Notes under the pieces: generated by a model
The model's input: only the letters and a program-made list of their open reading frames with translations
Told to the model about the DNA's origin: nothing
Databases searched by the model: none
Made by a program: the position numbers and the translations under genes
Part shown: one piece after another, positions 1 through 64,000 of the stretch
Layout: every line of letters starts with the position of its first letter
Numbering within the stretch: the stretch's first letter is position 1
Assembly: GCA_017456555.1 (NCBI GenBank)
Contig: JAFTJF010000013.1
Location: 31,329 to 95,328, forward strand
DNA length: 64,000 bases
Reading direction: 5' to 3'
Origin: Clostridia bacterium
GTDB taxonomy: Bacteria > Bacillota > Clostridia > TANB77 > CAG-508

Positions 1-82
1 GTAAAGAGATATTATTTTCTTCTAATTCTTCTTGATTAAACATTATTTTTAGTTTAGTTTCAGTGATTTTTTCAAGTTTCAT
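1..82 (-). CDS. Partial CDS whose N-terminus (MKLEKITETKLKIMFNQEELEE...) runs leftward off the window. Product unknown.
   Basis: ATG (cat at 80-82 on +) preceded by GGAGGG RBS (revcomp of ccctcc 88-93); open frame runs leftward to window edge. Confidence 0.3.
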   Translation of the reverse strand, partial: MKLEKITETKLKIMFNQEELEENNISL

Positions 83-268
83 ATAATCCCTCCAATAATT
101 TAATTATACTATCCAGAAAACAAAAGTAAATGTAAATAAATGTATGAAATGTTTTATACTTAATTATATTTAAAAAAAGTATATAAATTACTTGAAAAAA
201 ACAACATATCAAGATATAATATACCAATGAAAAGTACAAATTTCCGTAGGAAAAAATGGGGGTAAAAT

Positions 269-526
269 ATGGCAACAAAAGAAAAAAATTTTTGGGTATT
301 ATTAATATTTTTACTATCAGGTTTAGTAATTGGAGGATTACTTGGGGAACTTGCAAATAGAGTAAGTTGGCTATGGTGGTTATCATATGGTGAAAGTTTT
401 GGACTTTCAACACCAGTTACTTTAGACTTGAGTGTACTCGCAATAACATTTAGTTGTATGATAAGAATAAATGTGGCTAGTATAATAGGAATGGTACTTG
501 CTATTATTTGGTATAGAAAAATATAA
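269..526 (+). CDS. Small 2-TM membrane protein, DUF4321-like
   Basis: 85 aa, two hydrophobic helices, GG RBS upstream; position immediately upstream of radC is typical of this family. Confidence 0.45.
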   Translation: MATKEKNFWVLLIFLLSGLVIGGLLGELANRVSWLWWLSYGESFGLSTPVTLDLSVLAITFSCMIRINVASIIGMVLAIIWYRKI

Positions 527-554
527 GGGATATAAAATAGACAGAAAGGAAATA

Positions 555-1232
555 ATGGGAAAAATTAAAAATATTCCTCATATGGAAAGACCGTATGAAA
601 AAATGTTAATGTATGGAGAAAAAACATTAACAGATGTTGAACTTTTGTCTATTATAATAAAAACAGGAACAAAAGAAGAATCATCTTTAGAAATTGCAGA
701 AAATCTTATGAATTTAAGTACAATAAAAAATGGAAGTTTAAGATTTCTGCAAACAATATCAATTGAAGAATTACAAACTATAAATGGAATTGGAAAAGTA
801 AAGGCAATAGAATTAAAAGCAATTGGTGAAATTACTAAAAGGATTTCAAAGCCAATAAGCTCAAAAGAAATAAAAATAACTTCAAAAGTAGATGTCGCTA
901 ATTTATTTATGCAAGAACTGCAAACAGAAGAAAATGAAGTTTTGAAAGTTCTAATGTTAAACAATCAAAATATTTTGAAAAGGGTTTTAACAATAGCAGT
1001 AGGAAACGAAAACAACATAATTGTAAATGTTAAAGCAATACTTTCAGAACCAGTGAAAATGCAAATTCCAAAAATAATTTTAGTGCATAATCATCCAAGT
1101 GGAAATCCAGCTCCAAGTAATATAGATATTGAATTTACTGAAAAAATAAGAAAGGCAGCAGCTCTGCTTGATATTCAAGTATTAGATCATATAATAATTG
1201 GAGATGGAATATATAGTAGTGTTTTAAATTGA
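555..1232 (+). CDS. radC: RadC-family JAB/MPN domain protein (UPF0758)
   Basis: HNHPSG JAB motif, N-terminal HhH-like region; RBS AAAGGA before ATG 555 (ORF track frame opens at 498). Confidence 0.8.
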   Translation: MGKIKNIPHMERPYEKMLMYGEKTLTDVELLSIIIKTGTKEESSLEIAENLMNLSTIKNGSLRFLQTISIEELQTINGIGKVKAIELKAIGEITKRISKPISSKEIKITSKVDVANLFMQELQTEENEVLKVLMLNNQNILKRVLTIAVGNENNIIVNVKAILSEPVKMQIPKIILVHNHPSGNPAPSNIDIEFTEKIRKAAALLDIQVLDHIIIGDGIYSSVLN

Positions 1233-1262
1233 TAATGAAATTAAGAAGAAGGGAAGATATTA

Positions 1263-2084
1263 ATGAACAGAAATAAACAGACAGAAATTTTAGGTGGTAT
1301 TTTAACAGTAATTGTTTTAATACTATTAATTTTTCTTTCAAATGTAGAAGTTAATAAACTTTCATATCTTGAATCAGCCGCAAGTTCAATTGTGAATCCG
1401 ATTCAAAGAGTTTTTATAGATTTAAGAAACAAATTACAAGGAAACTCTGCTTACTTTTCTAATATGGAAACTATAATGCAAGAAAACGAAGAACTAAAAA
1501 AGAAAAATAGTGAATTAGAAACAAGCTTAAGAGAACTTGAAATGATAAAAGCAGAAAATACTACACTTCAAGAATATATGAATTTAACAGAAAAATATGC
1601 TTCTTATCAAACAATTCCAGCATATGTAATAAACAAAGATGTAAGCAACTATAGCAGTACTTTAGTTTTAAATGTTGGAATAAAAGATGGAATTAAAGAA
1701 AACATGACAGTAATTGCTGATAAAGGATTAGTTGGACATGTTATTTCAGTTACAGAATCAACTTGTAAAGTTCAAGTTATTATAGACTCAGCAAGCACAG
1801 TAAGTAGCTCAATAAGCACAACTCAAGAAAGCATAATTTGTAAAGGAACACTTGACAATAGTCAAAAACAAATCTTAAGAGCATCTTACATTCCAACTGG
1901 TGCAGAGCTAATTCAAGGTGATAGTGTATACACATCAGGAGTAGGTGGAATATATCCTAAAGGAATAATAATTGGAACAATAAAAGAAATAGTTACAACA
2001 AGCAATATAACAGATAGATACGCAATTGTAGAACCAGCAGTAGATTTTTCAAAAGTAGATACAGTACTAATAATCAATGAATAG
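1263..2084 (+). CDS. mreC: Rod shape-determining protein MreC
   Basis: N-terminal TM, coiled-coil segment, C-terminal beta-rich domain; synteny with mreD/pbp2. Confidence 0.8.
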   Translation: MNRNKQTEILGGILTVIVLILLIFLSNVEVNKLSYLESAASSIVNPIQRVFIDLRNKLQGNSAYFSNMETIMQENEELKKKNSELETSLRELEMIKAENTTLQEYMNLTEKYASYQTIPAYVINKDVSNYSSTLVLNVGIKDGIKENMTVIADKGLVGHVISVTESTCKVQVIIDSASTVSSSISTTQESIICKGTLDNSQKQILRASYIPTGAELIQGDSVYTSGVGGIYPKGIIIGTIKEIVTTSNITDRYAIVEPAVDFSKVDTVLIINE

Positions 2085-2099
2085 AGAAAGGAACTTTAT

Positions 2100-2633
2100 A
2101 TGAGGAAAATTCTAACAGTAATTTGTTTAATATTAGTTTTCTTTTTAATATATTTCCTTCAAGTGAATATTTTTAGTACATTTACAATAGCAGGAATAAA
2201 ACCAAATCTATTTGTAATCTACGTTTTATTTATAGGATTATTTGCTAGTCAATTGGTTGGAATATCTTTTGGTGTTGTAATAGGACTTTTAATAGATTTC
2301 TTATATGGAAAAACAATAGGAATCACAGCAGTAATGCTTTGTGTTATTGGTTATCTTGGTTCATATTTTGATAAGAATTTTTCAAAAGAAAATAAATTAA
2401 CAATAATTTTTATGGTAGCAGGAGCTACACTTATTTTTGAATTAGGAACATATTTCTTAAATTCAATAATTTTAAATTTTGATAGAGAGTTTTACTATTT
2501 TACAAAAATAGTTTTAATAGAAATTGTATATAATGTTTTATTATCTATAATTTTTTATCCACTAATTCAAAAAGCAGGATATACAATAGATAGAAACTTT
2601 AAGAAAAATAACATACTTACTAGATATTTTTAA
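2100..2633 (+). CDS. mreD: Rod shape-determining protein MreD (polytopic membrane)
   Basis: 177 aa, 5-6 predicted TM helices, directly after mreC. Confidence 0.65.
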   Translation: MRKILTVICLILVFFLIYFLQVNIFSTFTIAGIKPNLFVIYVLFIGLFASQLVGISFGVVIGLLIDFLYGKTIGITAVMLCVIGYLGSYFDKNFSKENKLTIIFMVAGATLIFELGTYFLNSIILNFDREFYYFTKIVLIEIVYNVLLSIIFYPLIQKAGYTIDRNFKKNNILTRYF

Positions 2634-2664
2634 AACTTATTAATTAAAATAATTAATAAAGAAG

Positions 2665-4800
2665 GTGAGATGGCTGAAACAAAAAAGCGAATTAGAAAAA
2701 TCTAATTTTAGATATAATGTTTTAACTGCAATAGTTTATTTAATAGGAATAATTATTTTAATAAGATTGTTTGATCTTCAAATTGTAAATGGAGCAGAAT
2801 ATAGAGAAGATTCGAATACAAAACTTACTAGAGAAGCAACAATAGAAGCAGCAAGAGGAAGTATTTTAGATCGAAGTGGAAATATTTTAGTAAGTACTGA
2901 AATGAAGTTTTCACTTGAGATGTATAAATCAAAAACAGATGATGCTCAATTAAATGACTCGATATTACTAATGACAACAATTTTAGAAAATAATGGGAAC
3001 TCATATGTAGATACATTTCCAATAAGTATAGATCCTTTTGAATATCATTTTGATTCAGAAGAAGAATTACAAGAATGGAAAGAAAAATATGATATTCCAG
3101 AAACAGCTTCAGCAGAAGAGGCATTTTATCTATTTAGAGATAAATATAATATAAATAATGAAAATCCTAAAGAAATAAGACAAATTTTAGCAATTAGATA
3201 TGCAATAACAACAATAGGATATTCAACAACAAGATCAATAGCAATTTCAGAAGAAATTTCAAGAGATGCTGCTGTACAGCTACAAGAAAATTCACAAAAT
3301 TTAACTGGTGTTAATATAGTTGTAGAACCAGTTAGAGTTTATCATCAAGGAGAACTTGCTTCTCATATAATTGGTTATGCAAGTAGAATTAGTAAAGATA
3401 ACTTAGATGAGTTTAAAGCTGAAGGTGATACTCATGAATATGATGTAGATGATAAAGTTGGTCAAACTGGAATTGAAAAAGTCTTCGAAAATTATTTAAG
3501 AGGAGAAGATGGAATAAAACAAATTGATATGTCTGTTGATGGAACTGTAACTGGTGAATATACAGCTCAGGAAGCTATAGGTGGAGCAGATGTTGTACTT
3601 ACAATAGATGCAAATCTTCAAAGAGTTGCAGAAGATTCTCTTGAAAGAAATATAATGAAAATAAGAGATGGAGGTTTTGGAGAACCTTATGAAGCTGAGA
3701 CTGGTGCTGTAGTAGTAACAAATGTTAATACTGGTGAGATTTTAGCTATGGCAAGTTATCCAGATTATGAAGTTGGTCTTTTCTATGATGGTATTTCAAC
3801 TAGCAAATACAATGAGTACAGAGATGTAGGAGCTTTTTATAATAGGGCTGCTCAAGGAACATATCCACCAGGGTCTATTTATAAAATGGTTACAGCGATT
3901 GCCGGTCTTGAAACTGGAAAAGTATCTGTGGGAGAAACAATAAATGATAATGGGCCATTCTATGTTACAGATGATCCTGATTATGATCAACATCCGAAAT
4001 GTTGGTATTTCAATTCATATGGAAGGGGACATGGAAGACTTAACGTTGTTGGAGCTTTGATGAAATCTTGTAACTATTATTTTTATGAAGTTTCAAACAG
4101 AATTGGTGTAGAAACATTAGGAGAATTTGCTAAATACTTTGGTTTTGGTAAAAAAACAGGAATTGAAATAAGTGAGTCAGTTGGTATTGTGCCAGCAAGA
4201 AATTTAATTGAAAGATATTGGTCGAAAGCGGATACTGCTTCAGCTTCAATTGGTCAAGGATTTGATACAGCAACACCAGTACAAATGGCTAAATATATTT
4301 CAATGGTAGCAAATGGTGGTCATCCAATTGATTTAACTTTAGTAAAAAGTGTAATAAAATCAAATGGAACTCAAGTTTCACAAGATGAATTAGTTGCATA
4401 TGAAGCTAAAAAACTAGGAAGAGAAATTGAAAAAACAGAAGATAAAAATATAAGTGAAGAAACAATAAATGCAATACATGAAGGAATGAGATCTGTTGCT
4501 GAAGAAGAAGGCGGAACTGCATATTCGGTATTTAAAGATTTTGCTATAGAACTTGGTGGAAAAACTGGTTCTGCAGAAATGACAAGTGTTAAAGCTTCAA
4601 AGGATGTAATTGCATGGTTTGCGGGGTTTGCACCTTATGATAATCCTGAAATAGCAATTGTTGTTATGGTTGAAAAAGGTGGACATGGATATTATACAGC
4701 TGAAGTTGTTAGAGATATTATGACAGAATATTTTGGAATGAATGTACAAGAGACAAATGAAGATATGTCAGCTTCAATAGAAATCGAATCTTTTAGATAG
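2665..4800 (+). CDS. mrdA: Penicillin-binding protein 2 (class B transpeptidase)
   Basis: N-terminal TM anchor, PBP dimerisation domain, transpeptidase motifs (SxxK region 'SIYK', 'SCN', 'KTG'); GTG start uncertain, see finding. Confidence 0.85.
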   Translation: MRWLKQKSELEKSNFRYNVLTAIVYLIGIIILIRLFDLQIVNGAEYREDSNTKLTREATIEAARGSILDRSGNILVSTEMKFSLEMYKSKTDDAQLNDSILLMTTILENNGNSYVDTFPISIDPFEYHFDSEEELQEWKEKYDIPETASAEEAFYLFRDKYNINNENPKEIRQILAIRYAITTIGYSTTRSIAISEEISRDAAVQLQENSQNLTGVNIVVEPVRVYHQGELASHIIGYASRISKDNLDEFKAEGDTHEYDVDDKVGQTGIEKVFENYLRGEDGIKQIDMSVDGTVTGEYTAQEAIGGADVVLTIDANLQRVAEDSLERNIMKIRDGGFGEPYEAETGAVVVTNVNTGEILAMASYPDYEVGLFYDGISTSKYNEYRDVGAFYNRAAQGTYPPGSIYKMVTAIAGLETGKVSVGETINDNGPFYVTDDPDYDQHPKCWYFNSYGRGHGRLNVVGALMKSCNYYFYEVSNRIGVETLGEFAKYFGFGKKTGIEISESVGIVPARNLIERYWSKADTASASIGQGFDTATPVQMAKYISMVANGGHPIDLTLVKSVIKSNGTQVSQDELVAYEAKKLGREIEKTEDKNISEETINAIHEGMRSVAEEEGGTAYSVFKDFAIELGGKTGSAEMTSVKASKDVIAWFAGFAPYDNPEIAIVVMVEKGGHGYYTAEVVRDIMTEYFGMNVQETNEDMSASIEIESFR

Positions 4801-4815
4801 AAAGAGGTAAAAAGG

Positions 4816-5421
4816 ATGTTAAATAATATTAAAATCAGCCAAACTACAAATGAAATAATATTAAATGTTAATGTAATAGCAGATATAAATGAAATAATGG
4901 AAGAATTACAATCAAAACTTCCGAAATTAAGAGATTTCTATCAAACTTCTACAATTCCAATGAGAGTTACAGGAAGATTATTTACAGAATCTGAAATAAA
5001 GAAAGTAAAGGCTGCAATAAATGCAGAAATTCCCGTTGAAATAAAATTTGATGATATCTCAGATTTGCTAGGGCTACACGCAATTAAAAGAACTTTTGAA
5101 GTTGAAACAGACATATCAGAAACAAAATTTATACAAAATTCATTAAGATCTGGACACAGAGAAGAATATCCAGGAAGTATAGTAGTTTGTGGTGATGTTA
5201 ATTTTGGAGCTGAAGTGGTTGCTGGAGGAAATATAATGATTTTAGGTGCCTTAAGAGGAGTTGCTCATGCTGGTGCAAATGGAAATACAATGGCAATAAT
5301 TTCTGCAAATAATATTGATGTAACACAAATAAGAATCGCAAATTTAGTTAGAGAAGTTGGAGAAAAAGTTGATAAATGTCCAATTTGTAAAATAGAAAAA
5401 AATGAAATAATTATTGTATAA
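4816..5421 (+). CDS. minC: Septum site-determining protein MinC
   Basis: C-terminal beta-helix domain with GAEVVAGGNIMILGALRGVAHAG signature. Confidence 0.8.
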   Translation: MLNNIKISQTTNEIILNVNVIADINEIMEELQSKLPKLRDFYQTSTIPMRVTGRLFTESEIKKVKAAINAEIPVEIKFDDISDLLGLHAIKRTFEVETDISETKFIQNSLRSGHREEYPGSIVVCGDVNFGAEVVAGGNIMILGALRGVAHAGANGNTMAIISANNIDVTQIRIANLVREVGEKVDKCPICKIEKNEIIIV

Positions 5422-5423
5422 AA

Positions 5424-5807
5424 TTAAATAATTAAAAGTACCAAGGTTATGATTAATATAAAATCATAACCTTGTTTGTTTTTTTCTAAAAAATTTATTC
5501 CAATATCTAAGTTTTCCATTACACTTAAAAGATTTGCTATTTTTATATATTGCTCTAGCTTTTCTTGTTTATCTTTTTCTAGATAAGGTCTTAAAGCAAA
5601 AAGTAATTTATTCCTAGGGCAGTCTTGATTTTGATTCATTTTTGACATTATATTTTTGATTTTTAATATTGTTTCAATATCTAATGAAAAATCGTTGTTT
5701 TCAGCAGGAGGAATAGGTGTTCCACCTGCTATATTGTTTAAGTCAATATTTTTTTCTTTTAAAATATCAGAGAATTTGTTTAAAACTTCTGAAAAATCGT
5801 TATCCAT
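5424..5807 (-). CDS. Hypothetical protein (about 127 aa from ATG; ORF track opens at TTG 5828)
   Basis: ORF with charged N-terminal half; C-terminal 20 codons are read through the terminator hairpin, so the true C-terminus is uncertain. Confidence 0.3.
   Translation of the reverse strand: MDNDFSEVLNKFSDILKEKNIDLNNIAGGTPIPPAENNDFSLDIETILKIKNIMSKMNQNQDCPRNKLLFALRPYLEKDKQEKLEQYIKIANLLSVMENLDIGINFLEKNKQGYDFILIITLVLLII
5443..5492. terminator. Bidirectional rho-independent terminator (aaggttatgatt / aatcataacctt stem, then T-run)
   Basis: perfect 12-bp inverted repeat followed by gtttgttttttt; lies between convergent minC and the minus-strand small genes. Confidence 0.6.
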
Positions 5808-5808
5808 A

Positions 5809-5949
5809 TTATTTTTCGCCTTTATCAAAATTTTTGTTTAAGCCAGAATTTTCAAGTATTGTCTGAGCTTTATAAATATTTTTCTCAAGTTCTTCTTTAT
5901 CCATTTTAGAGATGGCAGCTAGTAATTTGTTTATATCCATGTTATTCAA
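5809..5949 (-). CDS. Small hypothetical protein, about 46 aa (LNNMDINKLLAAISKMDKEELEKNIYKAQTILENSGLNKNFDKGEK)
   Basis: AGGAGG RBS 9 nt upstream of TTG; stop abuts start of next minus-strand ORF (taatATG). Confidence 0.25.
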   Translation of the reverse strand: MNNMDINKLLAAISKMDKEELEKNIYKAQTILENSGLNKNFDKGEK

Positions 5950-6214
5950 TCTTAAATACCTCCTAACAGTTAGATTACTATATTTATATGCATCTTTCTT
6001 TAAAAGTTTCATAAATATTACAGAATATAATAAATGCTTTACGGAACCTATAAATGGTGGTTTTGAAAAAATTAAGCAAGGAAAAAATGTAAACAAGAGC
6101 AGATTATTTTAAGTTTTTTACACAATTCGACAAAAAAACACCTGTAAGTCACAAATAGGTGAGAAAATACCTTTGAAAAAACTTGAAAAAAAGTCAAAAA
6201 ATGCTTGAAATTGC

Positions 6215-6243
6215 TTGAAAAAGTTGACATAACGGTGTATAAT
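6215..6243 (+). promoter_or_regulatory. Sigma-A type promoter TTGAAA-17nt-TATAAT with extended TG
   Basis: ttgaaa (6215-6220), 17-nt spacer, tgTATAAT (6236-6243); followed by ~250-nt leader before giant adhesin gene. Confidence 0.5.
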
Positions 6244-6509
6244 AATTATTGTACAGCGTTTTGACATAAAAGGCTTAAAAGACTTATATAAAGTTAGGTA
6301 TGTAACACAAATTTTATATTTAAAATGGGTGATGTTCTTGAAAAGGAACTTCCGTAAAGGGTTATAGGCGGAAAAAGTCATGAAAACCTAGAATATAAAG
6401 GGTTTGTATATTGACTACTTTAAAAAAAAGAGTAAAATTATACTTATAATAAAATAGTAAATTAAGATACTATGTCAAAAAATTTGTTATTATGGGAGGA
6501 ATTAAGATT

Positions 6510-9500
6510 ATGCTTAAAAACAAAATTCTAGAAAAATTGTTAGCAATAATCCTAATATTTACACTAACCTTTGCAAATTTTGCATTTGTAACTGAAGCAT
6601 ATGCTTCAAGTTTTGCAGAAAGCATATTAGGCTTAACATCCGACACTGGCCATAAAAATATCGGATTTACAGCTTATTTTGGAACCGAAGAAAATGATGA
6701 AGCTTCGGTTATTAGTGATGTAAATAATGAGGAATTGTCTATTGGCATGAGCTTAAGCGTTCAAGAAAGTGGATACTTAAAAGATGCGAAAATAGCAATT
6801 GTAGAAACAGAAGAAGGAAGTGGACTAAACTTCGAAATTAAACCACAAGAAGAATTAGGAGATTATGTTCAATCGATTGAAGATAATGTAGTAACATTAC
6901 AACAAATCAATAGTTCTTCAGAAGATGTAAAAATTCAAGTACCTATCGAGTACAAAAACGAATCATATGTGAATGAAAGTAAACTATCAAAAGAAGCTTT
7001 GATAGCTTTTTCAGGTATATATGTTGATAACGAAGGTGAAGAAAAAGAAGTTTCTAAGAAAATTTATTTAACTGTAAATTGGGAAGATTCAAGAACAGTT
7101 AAAGTTGAAACATCTGCTGAAAAATATATTGACTTTGGTGCTGGTATCATTTTACAAACTCTTGTAAAAGTTGATACTCAAGTTGAAGGAAATACATTAC
7201 CAACAAAAGAATCAGAAGTAGTAATAACTGCTCCAACAATAGGAGATAAAGCTCCAAACAATGTTTATGTTGTAGCAAATAGCACAGCAGGAACAAACGG
7301 AAAAAATGTTGGAGAAGTAGTCTTCACAGAAGAAAATTGGAATTATAATCCAGAAGAAAATAAAGTAACAATCAAAGTAAATAATGAAAAACAATTAGTA
7401 GAAGTAAATGAGTTTGCTGATGAATATTTACAAGAAGCAGATCAAGAAGTTGTTGAAGAAGAAAGATATTATAATGGAACAGGTGTTGATGAATACCTAG
7501 TAACATATACATACATGGATTCAGAAATAACAGAAGAAGCTCAAACAGTAAATTCAAATATTGAAGCTAAATTAACAACATTTAGTGGTGTTCAAAGAAA
7601 TGAAAACATCAATATAGTAACAAATGACGATGATAATAAAAATCATGAATATCTTCTAGAAGGAAAAATAGGAGATTTAGTATCTTTAAATATAGAAAAC
7701 GAAACTGAAGAAGTTTCAAAAGCATATGTATATGCAAATTATAATAACAATGACAAATATGAAGTAGAACTAACATCAGAAACAATGGTTAACGTTTCAT
7801 ACACAGAAATAATTGAAACATTAACAGTAGAAGATGTAGAAAATACTTACAAAGATAAATCAGGAAATGTTATAGAAAATAATGATTTATATTATAAACA
7901 AGTTTCTGTATCAAAAGAAAACTTTGTAGAAATCCTTGGTGAACAAGGTGAAATCAAAGTAATGGATATTTCAGGAACTATAATTGCAGTTATTAATAAT
8001 GACTCAGAAGTAAATGAAGAAGGAAGAGTAACAATTGGTTTTGAAAATAAATATCCAAAATTAAGTTTTGAAATGTCAAAACCAGTAAAAGAAGGAAACA
8101 TAGTAATTAAATCAATAAAAGCTATGTCAAACTCTTCAGTAGATAAACCAACATTTGCAAATCTTGAAAGTATAAATACAAAAACATCAATAAAAGCAAA
8201 ATACAATTATGTACAAGATAAAGTAGAAGTTGGAGTTTCAGAAATAACAACAAAATTATTAGATACAACAACAAAAGCAGTTTTAGCTATGGATAGAGAT
8301 AGCTTATCAACATTAGAGACAAACGAAAATGTTGAATTAAGAATTGAATTAAACAACGCATCTGCTAGTTCAGATATTTATGGACATTCAGTATTTGAAA
8401 TTGATTTACCAGAATCAATCGAAAGTTTTGAAATAACAAACTCAAGTTTACTTTATGCAGAAGGATTAAGTATTACTTCAGCAGAAGTAGTTGATAGAAA
8501 AATAGTAATAACAATAGATGGAATGCAAGAAGGAATAAATTCTGGTGTTTTAACAAATGGTACTAACATAGTACTTAATGCGAATATAAAAGTTAACTTA
8601 TATACACCAGCAAAATCAGAAACAATGACATTAAGATATACTAACCAAGAAGCTACAAATTATGATAATGGAGGAGTAAATGAATTAGTAATTAACTATT
8701 CAGCTCCAACAGGATTAGTAGTAGTAAATAGTACATCAAATTATAATAGTAATGGTTCAGTAACAGCATCTGTAAGACAAGGTGAAAAAGTAGATTTAAT
8801 AGATATATATTCAGATGCAAAAGTTGCAACAATGGAAATCATTGTAATGAACAATAATGGAAATACAGTTTCAGATTTAGCAATACTTGGTAGAATTCCT
8901 TTTAAAGGAAACAAAGATATTGCAACAGGAGATGATTTAGGAACAACTAAAGATACAAAATTAGTTGGAGCTTTAATAGCAGATGAAAGAATACAATCAC
9001 AATTTACAATATATTATTCAGAAAATGGAGAAGCAACAAAAGATTTAGCTGATAGTTCAAATGGATGGAATCCAGCTCCAGAAAGTTTTGAGAATATTAA
9101 ATCATATTTAATAGTACCAGTAGAAGAAAATTATGAAATGCAAGATACAGAAATTTTAAGATTTACATATCAATATGAAATTCCTGCAAACTTATCTCAT
9201 AATGAAAAATTCTATGGAACATTCTTAACATATTATACAAATAATTCAGAAGTTGCTGTAACAGAAGAACAAGCTACACCAGACAGAGTAGGATTAACAA
9301 CTGGTGAAGGACCAGAATTAAGCTTAGTTATGTCAGTAGATAAAAATTCTGTTAGAGAAGGTGAAGAATTAGAAGTTAATATAATTGCATCAAATGTTGG
9401 AGAATGTAAAGCACAAGATGTTGTAGTAAAATTTGAAATTCCAAATGCTACAAAATATATTGAAACAGTAGTTGAAGGAGCAGAAGCAACATTAGAAGGA

Positions 9501-11606
9501 AATACATTAGTTATTCGTGCAGCTGAACTTGAAGTAGAAAAAGAATTAGACATAAAAGTAAAATTAGAAGTAACAAATATTTCTTCAAGTGAAAAGGTTA
9601 AACCAAAATCAACATTAGAAGCAAAAGATTTCGGAACAGTTTTAACAGCAGAAGCTGATGAAATTGGAGTAGAACAAGCTGAAATCGAAGTGACTCAAAA
9701 CAACAGATTAGACATTGAAACAGAAGCAGATGTTTATGATGTTGGTAAATCAGTAGAATTTAGAATATTTGCTACAAACTTAACTGATGAAGTATTAAAA
9801 AATGTAGTAATAACAGAAGAACTTCCAAAAGAATTAATCTTTAAATCAGCTTCAATAATAGGATATGCTGAAGACGGAATAACATCTGTAGAAGTTGGTC
9901 AAGGAACTTTTGATGAAGAAACAAGAGTTGTAACATGGAATGTTGAAGAAGTTAAATCTAATGTTATGGTTATGTTAAAAGTTGAAACAGCAGATTTAGA
10001 AGAAAATACAACTTATGCTAGTGCAACAACAGTTGTAAAAGCTAAAGCTGATGGAACAGCTACATATGAATCAAATAAATTAACTACAAGAATTGGTAAA
10101 CCAGTTTTAACAGTAACACAAACAACAGAAAATACAGATACATATATAAAAGAAGGAGAAAAAATAAAATACATATTTACTATTAAAAATGAAGGAAAAA
10201 CTGTTGCAAGACATGTTAACCTTACAGAAATAATACCTGAAGGTATTGTTGTAGAAAAAGTAAATTATGTAGTAAATGGAATACCAGTTACAAAAAGAGT
10301 TACATCAAATGAAGAAATTATAATATCAGCAAGTATAGGTGCGGGTTCACAATTAGTTGCTACAGTTAGTGCTGTTGCAGCAGGATTAAATGGTGTTCAA
10401 GAAAGAACAATAACAAATTATGGTACAGTAGAAGCTGATAATATTGAAGAAATTCAATCAAATAGTATAACTCACATTGTAGAACCATCAGACAAAAATG
10501 CAACTGCATATGATGAAACAACTGGTGGAACATCAACAACAACTCATTATGATGGAACAGTATCAAGTACAAAAACAAATATTTCTAAAACATATAGAAT
10601 TTCAGGAACAGCTTGGTTAGATAGCAATGAAAATGGTATGAAAGAAGATGGAGAAGAATTATTACCAAGTGTTTCTGCAAAATTAGTTAATAGTGAATCT
10701 GGTCTTATCATAAAATCAGTTACAACTGATGCAAGAGGAGAATATACTTTCTCTGGAGTAGAAAATGGAAATTACTTAATTGTATTTGACTATGATACAG
10801 TAAAATATACTGTGACTGCATATCGTAAAGATGGAGTAGAAGATAATGTAAACTCTGATGCAGTTACAACAAAACTTGAACAAGGTGGAAAATTAAGAAA
10901 TGGAGCTATTACAGACGTTGTTACAGTAGCAAACGGAAGTGTTTCTGGAGTTAACATTGGTTTTGTATATGCAGACAGATTTGATTTGAAACTTGATAAA
11001 ACAATAACAAAATTAACAGTACAATCTGTAAAAGGAACAAATACAGATAAATATGAAAATGTAGATTTAGCAAAAACTGAAATTGCAGCAAAATACTTAT
11101 CAGGATCAACAGTATATGTTGAATATGAAATGAAAGTTACAAACACAGGTGATGTTGCAGGTTATGCTAAGAAAATTATAGATTACTTACCAGAAGGAAT
11201 GACATTTAATTCTTCATTAGAAGCTAACTCAAGCTGGTATACAGGTAGTGATGGAAATATCTATTCTACAGGTTTAGCAGAAAAAGAATTAGCACCTGGT
11301 GAATCAGCAACAGTTAAATTAGTACTTACAAAACAAATGACTGATGAAAATACGGGTATCGTAAACAACTTAGCTGAAATCTATGAAGATTACAACATCT
11401 ATGGTATTTCAGATTCAAACTCAACACCAGCTAATAAAGCACAAGGTGAAGACGATATAGATGGAGCAGACATTGTAATCGCAATTAAAACTGGTGAAGT
11501 ATTTATCAATATTTCTGTAATAATAACTTCAATGTTATTAGGAAGTATAGTAGTATTTATAGTTTATAATCATATTAGGATATCAAAAAAGAAAGGGGGT
11601 GTTTAA
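6510..11606 (+). CDS. Giant cell-surface protein (~1,699 aa) with DUF11 repeats, an SdrD-B/CnaB-like domain and a C-terminal membrane anchor
   Basis: signal peptide MLKNKILEKLLAIILIFTLTFANFAFVTEAYA; DUF11-like segments (e.g. SVDKNSVREGEELEVNIIASNVGECKAQDVVVKFEIP); TAWLDSNENGMKEDGEELL...GNYLIVF SdrD-B-like; C-terminal AIKTGEV + TM + KKKGGV. Confidence 0.8.
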   Translation: MLKNKILEKLLAIILIFTLTFANFAFVTEAYASSFAESILGLTSDTGHKNIGFTAYFGTEENDEASVISDVNNEELSIGMSLSVQESGYLKDAKIAIVETEEGSGLNFEIKPQEELGDYVQSIEDNVVTLQQINSSSEDVKIQVPIEYKNESYVNESKLSKEALIAFSGIYVDNEGEEKEVSKKIYLTVNWEDSRTVKVETSAEKYIDFGAGIILQTLVKVDTQVEGNTLPTKESEVVITAPTIGDKAPNNVYVVANSTAGTNGKNVGEVVFTEENWNYNPEENKVTIKVNNEKQLVEVNEFADEYLQEADQEVVEEERYYNGTGVDEYLVTYTYMDSEITEEAQTVNSNIEAKLTTFSGVQRNENINIVTNDDDNKNHEYLLEGKIGDLVSLNIENETEEVSKAYVYANYNNNDKYEVELTSETMVNVSYTEIIETLTVEDVENTYKDKSGNVIENNDLYYKQVSVSKENFVEILGEQGEIKVMDISGTIIAVINNDSEVNEEGRVTIGFENKYPKLSFEMSKPVKEGNIVIKSIKAMSNSSVDKPTFANLESINTKTSIKAKYNYVQDKVEVGVSEITTKLLDTTTKAVLAMDRDSLSTLETNENVELRIELNNASASSDIYGHSVFEIDLPESIESFEITNSSLLYAEGLSITSAEVVDRKIVITIDGMQEGINSGVLTNGTNIVLNANIKVNLYTPAKSETMTLRYTNQEATNYDNGGVNELVINYSAPTGLVVVNSTSNYNSNGSVTASVRQGEKVDLIDIYSDAKVATMEIIVMNNNGNTVSDLAILGRIPFKGNKDIATGDDLGTTKDTKLVGALIADERIQSQFTIYYSENGEATKDLADSSNGWNPAPESFENIKSYLIVPVEENYEMQDTEILRFTYQYEIPANLSHNEKFYGTFLTYYTNNSEVAVTEEQATPDRVGLTTGEGPELSLVMSVDKNSVREGEELEVNIIASNVGECKAQDVVVKFEIPNATKYIETVVEGAEATLEGNTLVIRAAELEVEKELDIKVKLEVTNISSSEKVKPKSTLEAKDFGTVLTAEADEIGVEQAEIEVTQNNRLDIETEADVYDVGKSVEFRIFATNLTDEVLKNVVITEELPKELIFKSASIIGYAEDGITSVEVGQGTFDEETRVVTWNVEEVKSNVMVMLKVETADLEENTTYASATTVVKAKADGTATYESNKLTTRIGKPVLTVTQTTENTDTYIKEGEKIKYIFTIKNEGKTVARHVNLTEIIPEGIVVEKVNYVVNGIPVTKRVTSNEEIIISASIGAGSQLVATVSAVAAGLNGVQERTITNYGTVEADNIEEIQSNSITHIVEPSDKNATAYDETTGGTSTTTHYDGTVSSTKTNISKTYRISGTAWLDSNENGMKEDGEELLPSVSAKLVNSESGLIIKSVTTDARGEYTFSGVENGNYLIVFDYDTVKYTVTAYRKDGVEDNVNSDAVTTKLEQGGKLRNGAITDVVTVANGSVSGVNIGFVYADRFDLKLDKTITKLTVQSVKGTNTDKYENVDLAKTEIAAKYLSGSTVYVEYEMKVTNTGDVAGYAKKIIDYLPEGMTFNSSLEANSSWYTGSDGNIYSTGLAEKELAPGESATVKLVLTKQMTDENTGIVNNLAEIYEDYNIYGISDSNSTPANKAQGEDDIDGADIVIAIKTGEVFINISVIITSMLLGSIVVFIVYNHIRISKKKGGV

Positions 11607-11607
11607 T

Positions 11608-14600
11608 ATGAATATAACTAAAAAGCTATCAATAGTATTTTTAATAGTAATATCAATATTAAGCACAGCCTTTCTATATAGATCAAATGCAACACAAGAA
11701 TATAGTGGAGCATATGGAGATGAAAATAGTGGATTCATCTATTATGAAAGAGAAAGTCATATAATGGGTGAATACAGTAATGAATATGATGGTTTTATAT
11801 TCACTACTTTAAATGAAGATATGAGAGGTAGATTGATTATTGAATCAATCTGCCAACACTCATATGATGGTGGAGATTACATCACACTTCAAGATTTATA
11901 CGATTTTTATGATGTATTATGTTGTCAAAAGGGTACAAAATTGCCTAGTATAAATGAAACATATTTAAAAGGAGAAAATGGAGATACCTTACCTGTATCA
12001 TTCCCTTATTTAAATAAAAATGATGAAGGTATGCTTATCTATAATGATCCTGAACAAGAAGAACCATTTGCATCAAAGAAATATACAAGTTTAACTTTAG
12101 GATTCTATAATCCAGAAGGTGATCCAATTATCGCTGGACCAAAAGAAGCTTATATATTAGCTGAGATGGTTAAAGAATTAGAAGGTGCTGTTTTCTATTA
12201 TGATATAGCAACAGACGAAAATGGAAATAAAATTAAATATGAAGGTTCTTTAGAAGCAGCAGAAAAATTCTATGTTGCAGATGAAGAATTATACATTGTA
12301 GAAAAAGAATATGTTACAACATTACCAGATGGTAGTAACGTTAGAGTTGAAGGTGTAAGTGATGGTAATGGTGGAATTGTTTATAAATATAAAGAAGGAC
12401 ATTATCAAAATCATTACGAAAAATACGAAGGAAAATTAACATGGAGCGATAGTAAATTAGGAAGTGGTGGTACATATCCATCATTCGAATGTACAAATAG
12501 TAGTTCAGATGTTAATACTGGAGTAGTAACAGGAGATGATGTAGTAGCTCCTGGAACACCAATTTATGTAACTGGAAGTAACATCGTAGTTAGAGAGGGA
12601 GATGAATTTTATAGAGCAACAGTAGAAGGAAACAATAGTTATATTCAAATTGCTTGGTGGACTACAGTTTATCCAGAATCTATAGGAAATCACGTTGCAG
12701 ATACAGCATTCTCTCAAGAAGCTGATGCTTTCGAAGCATATATTTTACAAGCTGCAGGCGTTACAGATAGAGATGATTTAAAACATAGAACAGAAACTGT
12801 TATCGATGAAGAAACAGGTGAAGAAAAACAAATTGAAAATGCATTTGATATAACTTATGAACCAGCATGGATTACAGATGGAGAATTTGAAAATCCAACA
12901 ACAGTATTTGAAGATGACAAACAATCTATATTAGTTGGACCATTTTCAATAGATTATATTGAAGCAAGAGCTCAATTTGGTGGTAGACCAGAAGTTGAAT
13001 TCGCTGGAATTACAGGAATGGAACTTTATACTGATGAATCTGATGAACCATTAGAATTTGACGTTGATTGGGAATTAGTATATTTAGATGGAGAAAGAAC
13101 AGAAGAGGAATCTAATGATGAAGAAAATCCATTAATATATCCAAAATCAAATGAAAAATTCTATATTAGATTATATGATACAGAAAATGCAACTCAAATT
13201 ACTAATATAAAAGTTCATTTTAGATATATGAATGCAGCTGGTAGTTGGCAAAAACTTAAAGGTAAATATTTTAAAGCAACATGGACAGAACAAACTAGAT
13301 CATGGGATGTTTATAAACCAGTACCACAATATGATGATGAAGGAAACTTCACTGGATATAAACAAGTATTTGACCATACAGAACATAGATATTGGTTAAA
13401 ATTAACAGACTTAAAAGAACAAGATTCACAAGCATTAGCTCTTGGTATTAAAGGTGCTAAATGGTATAAAACTACTGAATTAAATAGAAAAGTTTCAATT
13501 AACGAAGGTAAAGTAGTAATTGAAAAAGAATTAGTAGATAACGATGGAAATCCAATAAAACCAATAGACGATGATGATAAATTTACTTTTGAAGTAACTG
13601 TTAATGGAGCTATAAACTCTGATTCAGAAAAATTAAAAGTAAAAGCTGGAGATTCAGTTGAATCAAGAGTATATTATTGGATGGATGGAGAAGCAGCTCC
13701 AACATATGAAGTAGAAGAAACTAAAATTCCAGAAGGATATGAATTCGTTTCTATTGAAAATGCAACTGGTACATTAAAACCTCTAGGAAGAGATACTGTT
13801 GTTGTAAAAGCAATAAACAAAGTAAAACCAAATAGTGGTTCAATTAATGTAATTAAAGTAATGGAACAAACAAGTTTACCAGGAACAACATTAGTAGGTA
13901 AAATGTTTGACTTTAATGTAAAAATTAGTGGAACATTTACATATAATGGAGAAAAATTTGAAAATGCTTCAAAAGACGTTCCAATAACAGTTGAAGCAGG
14001 TCAAAATGCAGAAACAGCAATACCTACAACAGTAGGACCTGTTTACTGGTATGGAGATACAGCTCCAACATATGAAGTAACAGAAAATAAAAAAGAGGGA
14101 GCACAATTAATTTCTATTAATCCAGACACAGGAAAATTTGCTGCAAATCAAGATAAACCAATTACAGTAACTGCTATAAACAAACAAGAAGTTGAAAATG
14201 GTTCAATAAGAATTATTAAAACATTAAAAGGATCTAGTGAATTTACAAGAGATTATATTGAATCATTGAAATTTACATTTGAAATTAAAGTAGATGGATA
14301 TGAAAAAGAAACAATTACATTAACAACTCCAACAAAACAAGATGATGAAGGAAACTGGGTATGGGAAGGTGTTTCTAGTGAATATGTATGGTTATACGGA
14401 AATGATCCAGACTATACAATCACAGAGATTGATGTTCCAGCAGGTACAGAATTTAAAGAAGGTTCTGGAGAAAGATATGATGTTGCAACAAGAACTATAT
14501 ATGATTCATTTAAAAATTACAAAAATCAAAATTATGAAGTACAAAACAACATCATAAATGATGTAACAAATCCAAACAATAAGAAAATCAAAATTACTAA

Positions 14601-17600
14601 AAAAGTAGAAGATGCTAATTTAGTAAATAGAGATTATAAATTCTTAGTTGTTGTAAAAGGTGTAGCATTTAGATATACACATACAGATGGAACAGTATAT
14701 AATTGTGATTCTGATCAAATGCTACAAATATATGATGGTGGAGCAATTGTATTAGATGCTAATGCTGATTATGATTACGAAAAATTTATTACAATTAATG
14801 CTACATCAACAGATGGAGTAAATGGTACAGGAACTAAAGAAACAGGAACATTTACATGGTATGGAGATAAAGCTCCAAACTATATTGTAAAAGAAAACTT
14901 ACTAGGTGAAGATATTGCTTCATCAGTAGAACCATCAGAAGGAACTTTAGCTGCTGGTGAAACAGATACAATAGAAATTACAGCATGGAACAGAAGCACA
15001 GGTTCAAAAGGTGGATATATTCATATTATTAAAACATTAAAAGATGCTGAAAAATATTCAACAGAATATATAAGTTCTTTAGTGTTTAAATTTAAAATCG
15101 AGGTTGATGGTTACACAGCTACAACTGTAGCATTAGAACCAAAACTTGTAGATAATACATGGGTTTGGGAATATACTTCTGAAAGATATTCTTGGAAAGC
15201 TGATCAAGAAGCTCCAAACTATACAATTACAGAGGTTGATTTACCAGAAGGAACAGCATTCGAAAGTGCAACAGGTCCAGAAGGATCTACTGTAACAGGA
15301 GAATCTATAACAGGTAAATTAAAAGAAAGTGTTTCTCAAGAAGTATTAATAACAACTGATAATAGCTTTATAAATAAACTTACAGGTCCAAAAACAGATG
15401 AATTAATAATTGAGAAAAAAGTAACTCATGAATCTTTAAATGGAAAAGAATTTAATTTTGATGTAACTTTAAAAGGTACATGTGATTTCACATATACAGA
15501 TTTATCTGGCAACACTGTTAGTGAAAATATTACTAATAGCGAAAAAACAATTACAGTAAAAGTAATTGGTGGTCAAAAATCTGATCCAATAAAAGTTACA
15601 TGGTATGGAGACGTTGCTCCAAATTATGTAGTAACTGAGCAAGATTCAGACATAGCAAAACAAGTTTCAATCCAAAATGGTGCAGGAACATTTAGCTATG
15701 AAGAGGGAACACAAGTTGCCACATTTACTACAGTTGTAAACGAACCAAAATTAGTTGGTGGTCAATTAATTATTACTAAAAATATAGATAATGGATCACA
15801 AGATAAAGAATTCTTATTTGAAGTAAGAATTGGAGATGAAAACACTCCAAGTTATACAGTTTCAATAAAAGCTGGAGAACTTTATAAATCTGATATGTAT
15901 AAATGGTATATCACAGAAGATGCACCAAGATATTGGGTAAGAGAAATCAATCCAAACGATGGTTCAACTTCTAACTTAGGATATGATTGGCAAACAGGTC
16001 AATTAACATATGAAGGAAATGCAACAGTAACAGTAGATTACATAAATACATATGAAGATCATGAAGGAAAATTCAAAATCAAAAAAGTAGTTTTAGATGA
16101 AAAACTAATAGATACATCAAAAGATGCAGAATTTAAAATCATTGCAACAGTTTCAGGAACATATAATATAACTAAAGATGATGGTTCTGTAGTTGGTGTA
16201 AATAATGGTTCAAGATCATTTGATATTACTTTAAAAGGTGGAGAAGTATTTACATCACCAACAATTACTTGGTGGGGAGATGAAGCTCCAACAGTAACAG
16301 TTGATGAATATGAAATACCATTTGGATGGCAAAATATAGGTATATCAAACAATGGTGCATCTCTTTCTGAAGGGGAAGATTTGGAAATCATTGTAACAAA
16401 CGAATTACCAGTATATGTAACTCTTGATTTAACAACAAAATTAGGTGGTTCAGTTTGGGTAGATAAACCTTTAAATCCAGATGACAAAAACACAGAAAAC
16501 TCTGTTGAAAATGGAATCTTTGATAGAGGCGAAAATAGCAATGATTTAGCTAAAGAAGGTGTTGAAGTTTACGTTTATAAAGTTGTTGCTGATGGAAGCG
16601 GAAATGTTCAAGAAAGAACTCTTGCAACAGTATACAAAGATTTAAATAACACAGAAGTTTCACAACCTATAATTACAGATGCTACTGGTAGATGGGATGC
16701 TCCAAGAGTAAAAATTCCAACAGTAACAGATGAACAAAAAGCTAGTGGCTGGAAAGCATCATATGATGTAGAATTCGTATATGATGGTCAAACATATGAA
16801 CCAACAACATTTTTAGCAACATCAGGTGGAGATGTTTCTCAATTCTTGAATGCATCTACAGCTGAAAAAGATAATTTTGCTAACGATTCTATGGCAAAAG
16901 ATGTTCCAGAAATTAGAGCAGCTCTTAATAATAAAGTAGAAACAATTGCTGGAAGTAGTCCAATTGATGGTAATGGTGAAACAGTAGGTACTGCAATAGC
17001 TGCAGACGGTTCTGAATCCAAATTACATTATCAATCAAGAGATATTTCTGGTGATGTTGTAAGAATAGATGGAAGTGCTTCAAAAATTAAATCTGAGTTA
17101 GTAACTACAGATGAAAATGGAATTGCATTAGATTTATTTAAAGCAACAGCTACTACAGGAACTGCAGGATTAACATTCCCATTCTATCGTGATACACAAG
17201 AATGGAATGGTTTCAGACTATATAATCAAAATACTTCAATAACTGAATTAGGAGTTGAACAAAGATATTGGTTTGAAGCAGTATATAATTATTGTTTAAA
17301 TATTAACTTAGGATTAGTTGAAAGACCAGATGCAGACTTAGGTGTAGCTAAAGACTTGTATTCAGCTACAGTAACTGTAAAAGGTGATGGAAATAAAACA
17401 GATTTATATTCATACAGATTTAATTCATTATCAGATATAGGTGCAGATTACTATACAAGACAATTAGAAGATCAAGCAGTAACTGCTGAATATACTTTAG
17501 GTCTATATAGTACAGATTACTATTATAGAGCTGAAATGTATCAAACAAATGAAGCTAATTCTGAAGATATAATATATGACAAAATAATTAATATGGAGAA

Positions 17601-20307
17601 AAATATAGCAAATACAAATCTTGGTTCAAATGAAATGGAAGTAGAATTAAAATATAGAATAATTCTATATAATGAATCAGGAAACTATACAGAAGTTGTA
17701 AAATCACTTGTTGATTACTATGATGCATCTTTTGATATATCAGAAATGACAATTACTGATTCTCCAGATGGTGGAAATGCAATTTCATATAACATAAACC
17801 AAGAAAAATGTGAAGATGGAGTTGTTGCAATAAGTAAATATAAAGAAAGTCCATCAGATGCAGAATATAAACAAGAAAAAACAACTTATAATAAATTAGT
17901 TATAGATAATTTAAATATTGAACTTGCAAGTGGAGAATTCAAAGAATTGTTTGTAACTTTAAAAGTTGATAAAGCTACAATTAATGGTGTACATGATACA
18001 ATTATTACAGGTAGAAAATCAAATATTGCAGAAATTGGAAGTTATACAACAAAATATTCAGACGGAACTCTAGCAGGTAAGATTGATAAAGATTCAGCAC
18101 CAGACAATGCTAATATAAGAGATTATAATTACACTGGATGGTATGAAGATGATACAGATTCAGCTCCAGTACCATACTTAACAGTTACTGATAAATTAAG
18201 AACAATTTCAGGTCAAGTTTGGGAAGATAGAGCTGAAGATGATTCAACAAATGGAAACGGAACTATAGACGATGACGAAGGTGTAATTAATGGTTTAACA
18301 ACACAACTTGTTGAAAAAATAACTGTAAAAGAAACAATAGATGGAACAGAAGTAGCCAAAGATTATGACTTCATTTGGCCAACAAATCAAGCATTAAACT
18401 GTTTCGGTGGAAAATCATTGAAAGATTTAACTGGATTTGATAGTACAATTGAAACAGCTCCGGCTACAAATGATGCAGGAGAAGTAATTCAAGGTGCTTA
18501 TAAGTTTGAAGGAATTCCAACTGGTAAGTATGTTGTTAGATTTGTATATGGAAATGATAAAACACAATTAGATGATACATTAGATATCACATTTGATCCG
18601 GTTGCTGTATATAAAAATTCAGGAGATATTCGTTCAAAAAATGAAAATATATTAACTGCTAACTATGATAACGATATAGAAGGAGAAACAGCAGCAGTTT
18701 ATAATGGTCAAGATTACAAAGCGACAATTTATCAAAATGGATTTGCTCAATTAGATGGAGAAGGATATATTGCTAATAGATATCATGACATAACAAATCA
18801 AGGCTTAGCTGATGCAAGAGTATCAGATGCTAGAGATAGCGAGGCTAGAAGATTAGAAATTATAGCAAAATCTGAAACAATTACTAATACAAATGGTAAT
18901 GTCTTAGCAACAGCTAATAGCAAATTTGCTGATCATACAGAATTATATAGAGAATATTACATGTTTGCTGATACAGCAATATTAGATTTACAATTAGAAA
19001 ATCCAGCAAATAATGTAACAACAGTATCTAATATAGATTGTGGTTTAATTGAAAGACCAGAAACAGAAGTAATATTAGACAAACAAATAAGCTCAATCAA
19101 ATTAATAACAAATGATCAAAGAGTAATCTTTAATGCAGATTATGATATTTCTTATGAAGTAACAAACAGAAAAGATGGAACAATAATCTCAGAAGTTGAA
19201 GATGGAAAATATTTAATAGCAAATGTAACATTAAAAGATTCTTCAATCGGTACAGATGTAATGCAAGCAATAAACAAATTTGAAGATAAGTTACCAGGAG
19301 AAAATGTTCTAAGTGTTCAAAACTTCAGATTTATAAATGTTGATGATACAATTTTACAAGGTGCTACAGTAGAACTTAACTATCAAATAACTGCATTAAA
19401 TATGAGTGAAGCTGATTATGCAAGTGATGCAATTAATAAAATTTATGAAGAACCGCTTGCAGCAGATACAAACGAAAGACTTGAATTTGCTAAATTGGCT
19501 AACATGGCTAAGGAAAATGCAGCTAAAACAAATGATGATTTAAAAGTCGGACAATATTTAGGAACATATTATTATACTGGAGATATTAGAAACGATAAAA
19601 TTGTTAAAACAAGAGTTCGTCAAGTTATTGATTATGTTGATAATGATGCAGTATTCTCTGCATTATATAACAATACAAAAAATCAAATCTGGAAAACAAC
19701 TAATGTAACAGAACTTACTGGAAATGGTTATGACCAAGAAAGAATTCTAGATAGAGCTGTATTACCAGCATATAGTATTGTTGATAAAAACGGAAAATCA
19801 TATATAGCAGACGGAAAAACAAATATTATTTTAAGTGTTGATACACTAAGAACTCAAGATGTTAACAATAAAGAGTCTAAAGATAATTCTGGATTTGAAA
19901 ATACATTAGAACCATATTCATATTATTTAGAAAATAAAGAATTTAATACAGGAGATTTGGCAACAGATGTTGAATACAAATCACAAATAGCTTTAATGGT
20001 ATCAAAAACAGTATCTGCACAAGATAAAGACTTAACATATGATAACTTAGCAGAAATTGTTAAAATACAAAATACAGTTGGTAGAAGAGATATGTTAGCT
20101 GTACCAGGTAATGCTAATCCAGTACTTGGTGAATTTAAAGCATCAATTGAAGAAAGAGATGCAAGTGCTACAGAACTTGTAACATTCACACCACCAACAG
20201 GTATTGAAGCAGAAATTCCTATGACTACACAAATATTAATAGTTACACTAGTTGCTCTAGTAATAGTTGCAGTTGGTATTGTAATCATTAAGAAAAAAGT
20301 GTTATAG
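11608..20307 (+). CDS. Giant adhesin (~2,899 aa) with many CnaB-type repeats (Y-x-V-x-E-x-x-x-P-x-G-Y), two SdrD-B-like domains and a C-terminal sorting-signal-like anchor
   Basis: signal peptide; repeats such as VYWYGDTAPTYEVTENK, FTWYGDKAPNYIVKEN, YTITEVDLPEGTAFE; C-terminal FTPPTGIEAEIP + TM + KKKVL; RBS AAGAAAGGGGGTG before ATG 11608. Confidence 0.85.
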   Translation: MNITKKLSIVFLIVISILSTAFLYRSNATQEYSGAYGDENSGFIYYERESHIMGEYSNEYDGFIFTTLNEDMRGRLIIESICQHSYDGGDYITLQDLYDFYDVLCCQKGTKLPSINETYLKGENGDTLPVSFPYLNKNDEGMLIYNDPEQEEPFASKKYTSLTLGFYNPEGDPIIAGPKEAYILAEMVKELEGAVFYYDIATDENGNKIKYEGSLEAAEKFYVADEELYIVEKEYVTTLPDGSNVRVEGVSDGNGGIVYKYKEGHYQNHYEKYEGKLTWSDSKLGSGGTYPSFECTNSSSDVNTGVVTGDDVVAPGTPIYVTGSNIVVREGDEFYRATVEGNNSYIQIAWWTTVYPESIGNHVADTAFSQEADAFEAYILQAAGVTDRDDLKHRTETVIDEETGEEKQIENAFDITYEPAWITDGEFENPTTVFEDDKQSILVGPFSIDYIEARAQFGGRPEVEFAGITGMELYTDESDEPLEFDVDWELVYLDGERTEEESNDEENPLIYPKSNEKFYIRLYDTENATQITNIKVHFRYMNAAGSWQKLKGKYFKATWTEQTRSWDVYKPVPQYDDEGNFTGYKQVFDHTEHRYWLKLTDLKEQDSQALALGIKGAKWYKTTELNRKVSINEGKVVIEKELVDNDGNPIKPIDDDDKFTFEVTVNGAINSDSEKLKVKAGDSVESRVYYWMDGEAAPTYEVEETKIPEGYEFVSIENATGTLKPLGRDTVVVKAINKVKPNSGSINVIKVMEQTSLPGTTLVGKMFDFNVKISGTFTYNGEKFENASKDVPITVEAGQNAETAIPTTVGPVYWYGDTAPTYEVTENKKEGAQLISINPDTGKFAANQDKPITVTAINKQEVENGSIRIIKTLKGSSEFTRDYIESLKFTFEIKVDGYEKETITLTTPTKQDDEGNWVWEGVSSEYVWLYGNDPDYTITEIDVPAGTEFKEGSGERYDVATRTIYDSFKNYKNQNYEVQNNIINDVTNPNNKKIKITKKVEDANLVNRDYKFLVVVKGVAFRYTHTDGTVYNCDSDQMLQIYDGGAIVLDANADYDYEKFITINATSTDGVNGTGTKETGTFTWYGDKAPNYIVKENLLGEDIASSVEPSEGTLAAGETDTIEITAWNRSTGSKGGYIHIIKTLKDAEKYSTEYISSLVFKFKIEVDGYTATTVALEPKLVDNTWVWEYTSERYSWKADQEAPNYTITEVDLPEGTAFESATGPEGSTVTGESITGKLKESVSQEVLITTDNSFINKLTGPKTDELIIEKKVTHESLNGKEFNFDVTLKGTCDFTYTDLSGNTVSENITNSEKTITVKVIGGQKSDPIKVTWYGDVAPNYVVTEQDSDIAKQVSIQNGAGTFSYEEGTQVATFTTVVNEPKLVGGQLIITKNIDNGSQDKEFLFEVRIGDENTPSYTVSIKAGELYKSDMYKWYITEDAPRYWVREINPNDGSTSNLGYDWQTGQLTYEGNATVTVDYINTYEDHEGKFKIKKVVLDEKLIDTSKDAEFKIIATVSGTYNITKDDGSVVGVNNGSRSFDITLKGGEVFTSPTITWWGDEAPTVTVDEYEIPFGWQNIGISNNGASLSEGEDLEIIVTNELPVYVTLDLTTKLGGSVWVDKPLNPDDKNTENSVENGIFDRGENSNDLAKEGVEVYVYKVVADGSGNVQERTLATVYKDLNNTEVSQPIITDATGRWDAPRVKIPTVTDEQKASGWKASYDVEFVYDGQTYEPTTFLATSGGDVSQFLNASTAEKDNFANDSMAKDVPEIRAALNNKVETIAGSSPIDGNGETVGTAIAADGSESKLHYQSRDISGDVVRIDGSASKIKSELVTTDENGIALDLFKATATTGTAGLTFPFYRDTQEWNGFRLYNQNTSITELGVEQRYWFEAVYNYCLNINLGLVERPDADLGVAKDLYSATVTVKGDGNKTDLYSYRFNSLSDIGADYYTRQLEDQAVTAEYTLGLYSTDYYYRAEMYQTNEANSEDIIYDKIINMEKNIANTNLGSNEMEVELKYRIILYNESGNYTEVVKSLVDYYDASFDISEMTITDSPDGGNAISYNINQEKCEDGVVAISKYKESPSDAEYKQEKTTYNKLVIDNLNIELASGEFKELFVTLKVDKATINGVHDTIITGRKSNIAEIGSYTTKYSDGTLAGKIDKDSAPDNANIRDYNYTGWYEDDTDSAPVPYLTVTDKLRTISGQVWEDRAEDDSTNGNGTIDDDEGVINGLTTQLVEKITVKETIDGTEVAKDYDFIWPTNQALNCFGGKSLKDLTGFDSTIETAPATNDAGEVIQGAYKFEGIPTGKYVVRFVYGNDKTQLDDTLDITFDPVAVYKNSGDIRSKNENILTANYDNDIEGETAAVYNGQDYKATIYQNGFAQLDGEGYIANRYHDITNQGLADARVSDARDSEARRLEIIAKSETITNTNGNVLATANSKFADHTELYREYYMFADTAILDLQLENPANNVTTVSNIDCGLIERPETEVILDKQISSIKLITNDQRVIFNADYDISYEVTNRKDGTIISEVEDGKYLIANVTLKDSSIGTDVMQAINKFEDKLPGENVLSVQNFRFINVDDTILQGATVELNYQITALNMSEADYASDAINKIYEEPLAADTNERLEFAKLANMAKENAAKTNDDLKVGQYLGTYYYTGDIRNDKIVKTRVRQVIDYVDNDAVFSALYNNTKNQIWKTTNVTELTGNGYDQERILDRAVLPAYSIVDKNGKSYIADGKTNIILSVDTLRTQDVNNKESKDNSGFENTLEPYSYYLENKEFNTGDLATDVEYKSQIALMVSKTVSAQDKDLTYDNLAEIVKIQNTVGRRDMLAVPGNANPVLGEFKASIEERDASATELVTFTPPTGIEAEIPMTTQILIVTLVALVIVAVGIVIIKKKVL

Positions 20308-20317
20308 AATAAATAAA

Positions 20318-20347
20318 AAGGAGTCCTAGAAATAGGACTTCTTTTTT
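20318..20347 (+). terminator. Rho-independent terminator (agtcctag-aaat-aggact, then T-run)
   Basis: inverted repeat followed by tctttttttc directly after adhesin stop. Confidence 0.6.
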
Positions 20348-20521
20348 TCTCTTTTGACAACATTTTGGGAGAAATACTTGTCTTTTTAGAATAAATGTAA
20401 TAAAATAAGAAAAAATTATCACAATGTGTAAATAACTTTTTATATGAATTTCATTAATCTGACAAAAAAGTTAAATTAGTTATGATTAAATAGATGTATA
20501 AAAAGTGAGAGGTGGTTAAGG

Positions 20522-22927
20522 ATGTTTCAAAATATTGCAGATATGGACAATCATAGCGAAGAATTAGAAAAAAATTCTAGCAATGTTATGTATAGATTAA
20601 AAGAGATTTTTAAATATCAAAATATTATTATATATGTGTTAACATTTTTAATGTCAACATTATCAGTAAAAGGAGAATTTGCTCCTTTCGGTTTAGCAAT
20701 GATGGCTGCTTGTGTTGGAGAAACTGTACCAATTATAGGCGTTTTTGTAGTAGCAATTATAGGAACTTTTGTTGGAAATGGTTTAGCTTGCTTAGGAGAT
20801 TTCGTTGCAATATCAATAATATATTTTATTCTTGTATTATTATTCAAAGCTCAAATTGCAGTTGAAGAAAGAAATGAATTGATTAAAACAGGTGGCAAAT
20901 TATTTGCTGCTTCATTAATTGTGTCAATTGCTAAAAGTGCATTAAGTGTATTTACAATGTATGATGTTTTCATAGGAATTGTAACAGCATCTATGACTTA
21001 TGTTTTTTATAAAATTTTTGTAAATGGGCTAGCATTTATTAAAGAATTGAATGTAAAAAAAGCATTTACAATTGAAGAACTTATTGCCGGAGTATTGATT
21101 GTTTCACTTGCAAGTATAGCTTTTAATTCAATAAATATATTCTCATTAAATTTAAGTAATATAATAATCACTTTCATGATTATGGTATTAGGTTGGAAAC
21201 ATGGAATGCTTGTTGGAGCTGTAACAGGAATATCTGTGGGATTAGGAATAAGCTTTGTAGATACAACTAGTTTTGTTCAAATTTCTATGTTTGCAATATC
21301 TGGAATTTTATCAGGAGCATTAAATAAATTTGGAAAAATAGGAGTAATATTAGGATTTATTTTAGGAAATGCAATTCTTACTTATTGGGTAAGAGGAGCA
21401 ACAACAATGGTAATTTACTTTAGAGAAATCTTTATTGCATCTATTGGATTATTATTAGTTCCAAGCAAAATTAAACTTGATTTAGAAGATTTATTAGGAA
21501 AAGATAAATTACTAGATAATAGTGGAGATAGAAGATTAGAGGGTGAAACAGAAGTATCTGAAAAGTTAAAAACAATTGCAGAAATGTTTGGAGAATTAAC
21601 TAAAAATTCAGATAAATCAATAATTGCAGCTAAAGAAAATATAACGCAAGATTTTTTAGATAATTTAGAAGAATTAAAACACAACATTTTTTATGAAGAG
21701 ATTGCAGATGAAGAAAATGGAATAGCTAGAGATATTTGTTCAAGTTTATTAGAAAACGATATTTTAGTTGATAAAGATTTGATTTCAATTTTAGAAAATC
21801 ATAATAATTATGTTGTAATGAAAGATAATAATATAAGAAATGATTTACAAGAAATTGTAAAAATAGCTAATAGAACTTTGAAAACTTTTCAAATAAATCT
21901 TGCAAAAGAACAAGAAAGAAGAAATAATTTAAAAACTTTTAATGAAAGCTTAAAAACAGTAACAAAAGTTATTGATAAATGTGCAGATGAAATAAAAGAA
22001 AGTAATAATCCATTTTATAAAAAAGAGCAAGAAATTACTGTACTACTAAAAAATAAAAATATAAATGTTGAAAGTTGTAATGTTAAATTATTAAAAAATG
22101 GAAAATATATAATTGAATTAAAATTAGACTATAATGATTTAAGATTAAGAGATAAGAATATAATGATAAATATTGGTGATGTAGTTTCTAAATCAATAGG
22201 AACAAAAGTAACTCTTCAAAGAGAAAGAAATAATGAAGAGGAAAACGAATATTATCAAGTATATTCAAGTGAAGATAAATTTGTATTACAAGTTGGAAGT
22301 TCAAAAATAACTAAAGAAAATAGTGAAGTGTCTGGAGATTGTAGTCTTCAAATTAAATTAGCTGATGGAAAATATTTATTAGCTATTGCAGATGGAATGG
22401 GTTCTGGAGAAAAAGCTAGAGAATGTAGTAAAATAACATTAAGATTAATGAAACAAATGCTATCTGCAGGATTTAATAAAGAAGAATCAATAGAGATGAT
22501 AAACTCAAGAATTAATTTATTAGGAACAACAGAAAGATATTCGACATTAGATGCATCAATTCTTGATTTATATACTGGAAAGCTTGAAATATTAAAAAAT
22601 GGAGCATGTTTTACTTATATAAAAAATAAGAAAAATATCAAAAAAATAGAATCAAGCAATATACCAATTGGAATAATGGACAAAATCGAAGTAAAAACAG
22701 AAACTGTAGATATTAATGATGGAGATATCATTGTAATGTGTACAGATGGAGTTCTAGATTCAAAAGAAGAGAACTCAGAATGGATAGAAGATTTTCTAAA
22801 AAATATATCTACAAATAATGTTCAAAAAATTGCAGATTTATTATTAGCAGAAGCTGTAGATAATAGTTATGGAGTTGTTAGAGATGACATGACAGTTATT
22901 GTAAGTAAAATTGTAAAAAGAAAATAA
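20522..22927 (+). CDS. spoIIE: Stage II sporulation protein E (membrane PP2C phosphatase)
   Basis: ~10 N-terminal TM helices plus C-terminal PP2C domain (LAIADGMGSGEKA ... MCTDGVLD). Confidence 0.85.
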   Translation: MFQNIADMDNHSEELEKNSSNVMYRLKEIFKYQNIIIYVLTFLMSTLSVKGEFAPFGLAMMAACVGETVPIIGVFVVAIIGTFVGNGLACLGDFVAISIIYFILVLLFKAQIAVEERNELIKTGGKLFAASLIVSIAKSALSVFTMYDVFIGIVTASMTYVFYKIFVNGLAFIKELNVKKAFTIEELIAGVLIVSLASIAFNSINIFSLNLSNIIITFMIMVLGWKHGMLVGAVTGISVGLGISFVDTTSFVQISMFAISGILSGALNKFGKIGVILGFILGNAILTYWVRGATTMVIYFREIFIASIGLLLVPSKIKLDLEDLLGKDKLLDNSGDRRLEGETEVSEKLKTIAEMFGELTKNSDKSIIAAKENITQDFLDNLEELKHNIFYEEIADEENGIARDICSSLLENDILVDKDLISILENHNNYVVMKDNNIRNDLQEIVKIANRTLKTFQINLAKEQERRNNLKTFNESLKTVTKVIDKCADEIKESNNPFYKKEQEITVLLKNKNINVESCNVKLLKNGKYIIELKLDYNDLRLRDKNIMINIGDVVSKSIGTKVTLQRERNNEEENEYYQVYSSEDKFVLQVGSSKITKENSEVSGDCSLQIKLADGKYLLAIADGMGSGEKARECSKITLRLMKQMLSAGFNKEESIEMINSRINLLGTTERYSTLDASILDLYTGKLEILKNGACFTYIKNKKNIKKIESSNIPIGIMDKIEVKTETVDINDGDIIVMCTDGVLDSKEENSEWIEDFLKNISTNNVQKIADLLLAEAVDNSYGVVRDDMTVIVSKIVKRK

Positions 22928-22932
22928 ATAGA

Positions 22933-22966
22933 AACCTGTTATCACTAAAGATAACAGGTTTTTTGA
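22933..22966 (+). terminator. Rho-independent terminator (aacctgttatc / gataacaggtt)
   Basis: 11-bp inverted repeat followed by ttttt. Confidence 0.55.
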
Positions 22967-23035
22967 TGTTTATACATATATAATTACTAACAGTAAATTG
23001 AATAGTTTTGACTATATATCAATAAAAAGAAGAGA

Positions 23036-24172
23036 TTATAAAATCTCTTCTATTAATATTTTACATATTTTTTGAGCTGCTTGAGGTTTTGCTAAAAGTT
23101 TTGCTTTTTCTTTCATTTCCATAAGCTTAGCTTCATTTTTTGAAAGACCTTTTAAAGTTCTTGCAATACTATCACCTTTTTTAAGCCAAATTGCAACTCC
23201 GTTTTTTTCTAAGAATTCAGCATTTTCTTCTTCCTGACCAGGTATTGGATTTATTATGATAATTGGAAGATTTGATGCTAAACATTCTGTTATTGTAAGT
23301 CCACCAGCTTTTGTAATAACAGCTGATGAAATATGCATTAATTCTGGAACTTTGTTAGTATATTCTAAAAGTTTTACTCTATCAGCAGAATTTGTTATTT
23401 CTATTAGTTCTTGGAATTTTTTATTCATCTTTTTGTTTTTTCCAGATATTGCAACAACTTGTAAATTTTTAAATAATCTTATTAAAACTTTTAATACCAT
23501 TATTGTTGTACTTCTTCCAAGACCAAATTCACCGCCAGCAAAGAATAATACAGTTCTTTTATCAGCTGAAAGATTAAATTCATTATAAATTTCTTCATCA
23601 TTAAAAGTTCCTAAAAACTTTTCAGAAACAGGGATACCTGTAACAAAGATTTTTTGATCATGAATTCCTTCTGCAATCATATCTCTTTTCATTTGTTGAT
23701 TTGCAACAAAGAAATAATCAGTATATTTATATAAAACTAGCCATTGATCATGTATATGATAATCTGTTAATACTGTTGCTAATTTACAATCAATTTTTTC
23801 TTTTTCTTTAAGCATTGCACACATTTGAGTTGCAAATGGGTGAGTAGATATTATTAAATCAGGTTTTTCTTCTTGAATAAGTAAGTTTAATTTATAAGAC
23901 ATTAATCTATTTGTTGTTGTACTTATATGTGAAATTGGGCCATTTCTGGCACTTTTATAAACATGTTTCCACATCCAAGGAGCTTTTTTTGCAAGTTCTT
24001 TATAAGCTTCTGTTGAAACTTTATTTACATATTTATTTATATATTCAATACAATCTACCATGACAACATCAACGTTTTCATGATATTTTTTTTCTATTTC
24101 ATTACATATTGTTTTTGCAGCAGAAAGATGTCCACCACCATAAGCACCATATAAAATTAGCACTTTTTTCAT
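23036..24172 (-). CDS. GT28-family diacylglycerol glycosyltransferase (UgtP/MGDG synthase-like)
   Basis: N-terminal YGAYGGGH motif, MGDG-synthase-like N domain and C-terminal GT-B domain. Confidence 0.7.
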   Translation of the reverse strand: MKKVLILYGAYGGGHLSAAKTICNEIEKKYHENVDVVMVDCIEYINKYVNKVSTEAYKELAKKAPWMWKHVYKSARNGPISHISTTTNRLMSYKLNLLIQEEKPDLIISTHPFATQMCAMLKEKEKIDCKLATVLTDYHIHDQWLVLYKYTDYFFVANQQMKRDMIAEGIHDQKIFVTGIPVSEKFLGTFNDEEIYNEFNLSADKRTVLFFAGGEFGLGRSTTIMVLKVLIRLFKNLQVVAISGKNKKMNKKFQELIEITNSADRVKLLEYTNKVPELMHISSAVITKAGGLTITECLASNLPIIIINPIPGQEEENAEFLEKNGVAIWLKKGDSIARTLKGLSKNEAKLMEMKEKAKLLAKPQAAQKICKILIEEIL

Positions 24173-24314
24173 AATATTTTCCTTTCAAATCTTAAAAGAT
24201 TTTCTTTATAAAATATGCTAAATTATATCACTAATTTATAAAAAACACAATAAATTAAAAAGTATATTTATTCTAAAAATGGAAATCATAAGAAAAAAAT
24301 AGAAGGAGAGTTTT

Positions 24315-25667
24315 ATGAGTAATGATTTCAAAAATAGAATGCTACTAATAAGTATTATATTATTATCAACATTATGTATTGCGACTGGATATTATGCATT
24401 TTCGTTAAGAGAAAAATATAATATTAGAAATAATAATGATTATACAGAAGCATTTAGTAATTTGGTAAACTATGTTAATAATGTGGAAAGCTATTTAGCA
24501 AAGGCAATGATTTCAAAGAGTAATGAGCATGCAGCTCAAACACTAACACAAATTTGGAAGGATTCTGGACTAGCAATGGTATATTTATCAAGGATTCCAC
24601 TAAAAAATGAAGGATTATCACAAACAGCAAAGTTTTTAAATCAAGTTAGTGATTATTCTTATTCTTTATCAAGGAAAAATATAGATGGTGGAGAGCTTGC
24701 AGAAGGTGATTTTGATAATTTAAAATCACTTCACAATTATTGTGTAGATTTAGAAAATACATTAAATCAATTATCAGAAGAAATTTATAGTGGAGAAATA
24801 AATTGGGATGATTTAAATACTGGAATTAATACAGAATTTGCTCAAGCGGTAGATAATGTTAATATTTTTTCAAACATAGATGATAACTTAAATGAATATG
24901 AAGGGCTTATATATGATGGGGCATATTCTGACCATGTAAATAAACAAGAGAAAGTAGGTTTAACAGGTCGTGAAATCGACGAGAATGAGGCAAAAAACAA
25001 AGTAAAACAATTTATAGGGGAAGAATATATAGAGTCAATAAATTCTAATGGATTTCTTGAAAATGCAGAGATTCCGTCCTATGATTTTTCAGTAAAATTA
25101 AAAGATAGAGAAGAAAATTATAGTGTTATGATTTCTAAAAAGGGTGGACATGTTGTTGAAAGTTCGTTAGATAGAGAAGTGACTGAAGAAAAAATATCAC
25201 AAGCAGAAGCAAATGAGATTGGAAAAGCATATCTTTCTGATAAAGGTTTTAAAGATATGAAAGAAACTTATTTTATAAAACAAGGAAATGTAGTAACAGT
25301 AAATTATGCTTATAATGATAATGGAATTGTTGTATATCCAGATTTAATTAAAGTTAGAATTGCTCTAGATAACGGTGAAATTCTTGGAATTGAAACAACA
25401 GGATATTTAAATTCTCATCAAGATAGAGCATATAAAGAACCAGCGATAACAATTGATGAAGCAAGAGCTTCACTAAATTCGGATTTAGAAATAAAATCAG
25501 AAAATATGGCTATAATTCCTACTGAATGGAAAACAGAGATATTTTGTTATGAGTTTAAAGGAAGTGTAGAGGGGAAGGATTTTCTTGTGTATATAAATTG
25601 CGAGACAGGAAAAGAAGAGGATATTTTAGTAATTTTAGATACACCAGGCGGAACTTTAACAGTTTAA
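24315..25667 (+). CDS. ypeB: Germination protein YpeB-like (N-terminal TM plus PepSY domains)
   Basis: 450 aa, single N-terminal TM, two C-terminal PepSY-like repeats; size and architecture match YpeB. Confidence 0.6.
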   Translation: MSNDFKNRMLLISIILLSTLCIATGYYAFSLREKYNIRNNNDYTEAFSNLVNYVNNVESYLAKAMISKSNEHAAQTLTQIWKDSGLAMVYLSRIPLKNEGLSQTAKFLNQVSDYSYSLSRKNIDGGELAEGDFDNLKSLHNYCVDLENTLNQLSEEIYSGEINWDDLNTGINTEFAQAVDNVNIFSNIDDNLNEYEGLIYDGAYSDHVNKQEKVGLTGREIDENEAKNKVKQFIGEEYIESINSNGFLENAEIPSYDFSVKLKDREENYSVMISKKGGHVVESSLDREVTEEKISQAEANEIGKAYLSDKGFKDMKETYFIKQGNVVTVNYAYNDNGIVVYPDLIKVRIALDNGEILGIETTGYLNSHQDRAYKEPAITIDEARASLNSDLEIKSENMAIIPTEWKTEIFCYEFKGSVEGKDFLVYINCETGKEEDILVILDTPGGTLTV

Positions 25668-25870
25668 AAAATGATTTTGGGGACGGAGAAAAAAATCATC
25701 CCCAAATCATTCTAAAGAAAAAGTGATTTTCTACCTAAAAAATATTGAAATTGTAATCATATTGTTATAATATAATAGCGAGTAACAAAAACTGTTAATT
25801 TGAATAAATTATAGTAAGAAAAATTCCACAAATTGTTACGGATTTGTGGATTACATATAGGAGGAAAAAC

Positions 25871-26638
25871 TTGCAAGTTAAGATAAATGATTGGAACATA
25901 AATTATGAAGTTATGGGCGAAGGCAATCCAGTAATTTTATTGCATGGATGGCTTGCTAACTTAGAAACTATGAGACCATTAGCAAATAATTTATGTCAAA
26001 ATTTCAAAGTTTATTTAGTAGACATAGTTGGTTTTGGAAAAAGTGATTTACCAGAACATCCACTAAAAACTGATGACTTTGGCGATTTCTTAAGAGATTT
26101 TATAAAAGAATTGAAAATAGAAAATCCAATCTTAATAGGACATTCAAATGGTGGAAGAACAATAATAAATGCAGTTGGAAGAGGAATTGTTTCTCCAAAG
26201 AAAGTTGTTTTAATTGACAGTGCAGGAATTAAACCAAAGAGAAGTTTAGGATATTACCTAAAAGTTGGATTTTATAAAACTGGAAAATTTATTCTTAATT
26301 TATTGCCAAATACAAAAGGTATTAAAGAATTTAAAGAAAAACTTCGCAGTAATGTTGGATCTGATGATTATAAAGCATCAGCAAATGTCTTAAAAGAAAC
26401 CATGAAAATCATAGTAAATGAAGATTTAACTCATTTATTACCAAAGATTAGTGTTCCAACTTTATTATTTTGGGGAAGCTTAGATACAGCAACACCAATA
26501 AGTGATGGAAGAAAAATGGAAAAATTAATTCCAGACTGTGGTTTAATTGAATATGCTGGAAGTACACACTTTTCTTACTTAGAAAATATTAATAATTGTA
26601 ACGCAGTATTAAATGAATTTTTTAAAAACGATAAATAA
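25871..26638 (+). CDS. Alpha/beta hydrolase fold protein
   Basis: HGW oxyanion region and GHSNGG nucleophile elbow; TTG start with AGGAGG RBS (ORF frame opens at 25844). Confidence 0.7.
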   Translation: MQVKINDWNINYEVMGEGNPVILLHGWLANLETMRPLANNLCQNFKVYLVDIVGFGKSDLPEHPLKTDDFGDFLRDFIKELKIENPILIGHSNGGRTIINAVGRGIVSPKKVVLIDSAGIKPKRSLGYYLKVGFYKTGKFILNLLPNTKGIKEFKEKLRSNVGSDDYKASANVLKETMKIIVNEDLTHLLPKISVPTLLFWGSLDTATPISDGRKMEKLIPDCGLIEYAGSTHFSYLENINNCNAVLNEFFKNDK

Positions 26639-26646
26639 AAGGGGAA

Positions 26647-28230
26647 TTGCTAATGGAAAAAGTTTTATTAAACTTTAATTTATTTTTACTATTAATTTAT
26701 TTTTATAGAATAACAAGACACGGATTACATATATTGCAACTTGAAAACTATTATTTGTCTAGATATACAAATTGGATGAAAAAGAACATAAAAAAAGTGC
26801 TAAATATAAAATCAATTGTTCTTTTACTTATTCCAGCAGTAATGATAATAGTTTCAAAATTTGTTAATGGTTTATTATTACCAGGATTAATAATTGAAAC
26901 ATTAATATTGATGTATTTAGTATTAAGTTTTAAAAAACAAAAAGAGAAAAAAGCATTTGTTGTTACAGCAAGAATAAAAAGAGTATATATAACATGTTTA
27001 GTTTTATTTGTACTTTTAGCCGTTGCAGCAAATTGTTTAGATTATAAAATTGTTTTACCAATAGCAAATGTTTGTGCTATATTTGCATATTTCTTTGTTA
27101 ATGTTGTTAATATAATCAATAAACCAATAGAAGCAAATATAAGAAACGGATTTTGCAGAAAGGCAAAAACAAAATTAAAAGAAATTCCAGGATTAAAAGT
27201 AATTGGTGTTACAGGAAGTTATGGAAAAACAAGTACAAAATATGTAGTAAACACAATACTTTCTCAAAAATATAATACTTTAATGACTCCAGAAAGTTAT
27301 AATACAACAATGGGAGTTGTTAGAACAATAAATGAAAAATTAACATCAATGCATCAATTATTTGTATGTGAGATGGGGGCTAAATATGTAGGAGATATTA
27401 AAGAAATAACAGATATAGTAAATCCTACTTATGGAATAGTAACAGCAATAGGACCTCAACATTTAGATACATTTAAAAGTTTAGATAATGTTAGAAAAGC
27501 TAAATTAGAGTTGGTTGATAGCTTACCAGATGATGGAATTGCTTTTGTAAACTGGGAAGATGAAAATATTAGAAATTCAAAAATTACTAAAAACATGGTA
27601 AAATTTGGACTTTCAAAAGATGCAGATTATTATGCAACAAATATTGATATAACAGAAAGAGGATCAACATTTGATGTTGTAATACCAGGAAAAGAACCTA
27701 TAAAAATAAAAACAAGATTACTTGGAAATTTAAATATTTTAAATATTGTTGGTGCTGTTGCAATAGCAGATAAAATGGGACTTACAGCAGATGAAATAAA
27801 AATGGGAGCTAAATATATTAGACCAGTACCACATAGATTAGAATTAAGACAAAATCCAAATGGAAGTATAATTATTGATGATGCATATAATTCAAACATA
27901 AAAGGTGCGAAAATGGCATTAGAAGTATTAAAATCTTTTGAACATAAAAAGAGAATTTTAATAACACCAGGAATTGTTGAATTAGGTGATAAACAATATG
28001 AAATAAATAAAGAATTTGGAGAAAAAGCGGCAGAGAGCTGTGATTTCATTATATTAGTAGGAGCCACTCAAGCAGTTCCAATATATAATGGAATAAAAGA
28101 AAAACACTATCCGGAATCAAAAGTTTATATTGCTAAAAACTTACAAGAAGCTTTAGCTAAAATGAATGAAATTTTAACAAGAGATAGTGTAGTTTTACTT
28201 GAAAATGATTTACCAGATAATTATCTATAA
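26647..28230 (+). CDS. murF: UDP-MurNAc-tripeptide--D-Ala-D-Ala ligase (MurF) with a ~170-aa N-terminal 4-TM extension
   Basis: Mur ligase P-loop GVTGSYGKTSTK at ~aa 190; central and C-terminal Mur ligase domains; hydrophobic N-terminal segment with 4 predicted helices. Confidence 0.75.
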   Translation: MLMEKVLLNFNLFLLLIYFYRITRHGLHILQLENYYLSRYTNWMKKNIKKVLNIKSIVLLLIPAVMIIVSKFVNGLLLPGLIIETLILMYLVLSFKKQKEKKAFVVTARIKRVYITCLVLFVLLAVAANCLDYKIVLPIANVCAIFAYFFVNVVNIINKPIEANIRNGFCRKAKTKLKEIPGLKVIGVTGSYGKTSTKYVVNTILSQKYNTLMTPESYNTTMGVVRTINEKLTSMHQLFVCEMGAKYVGDIKEITDIVNPTYGIVTAIGPQHLDTFKSLDNVRKAKLELVDSLPDDGIAFVNWEDENIRNSKITKNMVKFGLSKDADYYATNIDITERGSTFDVVIPGKEPIKIKTRLLGNLNILNIVGAVAIADKMGLTADEIKMGAKYIRPVPHRLELRQNPNGSIIIDDAYNSNIKGAKMALEVLKSFEHKKRILITPGIVELGDKQYEINKEFGEKAAESCDFIILVGATQAVPIYNGIKEKHYPESKVYIAKNLQEALAKMNEILTRDSVVLLENDLPDNYL

Positions 28231-28351
28231 ATCTAATAAAAAATATAATCGTCGATAGCAAAATTTTGTTATTAAAATAGCAAAGTATTGGTCGACGATT
28301 TAGCATATAATCATAACTAAATTATGGTTTAGACTAGAAAGGAAAATTAAA

Positions 28352-29611
28352 ATGAAAATAAAAGTTGGTGTATTTTTTGGAGGAAATTCAGTTGAACATG
28401 AAATTTCTGTAATAACTATGAATCAAGCTATTTCTAGCTTAGATCCAGAAAAATATGAGATAGTTCCTATATATATTGCTAAAAATGGAGTAATGTATAC
28501 AGGAGACGACTTATTAGATTTATATTCTTTTAGAGATATGGAAGTATTATTAAAAAGATGCTATCAAGTAGCAGTTGTGAATGATGGTAAAGGCGTAAAA
28601 GTTATGAGATGCCCAGCACCATGGATTGGAAAAAGAGTATTAAACACAATAGATGTTGCATTTCCAATAGTACATGGAACAAACTGCGAAGATGGTACAA
28701 TTGCAGGATTTGTAACACTTTTAGGAATTCCATTTGTTGGACCAGATATTTTAGCATCAAGTATAGGAATGGATAAAATTCTTCAAAAGAAAATTTTAAG
28801 ACAATCAGGAATTTCTGTTGTTGATTTTGTACCATTTTATTCAGTTGAATACATAAAAGATGAAGAAAAAATATTAAAAGAAATTGAAGAAAAATTAGAA
28901 TACCCTGTAATTGTAAAACCAGGAAACTTAGGTTCAAGTGTTGGAATTAGAAAAGCTAAAAATAAAGTTGAGCTTGAAGAAGCAATTGAATTTGCAATGG
29001 AATTCGCAGATAGAATTATTGTTGAAAAAGCAGTTGAAAACTTAAAAGAAATAAACTGTTCAGTAATAGGAAATTTAACAGAAACAGAAGCATCAATTTG
29101 TGAAGAACCATTTTTCTCGGATGAAATTTTAAGCTATACTGACAAATACATTGGAGATGGAAAAACAAAAGGTGGAACAATTGGTGGCGGAAAAGCTGGC
29201 TCTGCAAAACTTGGAGGACAAAAAGGTGGAGCAAAAGGAGGAAATACTCAATTTGCTAATAAAAAAATTCCAGCAGATATAAGCAAAGAAAAAACTGAAG
29301 AAATCCAAAAATTAGCTCAAGAAGTATTTAAAGTTTTAGGATGTAGTGGAGTTTCAAGAATAGACTTCTTAATTGATACAAAAACGGATAAAGTATATGT
29401 AAACGAAATAAATACAATTCCAGGAGCATTATCATATTATTTATGGGAAGCTACAGGAAAATCATTTGAAAAAGAACTTGATGAAATAATTGAAATAGCT
29501 ATAAAACGCCACAGAGATAAAGAAAAACTAACATTTTCTTATGATCAAAATATTCTAGCAATGCAAGGTGGAGCAAAAGGTGCTAAAGGTGGAAAAACAG
29601 GCAAAATTTAG
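28352..29611 (+). CDS. ddl: D-alanine--D-alanine ligase with a Gly/Lys-rich insertion and C-terminal tail
   Basis: N-terminal VGVFFGGNSVEHEISV motif and ATP-grasp domain; ~30-aa GGKAGSAKLGGQKGGAKGG insert at omega-loop position; GGAKGAKGGKTGKI tail. Confidence 0.8.
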   Translation: MKIKVGVFFGGNSVEHEISVITMNQAISSLDPEKYEIVPIYIAKNGVMYTGDDLLDLYSFRDMEVLLKRCYQVAVVNDGKGVKVMRCPAPWIGKRVLNTIDVAFPIVHGTNCEDGTIAGFVTLLGIPFVGPDILASSIGMDKILQKKILRQSGISVVDFVPFYSVEYIKDEEKILKEIEEKLEYPVIVKPGNLGSSVGIRKAKNKVELEEAIEFAMEFADRIIVEKAVENLKEINCSVIGNLTETEASICEEPFFSDEILSYTDKYIGDGKTKGGTIGGGKAGSAKLGGQKGGAKGGNTQFANKKIPADISKEKTEEIQKLAQEVFKVLGCSGVSRIDFLIDTKTDKVYVNEINTIPGALSYYLWEATGKSFEKELDEIIEIAIKRHRDKEKLTFSYDQNILAMQGGAKGAKGGKTGKI

Positions 29612-29699
29612 TAAGTAAAAAATAAAAAAATTACTTCACAAATAAAAGCTGAAATGATATAATCAAAATGGATTTTATAAAAGTTCGGGGGATGTTGAA

Positions 29700-30593
29700 A
29701 TGATATTTAAGGATTATTACAAAATTTTAGACTTACCAAATAATAAAGTAACTATGGCTCAAATAAAAACAGCCTATAGAGAGCAAGCTAAAAAGTATCA
29801 TCCTGATGTAAATATACAAAATAGTAAAAACGAAGAACGTTTTAAAGATATAAATGAAGCATATAGAGTTCTTTCAGACAATATAAGTAAAAGAAAATAT
29901 GACAGAATGTGGTATAGAACAATCGGAAAGAAAAATGCGTCTTATGAAGAAAGTAAAAGAAATAAAGATTCTCTTTCAAGTGATTTCTTTAATATGTTCT
30001 TCGGAAATTTAAATGATAAAGATACAACAAAAGTAAAAACAAAAAAAGCAGCTTGTAAAGGCGAAAATGTAGAAACAGAAATTGATATTTCTATAGAAGA
30101 TGCTTTTAGAGGAAAAGAACAAACGATTGGTGTAAGAACAGTAGAAGGTAAACTAAAGAAATTTAAAGTACAAGTTCCAGCCGGAATAAGAAATAATGAA
30201 AAGATAAGAATTGTTGGACAAGGTAAGCCAGGCGTTTCTGGTGGTAAACCCGGAGATTTATTTATAAAAGTAAAAATCAAAAATGATGAACGATTCACAT
30301 TAGAAGGCTATGATTTAAAAACAAACTTGTACCTAACTCCTTGGGAAGCAGCACTTAGTACAAAGGTAACAATAAATGGAATAAATGAAGATGTTTCTGT
30401 TTATGTGCCTGCTGGAATTCAAAGTGGTGAGAAAATAGAAATAGAAAATAGAGGTTACAAAGATGGAAAAGGCGGAAGAGGAAAGCTTATTTTAGATACT
30501 AAAATAATGATTCCAAAAAGGCCTAATGAAGAGGAATTAAAACTTTTCAAAGAATTTGAAAAAATGTCAAAATTTAATCCAAGAAACAGTTAA
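29700..30593 (+). CDS. J-domain protein, CbpA-like (J domain plus DnaJ C-terminal domains, no zinc finger)
   Basis: DYYKILDL...YHPD J-domain with HPD motif; C-terminal beta-sandwich DnaJ_C-like region. Confidence 0.7.
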   Translation: MIFKDYYKILDLPNNKVTMAQIKTAYREQAKKYHPDVNIQNSKNEERFKDINEAYRVLSDNISKRKYDRMWYRTIGKKNASYEESKRNKDSLSSDFFNMFFGNLNDKDTTKVKTKKAACKGENVETEIDISIEDAFRGKEQTIGVRTVEGKLKKFKVQVPAGIRNNEKIRIVGQGKPGVSGGKPGDLFIKVKIKNDERFTLEGYDLKTNLYLTPWEAALSTKVTINGINEDVSVYVPAGIQSGEKIEIENRGYKDGKGGRGKLILDTKIMIPKRPNEEELKLFKEFEKMSKFNPRNS

Positions 30594-30704
30594 CATAAAT
30601 TAAAGAAAGTGATTGACTTTTGTAAACCGTTAATATATAATTAATATGTTATAAATCAAAAGAAAAATCACATTTGTAACAAACTTTTAAAGGAGTGTAA
30701 ATAA

Positions 30705-31235
30705 ATGGTTGGAGATAATTTACAAGGAAAATATTTTAGTATTACTGATCCATCACATATGAATACAGTAATATATCAAGTAAATAAAACAGAGAGAGAA
30801 TTTGCAAAAAATGGTCCTAAATTTACAGTTGAAAGATTAGAATATTCAGAGGAATATATTGGAGATAAAAAAAGAAAAACATTTTTTGTTGAAAATCCAG
30901 CTCCAGAAGGAAATCCGCTAGTAATACTTTCTTTCGCAAAGGAAAAAGTTATAGTAAATATGGGGTATTTGGATTATGACGTCGTTAAAATTTCTAAAAA
31001 ACCAATGCCAATGAAATTCCAAACATTATACAATGAAGAAGAAATTGAATATAAAGATTTTGCGTATACTCCAAATATGCAAAGACCAATTTCTATAATA
31101 GATCCAGAAAATGGTGAGGAAATAAAACCAATATTATATTTTGACGAAGAAACAAACGAAGTAAAAGGAAAATGTAAATTAAAACCTTACAAAAAATATT
31201 TTGCGTTTGAAATTAGAGAAGATAAAAAGAAATAA
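30705..31235 (+). CDS. Hypothetical protein (176 aa)
   Basis: ORF with AAAGGAG RBS; no recognisable motifs. Confidence 0.4.
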   Translation: MVGDNLQGKYFSITDPSHMNTVIYQVNKTEREFAKNGPKFTVERLEYSEEYIGDKKRKTFFVENPAPEGNPLVILSFAKEKVIVNMGYLDYDVVKISKKPMPMKFQTLYNEEEIEYKDFAYTPNMQRPISIIDPENGEEIKPILYFDEETNEVKGKCKLKPYKKYFAFEIREDKKK

Positions 31236-31265
31236 AAGATTATTCTGAAGGAGGAATACAAATAT

Positions 31266-31652
31266 ATGGATAACAATGCTAATGCTTCAAATGGGGCGAG
31301 TATAGAACAAAGAAAAGCTGGGAAAAAGCCGTTAGGATTGAAAGATGTTAATGAACAAGAGATTGTAAAAGATATGGAAAAGTATGATGGAGTTGCAATT
31401 GATTGTGTTTTAGCAGAATTTAAAGATAATGTAAAAGGAAAAGATATGGAAGGAAGTAATTCTGAAACAACAGGATCAGATGGAACAACACAAGTAACAG
31501 AGGTTACATCAGTTGGACAAGTTGGTAGCCAACATCTAGAAGATTTGAAAAATGCTATAATGATAGGTCAAGTTGTTACAATATCTGCAAAAGGAAAAGC
31601 TAAAACAGCATCAAAAGATAAGGAAGAAACAGAGAACGAAGCTCAAAAATAA
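31266..31652 (+). CDS. Hypothetical acidic protein (128 aa)
   Basis: ORF with GAAGGAGG RBS; no recognisable motifs. Confidence 0.4.
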   Translation: MDNNANASNGASIEQRKAGKKPLGLKDVNEQEIVKDMEKYDGVAIDCVLAEFKDNVKGKDMEGSNSETTGSDGTTQVTEVTSVGQVGSQHLEDLKNAIMIGQVVTISAKGKAKTASKDKEETENEAQK

Positions 31653-31700
31653 ATTAATATTCTTGTATAGTAAATACTACTTAAGAAAAGGTGAAAGAAA

Positions 31701-33762
31701 ATGGGATTTGGTGATAAATTAAAATCAGCTATTAGAAAAATAAAAGGAAAATTAATAGTATTTGGCATACTAATTGTAGCTATTGTAATATGGTTAGTTA
31801 TGCCATTTTGTGTTGCTAAAGTAAATGCAGATATGGCAGCAGGTCACACATTTTTGCAAAACATGAATGGTTCAACCTGGTGGAGTACTTTCCTAATGGA
31901 AATGGGAAGTGGTTTATCTGCACCTTGGACAAAAATAGGAACTTGCTTTACTGAAAATTACATAGGAACATTTTTACAAGCAATGAAATGGACTCTTATT
32001 TTTTCAGGTTTAGCTGCTCTTGTAGGAGTTGCAAAAGCATTTCCAAAACATGAATATCAAGACATTGAAAATGGTTCAAGTGATTGGTGTGAAGGTGGAG
32101 AACAATATAAAGTTTTAAGCAAAAAGAACGGTATAATCTTAGCAGAGCAAAACTACTTACCAGTAGATAAACGTGGTAACGTAAACGTACTTGTTGTACG
32201 GAGGTTCTGGTGCTGGTAAATCAGCTTCTTACGTTATACCAAATGCTTTACAATTATTAGGATCTTATGTATTTACAGATCCTAAAGGAGAGCTTTATGA
32301 TAAAACAGCAGGTTACTTTAAATCAAAAGGATATGAAGTAAAAGTATTAAACTTAGTAAGACCACAAAACAGTGATGGTTATAACCCATTACATCACATA
32401 AATAATGAAATAGATGTTGACATTATCGCAAACACAATTGTTAAAGGACAAGGTGATGGTGGTAAAAGTTCAGACCCATTCTGGGATGACATGTCAGAAA
32501 TGTTAATGAAAGCATTAATCTATTACTTAAAAGCAACAAGACCTTTAGAAGAACAATCATTATCAAGTTGTTCAGAATTAGTTAGAACAGCAAACAGCAG
32601 CGGTGGAGATAACTTACTTACAAACTTAATGAATCAATTACCATTTGATCACCCAGCTAGAATGTATTATAAAAACATAGAGATGTTACCAGAAAAAACT
32701 TTTGGTTCTGTACTTGGTACATTACAATCTAAACTAGGTAAATTCGACTCAAGAGAAATTGCTGAAGTAACATCAACAAATACAATAGATTTTACAGATA
32801 TAGGAAGAAAGAAAACAGCAGTATATGTAATTTCTTCAGATACACATACAGCTTATGACTTCTTATTAACAATATTCTTCTCACAAATGATTCAACAATT
32901 ATATGACTTTGCTGATGCAAGTGGAGGAGCACTTCCTGTACCTACATATTTCATCTTGGACGAGTTTGCTAACATCGGACAAATCCCAGACTTTGATAAA
33001 AAGATATCTACATCAAGAAGTAGAAAAATTTCATTTAGTGTTATTTTACAAAACTTAGACCAATTAGAGGACGTATACGAAAAAGCTTATGAAACAATCA
33101 TAGGTAACTGCGATACTCACCTTTTCTTAGGATCTAACTCACAAAAAACAGTTGAATATTTCTCTAAAGCTCTTGGTGAAAAAACAATTACAAGAGACAA
33201 CGTTTCAGTAAATAAAGATAGAGAAGACTGGAAACAAGGTAAGAGTGAATCAGACCAAATTATGGGTAGAGCTCTTATGACACCTGATGAATTAAGAAGA
33301 ATGGATAATGACCTTTGTATTATTTATGAAAAAGGTATTAAACCAATCAAAGCAAACAAATATTACTACTTCAAATATAAAACAGGAAAAATTGTTGATA
33401 GATATAAAGTTGATCACAATGACGTTAACATAGAAAGAGGAGTATGGAGAAAATATAATCCATATAATCCATATGTTGAAGGTTCAGAAGATGGAGCAAC
33501 AGGAACTGGAGGAGGAGCTGCAAACTCTTTAGAATCATTAGATGATTTATTTGCAGATGATCCAGAAGAAGTAAATGTTGCAAGTCCTGTATCAAATACA
33601 GATGCTCAAAAAACAGCAGCTTCAAGCAGTATGGGACCAATAATGACTCCAGAAGAAAAAGCTGAAGAAGAAAAGAGACAAGCTGAACTTATAGATATTC
33701 AAAAAGAACTTGAAGCAAAATTCGATGAATTATTCGGTTCAATAGATTCAGATGATGATTAA
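31701..33762 (+). pseudogene. Type IV coupling protein (VirD4/TraG/TraD family) disrupted by a +1 frameshift near 32195
   Basis: N-terminal TM segment in frame 0 ends ...NVNVLVVRRFWCW*; Walker A YGGSGAGKS and Walker B YFILDEFANIG continue in frame +1 from 32191. Confidence 0.7.
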
Positions 33763-33770
33763 TATAAAAA

Positions 33771-33797
33771 GATGCTAATTTTTAGCATCTTTTTTTG
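33771..33797 (+). terminator. Rho-independent terminator (agatgctaa-ttttt-agcatct, then T7)
   Basis: inverted repeat plus T-run directly after T4CP stop. Confidence 0.6.
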
Positions 33798-33885
33798 TAC
33801 TTAAAATTTTAAAAATATATTATAAATTTTAATAAAAATTATTGAATTTATAAAAAATAATAAAGAATAAATGTTCGTTTTATTA

Positions 33886-33914
33886 TTGACTGAAAAATCT
33901 TATTATGATAGAAT
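33886..33914 (+). promoter_or_regulatory. Sigma-A type promoter TTGACT-17-TAGAAT
   Basis: ttgact 33886-33891, 17-nt spacer, tagaat 33909-33914, ~30 nt upstream of sbcD-like start. Confidence 0.5.
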
Positions 33915-33942
33915 TTAAAAATCAATGAAAAGGAGATAATAA

Positions 33943-35016
33943 ATGAGATTTGTACATATAGCAGATATGCATTTTGATATACCATTTACATCTTTAAATA
34001 ATAAAGAAGATTTGGGTGAAAAAAGAAGATTAGAACAAAGAAATGCATTTAAAAAAGTAATTGAATATATAAAAAAGAATCATGTAGAATATTTATTTAT
34101 TGCAGGTGATTTATATGAACACGATTATGTTAGAAAATCAACAATAGATTATATTTCAAAACTATTTGATGAAATACCAAACACAAAAATATTTATAACT
34201 CCAGGAAATCATGATCCATATATTAAAAATTCATATTATGATACTTATGAATTTGGTGAAAATGTATATATTTTTAGAAATTCTAGAATTGAAAAATATG
34301 AAGATGAGAATGTAAATATTTATGGAATGGCATTTACAGAATTTTTTATGGAAGAATCTCCTTTAGAAAAATTATCTTTGCCAGTTTCTAATAAACCAAA
34401 TGTATTAGTAGCTCATTGCGATTTAAATGGGGCAAAAGACAAAGAAGGATTTTCATACAACCCAATTCTTGAATCAAAATTAAATTCGCTAGGATTTGAT
34501 TATGTGGCTTTAGGACATATTCATAAAAATAATTTAGAAAATACAAATAAAATTTTCTATCCAGGCTCAACAATAGCACTTGGCTTTGACGAATTAGGTG
34601 AACATGGAATGATTGTTGGAGAAATCTTAAATGGAAATGTAAATATAGATTTTATAAGGTTAGATGATAGAAAATTTGAAGAAATAGAGCTTAAGGTGGA
34701 TGAGTTTTCTTCAAAAGAAGATTTAATAGATAGAATCCTAAATTTAAATTTAGACGATATGGATTTATATAAATTAATCTTAGTTGGAAATAGAAATTTT
34801 GAAATAAACACAAGAGAAATTTTAAGAGTAGTATCCAGAGAAAATGTTTTAAAAGTAAAAGATTGTACAAAAATCAATTACGACTTAGAAGAACTTTCAA
34901 AACAAAAAAATCTAAAAGGAATATTTATTAAAGAAGTTCTAGAAATGTATAATAAAGGATTATGTACTGAAGAAGAATATCAAAAGGCAATCGAAATTGG
35001 ATTAGACGCTATGTAA
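33943..35016 (+). CDS. Mre11/SbcD-family metallophosphoesterase (YhaO-like DNA repair exonuclease)
   Basis: N-terminal HIADMHFD and GDLYE / GNHD calcineurin-like phosphoesterase motifs. Confidence 0.75.
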   Translation: MRFVHIADMHFDIPFTSLNNKEDLGEKRRLEQRNAFKKVIEYIKKNHVEYLFIAGDLYEHDYVRKSTIDYISKLFDEIPNTKIFITPGNHDPYIKNSYYDTYEFGENVYIFRNSRIEKYEDENVNIYGMAFTEFFMEESPLEKLSLPVSNKPNVLVAHCDLNGAKDKEGFSYNPILESKLNSLGFDYVALGHIHKNNLENTNKIFYPGSTIALGFDELGEHGMIVGEILNGNVNIDFIRLDDRKFEEIELKVDEFSSKEDLIDRILNLNLDDMDLYKLILVGNRNFEINTREILRVVSRENVLKVKDCTKINYDLEELSKQKNLKGIFIKEVLEMYNKGLCTEEEYQKAIEIGLDAM

Positions 35017-35029
35017 GGAGAGAAAAGAA

Positions 35030-36910
35030 TTGAAAATTAATAATCTAAAAATAAATGGTTTTGGTAAGTTAAAAGATAAAGAAGTAAATTTTAAAGATGG
35101 AATAAACTTAGTGTATGGAGAAAATGAATCTGGAAAATCAAGTATGCTTAAATTTATATCAAGTATGCTATATGGAGCTTCAAAAAATAAAAACGGAAAA
35201 GATATTTCAGATTTTGATAAATTTAAACCATGGCAAACAGAAGAATTCTCAGGAAAACTAGAATATACTTTAGATAATGGTGAATCTTTTGAAGTTTATA
35301 GAGAATTTAAAAAGAAAAATCCTGTAATTTATAATTCAAAAAAAGAAGATATTTCTAAAACTTTTACAATAGATAAAACTAAAGGAATCGAATTCTTTGA
35401 AGAACAAACAGGAATAGATGAAGAAACTTTTTATAATACAGCAATAACAGAACAAGAAGGAATTAAACTTAGTAAATCTAGCCAAAACAGTATAGTTCAA
35501 AAAATAAGTAATTTAATATCTTCTGGAGATGATAATATATCTTTCAAAAAGTCTTTAGACAAAATCAATAAGAAACAAAATGAAGAAGTTGGAACAGAAA
35601 GAACATCTCAAAGACCTATTAATAATGTTGAAAATAAAATTAGAAGTTTAATAAATGAAAAAAGAAATTTAGAAACTTATAGAGAAAACATCTATGATAA
35701 TTCATTAGAAAAAGAACAATTAAAATTAGAAGAAAAAGATGAAGAAATCAAAAAAGAGTTTTTAAAAGAAATTAAAGTAAAATTAGATAATAACAGAATA
35801 AAAAGTGCAGAAATTAATTTTAACAGAAACTTAGAAAAAGAATATAATGAGAAGATTGAAGAACTAAATAAAAAGATATCTAAATCAGAAACAACAGAGC
35901 AAATACAAGAAATAAATAATAGAAACTATTACATTATAATAGCAATAATTTTAATAACCTTTGTTGTAGTAACAATTTTAAATAGTTTTAAATTAATAAA
36001 TTTTGTTGTTTTATTACCTTTAATATTTGTTTTCTACAAAATGAGTAAATCAAAAGAGAACTTGAGAGAAAAAGAGAAAAATAGAGATTTAGATAGAGAA
36101 AAAGTAATTCATGAAATAGAAGTTTTACGTGAAAATAGAGAAAATCAAAAGTTAGAAGCTGAGGAAAAACAAGAAAAATTATCTAATGAAATTGAAAAAG
36201 ACAAAAACGAACTAATAGAAAAATATACTAAATTTTTAGATTTAGGTTTTATGGAAGAAAACTTAGATAAAAACTATGATGAGATTTTAAGAGAAATTGA
36301 AAGAAAAGAAAATCGTTTAAATACAATAAAATTCAGACTACATACAATGGAAGCAAGTTCAGAAGAAATAAATAGAAAACTAGAAAACTTGGCTCAAATA
36401 GAAGAAGAACTTCAAGATGCAGAAACAGAAAAAGATGAATTACTATCTTTAAATAAATCTTATAACATAGCAAAAGAATGCTTAGAAAGAGCATATGAGC
36501 AAGTTAAAGAATCAATTAGTCCTCGTTTTACAGAAAATCTTTGTGATATAATTTCAAAGATTTCAGATGGAAGATATAAAAATGTAGTATTTAGTGATAC
36601 AGATGGTTTAAGAGTAGAAATTCAAAATGGAAATTATATACCAGCTTCTAGGCTAAGCACAGGAACAATAGATCAAATGTATATTTCATTAAGATTAAGT
36701 GCATTAAATGAAATGACAGATGAAGCAATGCCAATAATTTTAGATGAAGCTTTTGCATATTTTGATAATGACAGATTAGCAAATATATTAAAATATTTAA
36801 ATAATAATTTTAAAGAAAATCAAATAATAATATTCACATGTTCAGATAGAGAAAAAGATATTTTAAATAAACTAAATATAGAATATAATATAATAAACCT
36901 TGAAAAATAG
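35030..36910 (+). CDS. SbcC/Rad50-like ATPase (YhaN-like) with a central hydrophobic segment
   Basis: N-terminal Walker A GENESGKSS, long coiled coils, C-terminal ABC signature/D-loop region (ILDEAF); two TM-like helices around aa 300-340. Confidence 0.7.
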   Translation: MKINNLKINGFGKLKDKEVNFKDGINLVYGENESGKSSMLKFISSMLYGASKNKNGKDISDFDKFKPWQTEEFSGKLEYTLDNGESFEVYREFKKKNPVIYNSKKEDISKTFTIDKTKGIEFFEEQTGIDEETFYNTAITEQEGIKLSKSSQNSIVQKISNLISSGDDNISFKKSLDKINKKQNEEVGTERTSQRPINNVENKIRSLINEKRNLETYRENIYDNSLEKEQLKLEEKDEEIKKEFLKEIKVKLDNNRIKSAEINFNRNLEKEYNEKIEELNKKISKSETTEQIQEINNRNYYIIIAIILITFVVVTILNSFKLINFVVLLPLIFVFYKMSKSKENLREKEKNRDLDREKVIHEIEVLRENRENQKLEAEEKQEKLSNEIEKDKNELIEKYTKFLDLGFMEENLDKNYDEILREIERKENRLNTIKFRLHTMEASSEEINRKLENLAQIEEELQDAETEKDELLSLNKSYNIAKECLERAYEQVKESISPRFTENLCDIISKISDGRYKNVVFSDTDGLRVEIQNGNYIPASRLSTGTIDQMYISLRLSALNEMTDEAMPIILDEAFAYFDNDRLANILKYLNNNFKENQIIIFTCSDREKDILNKLNIEYNIINLEK

Positions 36911-37023
36911 GTAAAAATAGGTTATAATATTATGTGCGTGAAATTTAAAATAACAATATAAAAATAAAATATAAATTTAATCACGAAATTGTAAGTGATA
37001 AAAAGTAAAAGGAAGAGGTTTTT

Positions 37024-38085
37024 ATGTTTCAAAGATTAGAAGACGTAGAAAAAAGATATGAAGAACTAAATGTTTTAATTAGTGATCCAGACGTAATCGC
37101 AAGACAAAACGAATGGAAAAACTATATGAAAGAACATAGTGATATTGAAGAAATAGTTCTCAAATACAGAGAATACAAAACAGTAAAGAAAAATTTGGAA
37201 GATGCTAAAGAAATGCTAGATGACCCAGAAATGAAAGAATTAGCAGAAATAGAAATGTTAGATGCTAAAGAAAAACTTCCAAAATTAGAAGATGAATTAA
37301 AAATTCTTTTAATACCAAAAGATCCAAATGATGATAAAAACGTTATTTGTGAAATTAGAGCTGGTGCTGGTGGAGAAGAAGCAGCATTGTTTGCTGGAGT
37401 ATTATTTAGAATGTACTCAATGTATGCAGAAAAAAATCGTTTCCAAATACAAGTAATATATGAAAATGAAACAGGAATCGGTGGATATAAAGAAATATCT
37501 TTCATGATTACTGGAAAAGGAGCTTATAGTAGATTTAAATTCGAAAGTGGTGTACACAGAGTACAAAGAGTTCCAGATACAGAAAGTAGTGGTAGAATAC
37601 ATACTTCTACAGCTACAGTAGCAGTACTTCCAGAAGTTGAAGATGTTGATGTTGAAATAAATCCAGCAGATATTAGAATGGAAGTGTTTAGAGCTTCAGG
37701 TGCTGGTGGACAACACGTTAATAAAACATCATCTGCTGTTAGATTAATTCACGAACCAACAGGAATTGTTGCTGAATGTCAAACAGAAAGATCACAACTT
37801 CAAAATAGAGAATATGCAATGAGAATGCTTAGATCAAAAATCTATGATATAGAAAGAGAAAAACAAGAAAAAGCAGTTGCAAGTGAAAGAAAGAGTCAAG
37901 TTGGTTCTGGAGATAGAAGTGAAAAAATTAGAACATACAACTATCCTCAAGGAAGAATAACAGACCATAGAATTGGATTTAGCGTATTCCAATTTGAAAA
38001 CTTCTTAAATGGAGATATGGATGAAATGATAGACAACTTAATTGCAACAGACAGAGCAGAAAAACTAAAAGGAAATAATGACTAA
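37024..38085 (+). CDS. prfA: Peptide chain release factor 1
   Basis: GGQ motif ([11 protein letters not shown]) and RF1-type tripeptide region (PDT in place of canonical PxT); 353 aa, no internal frameshift. Confidence 0.8.
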
Positions 38086-38171
38086 TTAAATAAAAATTAA
38101 TCAAACAAAATCAATAAAAAAGAAGAACTTGTAAGAAAAATCTTATAAGTTCTTTTTTGTTTATATAATAA

Positions 38172-38980
38172 TTAAATAAGTTGAGAAAAAAGTCCAAGTA
38201 TTATTCCAGAAATATTTCCAAGAGATGCAAATCTACCAGAATATCTTTGTTTTGACTCTGGAATTAGCTCACAAGTAACGATATAAAGCATGCAACCAGC
38301 TGCAAAACTAAGAGAAAATCCTATAAATGTTAAAGAAATAGAACCTAAAATCGCGCCAAAGAAAGCTCCAAAACCAGTCATAACACCAGAAAGAGTTGTT
38401 ATAATTATTGCCTTTGATTTTGAGATACCACTATTTTTTAGTGGGAGGGAAATTGATATTCCTTCTGGAATATCATGAAGAGCAATTGCTATTGCTAGTT
38501 TTAATCCTAAAGAGCTAGAAGACTCAAAACCAGAACCGGATAGCTAATCCTTCAGGAAAGTTGTGAATTGCAAGTCCAGCAGCAACAACTAAACCTGTTT
38601 TTAGCAAAGAATTGGAAGTCGTTTTAGAAGATAAAGAAATGCGTTTTTTAATTAAATCATTACAAAGAATCATTATTAAGCTTCCTATTATAATTCCAAA
38701 AATACAGAAAGAAATATTAATAAATTCTAAAGCTTCAGGAATTAAGTCAAAGCAAATAATTGATGTCATAAGGCCGAGCTGCAAATTCTAAAATAAAACA
38801 AAGAAATTTATTTGATTTTAAATTAATGAATGCACCTATAAATCCACCTAAAAAAGTTCCAATAATTCCAAAAATAAGACCATAAAAACTAGTAAGACCT
38901 AAATTTTCCATAACAAAATAATTCCTTATTAAAAATATTTTTATAAGAAAATATATTAAAGGGAAATAAAAAATATTCAA
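38172..38980 (-). pseudogene. ZIP-family zinc transporter (ZupT-like) broken into at least 3 frame segments
   Basis: fragments 38747-38980 (N-terminus), 38524-38784 (HNFPEGLA signature) and 38172-38381 (C-terminus, LIPES) are co-linear but in three frames; middle part readable in a fourth frame. Confidence 0.65.
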
Positions 38981-39126
38981 AACAATAAAAATAAATTAAT
39001 AAAATAGTAAGATTAGATAGAAGATAATAAAAAATTTAAATAAAAATAAAACTTAGAAGAAAAATAGAAAATATAATAAGAAATTAAAAAAATTGAGAAA
39101 AAGGAAAAATATAAAAAATAAAACAA

Positions 39127-39165
39127 ACCGTCAAACCTAACGGAAATAAGAGGTTTGACGGTTGA
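39127..39165 (-). terminator. Rho-independent terminator (13-bp stem aaccgtcaaacct / aggtttgacggtt)
   Basis: perfect 13-bp inverted repeat; on minus strand followed by U-rich tract; immediately downstream of the 39196-39783 gene. Confidence 0.6.
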
Positions 39166-39195
39166 ATTTAAATTATCTTAATAATTTTTAAAAAT

Positions 39196-39783
39196 TTATT
39201 TTTTTTCTTCATTATATCTTAAAATCATTTTTCTTTGATAAGGAATTAATGAAAGGAATGAAATAGAAAGTCCAATAACTAAGATAACTGTCGATCTTGT
39301 TAAATTTGTTTTTGATTCATCAAAAACACTATTCATTTCTGACTGAAGAATTTTTATATGGTTTTCTGAAAATACTTCTCTATATTGTACACTTGCAAGT
39401 TCAATTGATTTTAATTGATATTCTAAATTTAAGTGAAGTAAGCTTAAAAATAAAATAATAGATAAAGCGATACAAATAATAAAGAAAATATTTAATGATT
39501 TTACTATTAATTTATAATTTTTTGGATCTGTTTTACATTTTTTGAATACGTCATAAGTGCTAAGTCTGCAAATAGCACGAATAATGAAATATAGAAAAAT
39601 TACAGATATTAGTGGAAGTGTTATATATAATCCACTGGCAGTACTACTTGAAAATTGACCTAAATAATAATTTCCTACTGCAAAAAATAATAAGCAAATA
39701 AAAATTGTTATTATTCCATATGATACGAACCCTGTAATTATTGCCTTAACAGTAGTTCTGGCTGATATTTCTTTCTTTTCCAT
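39196..39783 (-). CDS. Hypothetical polytopic membrane protein (195 aa)
   Basis: 4 predicted TM helices, ORF with terminator downstream. Confidence 0.45.
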   Translation of the reverse strand: MEKKEISARTTVKAIITGFVSYGIITIFICLLFFAVGNYYLGQFSSSTASGLYITLPLISVIFLYFIIRAICRLSTYDVFKKCKTDPKNYKLIVKSLNIFFIICIALSIILFLSLLHLNLEYQLKSIELASVQYREVFSENHIKILQSEMNSVFDESKTNLTRSTVILVIGLSISFLSLIPYQRKMILRYNEEKK

Positions 39784-39936
39784 ACTTTTTTCCTCCGTAC
39801 ACTTTTCTAATAAAAATCATATCACAAACGAAAAATAATTACAAGATAAAAAAATATAGTGAAGAAATTTGTTGCATTTTGTAAAGTTATAAGTTATAAC
39901 TAAAGTATATAGAAAATTCTTAAGGGGGATTTGAAA

Positions 39937-40275
39937 ATGGAAGAATACAAAAAAATGTGGAAAAATTATGCCGTATTTAGCGGAAGATCAACAAGAAGAG
40001 ATTACTGGATGGCTTGTTTATTTAATTTTGTAATTTCTTTAGCAGTAGGAGTTGTTGCAGGAGCTCTTGGATTAGGATTTTTATCAATATTATATTCTAT
40101 AGCAGTTATAATTCCAGGACTTGCATTAAATTTTAGAAGATTACATGATACAAATAGAAGTGCTTGGTGGTTATTAATTTCATTAGTACCACTAGTTGGA
40201 GTAATTGTTTTATTAGTATTTTATTGCTTACCTACAGTAGAAGAAGGAAACAGATTCGGAGAAATAGTAGAATAG
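39937..40275 (+). CDS. DUF805-family inner membrane protein
   Basis: SGRSTRRDYW motif typical of DUF805, 3 TM helices; RBS AAGGGGGA (ORF frame opens at TTG 39931). Confidence 0.6.
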   Translation: MEEYKKMWKNYAVFSGRSTRRDYWMACLFNFVISLAVGVVAGALGLGFLSILYSIAVIIPGLALNFRRLHDTNRSAWWLLISLVPLVGVIVLLVFYCLPTVEEGNRFGEIVE

Positions 40276-40282
40276 ACTAAAG

Positions 40283-40310
40283 TAAAAGGATACATTTATG
40301 TATCCTTTTT
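40283..40310 (+). terminator. Rho-independent terminator (aaaggatacat / atgtatccttt)
   Basis: inverted repeat followed by T-run. Confidence 0.5.
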
Positions 40311-40382
40311 AAATACAAAAAATAGGGAGTTATAATGAAATTAGTTGAAAATGTCGAGGAAAACGAAAAATGATTTTCTATT

Positions 40383-40886
40383 ATGCTAGTTATGATTTCA
40401 ATTGGGTGTGCAATTTTAGTATTACAAAGAATAATTGATGTTATCCAAGGAAGTACATATATGATATATTTTGCAATAATTTATGCAATTCTTCCTTGGA
40501 TATTTTATAAATTTTCTAAAATTTTAAATACTAGAAATGCAGATAGAAAAGATTTAAAGGAAACTGGAACAAAAGTAAAAGGTGAAATAGTTGATATTAA
40601 AAAACTTAAATACTATAGAAGTAGTAGAATTTCTCAAACTTTAGTGGTTGTATTTGATAATAAAAGTACAATGATATATGATATTTTAGAAAATGATGCT
40701 TTTAGCATATTAAAGATGCTACTAGATGAATATCCATTTGAAACAGTAAATACTGTGCCAGTTGATGTATATACTTACAAAAACAAAGTGTACGTGGATT
40801 TAGAAAGTGTTGATTTATCTAAAGTTGATGGCTATGAAGAAGCAGTAAAAATGTTAGAAGATATAAAAGATGATATGACGATGTAA
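40383..40886 (+). CDS. Hypothetical membrane-anchored protein (167 aa)
   Basis: two N-terminal hydrophobic helices, soluble C-terminal domain; terminator at 40895-40938. Confidence 0.4.
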   Translation: MLVMISIGCAILVLQRIIDVIQGSTYMIYFAIIYAILPWIFYKFSKILNTRNADRKDLKETGTKVKGEIVDIKKLKYYRSSRISQTLVVVFDNKSTMIYDILENDAFSILKMLLDEYPFETVNTVPVDVYTYKNKVYVDLESVDLSKVDGYEEAVKMLEDIKDDMTM

Positions 40887-41123
40887 AATAAAAAAATGAG
40901 AAGGCAATATTTATACAAAGTCTTCTCATCTTTTTTTGGAGGCGCCAGCCCTTCTTGTCTGTTGAAAGTATTGATAAATAAGCATTTTATTTTTAAATGG
41001 AGACATTGGAGACAAATATGAAATCTAAATATATATTAATATTTTTATAATCATAAAAAATTATTGAAATCTATTTTTTATTAATATATACTCATATATA
41101 TAACTTGGTTTAAGGAGAATTTT

Positions 41124-43106
41124 ATGCTAGTTTTAGATAAAATTAACAATTTTAAAAATATGATACAATATTATGAAGGATGGCTAAATGCTATAAATAT
41201 GTTAAGACCAAATAATACAAAAAAAGATATAAAAGGTCTTATAAAATCTTATATGACGAATCCTCTTTCAATGACTTTGTCAAATATTATGAATCTATCT
41301 AGGTCTTTACTGGCTTTAGAACAGGAACAATTAGATGTCATAAAAGGAAGTCCAAATACTGCCGATTCATCAAAAATGAAAAATATTCAAGACAAAATAT
41401 TATCAGAAGTAAATGTTTTTAATAAAATTCAAGTTTATCCAGGGAAAACAGGAACAGATGCGGATGTGTTTTTTCAATTGAGAAATGCATTAGCGCACGG
41501 AAATTTTTCTTGTTCAATAAATAAATATTATTTTAATGAGCAAATATTAAATTGGGCTGTTAACGATATGGTAGTTAATATTGATAATGGTAAAATACAT
41601 GGACAGATAACATATGAAGAACTACAAGAAATTTTAAGAAGTTATGAATGTGCTTCAGATGCAATGGGATTTAGAAAGTTAGAAAGATTTATACCAGTAC
41701 AAAATGATTTTGAAAAAGTAGTATTTACTGCAACTAAATGTGAAGGACAAGAAGGTTTTTGTATTAATGCACCACAATTTATATATGAAAACTATAAATC
41801 TGTGATGGATGAAGATATAGTTCATGAGTTTAGCTCTCAACAAGCAGTTTTGGGAAACAATACATTTGATGCAAGCAGGGGGGAAATTACTAATCATGAA
41901 AAGCAACAATTAGAACAAATTAAGAGATTTATAGGGGAAGAACGTTGGAAAAATCTATCAGCTGAATATAAGTATAGGCTTGCTAATGATTATATACTTA
42001 GTACATCACATAAAAAAACACAAAGTGTTGATAGAATGATTAATGGTTTTCGTTATCTGGGAAATGTAGATAATGAAAGAAAAAAATTTAATATGGAAGA
42101 AATCTATTATTTAGAAGCACCATTGTTTTATTCGAATTTTATGATTGAATATGCATTTTATTGCTTTGACTATGCGAGAGAAATAAATGGAAAAGAAGCT
42201 ACAAACATATTTTATCATGAGAATATTTCATTAGATGGAATTAACGTGGTAAATAATGGAACAGAACCTCTAGAAAAAGAGAAAAAATATTCTACAAGAT
42301 ATAGAGAAAAGAAAGAACGATATGAAAAAGAAATAAAAGATACATTAAATTCAATATCAAATTTAGTTTCAACAAATAATTTAGAAAATAGAAGACCAGA
42401 TAGAGAGATAAAAAATAACGAAGCAAAAGTGGAGTTAATAGGAAAAAAATTAGATGATATATATACAGGATTAACAGATAGAATACATATTGAAAAAGGA
42501 ATTTCAAAAGATGTAGCCTATGAAAAAATAAAAAAATATATTAATAATACTTATAAAATGTCTGAACTTAGTGATGAAGATAAAGGTTTTGTAAGAAGTT
42601 TAAATACAATTATAAATAATTATAAAAACAAAACTGTGGGATATAATATGAGTGATTTAGATTCAAGATTAAAAAAAGTTGAAGAAAAATTACAATATTA
42701 TCAAGAAAAACCATATAAAGATAAATACAAGGATAGTGCAGTGTTTTTTACACATTTTAGAAATGCAATTGCGCATGGAAACTATACGATAGATTATTCT
42801 AATGCAATGCGTGACGGTTTTGTGGATTATAATAAAATTTTATTTTCTTTTAAAAATGTAGATCCAACGACACATGCTACTGTTTTTGAAATAAAAAATA
42901 TTAGAGGGAAAAGGTTAAAATCTTTAATAGAAGATTTTTGTAAGAGTGTAGAAAAAAATGCAGAATTTAATGACAAATCAGATATGTTAGAAAAAAATTT
43001 AATAAGAGAAGCATTACTATCAAAAATGGTTACCTATAGTGAATCTGAAAGAATATATGATCAATCATTAGGAAAAGAAGTAGGTGTTCAATATGTTGAA
43101 GAGTAA
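41124..43106 (+). CDS. Dual-HEPN-motif protein (660 aa) with two R-N-x-x-A-H-G-N motifs at aa 120-125 and 546-551. Candidate RNase, defence or abortive-infection effector.
   Basis: FFQLRNALAHGNF (nt 41481-41504) and FTHFRNAIAHGNY (nt 42759-42782) match the HEPN Rx4H catalytic motif; AAGGAGA RBS; no similarity to housekeeping families recognised. Confidence 0.6.
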   Translation: MLVLDKINNFKNMIQYYEGWLNAINMLRPNNTKKDIKGLIKSYMTNPLSMTLSNIMNLSRSLLALEQEQLDVIKGSPNTADSSKMKNIQDKILSEVNVFNKIQVYPGKTGTDADVFFQLRNALAHGNFSCSINKYYFNEQILNWAVNDMVVNIDNGKIHGQITYEELQEILRSYECASDAMGFRKLERFIPVQNDFEKVVFTATKCEGQEGFCINAPQFIYENYKSVMDEDIVHEFSSQQAVLGNNTFDASRGEITNHEKQQLEQIKRFIGEERWKNLSAEYKYRLANDYILSTSHKKTQSVDRMINGFRYLGNVDNERKKFNMEEIYYLEAPLFYSNFMIEYAFYCFDYAREINGKEATNIFYHENISLDGINVVNNGTEPLEKEKKYSTRYREKKERYEKEIKDTLNSISNLVSTNNLENRRPDREIKNNEAKVELIGKKLDDIYTGLTDRIHIEKGISKDVAYEKIKKYINNTYKMSELSDEDKGFVRSLNTIINNYKNKTVGYNMSDLDSRLKKVEEKLQYYQEKPYKDKYKDSAVFFTHFRNAIAHGNYTIDYSNAMRDGFVDYNKILFSFKNVDPTTHATVFEIKNIRGKRLKSLIEDFCKSVEKNAEFNDKSDMLEKNLIREALLSKMVTYSESERIYDQSLGKEVGVQYVEE

Positions 43107-43539
43107 CGTATATAATGAAATTTTAGAGATTTTAAAATATATTCCATCGTATGATTTTGAAAAAATCCCAGAAACAGTTTTAGAAGATTTTAGAAAAAAG
43201 AAAGAAGAATGTTATGATTTTTCTTTTGATTTAGATAAACCTTTAGAACAACAAGAAATATCAAGAGATACATATATATTATTTGTAAGTATTTATAAAA
43301 ATTATATTGCAAATGAATATGAAAAAAATAAGATAAATGAAATGCTGAGATTAAATGAGTTAGCAAAAAGCAAAAAAAGTGAAATAAAATATTCTCAAAA
43401 TGTATTTAAAAAACGAGAAAAAATAAATAAGAAAATAACAAATGAAGTGTTAGAAGAAAAAATGATTATTGTTTATAAAAAAGATTTTTGGAATAAAATA
43501 ATAGAAAAAATAAAAAGATTGTTTGTTAGGAAAAAATAA
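43093..43539 (+). CDS. Small basic protein (148 aa from ATG) translationally coupled to the dual-HEPN gene
   Basis: ATG at 43093 overlaps the upstream stop (…aatATGttgaagagTAAcg); Lys-rich, no TM; terminator follows at ~43551-43586. Confidence 0.5.
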   Translation: MLKSNVYNEILEILKYIPSYDFEKIPETVLEDFRKKKEECYDFSFDLDKPLEQQEISRDTYILFVSIYKNYIANEYEKNKINEMLRLNELAKSKKSEIKYSQNVFKKREKINKKITNEVLEEKMIIVYKKDFWNKIIEKIKRLFVRKK

Positions 43540-43642
43540 AAAATTATTGTTAAGTGTCTCCTATATGAGAGTGGGGACACTTTTTAAAACGAAAATAAAA
43601 ACTAGCAATTCCTACTTACGTAAGTGTTTGCTAGTTGTTCTA

Positions 43643-43716
43643 TGGAGGCGCCTATCGGAATCGAACCGATGATCAGAGTTTTGCAGACTCGTGCCTTACC
43701 GCTTGGCTAAGGCGCC
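43643..43716 (-). tRNA. tRNA-Cys (anticodon GCA)
   Basis: revcomp GGCGCCTTAGCCAAGCGGTAAGGCACGAGTCTGCAAAACTC...CCA folds as cloverleaf with GCA anticodon. Confidence 0.8.
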
Positions 43717-43744
43717 GTGTTCTATATAATTTTAGATAAAAAAA

Positions 43745-43820
43745 TGGAGCGGGAAACGGGGCTCAAACCCGCGACCTATGCCTTGGCAAGGCATCGCTCT
43801 ATCAACTGAGCTATTCCCGC
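43745..43820 (-). tRNA. tRNA-Gly (anticodon GCC)
   Basis: revcomp GCGGGAATAGCTCAGTTGATAGAGCGATGCCTTGCCAAGGCATAGGTCGCGGGTTTGAGCCCCGTTTCCCGCTCCA. Confidence 0.8.
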
Positions 43821-44020
43821 GTCAAAATTAACGCATAACTATAATAACAAAAAAAAAAGAAAAAGTCAATACTAATTATTTGATATATTTTAAAATCTTT
43901 AAACAATATAATAATTACCTAATCTAAGTTATTTCTAAAATAAATTTAAATACAATAAGGAATAGTTCTATTTTATTATATGCAAAAAATTTTATTTTGT
44001 TATATTTTTTATAAAAATAA

Positions 44021-44050
44021 AAAGCCTCTATTTTAAATAGAGGCTTTAAA
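44021..44050 (-). terminator. Rho-independent terminator for SPFH gene (aagcctctattt / aaatagaggctt)
   Basis: 12-bp inverted repeat, U-rich tract on minus strand. Confidence 0.55.
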
Positions 44051-44063
44051 CATATTCAATTAA

Positions 44064-44873
44064 TTATATATCTAAAAATGGTATTACAGAATCACCTGTA
44101 ACTGTGGATGGTAGGTTACCATTCCATTTTTCAATAAATTTGTTTTTAATTTCTAATTCTTTTAATTTTAATGCATTTTCAGTTGTACTAGAATCTTGAA
44201 CTTGCATTACTTTTGCGTTAGCTTCAGCTTCAGCAATTTTCTTTTCATTTTCAATTTTTGCTTTTTCTAATTCATATTCAGCTTGTTTTGCTTCTTGTTC
44301 AGCAACTTGTTTTTTCTCAATAGCTTGGTTATATGCTGCAGAGAAATCTAAGTCTGTGATGTTGAAGTCGATTACGCTGAATCCTCTAGATTCAATTTTT
44401 CCTTTTAAAGATTCTTCCATTTTATCAGAAACTTCAGATCTTTTTGTTATAAGCTCTTCTGCTGTGTATTGAGCTGTAACACTTTTTACACTTTCTAAAA
44501 TTGAAGGGCTAATCATGATTGATTCATAATTTACACCAATATTTTTATAAATAGAGTATGCGTTATCTACAGTAACATTATAGTTAACTGCAACTTTTAG
44601 AGTAACCTCTTGTAAGTCTCTACTTGCTGTAGAACAATCGATTTCTGCTTTTTGTGTTCTACAATCCATAAGTACAATTCTCTCTATCATAGGTATTTGT
44701 AAATTTAAACCTTCTTGAACAATGTCTTGATTTGCTTTACCAAATCTTGTTCTAATACCAACATATCCAGTTGGTACAGATGTGAATGAACTAAATAATA
44801 TTGATAAGAATATCAATACAAATAATATAATTACTGCTAAAATAATTTTAGCTTTTATCGATGTAGCTTTCAT
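44064..44873 (-). CDS. SPFH/band-7 (prohibitin/HflC-like) membrane protein
   Basis: N-terminal TM, SPFH domain (VPTGYVGIRTRFGK...), C-terminal coiled coil. Confidence 0.75.
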   Translation of the reverse strand: MKATSIKAKIILAVIILFVLIFLSILFSSFTSVPTGYVGIRTRFGKANQDIVQEGLNLQIPMIERIVLMDCRTQKAEIDCSTASRDLQEVTLKVAVNYNVTVDNAYSIYKNIGVNYESIMISPSILESVKSVTAQYTAEELITKRSEVSDKMEESLKGKIESRGFSVIDFNITDLDFSAAYNQAIEKKQVAEQEAKQAEYELEKAKIENEKKIAEAEANAKVMQVQDSSTTENALKLKELEIKNKFIEKWNGNLPSTVTGDSVIPFLDI

Positions 44874-45119
44874 AAAATTCCTCCTTTGTTTTCCGTTTAT
44901 GAATTTTCAATACATTTATATTATATCATATTATTAACATAAATGCAAATTATTGGTTTACTAGAACGAAAAATGTCAATAAAACAAAGAAAAAACTTCT
45001 TTTATTTTACATAAAATTAAAAACGATAAGAAGTTAAGCTAACCATAATTTAACTATATATTTATTTGTAAAGTAGATAGTTTTATGATAATATGTAACT
45101 GATTTTAAAGGAGGTAATT

Positions 45120-45539
45120 ATGGAATATAGAAAATTTGATAATACTTATGTTGTAAGATTAAACAAAGGTGAAGAAGTTATTGGATCTTTAAAAGAACTT
45201 TGCAGAAATGAAAATATTGAACTTGCTGAAGTAACAGGACTTGGCGCAAGTGATTTAGTTGAAATTGGAGTATTTAATGTAAATACAAAAGAATACAATA
45301 CAAAAGTATTTGAAGGTATGTTTGAAATTACTTCTTTGGTAGGAAATGTAACTAGAAAAGATTCAGAAGTTTATCTTCATATTCATATAAATTTTGGAGA
45401 TGAAGATGGAACTGTAAAAGGTGGACATTTAGTAAAATCAAGAATTTCTGCAACATCAGAAATTATAGTTAGAAAAATAAATGGAAATGTTGGAAGAAAA
45501 TTAAGTGATGAAATTGGTTTAAATTTATTAAAATTTTAG
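45120..45539 (+). CDS. PPC (DUF296) domain protein
   Basis: 139 aa; LxSGEEVIxxLxE...LTGIGA...HLHI pattern typical of PCC/DUF296. Confidence 0.55.
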   Translation: MEYRKFDNTYVVRLNKGEEVIGSLKELCRNENIELAEVTGLGASDLVEIGVFNVNTKEYNTKVFEGMFEITSLVGNVTRKDSEVYLHIHINFGDEDGTVKGGHLVKSRISATSEIIVRKINGNVGRKLSDEIGLNLLKF

Positions 45540-45590
45540 TGAATAAATTAATGTAAGAATTAGAATACTATAAAGAAAAAGGAGATTTTA

Positions 45591-46868
45591 ATGAATAAGG
45601 TTAGTTTAGAATTGAAACAAGGGATAAAGGCTCATTTTATTAATACAGATTTATATAAAACTGATCTTTCTTGTATCATAATTACAACACCACTTAAAAG
45701 AGATACTGTTACAAAAAATGCTTTAATTCCATTTTTATTAAGAAGAGGTACAAAAAAATTACCTAACTTATCAGAAATAAATAAGAAAATGGAAGATATG
45801 TATGGAGCATCTTTTAATTGTGGTATAGATAAAATGGGAGATAATGTTGTTTTGAAATTCTATATAGAATCAATAAACAATGATTATGCTCTTAATAATG
45901 AAGATGTTTTAAAAATGAATTTAGAAAGTTTACTTGATATTGTATTTGATCCGGTACAAAATGGAAATCTATTAAATGAAGAATTTTTAAGTTTAGAAAA
46001 AGAGAATTTGAAAAAAGTAATTAATAGGAAAATTGATGATAAGGATTCATATGCATTAGAAGCATGTATTTCTAAAATGTATGGTGAAGAAAAATTTGGA
46101 TTATATAAATTTGGATATATTGAAGACGTTGATAGCATAACAATTGAAGAGATTTCTGATTACTATAATTGGTTAATTCAAAACTCAAAAATAGATATTT
46201 TTATTTCTGGAAATTTAAAGGAAGATGAAGTAAAAGAATTATTAAATAATAATCCTAACATAAAAAAATTAAGACCAAGAACAGAAAATTATATTTTGAA
46301 TAATGAATTCACAGAAAGTAAACAAATTGTGGAAAACGTTACTGAAATTTCAGAAAAAATGGATGTTACACAAGGAAAACTTGTAATGGGATTAGACATA
46401 GTTTCAGATATGGAAAATTTACAAGTTACATCATTAGTGTATAATGCAATTTTAGGTGATGGCGCTAATTCAATGATGTTCCAAAATGTAAGAGAAAAAG
46501 CAGGACTAGCATATTCTGCAAGAAGTACTTTTGTGAAACAAAAATTAAATATATTTATTAGATGTGGAATTCAAATTGAGAATTATGAAAAGGCAGTAAA
46601 AATTATTAAAGAACAATTAGAGAATATCAAAAAAGGTAATTTCACAGAAGAAGATATTCAAAATAGTAAAACATATTTGATTTCATCTTTGAAAAGTGTT
46701 GAAGAAGAGCAAGATACAGAAATTATTTATTATATTGGACAAGAAATTTCAAAAATGAATATGACTATAGATGAATATATTGAAAAAATTGAGAAGGTAA
46801 CAAAAGAGCAAATTGTAGAACTTGCAAATTCTGTTCATTTAAATACAATTTATTTTTTACGTTCTTAA
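45591..46868 (+). CDS. M16-family peptidase-like protein, probably non-catalytic partner (M16B)
   Basis: insulinase-like two-domain fold, lacks HxxEH. Confidence 0.65.
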   Translation: MNKVSLELKQGIKAHFINTDLYKTDLSCIIITTPLKRDTVTKNALIPFLLRRGTKKLPNLSEINKKMEDMYGASFNCGIDKMGDNVVLKFYIESINNDYALNNEDVLKMNLESLLDIVFDPVQNGNLLNEEFLSLEKENLKKVINRKIDDKDSYALEACISKMYGEEKFGLYKFGYIEDVDSITIEEISDYYNWLIQNSKIDIFISGNLKEDEVKELLNNNPNIKKLRPRTENYILNNEFTESKQIVENVTEISEKMDVTQGKLVMGLDIVSDMENLQVTSLVYNAILGDGANSMMFQNVREKAGLAYSARSTFVKQKLNIFIRCGIQIENYEKAVKIIKEQLENIKKGNFTEEDIQNSKTYLISSLKSVEEEQDTEIIYYIGQEISKMNMTIDEYIEKIEKVTKEQIVELANSVHLNTIYFLRS

Positions 46869-46937
46869 GTGTAAAAATTTAAGTTATTAATAATTAGATA
46901 AGATTAAATTATACAAATTTAAAATAGGAGAAAAATA

Positions 46938-48212
46938 GTGCAAATAATAGAGAATGATAAAATAAAAGAAAAACTATATATTGAAAAATTAAGCAATGGC
47001 TTAACAATAATGGTTTTACCTAAAAAGACTAGAAAGAAATATATTGTTTGGAGTGCAAATTTTGGTTCAATAGATAATAAATTTTATGCGCCTGGAGAAA
47101 AAATTTTAACTGTTGTTCCGGATGGGATTGCTCATTATTTAGAACATAAATTATTTGAACAAGAAAATGGAAAAAATAGTTTAGATGTGCTTTGTTCACT
47201 TGGAGTGGATGCAAATGCATATACAACAAATGATCATACAGCATATTTATATGAGTGTACAGAAAATTTTGATGAAGCTTTAGAAGAGTTTATGAATTAT
47301 GTGCAAAATCCATATTTTACAGATGAAAATGTAGAAAAAGAACGTGGAATTATTGAACAAGAAATAATGATGTATGATGATTATCCAGATTGGGCTTTAT
47401 ATATGAATGCAATGAAAAGTATGTATAAAGATAACGAGATAAACATTGATGTTGCTGGAACAAAAGAAACAATTGCAAAAATTAATAAAGAAAAATTATA
47501 TAAAATATATAATTCTTTTTATACTCCAGAAAATATGTTGATGGTTCTATCAGGAGATTTTGTGCCAGAAGAAATTATTGAAAAATTAAAAACAATGATT
47601 ACTATGAAATCTAATTCTGATGAAACCAAAAGAGTTTATAATAAAGAGCAAGAAGAGATTGTTCAAAAATATGTAGAAAAAGAAATGAATATAAGTATTC
47701 CAACTGTACTTATAGCTTATAAAGATAATGACTTAACTAGTGATAAAATAAAAAAAGATATTGCAATTGATATTTTAGGAACAATTATTTTTGGTAAGAG
47801 TTCAAAGCTTTTTGAAAAATTATATGAAGAGGGAAAAATCTTTTCAGAACCATCTGTAAATTATGAATTTTCAAAAACTTTTGCTCATATATTAATTCAG
47901 CTTCAAACAAATTATGTTGAAGAAGTTTTAGAAGAAACAAAAAAATATTTAGATAACTTAAAAAGAAACGGAATTCTTGAAGAAGATTTTGAAAGAGCTA
48001 AAAGAAGAGTTTATGGTGATTTAGTAAAAGATTATAATGATGTTGCAGATATTGCAACTGGATTTGTAAATGATTATTTTAAAGGAATAAATTCTTTTGA
48101 TTATTTTGAAGAATTTAATATTATAAATAAAGAATATGTTGAGAAAGTGCTAAAAGAATTATTTGTCGAGAGTAAAAAAGTAATATCAGTAGTAAAACCA
48201 ATAGAAAAATAG
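46938..48212 (+). CDS. M16-family zinc peptidase (catalytic subunit)
   Basis: inverted zinc motif HYLEH ... E (GIAHYLEHKLFE). Confidence 0.75.
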   Translation: MQIIENDKIKEKLYIEKLSNGLTIMVLPKKTRKKYIVWSANFGSIDNKFYAPGEKILTVVPDGIAHYLEHKLFEQENGKNSLDVLCSLGVDANAYTTNDHTAYLYECTENFDEALEEFMNYVQNPYFTDENVEKERGIIEQEIMMYDDYPDWALYMNAMKSMYKDNEINIDVAGTKETIAKINKEKLYKIYNSFYTPENMLMVLSGDFVPEEIIEKLKTMITMKSNSDETKRVYNKEQEEIVQKYVEKEMNISIPTVLIAYKDNDLTSDKIKKDIAIDILGTIIFGKSSKLFEKLYEEGKIFSEPSVNYEFSKTFAHILIQLQTNYVEEVLEETKKYLDNLKRNGILEEDFERAKRRVYGDLVKDYNDVADIATGFVNDYFKGINSFDYFEEFNIINKEYVEKVLKELFVESKKVISVVKPIEK

Positions 48213-48224
48213 GAGGAGTATAAT

Positions 48225-49037
48225 ATGAATTTAGTAAAATTTCCAGGATTAAACTTAGAATTTGAATTTTCAAAAATTGCATTTTCAATATTTGGTATAT
48301 CTGTTTATAAATATGCAGTTTGTATAGTGCTAGGAATTGTTGTAGCGTTAATACTTTGCAAATTAGCTAAAGAAAAATTTGATGTAGAATACAGCTTTGT
48401 TTTAGAAAATACAATTTTAGCAATAATATTTGGAACAATTGGTGCAAGATTATATTTTGTTTTATTTAACTTAGAATATTATTCTAAACATATTGCTGAA
48501 ATATTTAATTTTAGAAGCGGTGGATTAGCAATTTATGGTGGATTAATTTTTGGAGCACTTGCGATAATAGTTAATTGTAAAATTAGAAAAAAAGATACAT
48601 TAAACTTTTTAGATTATATAATTCCATATGTTGCAATAGCACAATGTTTTGGTAGATTTGGTAATTTTTTTAATGTTGAAGCTTATGGCTATGAAACTAC
48701 ATCTTTTATAAGAATGGGAATTGATACTGTAAATGGTTATATGGAAGTTCATCCAACATTTCTTTATGAAGCAATTGCATCTTTTGTAATCTTTGTAATT
48801 TTAAGATTTGTTCAAAAGAAAAGAGAATATAAAGGACAAGTTGTTTTGTGTTATTTCTTATTATATTCATTAATTAGAACTTTTATAGAAGGTTTAAGAA
48901 CTGATAGTTTGATGCTATTTAATTTTAGAGTATCACAAGTTTTATCAATAATAATTTTGATTTTATCGATTTCAATGATAATTTGCAGAAGATTTTGTGA
49001 GAAAATGAAATGCTGTGAAAAACAAGCGTCTAAATAG
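48225..49037 (+). CDS. lgt: Prolipoprotein diacylglyceryl transferase
   Basis: Lgt signature region (YGGLIFGA, GRFGNFFNVEAYG), 7 TM. Confidence 0.8.
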   Translation: MNLVKFPGLNLEFEFSKIAFSIFGISVYKYAVCIVLGIVVALILCKLAKEKFDVEYSFVLENTILAIIFGTIGARLYFVLFNLEYYSKHIAEIFNFRSGGLAIYGGLIFGALAIIVNCKIRKKDTLNFLDYIIPYVAIAQCFGRFGNFFNVEAYGYETTSFIRMGIDTVNGYMEVHPTFLYEAIASFVIFVILRFVQKKREYKGQVVLCYFLLYSLIRTFIEGLRTDSLMLFNFRVSQVLSIIILILSISMIICRRFCEKMKCCEKQASK

Positions 49038-49179
49038 TTTGAAGGCTCACTAAAAAAAAGTTGTCGAATAATGTCTTACGAAACCTTGAGTAGATGCTGA
49101 TAATTTATTGACTTTTGTGTAGCAAAATGTTATTTTTAAAATATACAAAAGAGAAAATAAAGAAAAGGGGAGTGATATT

Positions 49180-49335
49180 ATGTTATTAGATGATAAAATT
49201 TGTAAAGTGAGAGAAAAATTAAATAAATGTATTTCTAATGGAGAAGATTACTCTGTGATTTATAAAGTGAGTGTGGAATTAGACGAACTTATTGCACAAT
49301 ACTATGCAAGAGCAGCAAAGGTGAACAATAAATAA
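49180..49335 (+). CDS. Spo0E-like sporulation regulatory phosphatase (51 aa). Not in the ORF track.
   Basis: MLLDDKICKVREKLNKCISNGEDYSVIYKVSVELDELIAQYYARAAKVNNK fits the Spo0E family pattern (L…S…LD.LI..Y); RBS AAAGGGGA; terminator at 49361-49396. Confidence 0.55.
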   Translation: MLLDDKICKVREKLNKCISNGEDYSVIYKVSVELDELIAQYYARAAKVNNK

Positions 49336-49360
49336 AATATATAAGAAACTATAAAAAAGT

Positions 49361-49396
49361 AGATGTAATTTATTTACATCTATTTTTTTATAGTTA
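49361..49396 (+). terminator. Rho-independent terminator (agatgtaaat-ttat-ttacatct, then T8)
   Basis: perfect inverted repeat plus T-run. Confidence 0.65.
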
Positions 49397-49503
49397 TACA
49401 TATATAATCGACGGTGCGAAATTGGAATTTTCAATGACAATTTGTGTTGAATTAAATTTGAAAATAATATAAAATACATATATTAATTAAAGGAGAGATT
49501 TAT

Positions 49504-50007
49504 ATGGATATTAAAGAATTTTCAAAACGTATTTTTGATATGAGTGAAGATATTTGTTATGATATTTTAGAAAGATTTGGGAATAATCAAAACATAGATA
49601 AAACATTAACTTATATTTTTATAAAAACTTATTATATACATACAATAAGATTATATTTAAGTAGTAGATGTAAAATAGATTTATTTGACGATATTTATAT
49701 GGAATACAGAAACAATTTATTAGAATATTATAAAATAAATAATAGCCAAATTAGTGATGAATTATTATCAGATATTTCAAAATCATCTGATACTATGCTT
49801 GAAATGCTAGAATCAATGGATTTTAAAGAAATTAACGATAGTTATGAATTTAGACATTATACAATATTATGCTTTGACCTTTTAAGAAAAATATTAGAGA
49901 AAAAATCTAAAGATGGAATAAGAGAAGATTTATTTGATAATTTTATTTCAAAACTAAAAGATAAAGCAGACGAAATTGTTGATTTTACAGCAAAAATGCT
50001 AAAATAG
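49504..50007 (+). CDS. Hypothetical protein (167 aa)
   Basis: ORF with AAAGGAG RBS; no motifs recognised. Confidence 0.4.
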   Translation: MDIKEFSKRIFDMSEDICYDILERFGNNQNIDKTLTYIFIKTYYIHTIRLYLSSRCKIDLFDDIYMEYRNNLLEYYKINNSQISDELLSDISKSSDTMLEMLESMDFKEINDSYEFRHYTILCFDLLRKILEKKSKDGIREDLFDNFISKLKDKADEIVDFTAKMLK

Positions 50008-50212
50008 AGATAATTAAATGCCTTTGTTTTGAGAAAAAACGAAGGTATTTTTTTGTTTTGATAGAAAAAATAAATAATCCATTTAAAGAAAACTTGTATT
50101 TTTGTTAGCTAAAAAATGTGAGAAAGTAGCACAAAAAATAAGTAAAAAAAAGGTATACTTTTTTTTACATTTAATATATAATAACTTTGTATAAATTTAC
50201 GGAGGTTTTGTT

Positions 50213-50767
50213 TTGAATAAATTAATTAATGAAGAAATAAAATATGATGGACCAAGATTTAATGTTATTCAAAAACAATATGAAAGAGAAGATGGTTTGA
50301 AAATCATTAGAGATTGCGTTGAACCAGGAGATGCAGTTATTATAATTGCAGTAAATGAAAAAGACGAAGTAATTTTCATAGAACAATATAGAGAAACAAT
50401 TGAAAGTGTTGCACTTGAATTACCTGCAGGAATGATTGAAAAAAATGAAGATCCAAAAGAAGCAGCAAAAAGAGAACTTGAAGAAGAAACAGGAATAAAA
50501 GCAGAAAAAGTAGAATATTTAACAAGTTGCTTCGTTTCAGCAGGATATACAAACGAAAAAATATACGTATATTTGGCTAGAGAATTATCTTATGGAAAAC
50601 AACATTTAGATGAAACAGAAGAAATATTATCTATAAGAAAAATTCATATTGAAGATTGTATGAAAATGATTTTAGAAGATAAAATAGACCATGCAAGTGT
50701 ATATATAGCAATACAAACATATTATTATAAGTATTATAATGGAGGAACAAATGATAGATTGGTTTAA
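50213..50767 (+). CDS. NUDIX hydrolase (ADP-ribose pyrophosphatase-like)
   Basis: Nudix box GMIEKNEDPKEAAKRELEEETG; TTG start. Confidence 0.75.
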   Translation: MNKLINEEIKYDGPRFNVIQKQYEREDGLKIIRDCVEPGDAVIIIAVNEKDEVIFIEQYRETIESVALELPAGMIEKNEDPKEAAKRELEEETGIKAEKVEYLTSCFVSAGYTNEKIYVYLARELSYGKQHLDETEEILSIRKIHIEDCMKMILEDKIDHASVYIAIQTYYYKYYNGGTNDRLV

Positions 50768-51833
50768 ACAAATAATAACGTCAATTGATTTAGATAGTTT
50801 ATTAAAACTTTTTGATTTGCAAATTGCTATATGTGTACTATTAATTTTTGTTATATTTAGAAGTTTGTTTTCAAAAGTATTAATAAAAATTTATTATAAA
50901 ATAATAAAATCAGATAAAAACCCAAAAGATAGTACTATGTATAAACCACTTAATAAATTTTTTATATTACTAGGTGTGTTTTGCATGATAAATATATTAC
51001 CAACAAGTAATGAAGTTTTGGTAATTATGGATGCGGCTTTTTATATCGTACTAGTTTATTTTGTAACAAAAGCTATTTCAACATTATTAACAGAAGATTC
51101 AATTTTAGGAAAAAGAGTTTTTAAAAATTCTAAAAATATAGCTGTAAATAGAGTTATTTGTGTTGTAGCAAAAGTTATCTTATGGATAGTTGCATTTTTA
51201 ATTATAATGTCAAAATTAGGAATACCAATAAGCATCTTTAGTGGTTTGTTTGCAGGTCTTGGAATTGCATCTGCAGCAGCTGCTTTAGCTGCTCAAGATA
51301 CAGTAAAAAGTATTCTTAGTGGTATGGCGATTTTAGCAGATAAACCGTTTGTAATTGGTGATTGGATAGAAGTAGATAAATATCAAGGAACAGTTATAGA
51401 TATAACTTTTAGAAGTACACGTATAAAATCTTATGATAACTCTGTTGTTACAATTCCAAATTCAACAATAACAACAAATTATGTTGTAAACTGGAATAGA
51501 TTAACAAGTAGAAGATTTGATTGTGTTTTAAATTTAGCTTTAGACACAACATCTGAAAAAATTAGAAAAGTAGTTAAAGAATTAAAATTAGTATTACAAA
51601 ATGATCCAAAAGTAATTAAAGAAACAGTTGAAGTAACATTTAATGCAATATCAGCTTCAAGTTGTGATTTAAAAATATTCTTATATGTTAGAGAAGCTGA
51701 ATATAGCAAATTTTTACAAGCAAAACAAGATATTTTGTGCAGTATATTAAATGTGTTTGAAAAAGAAAATATAGATTTAGCATATCCTACACAAAATATA
51801 TACGTAAAAAGAAAGGACGAAGTAGAAGCTTAA
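50751..51833 (+). CDS. Small-conductance mechanosensitive channel (MscS family)
   Basis: TM region plus MscS beta-domain (PFVIGDWIEVDKYQGTVIDITFRSTRIK); start ATG 50751 with GGAGGA RBS (frame opens at 50739). Confidence 0.75.
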   Translation: MIDWFKQIITSIDLDSLLKLFDLQIAICVLLIFVIFRSLFSKVLIKIYYKIIKSDKNPKDSTMYKPLNKFFILLGVFCMINILPTSNEVLVIMDAAFYIVLVYFVTKAISTLLTEDSILGKRVFKNSKNIAVNRVICVVAKVILWIVAFLIIMSKLGIPISIFSGLFAGLGIASAAAALAAQDTVKSILSGMAILADKPFVIGDWIEVDKYQGTVIDITFRSTRIKSYDNSVVTIPNSTITTNYVVNWNRLTSRRFDCVLNLALDTTSEKIRKVVKELKLVLQNDPKVIKETVEVTFNAISASSCDLKIFLYVREAEYSKFLQAKQDILCSILNVFEKENIDLAYPTQNIYVKRKDEVEA

Positions 51834-51834
51834 A

Positions 51835-52695
51835 ATGGGAGTAGGAGTAGCATTAGCAGGTGGAGGACTAAAAGGTTTAGCACATATTGGAGCATTAAAA
51901 GCACTAGAAGAATTAGATGTAAAAATAGAATATTTATCCGGAACAAGTTCTGGAAGTATATTTGCATCGTTTTATGCAATGGGATATACAACAGAAGAAA
52001 TAAAAGAGAAAACAATGGAACATTATCAAATGTTAACTAGAATAGAAAAGAAACCTCTTTTTAAAGCTGGAGCAACATATTTGACATCAGGAGTTGCAAA
52101 AATAGAAGGATTAATTCAAGGAGAAAATATTGAAAATTTAGTAAAAACTATATCAAAAGATAAAGCAATTACTAATATGAACCAAATAGAAATTCCATTT
52201 GCAATAGCAACTGTAGATACAATTTCTACAAAGGAATGTATATTTTTATCAAAGAAAATTGATAAAGAAAATAATGATGAAATAGATTACATATATGATG
52301 CACCAATCGCAACTGCAACAAGAGCAAGTATGTCTTTTCCAGGAGTTTATACTCCATGCCAATATGATAAATATAATTTCATAGATGGCGGAACTAAAGA
52401 CAATTTGCCAGTTAAAGTTTTAAAAGATATGGGAGCAGAAAAAACGATTGCTCTAAGTTTTAAAATAGATGACTATGAGCCTAAAGAAGATATATTTGCA
52501 ATACTACTGAGAACAGTAGATATATTCTCTTTAAAAGATGTAAGGAAAGCACAAAAAGAAGCTGATTTAGCAATTGAAATTGATTGTCGAGGTACATCAC
52601 TTTTAGAAATAACAGATGCTGATGAAGTAATAAACACTGGATATAATACAATAATGAAAAACAAAGATAAAATTTTGAAACTAATAAACAAATAG
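51835..52695 (+). CDS. Patatin-like phospholipase
   Basis: GGGLKG oxyanion motif and GTSSG nucleophile elbow, DGG catalytic Asp. Confidence 0.75.
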   Translation: MGVGVALAGGGLKGLAHIGALKALEELDVKIEYLSGTSSGSIFASFYAMGYTTEEIKEKTMEHYQMLTRIEKKPLFKAGATYLTSGVAKIEGLIQGENIENLVKTISKDKAITNMNQIEIPFAIATVDTISTKECIFLSKKIDKENNDEIDYIYDAPIATATRASMSFPGVYTPCQYDKYNFIDGGTKDNLPVKVLKDMGAEKTIALSFKIDDYEPKEDIFAILLRTVDIFSLKDVRKAQKEADLAIEIDCRGTSLLEITDADEVINTGYNTIMKNKDKILKLINK

Positions 52696-52721
52696 ATAAA
52701 ATATAAATAGGAGTGATAGAT

Positions 52722-54182
52722 TTGCCTAGTAATGATACTTTAATGCAATATTTTGAATGGTATTTACCTAGTGATTCTACACTTTGGAACAAGGTTACAA
52801 AAGAAACTAAACATTTGGAAAACATTGGAATAACACATGTATGGTTACCACCAGCATATAAAGGTGCAGGCGGAAAAGATGATGTGGGTTATGGAGTATA
52901 TGACTTATATGATTTAGGAGAATTTGACCAAAAGGGTTCAATCCCAACAAAGTATGGAACAAAAGATGAATATGTAAATGCTATAAGAGAATTGCGTGAA
53001 AATAATATAAAAGTTTTAGCAGATATTGTTTTAAACCATAAAATGGGAGCAGACGAAACTGAAGAAGTTTTGGCTGTTCAAGATGACGCTTCAGACAGAA
53101 ATATCAGTTTAACTGAAGCAAAACCAATAAAAGTTTGGACTAAATATACATTTCCGGGAAGAGGAAATACATATTCTGATTTTAAATGGAATTGGACTCA
53201 TTTCCATGGAGTAGATTGGGACGAAAATACTGGTACTGCTGCAATATATAAATTCTATGGAAAACATTGGGATGAAGATGTAGATAAAGAAAATGGAAAC
53301 TTCGATTACCTAATGGGAGCTGACATAGATTTAAATAATTATGATGTTATAAAAGAATTAAAAAATTGGGGAAAATGGTATATAAACACGGCAAACCTTG
53401 ATGGATTTAGACTAGATGCAGTAAAACACATTAGAGCAGAATTTTTTCCAGAATGGTTAGAAGAATTAAGAAATTCAACAGAGAAAAAACTTTTTTCAGT
53501 TGGTGAATATTGGAGTTCAAATATAGACACAATAAGTAATTATATAGAAAAAACAAATGGATGCATGTCTTTATTTGATGTTCCTTTACACTATAATTTT
53601 TATAGAGCTTCAATAAGTAATGGTGAATACGATATGAGCCAAATATTTGAAGGAACAATAGTTGGAACAAATCCTGAAAAAGCTGTTACTTTTGTGGACA
53701 ATCATGATACAGAACCAGGACAAGCTTTAGAATCTTGGATTTTAGATTGGTTTAAACCATTAGCATATTCATTAATATTATTAAGAAAAAATGGTTTTCC
53801 ATGTGTTTTCTATGGAGATTATTATGGAATTCCAGAAAAAAATGTAGAGCCAAAAAAAGATATATTAACTAAATTATTAAAAGTTAGAAAATATTATGCT
53901 TATGGTGAACAATATGATTATTTTAATGATAGAAATGTAATTGGATTTACAAGACTTGGAGATTATGAACATCATGATTCGGGATTGGCAGTTGTTATGT
54001 CTGACGGAAGAGGTGGAGGAATCCAAATGAATGTTGGTAAAAAACTAGCAAATACAACGTTTTATGATTGTACAGGAAATCTTTCAGAAACAGTATATGT
54101 AGACAATGATGGAAATGGAATTTTCTATTGTAAAGATGGAAGCGTATCTGTTTGGATAAAACAAGGACAAAGTGTAAATTAA
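52722..54182 (+). CDS. Alpha-amylase (GH13), cytoplasmic, with no signal peptide
   Basis: NDTLMQYFEWYLP N-terminus (Bacillus amylase-like), VLNHK, GFRLDAVKH, EYW, VDNHD regions; TTG start after AGGAG. Confidence 0.8.
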   Translation: MPSNDTLMQYFEWYLPSDSTLWNKVTKETKHLENIGITHVWLPPAYKGAGGKDDVGYGVYDLYDLGEFDQKGSIPTKYGTKDEYVNAIRELRENNIKVLADIVLNHKMGADETEEVLAVQDDASDRNISLTEAKPIKVWTKYTFPGRGNTYSDFKWNWTHFHGVDWDENTGTAAIYKFYGKHWDEDVDKENGNFDYLMGADIDLNNYDVIKELKNWGKWYINTANLDGFRLDAVKHIRAEFFPEWLEELRNSTEKKLFSVGEYWSSNIDTISNYIEKTNGCMSLFDVPLHYNFYRASISNGEYDMSQIFEGTIVGTNPEKAVTFVDNHDTEPGQALESWILDWFKPLAYSLILLRKNGFPCVFYGDYYGIPEKNVEPKKDILTKLLKVRKYYAYGEQYDYFNDRNVIGFTRLGDYEHHDSGLAVVMSDGRGGGIQMNVGKKLANTTFYDCTGNLSETVYVDNDGNGIFYCKDGSVSVWIKQGQSVN

Positions 54183-54197
54183 ATTTTAGGAGATAAT

Positions 54198-54959
54198 ATG
54201 AAAGTTTTAGTTACTGGTGCTTCATCAGGAATAGGAAGAGATATTGCAAGAGAGTTTGCAAAAAGAGATTATGAAATAGTTTTAGTTGCAAGAAATGTAG
54301 AACGATTAGAAGCACTAAAAGAAGAACTAAAAAAAGAATATAAAGTAAAGGTTGAATATTTAAGTGTAGACCTATCAAAAAGAGAAAATTGTATAGATCT
54401 TCATAGTAAAGTAAAAGATGTAGATGTTTTAGTAAACAATGCTGGACTTGGAGATTTTGGAGAATTTTCTGAAACAGAACTAACAAAAGATTTTTCAATA
54501 ATAGATACTAATATTACTAGTGTACATGTTTTAACAAAATTATATTTAAAAGATATGAAAGAAAAAAATATTGGAAGAATTTTAAATGTTGCATCTATTG
54601 CAGGATTTATGCCAGGGCCACTAATGGCAACTTATTATGCTTCAAAAAATTATATAGTAAGACTTTCAGAAGCAATTAGAGAAGAACTTCATAAAGCAAA
54701 ATCTAATGTAAAAATAAGTATTTTATGCCCAGGACCTGTAAAAACAAATTTTAATAATGTTGCAAATGTAAAATTTGAAATATCTTCATTATCTAGTGAA
54801 TATGTTGCAAGATATGCAGTTGAAAAATTATTAAAAAACAAATTTTATATTGTACCGGGAGCAATGATAAAAGTTGGAAAATGTTTGGCAAAAATTGTTC
54901 CAACACCTATAGTTTCAAAAGTATGTTATAAAATGCAAAAAAGAAAAGAAGGGAAATAA
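54198..54959 (+). CDS. Short-chain dehydrogenase/reductase
   Basis: TGASSGIG Rossmann motif, YxxxK (YYASK) catalytic motif. Confidence 0.8.
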   Translation: MKVLVTGASSGIGRDIAREFAKRDYEIVLVARNVERLEALKEELKKEYKVKVEYLSVDLSKRENCIDLHSKVKDVDVLVNNAGLGDFGEFSETELTKDFSIIDTNITSVHVLTKLYLKDMKEKNIGRILNVASIAGFMPGPLMATYYASKNYIVRLSEAIREELHKAKSNVKISILCPGPVKTNFNNVANVKFEISSLSSEYVARYAVEKLLKNKFYIVPGAMIKVGKCLAKIVPTPIVSKVCYKMQKRKEGK

Positions 54960-54980
54960 ACAAATAAGCGGAGAAACAAA

Positions 54981-55511
54981 ATGAAAATATTAATGGGAAC
55001 TAAAAACCCAGGAAAGATTGAAGGAGCAAAACAAGCTTTTGAAAGATATTTCGAAAATGTAGAAATAGAAGGAATTAGCGTTAATTCAGAAGTTGGTGAT
55101 CAACCATTAAACAACGAAATCTTTCTTGGAGCAAAAAATAGAATAAAAAACTTAAGAAAATATGCAAAAGAAAACAATATAGAAGCAGATTTTTATATTG
55201 CATCAGAAGCTGGAATCACAAATCTTTTGGGAGAGTGGATTGATATAAATGCAGCTGTTATTGAAAACAAAGAAGGATTTCAAACAGTAGGATGCAGTCA
55301 AGGATTTCAAATTCCAGATAAATATATGCCAGAAATAATTGAAACAGAACTTGGAAAAGTAATGGATAAATTATTTGATGGAGAAAATTTGGGTAAGGGA
55401 AAAGGCGGAATAAGCAGACTTACACATGACGCAGTAACAAGAATTGAACTTACAAAAAATGCATTTGTTATGGCTTTAATAGGCCATATAAATGGAGAAT
55501 TATGGAAATAA
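54981..55511 (+). CDS. YjjX-like non-canonical purine NTP phosphatase (ITPase)
   Basis: 176 aa, MGTKNPGKIEGAK N-terminus typical of DUF84/YjjX. Confidence 0.55.
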   Translation: MKILMGTKNPGKIEGAKQAFERYFENVEIEGISVNSEVGDQPLNNEIFLGAKNRIKNLRKYAKENNIEADFYIASEAGITNLLGEWIDINAAVIENKEGFQTVGCSQGFQIPDKYMPEIIETELGKVMDKLFDGENLGKGKGGISRLTHDAVTRIELTKNAFVMALIGHINGELWK

Positions 55512-55532
55512 TAAACAAAGGAGAAAAAATAT

Positions 55533-58500
55533 ATGTCATTAGAATTATATCCTCATCAACAAGAAACTTGTAAAAATTTAACAGAAATTTACAAAGAACA
55601 CCGCTCTGCAGGTGGAATGATGATTACTGGTGGTGGGAAGTCTTTCGTAGGAATGCATCAAATGATTGCGGCAAAAAATAATCCCAATTATCATGGAATT
55701 TCAGAAGATGGTAAAGTTCAATTTGAAATTGCAAATGGAGTTGTAAATGATGCTAAAATATATTATGTATCACCAACAACTGATATTGCACTTCAAATTC
55801 AAAAAGATATTGCCGAATTTATTTTGGATAAATCTGAAGAAGAAATAAAAATAATGTCTCCTGTAGATTTAGAAAAAATTGTTAGGGATGCATTTCCAAA
55901 TTTGCATTTTATATGCTATCAGGGACTTAATTCAGCAAATTTAGAAGGACCTAATAGTGGAATAAACTTAGATAATGCTACACCAGATTTAGTTATTTTA
56001 GACGAGGTTCATAGATCAGGAGCAAAAACATTCAGACCTGCAATATCAAGATTATTAGGTTTTGTGGAATATGAAATAGGTGACGAAGAAGAATACAGTG
56101 AACTTTTTGAAAATGTAGATGAATCAAAATATCCTGATTATGGAATTGGAGGAGAAAATATTGTTGTAAGAAAAAATCCTAAAGCAATTCCAGAAAAAGA
56201 AAATATTCAATTGTTATCATTATCTGCTACACCAGAAAGAGACGTAGATAGTGTGGATATGATAGGATATTGGAGTAAACTAATAGGAAATTATACAGAA
56301 GAAGAACTATCTAAAGATGTAAGAGCAGATCTTGGCATTAAATTAAATTTGCATGAGGCAGTTGAAAAACGTAATTTGATAAAACCACCAAAAGTAATTT
56401 CTTTTGATGCAAACTTAGTGGAAACAGAACAATATCAAGAAATGGTTGCTCAAATAACAAATTATCGTATTTCTCCTAGTTTAAGAAAAGAAATTGAAGC
56501 AAGAGTAAGAGAGATAAATAGGAGATTGTTTGGGGAAGAAAAAGAAGATTTTCATTTACTTCCACAAGAAGAACAAGATAAAATAAAATTAAATAAAAAC
56601 GCAGAAGTAATGGCTAAAGCAATCCAAGATGGGGATTTTAAACTTTCTGGTAAATACATAGTGTTTAGTCCATCTAAAAGAGGAAAAAATAATGAAATTA
56701 TTGAAGAAATAGATGGTGAAGAAAAAAAAGATAATTCAAAAGCGACAATGGATCATTTAAAATCTCAATATGGAAAGATAGATGAAATAGTAAGATTAGC
56801 TATTGAAAAATTAGGAATCGAAGGTCCGAAAAAAATTGAAGATTATTATTTGTCTAGTCAAGGTCAAGATATTCAAACAAACAAAAAAGTATTAAAAGAT
56901 TTTGATGGATTTGAAACTACAGAAAAAGAACCATTAAGATTTGTTACAGCAACTCAAAAATTAGATGAAGGTGTGCACGTTGCTGGATTATCAGGTTCAT
57001 TTATGTTAAAACCAATTGCTGAAGCGGGAGAAACAATTACATTAAGAGGACAGTCTATAAGGTTTTTACAAGAAGTTGGTAGAAATATGTCTGCTGGAAA
57101 TAAAGAGACAAGATGTTTGTTTGATTACTGTAATAATGTTTTTAGACAAAGCCTTAATAAAGTATTAGAAGCAGATCAAACAATTAAAGAATTTGAACTA
57201 AATGAACAACAACAATATTTGGCTGATCAATATCATTGGTTAGAAGCTGCAATTCCTTCAAGAGGTCAACTTCAAGATGATAATATTAAATTATTAGCAG
57301 TATTGGAATCTTTAAGGAAATATTATACACCTTTAAATGCTGATATAATAAAGGGAAATCTTGCAAAAACATTAGAAAATCCAATTTTTGCTGAACATAT
57401 AAATGAAATATTTGAAGAATTAAGAATGAAAGGATTTGAAGATATTGCAAATAAACCTAAATCGTTTGCTTTAGCTACTAATCTTAAAAAAGCAAGACAA
57501 TTATTGTATTCGGGGGGAAAATGTTTTTCTACTTTTAACATTAAAGAATTGGAAGAATTAGGATTTTTGGATAGGACAAGTAAAGATGGAATTAAAGAAT
57601 TCCAAAAATCAAAATTTGTTATAGACTCTAAAGGGTTTGTACAGTCAGCTTCATTAGAACATTTGATTTTCCAAAATGTTCAAACAGGAACGAAATATGA
57701 TTTAGATGGAAAAGATGTTGATGGATATCCTGAAAATTATTTTGATGAAAAAACTGGGCGTGATGCTGCAGGATTTGATAGAAGAGGCTTTAATGAAAAA
57801 GGTGTTCATAAATCTGGTCAAATACATGATGAACGTGGATTTATGACTAATGGAATTAATATTCAAACAGGAACAAAATACGATTTAGCAGGTTTTGATG
57901 AAAATGGATATAGAAAATTTGAAATAAAAGATATTGATCCTGAAACAGAACAAGAAATGGATATTGATGATGTTGTTGTTGATAGAGATGGAAAATTCCA
58001 TACTGTATTTAGAGATCCAGAAACAGGAGAATTAGATTACGGTAAAATTTCTAAAGTCCCAATGGAATATTATGAACTTCAAAGTGGTGTAAAAATTGAT
58101 AGCAGAGGATTTATATCAACAAATAATATTAACATATTAACTGAGAGAAACGGATATAGCAAAAAAACATCTCAATTTAGATTGAGAGAGTGTACAGTTA
58201 CAGAAAAAGATGGTAGAACGAGAAGATATATGCATGCATTTGTTAAATTTAGAGAAAAATCTACATCTAAAGTAAAATATATGGCATTTGAGGGGTATGA
58301 TTTAGAACACCTTATGAAGGCTGATAGTGAATTCCCTATTGATGGACCAGCTTATAATATTGATGGTTATGACAAATATGGATTTAATGAAAATGGTGCT
58401 CATAGAGAAACTGGAACCAGATTTGATCCAAAAGGAAATACTCGTTTGGCTTATGCTAGTTCTATTTCAAGTAAAACTCAAGAATTTTTAAAACAAATGA

Positions 58501-59267
58501 AACTTGGTGATAATTTCTATTTTGAAGGTTTTGGACCAGATGGTAAAAATGAATTAACAAATGAGTATTTAAATATTTATGGTTTCTCATTATTACATTA
58601 CGGAGCACCAGCTTGGAAAAATGAAACTAATGAGTTTGGATTTAAAGTAAGTGAAATTCCATCAAATATATATAAAGATTCCAGAAAAAATTTGATTGAA
58701 AAAAATTATAAATTATATGAAGTAAAAGGAAGAAAAGTAGAAACAAATATATTCGGAACAGATACTTGTGGTAGGTTAGTAAAAACTGGAAAGCTAGATC
58801 CATCTATTGGATTGACAACCGAATATGTGGAAAAATGTATAAATGGAAACATGTCAGAGGAAGAGTTTTTCAGACAATATTCTATTCAACATAAGCTTTT
58901 GGAACAAGAAACAAAATCTAGATTTAAAAATGCTATAAACAAATCTATTATGTTGTATAGAATTTGTCCAGACTTGGCAAGAACTAATGAGGCTAAGAAA
59001 TTATTGTCAGATATTGCAAAAGCTCCATCTGATAAATTAAACGGAACAATATTTGCGAATTGCCCAAGTTTAGGAACAATGTTGAAGATGGATGTTGAAG
59101 ATTTAAATTCGAGAATAGCAATGTTAGATAGAGCAGCAGTGAAATTTAAAGATCAGCCAGACAAATTACAATCGGCGAAATTACAAAAAGAACTGCTAGA
59201 AGAAAAAATGCAATCATTAGAAGAATTAAAGAAAAAACTAGGAGATTCTGATAGAAGCGAAAAATAG
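55533..59267 (+). CDS. SF2 (DExH) helicase-domain protein with a ~700-aa C-terminal region of degenerate Gly/Asp-rich repeats and a coiled-coil tail
   Basis: YPHQQE Q-motif-like, TGGGKS Walker A, DEVH box, QEVGRNMS motif VI-like; repeats TGTKYDLDGKDVDGY / TGTKYDLAGFDENGY / GYDKYGFNENGAH. Confidence 0.65.
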   Translation: MSLELYPHQQETCKNLTEIYKEHRSAGGMMITGGGKSFVGMHQMIAAKNNPNYHGISEDGKVQFEIANGVVNDAKIYYVSPTTDIALQIQKDIAEFILDKSEEEIKIMSPVDLEKIVRDAFPNLHFICYQGLNSANLEGPNSGINLDNATPDLVILDEVHRSGAKTFRPAISRLLGFVEYEIGDEEEYSELFENVDESKYPDYGIGGENIVVRKNPKAIPEKENIQLLSLSATPERDVDSVDMIGYWSKLIGNYTEEELSKDVRADLGIKLNLHEAVEKRNLIKPPKVISFDANLVETEQYQEMVAQITNYRISPSLRKEIEARVREINRRLFGEEKEDFHLLPQEEQDKIKLNKNAEVMAKAIQDGDFKLSGKYIVFSPSKRGKNNEIIEEIDGEEKKDNSKATMDHLKSQYGKIDEIVRLAIEKLGIEGPKKIEDYYLSSQGQDIQTNKKVLKDFDGFETTEKEPLRFVTATQKLDEGVHVAGLSGSFMLKPIAEAGETITLRGQSIRFLQEVGRNMSAGNKETRCLFDYCNNVFRQSLNKVLEADQTIKEFELNEQQQYLADQYHWLEAAIPSRGQLQDDNIKLLAVLESLRKYYTPLNADIIKGNLAKTLENPIFAEHINEIFEELRMKGFEDIANKPKSFALATNLKKARQLLYSGGKCFSTFNIKELEELGFLDRTSKDGIKEFQKSKFVIDSKGFVQSASLEHLIFQNVQTGTKYDLDGKDVDGYPENYFDEKTGRDAAGFDRRGFNEKGVHKSGQIHDERGFMTNGINIQTGTKYDLAGFDENGYRKFEIKDIDPETEQEMDIDDVVVDRDGKFHTVFRDPETGELDYGKISKVPMEYYELQSGVKIDSRGFISTNNINILTERNGYSKKTSQFRLRECTVTEKDGRTRRYMHAFVKFREKSTSKVKYMAFEGYDLEHLMKADSEFPIDGPAYNIDGYDKYGFNENGAHRETGTRFDPKGNTRLAYASSISSKTQEFLKQMKLGDNFYFEGFGPDGKNELTNEYLNIYGFSLLHYGAPAWKNETNEFGFKVSEIPSNIYKDSRKNLIEKNYKLYEVKGRKVETNIFGTDTCGRLVKTGKLDPSIGLTTEYVEKCINGNMSEEEFFRQYSIQHKLLEQETKSRFKNAINKSIMLYRICPDLARTNEAKKLLSDIAKAPSDKLNGTIFANCPSLGTMLKMDVEDLNSRIAMLDRAAVKFKDQPDKLQSAKLQKELLEEKMQSLEELKKKLGDSDRSEK

Positions 59268-59282
59268 TAGGAGAGTAAAAAT

Positions 59283-59864
59283 ATGAATAAAAATGAATTA
59301 GAAAATTCAAAAAGTTTAACTATTTACAAAAAAAATATTTTAGTAAGACTAAAAGAATTATTACAAGAGAAAAAGCAAGAACTTATCGAATCTCATATAG
59401 ATCCAGATTGGTTAAAAGCTTTTCAAAAAGCAAATAAAGAATTTAGTATGTTACCTCCAATAAATATTGATTTGAGGGAAGATTCTGATAATGTATTAAA
59501 TATTCCATACTCTAAGTCAACTAATATACCAGAAGTTCCAAGAATGACAGCTGAAGAGTTTTTAGAACAGCTTAATGACACACAAGTAACCGAAGAAATT
59601 AAAGAAAACAAAATAAATTCATCAGATGAATTAAGAGAAGCTTATGAAAAAATAAAAAAAGATGAAATTAATTTAGATGAACTTTCAGGACCAGATTTAT
59701 TAAAATTATATGCTATTCTTTCTGAAGAATTAGAAATAAAAAGAGAAAAATACAACTTTGAAGAATTAGAAGAGTATGAAAGAGAAATACAAAGAATAGA
59801 AAAAGAAAATGAAATTTTACAAGAAGAAATAGAAGAACTTGAGAAAAAATTAAATAATCAATAA
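59283..59864 (+). CDS. Coiled-coil protein (193 aa), operonic with helicase
   Basis: GGAG RBS 8 nt after helicase stop; heptad-rich, EEIEELEKKLNNQ C-terminus. Confidence 0.5.
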   Translation: MNKNELENSKSLTIYKKNILVRLKELLQEKKQELIESHIDPDWLKAFQKANKEFSMLPPINIDLREDSDNVLNIPYSKSTNIPEVPRMTAEEFLEQLNDTQVTEEIKENKINSSDELREAYEKIKKDEINLDELSGPDLLKLYAILSEELEIKREKYNFEELEEYEREIQRIEKENEILQEEIEELEKKLNNQ

Positions 59865-59869
59865 AAAAT

Positions 59870-59907
59870 ACCAGATAAACATAAGTTACATGTTTATCTG
59901 GATTTTT
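59870..59907 (+). terminator. Rho-independent terminator (ccagataaacat / atgtttatctgg, then T-run)
   Basis: perfect 12-bp inverted repeat followed by attttttt. Confidence 0.65.
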
Positions 59908-59945
59908 TTACAATTGATGGAATATCTGTTTAGATGGGAATATAA

Positions 59946-60509
59946 TTACTGAATCATTCCAGTAACTAAAATTCCTAAATTCTCACGGTAGATTCCAGCA
60001 AATTGAGAAATAGGAATTGGGTTTGTTCCAAGACCAACTTCAATAGTAAATCCAGGTCTATTGTAATTTAAAATAAACCAATCTTTATATCCTGCAAAAC
60101 TTGAACTTTCTGGAACTTGTTCTGCGTTGTAACCAGAAAGTTCTGCAAAACGATTTGCAATTTCTTGGCTTCCTGGTGGTGTTTGATTTTGATATTGATA
60201 ATAAATAACTCTTCCTTGAGTATGATAAGTTATCATTAAAGTAAAGTTGTGTCTTAAAGTGAAGGTATATAATGCTACCGCTTCAGGAGCAGTAAGTGGA
60301 CCATATCCAACGAAATCACGTGGAGCTGGTTTGTCAAATCCTTGTTCATATTTTATTCTTCGAGCTTCTTCCCAGCCTGCAGGGAACTGAAGATTTAGGT
60401 CAATTCCGTTCAATGTTCGCCTTAAATCCACTTGGGAATGGGATATCTGGAAAATTATTAGAAATACGCTGTGCATTTCTATATGCCCATGAATTTTCTG
60501 AAATTCCAC
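59946..60509 (-). pseudogene. M14-family peptidase remnant (gamma-D-Glu-DAP peptidase-like), N-terminally truncated
   Basis: contains NGIDLNLQF (degenerate DxNRNF), YHTQGRVIY, FTIEVG motifs; frame closed by TAG immediately upstream of GTG, ~60-70 N-terminal residues missing; only 89 nt to next gene. Confidence 0.5.
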
Positions 60510-60598
60510 CAGTAACTAAATCAACACCGTCGGGTTTGAGTTTCATTGGATTACATGTTGGCAATCATCTGTAATAAAATTAAATAAGGAGGGAAAAA

Positions 60599-61306
60599 TT
60601 GAATGAAGATATTAAAAGTAATTATTATGCAATTATTCCAGCGACAGTTAGATATGACAATGAATTAAAAGCTGCAGAAAAATTATTGTATGGAGAGATA
60701 ACTGCATTATCTAACAAATATGGATTTTGTTTTGCACAGAATCGTTATTTTGCAGATTTATATAAAGTGACAATAGGAACAGTTAGTAAATGGATATCCC
60801 ATTTACAAGAGCTAGGATATATTAAGGTTATTATAGAAAAGAACGAAAGAAATGAAATTCTTTTAAGAAAAATATATATTATAGACAACCCCTATAGTGA
60901 AAAAAGACAATACCCCTATGGTGAAAATAAACTATACCCTATGGTTAAAAATGACAAAGATAATATTATAAATAATAAGATAGATGATTTATTTTTATGT
61001 ATTATAAATAGAAATGAAAAAATTGAAAAATATTTTTACTTAATTTTAAATAAATTAGATATTTTATATGATGATAAAACAATAGAAATTATTACAGAAG
61101 ATAAAAAGAAAATGATTAAAGAAATTATTTATACTTTATATGAATTGTATAATAGTAATTTTAAATTTATATTAGATAGAATTGAAAGACAAACTTTATT
61201 GAATCTATATTTAATTTGCAAGGATATTGAAGTAAAAAATCAGATTCAAGATTTTATTCAATATTATAGAAAAAGTCTAATAAATCAATATAGTAATAAT
61301 TTATAG
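60599..61306 (+). CDS. HTH protein resembling phage/ICE replication-initiator (replisome organiser N-terminus)
   Basis: YYAIIPATVRYDNELKAAEKLLYGEITALS...GTVSKWISHLQELGYI winged-helix pattern; TTG start after AAGGAGGG. Confidence 0.5.
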   Translation: MNEDIKSNYYAIIPATVRYDNELKAAEKLLYGEITALSNKYGFCFAQNRYFADLYKVTIGTVSKWISHLQELGYIKVIIEKNERNEILLRKIYIIDNPYSEKRQYPYGENKLYPMVKNDKDNIINNKIDDLFLCIINRNEKIEKYFYLILNKLDILYDDKTIEIITEDKKKMIKEIIYTLYELYNSNFKFILDRIERQTLLNLYLICKDIEVKNQIQDFIQYYRKSLINQYSNNL

Positions 61307-61316
61307 GAGTTGTTTT

Positions 61317-61565
61317 ATGATAAATGAATATTTAGAGAATATAACAAATATTGGGACGAAAGTCTTATTTTTTTTATTTAAATATAGTGTTTTTTTATTA
61401 GTTATATTATTAATAATTTCTTTGATCTTATTGATAATCGGATGCTTAATAAAATCTCAAAAGATAAAAATGAGATTTTTAAAAAGTTCAATAAGTATAT
61501 TGTTGACTATGATTTTTATATTAATAATTCCTGTTATTGCTGTAAAAATAAAGTCTATAATATAA
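61317..61565 (+). CDS. Small 2-TM membrane protein
   Basis: 82 aa, two hydrophobic helices; tight spacing within module. Confidence 0.4.
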   Translation: MINEYLENITNIGTKVLFFLFKYSVFLLVILLIISLILLIIGCLIKSQKIKMRFLKSSISILLTMIFILIIPVIAVKIKSII

Positions 61566-61592
61566 CAAATATATTATTAGGAGGAGATAAAA

Positions 61593-61955
61593 ATGAAAAA
61601 AGTTTTAATTAAAATCTTATCAATTGTTTTAATTATTGGAATGCAAACTAATCTTTGTTTTGCTACAACTACTACAGGAATTGGAACTACAGAAGTAAAG
61701 ACTGCCACAGAAAATATTGAAAGAGTTATCACGAGTATTGCAATGCCGCTTGGCGGAGTTCTTATTTTTGCGAGTGTAGTTATAGCTGCTTTGAAAATGA
61801 TAGCAAATGCTAATAATCCTCAAAAGAGAGTTGAAAGTATTAGTTCTTTAGCTTGGATTTGTGGTGGAGGAGTAGTTTTAGGATTAAGTTTAATTATTAC
61901 AGGTATTATTGTAAATATTGCAACTAATAATACAGGTGGTTTATTAGGAAACTAG
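61593..61955 (+). CDS. Secreted or 2-TM protein, possible T4SS pilin-like (VirB2/TrbC-like) component
   Basis: signal peptide (…CFA/TTT), two hydrophobic segments separated by short loop; AGGAGG RBS. Confidence 0.35.
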   Translation: MKKVLIKILSIVLIIGMQTNLCFATTTTGIGTTEVKTATENIERVITSIAMPLGGVLIFASVVIAALKMIANANNPQKRVESISSLAWICGGGVVLGLSLIITGIIVNIATNNTGGLLGN

Positions 61956-61970
61956 AAAGGTGTGATAATT

Positions 61971-62267
61971 ATGCGAATATTCAAAATACCATACGATATA
62001 AAAAGAGAAGAAAAAATATTTGGTGGTTATTTAAGTTTAAGACAAGTATTATATTTGATGCTTATAGGAATAACTTGTTCTATATTTTTGCTTCCAATAC
62101 CAAAAATATTAAGTATATCTATTATAAGTATATTAGTAATTTTTTTGCTATTATGTGCATTTTTAAAGATTAATGAGCAGAACTTCGATAAGTTCTTTTT
62201 TTATGCTCTAAAATATTTATTTAGAAGAAAAAAATATGTTTTTAGAAGGGAGAATGAAGAATGTTAA
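61971..62267 (+). CDS. PrgI/TcpE-like (VirB3-like) conjugation membrane protein
   Basis: KIFGGYLSLRQVLYLMLIGI motif characteristic of PrgI family; two TM helices. Confidence 0.55.
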   Translation: MRIFKIPYDIKREEKIFGGYLSLRQVLYLMLIGITCSIFLLPIPKILSISIISILVIFLLLCAFLKINEQNFDKFFFYALKYLFRRKKYVFRRENEEC

Positions 62268-62971
62268 TAATGATAATATTTATTTGTTTGAGTTTATTAA
62301 TAGCACTATTTACTGCTGTTTATCTTAATTCTAAAAAGAAGAAAATGATAAATGATATAAAAGTAGATAATACAGAAAAGAAAAGTAACTCAAAAAAAGA
62401 ACTTAAAGACATTTTAAAGATTAAGATAAAAGATTCTATTATACAAAACGGAACAAGATATTCAAGCATTTTGAAATTAGGAAACATTGACTATAATATG
62501 TTATCAGATTCAGAACAAGAAAGTGTTGAAAGTGTATTAATTCAAACTGCTCTTGGAATTGATTATCCTATACAATTTTTTAGTACAACAGAGTATATAG
62601 ACACAACTAAAGTTGTTAAAACAATTAGAAATAATAAAACTACTAATCAAAAAGTAGAAGAGTACAAAGAAAATCTTATCTTTTATCTTGAAAATTTAAT
62701 GGAAAATAAGAGTATCTCTGTAGTTAAGAATTATGCAATTATTTCTTATGATGGATATTATGAAAATGCACTTGATGAATTAAATAGAAGAGTAGCAAAT
62801 TTTAAAGGAAGTTTGCTACGTGCAAAAATACAATGCGAATTATTAGAAGAAAATGAAATATATAATTTAATCTATCGAGAATTAAATAAAAATTCAAATG
62901 TTAAAATTGATTCTTTATTGAAAGGAAGTGAAAAGTTGTATGTCGGAAAAAAACAGAAAATTAAAAAGTAA
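62261..62971 (+). CDS. Hypothetical membrane-anchored protein (236 aa) preceding VirB4
   Basis: N-terminal TM, overlaps flanking genes by a few nt (operon). Confidence 0.4.
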   Translation: MLIMIIFICLSLLIALFTAVYLNSKKKKMINDIKVDNTEKKSNSKKELKDILKIKIKDSIIQNGTRYSSILKLGNIDYNMLSDSEQESVESVLIQTALGIDYPIQFFSTTEYIDTTKVVKTIRNNKTTNQKVEEYKENLIFYLENLMENKSISVVKNYAIISYDGYYENALDELNRRVANFKGSLLRAKIQCELLEENEIYNLIYRELNKNSNVKIDSLLKGSEKLYVGKKQKIKK

Positions 62972-64000
62972 AGATAAAAATATATTTTCAAATGTTCCAA
63001 CTATATCTGATGTTTTATTACCAGACGTATTAAAAGAAAACAAAGATTATACGTATTTAGGACATAACAAATATAGTAGACATTTTGTACTTACAATTTT
63101 TCCAGAACAAACATGGATTGGTTGGCTTGATGATTTATTTCACATTGGAAATATAAACATTTCTGTGAAAATAGATCCTACAAGTAATGGAACGGTTATT
63201 AATCAATTAACAAGAAAATTAGTGCAACATCAATCACAATATGAAACGTATAGAAGACAAGGCAATATTACACATACTCCTGAACTTGAGAAAGTAATTG
63301 CAGATTTAGAAGAATTAAGATTATTAATTCAAACTAATCAAGATAAATTGTATTTGGTAACTGTTTTTATAACATTGAATGCTAAAGATTTAAATGAATT
63401 AAATGAGAAAACTTTGATTTTAGAATCAGAGTTAAATAAAAAGACTTCTATGATAAGGTGTTTAATTTTTAGACAAACAGAAGGATTAAAAAATGTGCTG
63501 CCACTCGGAGATTATCCGATACAAAACTATGAGAGAAATATGGTAGCAGGTAGTGTTGCTAGTATGATACCAATTTCAAATCCGAATTTATCTCATAATG
63601 ATGGTGTTTTTATAGGTAGAAATATGTTTACTGCAGCTCCTGTATATATAAATACCTTTATAGGTCCTCCATCGCTTCCGAATCCTCATGTATTTATATG
63701 TGGTACTTCTGGTGGTGGTAAAAGTGTAGCTCTAAAAACTTTAACAGCTAGAAATGTTATTACGAATGGAACAGGTGCATTTTTTATTGATATAGAAGGT
63801 GAATATACTAACCTTTGTAGGCAACTTGGAGGAAAGGTAATTAAAGTAAGACAAGGTGAGAGTGCAGGAATAAATCCATTTGAATTAGAGCCGGATACTA
63901 AAGGAAATAAAGAGTTTTTGAATATATTAGATAAAGTTGCTGAAATAAGAGCATTACTTGCAACAATTTGTAGAAATTATATGGGAAGAACTCTAAATGC
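62940..64000 (+). CDS. VirB4-family T4SS ATPase (PrgJ/TcpF/Orf16-like), 3' partial (runs off window)
   Basis: Walker A HVFICGTSGGGKSVALKT at nt ~63690; ATG 62940 overlaps upstream gene; no stop before window end. Confidence 0.7.
   Translation, partial: MSEKNRKLKSKDKNIFSNVPTISDVLLPDVLKENKDYTYLGHNKYSRHFVLTIFPEQTWIGWLDDLFHIGNINISVKIDPTSNGTVINQLTRKLVQHQSQYETYRRQGNITHTPELEKVIADLEELRLLIQTNQDKLYLVTVFITLNAKDLNELNEKTLILESELNKKTSMIRCLIFRQTEGLKNVLPLGDYPIQNYERNMVAGSVASMIPISNPNLSHNDGVFIGRNMFTAAPVYINTFIGPPSLPNPHVFICGTSGGGKSVALKTLTARNVITNGTGAFFIDIEGEYTNLCRQLGGKVIKVRQGESAGINPFELEPDTKGNKEFLNILDKVAEIRALLATICRNYMGRTLN

Follow-up and report, generated by a model that had tools for sequence, protein, structure and literature searches.

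A tandem-HEPN protein and its small overlapping partner in uncultured Clostridia, most likely a new form of toxin or anti-phage RNase module

To our knowledge, the active site of every characterised HEPN RNase combines two Rx4-6H motifs where two HEPN domains meet, and as a rule two chains are required for each active site of a HEPN RNase, Cas13 being the main exception that we know of. Cas13 pairs its two HEPN motifs within one chain. In the RnlA-RnlB and LsoA-LsoB systems the gene of the HEPN RNase toxin is found upstream and that of a small antitoxin downstream, and these pairs have an anti-phage role. RnlA contains one HEPN domain and dimerises. AbiD and AbiF (Abi_2, PF07751) also contain a single HEPN domain and are linked to phage defence. 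HEPN folds can moreover serve as ligand- or substrate-binding domains, and the eukaryotic HEPN protein Las1 takes part in RNA processing. On the side of the small partner proteins, Panacea (PanA/DUF4065) is reportedly a hyper-promiscuous antitoxin domain found beside many unrelated toxins. HEPN genes of the pEK499_p136 type (PF18736) have been described as sharing operons with R-M, ART/Macro and Pgl genes (Anantharaman et al., 2013), and it has been proposed that Cas13 stems from the fusion of two HEPN genes (PMC12165695).

The gene described here is located at 41124..43106 on the forward strand of the window, that is, the whole 64,000-nt stretch of DNA that was analysed, which is from an uncultured gut Clostridia genome. 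It encodes a 660-aa protein (NCBI MBQ7411121.1, annotated as 'hypothetical protein'), and scans of PADLOC, Pfam and NCBIfam gave no significant match for it. A first-pass annotation of this DNA had pointed to two copies of R-N-x-x-A-H-G-N in the protein, and its translation contains exactly these two and no further Rx4H match. Motif 1, R120-N-A-L-A-H125-G-N (FFQLRNALAHGNF), comprises residues 120-127 (41481..41504, forward strand) and motif 2, R546-N-A-I-A-H551-G-N (FTHFRNAIAHGNY), residues 546-553 (42759..42782, forward strand). Both RNALAH at 120-125 and RNAIAH at 546-551 have the form that characterises the HEPN superfamily, Rx4-6H with a polar residue (N, D or H) after the arginine.

A word-indexed search for homologues of the large protein found only an identical protein and one relative with 40% identity, even when a 57-sequence profile was used. 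This poor yield is probably due to AT-rich, low-complexity words saturating the candidates, and an exhaustive HMM search was used instead. Among 1.8 billion clusters at 50% identity, about 83 cluster representatives of the family were found, and those derived from genomes are all from uncultured Clostridia. The family proteins are 550-780 aa long. A search with a tighter alignment of 11 sequences gave five genome loci and six metagenome loci. In the family alignment of 57 sequences R546 and H551 are invariant, while N121, H125 and N547 are conserved in at least 90% of the members. The N-terminal arginine is replaced by lysine in 11 members, including P0054, giving KNxLAH or KNxLSH. All full-length aligned members have an N-terminal [R/K]NxxxH and a C-terminal RxxxxH, the latter nearly always as RNxxxH. 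Since the motifs are conserved throughout this alignment, their occurrence in the 660-aa protein is not a matter of chance, and the lack of conservation that the first-pass annotation had named as grounds for abandoning its proposal is not what is seen among the homologues.

The regions surrounding the two motifs are homologous to each other (hhalign probability 96.4%, E 1e-9), and the motifs had rightly been assigned to the HEPN type, as each belongs to a HEPN-like unit. The N-terminal unit comprises approximately residues 47-181 (41262..41666, forward strand), as delimited from AF2 secondary structure, hhalign and sub-threshold profile matches, among them HEPN_MAE_28990 (E 0.003) and PADLOC RTasHEPN (E 3e-4, residues 102-127). 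In the AF2 model this unit starts with helices, followed by the helix that terminates at the motif, a beta meander and a long helix. The C-terminal unit, approximately residues 484-615 (42573..42968, forward strand), is of the pEK499_p136 type, as judged from PF18736 matches in relatives, and was modelled by AF2 with pLDDT >90. The middle region, approximately residues 182-483 (41667..42572, forward strand), consists in the AF2 model of a segment predicted with low confidence, a helical stretch and a long hairpin of helices. In a PDB profile search the helical stretch gave a weak homeodomain-like match to MatB (5nr6_A, E 1.5e-4).

The profiles recurrently matched by the family belong to HEPN families only, chiefly pEK499_p136 and also MAE_28990, Apea and RiboL-PSP. 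PF18736 is matched by 19 of the 57 members, P0008 reaching 29.9 bits where the gathering cut-off is 26.6, and the member from L037 has a strong precomputed match. The window protein does not reach this cut-off of 26.6 bits; it gave no match to PF18736 at E <= 1, and its precomputed match is listed as 'faint'. Its own HEPN matches are all sub-threshold (E 0.003-0.03), and this counts against the reading of the protein as a HEPN RNase.

The AF2 model based on 57 sequences has a pLDDT of 81.9 and a pTM of 0.82, while a run with only two sequences gave a pLDDT of 47.5 and was set aside. Helices 115-124 and 539-550 terminate at motifs 1 and 2, respectively, and after each motif come a beta insert and then a long helix (164-181 and 595-615). 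The predicted secondary structure hence has the order expected of a HEPN domain, where the motif is positioned where helix-3 of a four-helix core ends, with the last helix coming next (Anantharaman et al., 2013; PMC3710099). The Foldseek matches are weak, and no significant fold match to the PDB or BFVD was found for the model.

Among the described systems, pEK499_p136 is the best profile match and the only recurrent one. It shares the type of HEPN unit and the motif, with RNxxxH followed by an insert and the last helix, and a linkage to R-M genes is common to that family and one member of the present one. However, the Pfam model of pEK499_p136 is a single domain of about 150 residues, whereas the proteins described here have two units, a middle region of about 300 residues and an obligate small partner. 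The first-pass annotation had instead suggested kinship with Abi_2 and Cas13, and this did not hold. The family matches go to the four HEPN families named above and never to Abi_2, neither the full protein nor, at E <= 10, the isolated N- and C-terminal domains matched PF07751, no Cas13 profile was matched, and the fold searches revealed no Cas13-like architecture. Abi_2 membership was rejected on the absence of a profile match. The likeness to AbiD and AbiF is that of HEPN proteins which stand alone, outside CRISPR systems, and carry RNxxxH. AbiF is associated with a structured ncRNA, Rfam RF03085 (PMC12165695), and none of this type is present at 38000-46000 of the window, where an Rfam E-value search returned two tRNAs and no other ncRNA.

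The partner gene, 43093..43539 on the forward strand, encodes a protein of 148 aa with a pI of 9.2 (NCBI MBQ7411122.1, 'hypothetical protein'). It overlaps the end of the large gene by 14 nt (43093..43106), and its ATG at 43093 is preceded, six nt off, by a Shine-Dalgarno-like AGGTG. The overlap makes translational coupling of the two genes probable. The large gene is preceded by a ribosome-binding site, AAGGAG (41112-41117), and a consensus scan identified a promoter-like site, TTGAAA-17 nt-TATACT (41064..41092), which is a pattern match only. After the partner gene follows an intrinsic terminator with a hairpin and a T-run (43554..43585; RNA fold -14.9 kcal/mol, z -3.3). All these elements are on the forward strand, and by its sequence the pair forms a bicistronic operon complete in itself, with a promoter-like site and a terminator of its own. 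Overlaps of 1-20 nt are kept in seven of the nine homologous loci where the junction was measured, and the partner is found immediately 3' of the large gene in all ten distinct loci that could be checked. The small, basic, overlapping partner that had been noted at the outset is therefore a conserved operon mate. An adjacent, co-transcribed and conserved pair is what characterises type II TA loci, and here the promoter-like site and the terminator bracket both genes and the pair recurs in 10/10 loci. The pairwise identities of the large proteins and of their partners show a weak co-variation (Spearman 0.36).

The partner has a conserved N-terminal domain of about 90 aa (YNEILEILKxIPxxDYxKIP...), a variable linker rich in Lys/Glu and, at the C-terminus, a conserved amphipathic helix. 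No match to it was found in Pfam, NCBIfam, PADLOC, PHROGs or the PDB, and it fits no known antitoxin family, which counts against reading it as an antitoxin. Its family is unannotated and counts more than 250 relatives, and homologues are also found after at least four unrelated proteins. The proteins of 380/389, 333 and 292 aa that are encoded upstream of other partner copies are unrelated both to the tandem-HEPN family and mutually, and a 682-aa protein near the L021 copy is also unrelated to this family and has no Rx4H. One partner homologue has an integrase as its neighbour and is carried on an integrative mobilizable element. By analogy, such pairing with unrelated upstream proteins is like the behaviour of promiscuous antitoxin or immunity modules. 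The partner resembles Panacea in that one family of small proteins is found beside many unrelated putative toxins, including some on mobile elements, but the two are not related in sequence, and the partner is encoded downstream while Panacea is encoded upstream. RelA_SpoT neighbours of partner paralogues were considered as a link to toxSAS, and this was rejected because the protein matches the housekeeping YjbM/RelQ over its full length.

Taken together, the operon most likely represents a new form of toxin or anti-phage RNase module and not a CRISPR enzyme. For the specific reading as a TA or abortive-infection type module, in which an RNase with both HEPN units in a single chain is combined with an antitoxin-like partner, we see about an even chance. 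The starting point is two pEK499_p136-like units, each with [R/K]-N-x3-H, which are separated by the helical middle region of about 300 residues. By analogy with the HEPN RNases and Cas13, whose sites are built from two motifs, the two units most likely pack together in one chain. A composite, metal-independent RNase site would then form and cut cellular RNA (tRNA, rRNA or mRNA), so that growth stops. The overlapping start would cause the partner to be made in a fixed ratio to the large protein, and the partner is most likely an inhibitor or regulator of antitoxin-like kind, which would keep the nuclease inactive until it is triggered, for instance by phage infection or loss of the partner. 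The gene structure, the motif conservation, the internal duplication, the affinity to HEPN profiles, the linkage of the partner and the one R-M/TA island are observed; the intramolecular pairing, the RNase activity, the inhibition by the partner and the role in defence are proposed. With its 660 aa the protein is large for a classical toxin, and this counts against the toxin reading.

The gene order is that of RnlA-RnlB and LsoA-LsoB, where a large HEPN gene is directly followed by a small unrelated gene. Pfam and NCBIfam scans detected no sequence relation to RnlA or RnlB, and RnlA differs in having one HEPN domain where the present chain has two HEPN units. HEPN-MNT pairs differ as well; the partner gave no nucleotidyltransferase match, and gene sizes and architecture are unrelated.

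A rather unlikely alternative is that the operon is a two-component defence system where the tandem-HEPN protein is still an RNase, but the partner is a sensor, an adaptor or a downstream effector. Csx28, for example, is a membrane-acting helper of Cas13b, and the partner could be a helper of this kind or an activator recognising a phage product. The modularity of the partner family, which is paired with several unrelated upstream proteins, would fit such a role, as would the conserved C-terminal amphipathic helix, the basic pI, the coupled order with the large gene first and the partner second, and the location of one member in an R-M/TA island. However, the 97-aa partners at L009 and L010 are without the C-terminal tail, and the partner sequence, which matches no family, gives no indication of a sensor or membrane domain.

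The genomic surroundings also bear on whether the module belongs to defence at all. As stated in the first-pass annotation, the neighbours of the pair are of the housekeeping type; the window is ordinary core chromosome and not a defence island, and around the pair neither defence genes nor integrases nor att repeats were found. Housekeeping neighbours are also the rule in most other loci, and no family homologues were found in phage, plasmid and viral-contig collections; both count against a role in defence. Downstream of the operon, on the opposite strand, are the genes of tRNA-Cys (43643-43716) and tRNA-Gly (43745-43820). The adjacency that had been taken as a sign of an integration hotspot is real, but the hotspot is not supported: no tRNA-derived direct repeat was found in 33700-43830, there is no integrase among the neighbours, and no adjacent tRNA gene was seen in the other family loci examined, for which no tRNA scan was made. 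A tRNA-integrated island was rejected, as there is neither an integrase nor a direct repeat of a tRNA 3'-end bounding an insert. The contigs around the window locus break at the tRNA genes.

It is conceivable, though unlikely, that the large protein is a lineage-specific housekeeping enzyme of certain Clostridia, acting for instance in maturation or turnover of rRNA or tRNA like a bacterial counterpart of Las1, with the small protein as cofactor. The family loci are found in core-genome contexts, namely behind rpsF-ssb-rpsR, in the vicinity of prfA and tRNA genes, behind acc/fab genes and close to metK/recN. Two related species have the pair in synteny and by vertical inheritance, the large proteins being 85% identical as against 89-99% for the products of the flanking genes, and this also fits a lineage-specific housekeeping role, as does the absence from phage, plasmid and viral collections. 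On the other hand, with about 83 of the 1.8 billion clusters the family is very rare, and its housekeeping neighbourhood differs between lineages, with another position of the locus in every one of them. Two loci carry a frameshifted or split large gene, and at L017, the one of these with downstream sequence, the partner is intact. Partner paralogues are carried on a mobile element, and the nearest Pfam family, pEK499_p136, is linked to defence. Finally, a 627-aa member and its partner are separated by 22 nt from the hsdR of a type I R-M system that precedes them, and MqsA/Panacea and Ymh-HEPN genes follow. The presence of a homologue within this type I R-M/TA island is indirect backing for an Abi- or toxin-type role.

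That the HEPN-like units are not nucleases, and that the protein is a regulatory or structural factor, is very improbable. The sub-threshold HEPN scores of the window protein, the weak fold matches and the weak homeodomain-like match in the middle region would agree with it, but both motifs, including the asparagine after the arginine, are conserved in essentially all members, while the Rx4-6H motif is typically lost in non-catalytic HEPN domains (PMC3710099).

Like Cas13, including the compact Cas13bt and Cas13an, the protein has two HEPN units with R-N-x3-H in one polypeptide, one near each terminus, and its composite site would probably be intramolecular as well. It differs from Cas13 in lacking a CRISPR array, space for a guide RNA, a Cas13-like fold and any sequence or profile relation, and its HEPN subtype is not the AbiD/F-like type proposed as the ancestor of Cas13 (PMC12165695). 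The first-pass annotation had argued against Cas13 from the absence of CRISPR repeats nearby, and this absence was confirmed for the entire window and all fetched family loci. Cas13 identity was rejected, with no arrays, fold match or ncRNA, and the resemblance probably reflects an independent fusion. That the protein is an RNA-guided effector like a miniature Cas13, or a direct relative of Cas13, is extremely improbable, for the two RNxxxH motifs near the chain ends and the proposed origin of Cas13 by HEPN gene fusion (PMC12165695) are set against the absence of CRISPR-like arrays, of an Rfam ncRNA and of Abi_2 or Cas13 profile matches, and against intergenic spaces that are short and variable, none being conserved for a guide RNA.

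A bolder version of the toxin or anti-phage module, which we regard as possible rather than probable, is that duplication or fusion of a pEK499_p136 unit has created a single-chain, non-CRISPR HEPN dimer, and that this is ruled by a hitherto unrecognised, highly promiscuous small antitoxin or regulator servicing several unrelated toxin-like proteins of gut Clostridia, including some on mobile elements. If this is true, the family would be a natural and independent instance of the architectural step that has been proposed for the origin of Cas13. The large protein might then offer a compact scaffold on which the gating of an intramolecular HEPN site can be studied, and among uncultured gut Clostridia the partner family could constitute a new antitoxin or regulatory module of a general kind.

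The tandem-HEPN gene (41124-43106, + strand) encodes a 660-aa protein whose sequence, scanned by regular expression, contains two Rx4H sites and no more. As the first-pass annotation had stated, each of them reads R-N-x-x-A-H-G-N; they occupy residues 120-127 and 546-553. A small basic partner gene had also been described as overlapping the end of the large gene, and the partner ORF (43093-43539, + strand, 148 aa, pI 9.2) indeed covers its last 14 nt, with AGGTG six nt 5' of the ATG at 43093. The large gene has an AAGGAG ribosome-binding site and, by pattern match, a promoter-like site on its 5' side at 41064-41092, and a hairpin with a T-run lies 3' of the partner gene (43554-43585, fold z -3.3). 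The upstream gene is closed by a terminator hairpin of its own (fold z -4.5), and the tRNA-Cys and tRNA-Gly genes, convergent with the operon, have another terminator, on the opposite strand. With its own signals and separately terminated neighbors, the pair thus forms an autonomous bicistronic unit. In NCBI both identical proteins, from a Clostridia bacterium MAG, are labeled 'hypothetical protein', and neither has a significant match in PADLOC, Pfam, or NCBIfam.

The sub-threshold profile matches of the window protein are all to HEPN families, in line with the original assignment. Each half matches HEPN_MAE_28990 (E 0.003 and 0.006), residues 102-127 match the PADLOC RT-associated HEPN (E 3e-4), and the pEK499_p136 match is faint. 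PF18736 (HEPN pEK499_p136) is matched by 19 of the 57 family members, one of them with 29.9 bits against a gathering score of 26.6, and the N-terminal units of two members also match weakly. The domains lie at the edge of this family, the window protein itself being below the model threshold. In a profile-profile comparison the N- and C-terminal units match each other with 96.4% probability (E 1e-9) over the motif, the subsequent β-segment and the next helix; a single type of HEPN unit is therefore duplicated within the protein. AlphaFold2, given the 57-sequence alignment, yields a confident model (pLDDT 81.9, pTM 0.82) that places both motifs at the C-terminal end of a helix, followed by a β-meander and a long helix. 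This agrees with the HEPN motif being located where helix-3 ends, and with the β-insert found after the motif in some HEPN families (Anantharaman et al., PMC3710099). We conclude that the two units are probably HEPN domains of the pEK499_p136 kind, within an overall architecture that has no solved counterpart. The middle region of about 300 aa includes a very confidently modeled helical hairpin. Part of it (around 41890-42060, aa 257-312) gives a weak family-profile match to the homeodomain-like Dictyostelium MatB (PDB 5nr6_A, E 1.5e-4); this may point to a nucleic-acid-binding segment of helix-turn-helix-like form, but the match could also stem from AT-rich compositional bias. With moderate confidence, the pair is read as a toxin-antitoxin or abortive-infection type module with a single-chain composite HEPN RNase.

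Wherever sequence downstream of a full-length family gene is available, local HMMs find the partner directly 3' of that gene (checked in the window, L001, L007, L008, L009, L010/11, L016, L017, L026, L027, and L037), and in seven of nine loci 1-20 nt at its start lie within the large gene. In the partner, a charged, variable linker joins a conserved N-terminal domain of about 90 aa to an amphipathic C-terminal helix that is likewise conserved but absent from 97-aa versions. It has at least 250 relatives by profile search, none of those listed carrying a Pfam domain or an informative name, and the partner itself matches nothing in Pfam, PHROGs, or the PDB. At L026 two additional tandem partner paralogues (4249-5138) lie about 3 kb upstream of the pair. 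In a second conserved module the partner follows proteins of 380/389 aa and 221/199 aa (L012-L015, 6218-8417; L039-L041, 4228-6417). Its two versions are 60% and 36% identical; one copy adjoins an integrase in an integrative mobilizable element with relaxase and replication genes, the other lies between dnaJ and rnr, and neither upstream protein has a family match. Partner homologues also follow a 292-aa protein with an 8-nt overlap (L042, 6130-7447), a 333-aa protein (L019, 3998-5477) and a 616-aa Amidoligase_2 protein with a RelQ-like synthetase nearby (L018, 7203-9594). The latter three are no relatives of the tandem-HEPN family, and among themselves the proteins upstream of the non-HEPN copies show no relationship. 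With one small downstream gene in common, these unrelated upstream genes follow the pattern of promiscuous antitoxin or immunity modules, which is an indirect hint at such a role; a partner acting as a sensor or helper instead of an inhibitor is considered unlikely.

The window is ordinary chromosome of a spore-former (genes for a PBP, SpoIIE, YpeB, a Mur ligase, Ddl, SbcCD, and PrfA). The tRNA genes had been taken to mark an integration hotspot, an argument left unsupported since an integrase is lacking and the pair is not bounded by any direct repeat derived from a tRNA. An Rfam scan of 38000-46000 gave nothing beyond the two tRNAs. Three consecutive short ORFs (38172-38980, - strand; 69, 86, and 77 aa) with ZIP/ZupT-like motifs such as HNFPEGLAI look like a frameshifted metal-transporter pseudogene. 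A lone TraG/VirD4-type coupling protein gene (32191-33762; Pfam T4SS-DNA_transf, E 2.7e-82), with three small ORFs before it and sbcCD after it in otherwise core chromosomal surroundings, may be a conjugative-element remnant. Two giant genes are adjacent, one (6492-11606, 1704 aa) with SdrD_B/DUF11 surface-protein domains, the other (11599-20307, 2902 aa) with no Pfam match whatever.

Elsewhere the pair follows rpsF-ssb-rpsR or acc/fab genes, or lies near metK/recN, and in two related species it is syntenic (large protein 85%, partner 87%, flanking genes 89-99% identical). Such settings would suit a lineage-specific housekeeping RNase, which we find rather improbable. The L037 member (627 aa, both motifs, a strong PF18736 match and its own partner) lies in a defence island: the hsdR gene of a type I R-M system is 22 nt upstream of it, and MqsA/Panacea and Ymh-type genes are downstream. 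pEK499_p136 genes are reported to be linked to R-M and Pgl systems, with which this position agrees.

A word-indexed search gave only one true relative of the large protein (40% identity), with both motifs and an overlapping 144-aa partner. When 1.84 billion cluster representatives were searched exhaustively by HMM, 83 proteins matched at E <= 1e-3, 46 of them with E <= 1e-10, and most were 550-780 aa long; phage, plasmid, and viral-contig collections yielded no family member. R546 and H551 do not vary in the 57-sequence alignment, and conservation reaches at least 90% at N121, H125, and N547. Eleven members, P0054 included, seemingly lack the N-terminal motif but carry a conservative Lys in it (KNxLAH/KNxLSH). 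Selection thus acts on both motifs, whose occurrence is far beyond chance; non-catalytic HEPN-like units are very unlikely. The large gene is frameshifted in L017 (4070-6017; 98.9% nucleotide identity to the intact L016 copy, 14 gap positions across 2.1 kb), where the partner is intact despite this, and split in L028 (246-2094), which has no sequence downstream of it. Both copies are metagenomic, and they reflect either true pseudogenes or assembly errors.

The motif form had been called typical of Cas13 and Abi_2, a kinship the profiles do not bear out, as neither type matches even at E <= 10. A single-chain HEPN pair is common to Cas13 and the large protein, which is however no member, and with no CRISPR-like array in the window, as first noted near the pair, or in any fetched locus, a Cas13-like guided enzyme is extremely improbable.

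RnlAB and LsoAB are HEPN toxins with a downstream antitoxin, and by analogy they come closest to the toxin-antitoxin type working proposed here, although the large protein is not a member; no description of the tandem-HEPN architecture with this partner was found in the literature searched. Within one chain, the two HEPN units would come together as a single composite RNase site, as is established for Cas13 (PMC12165695). The middle region would gate this pairing, and the co-translated partner would keep the enzyme off until a trigger arrives, giving the pair a putative role in defence.
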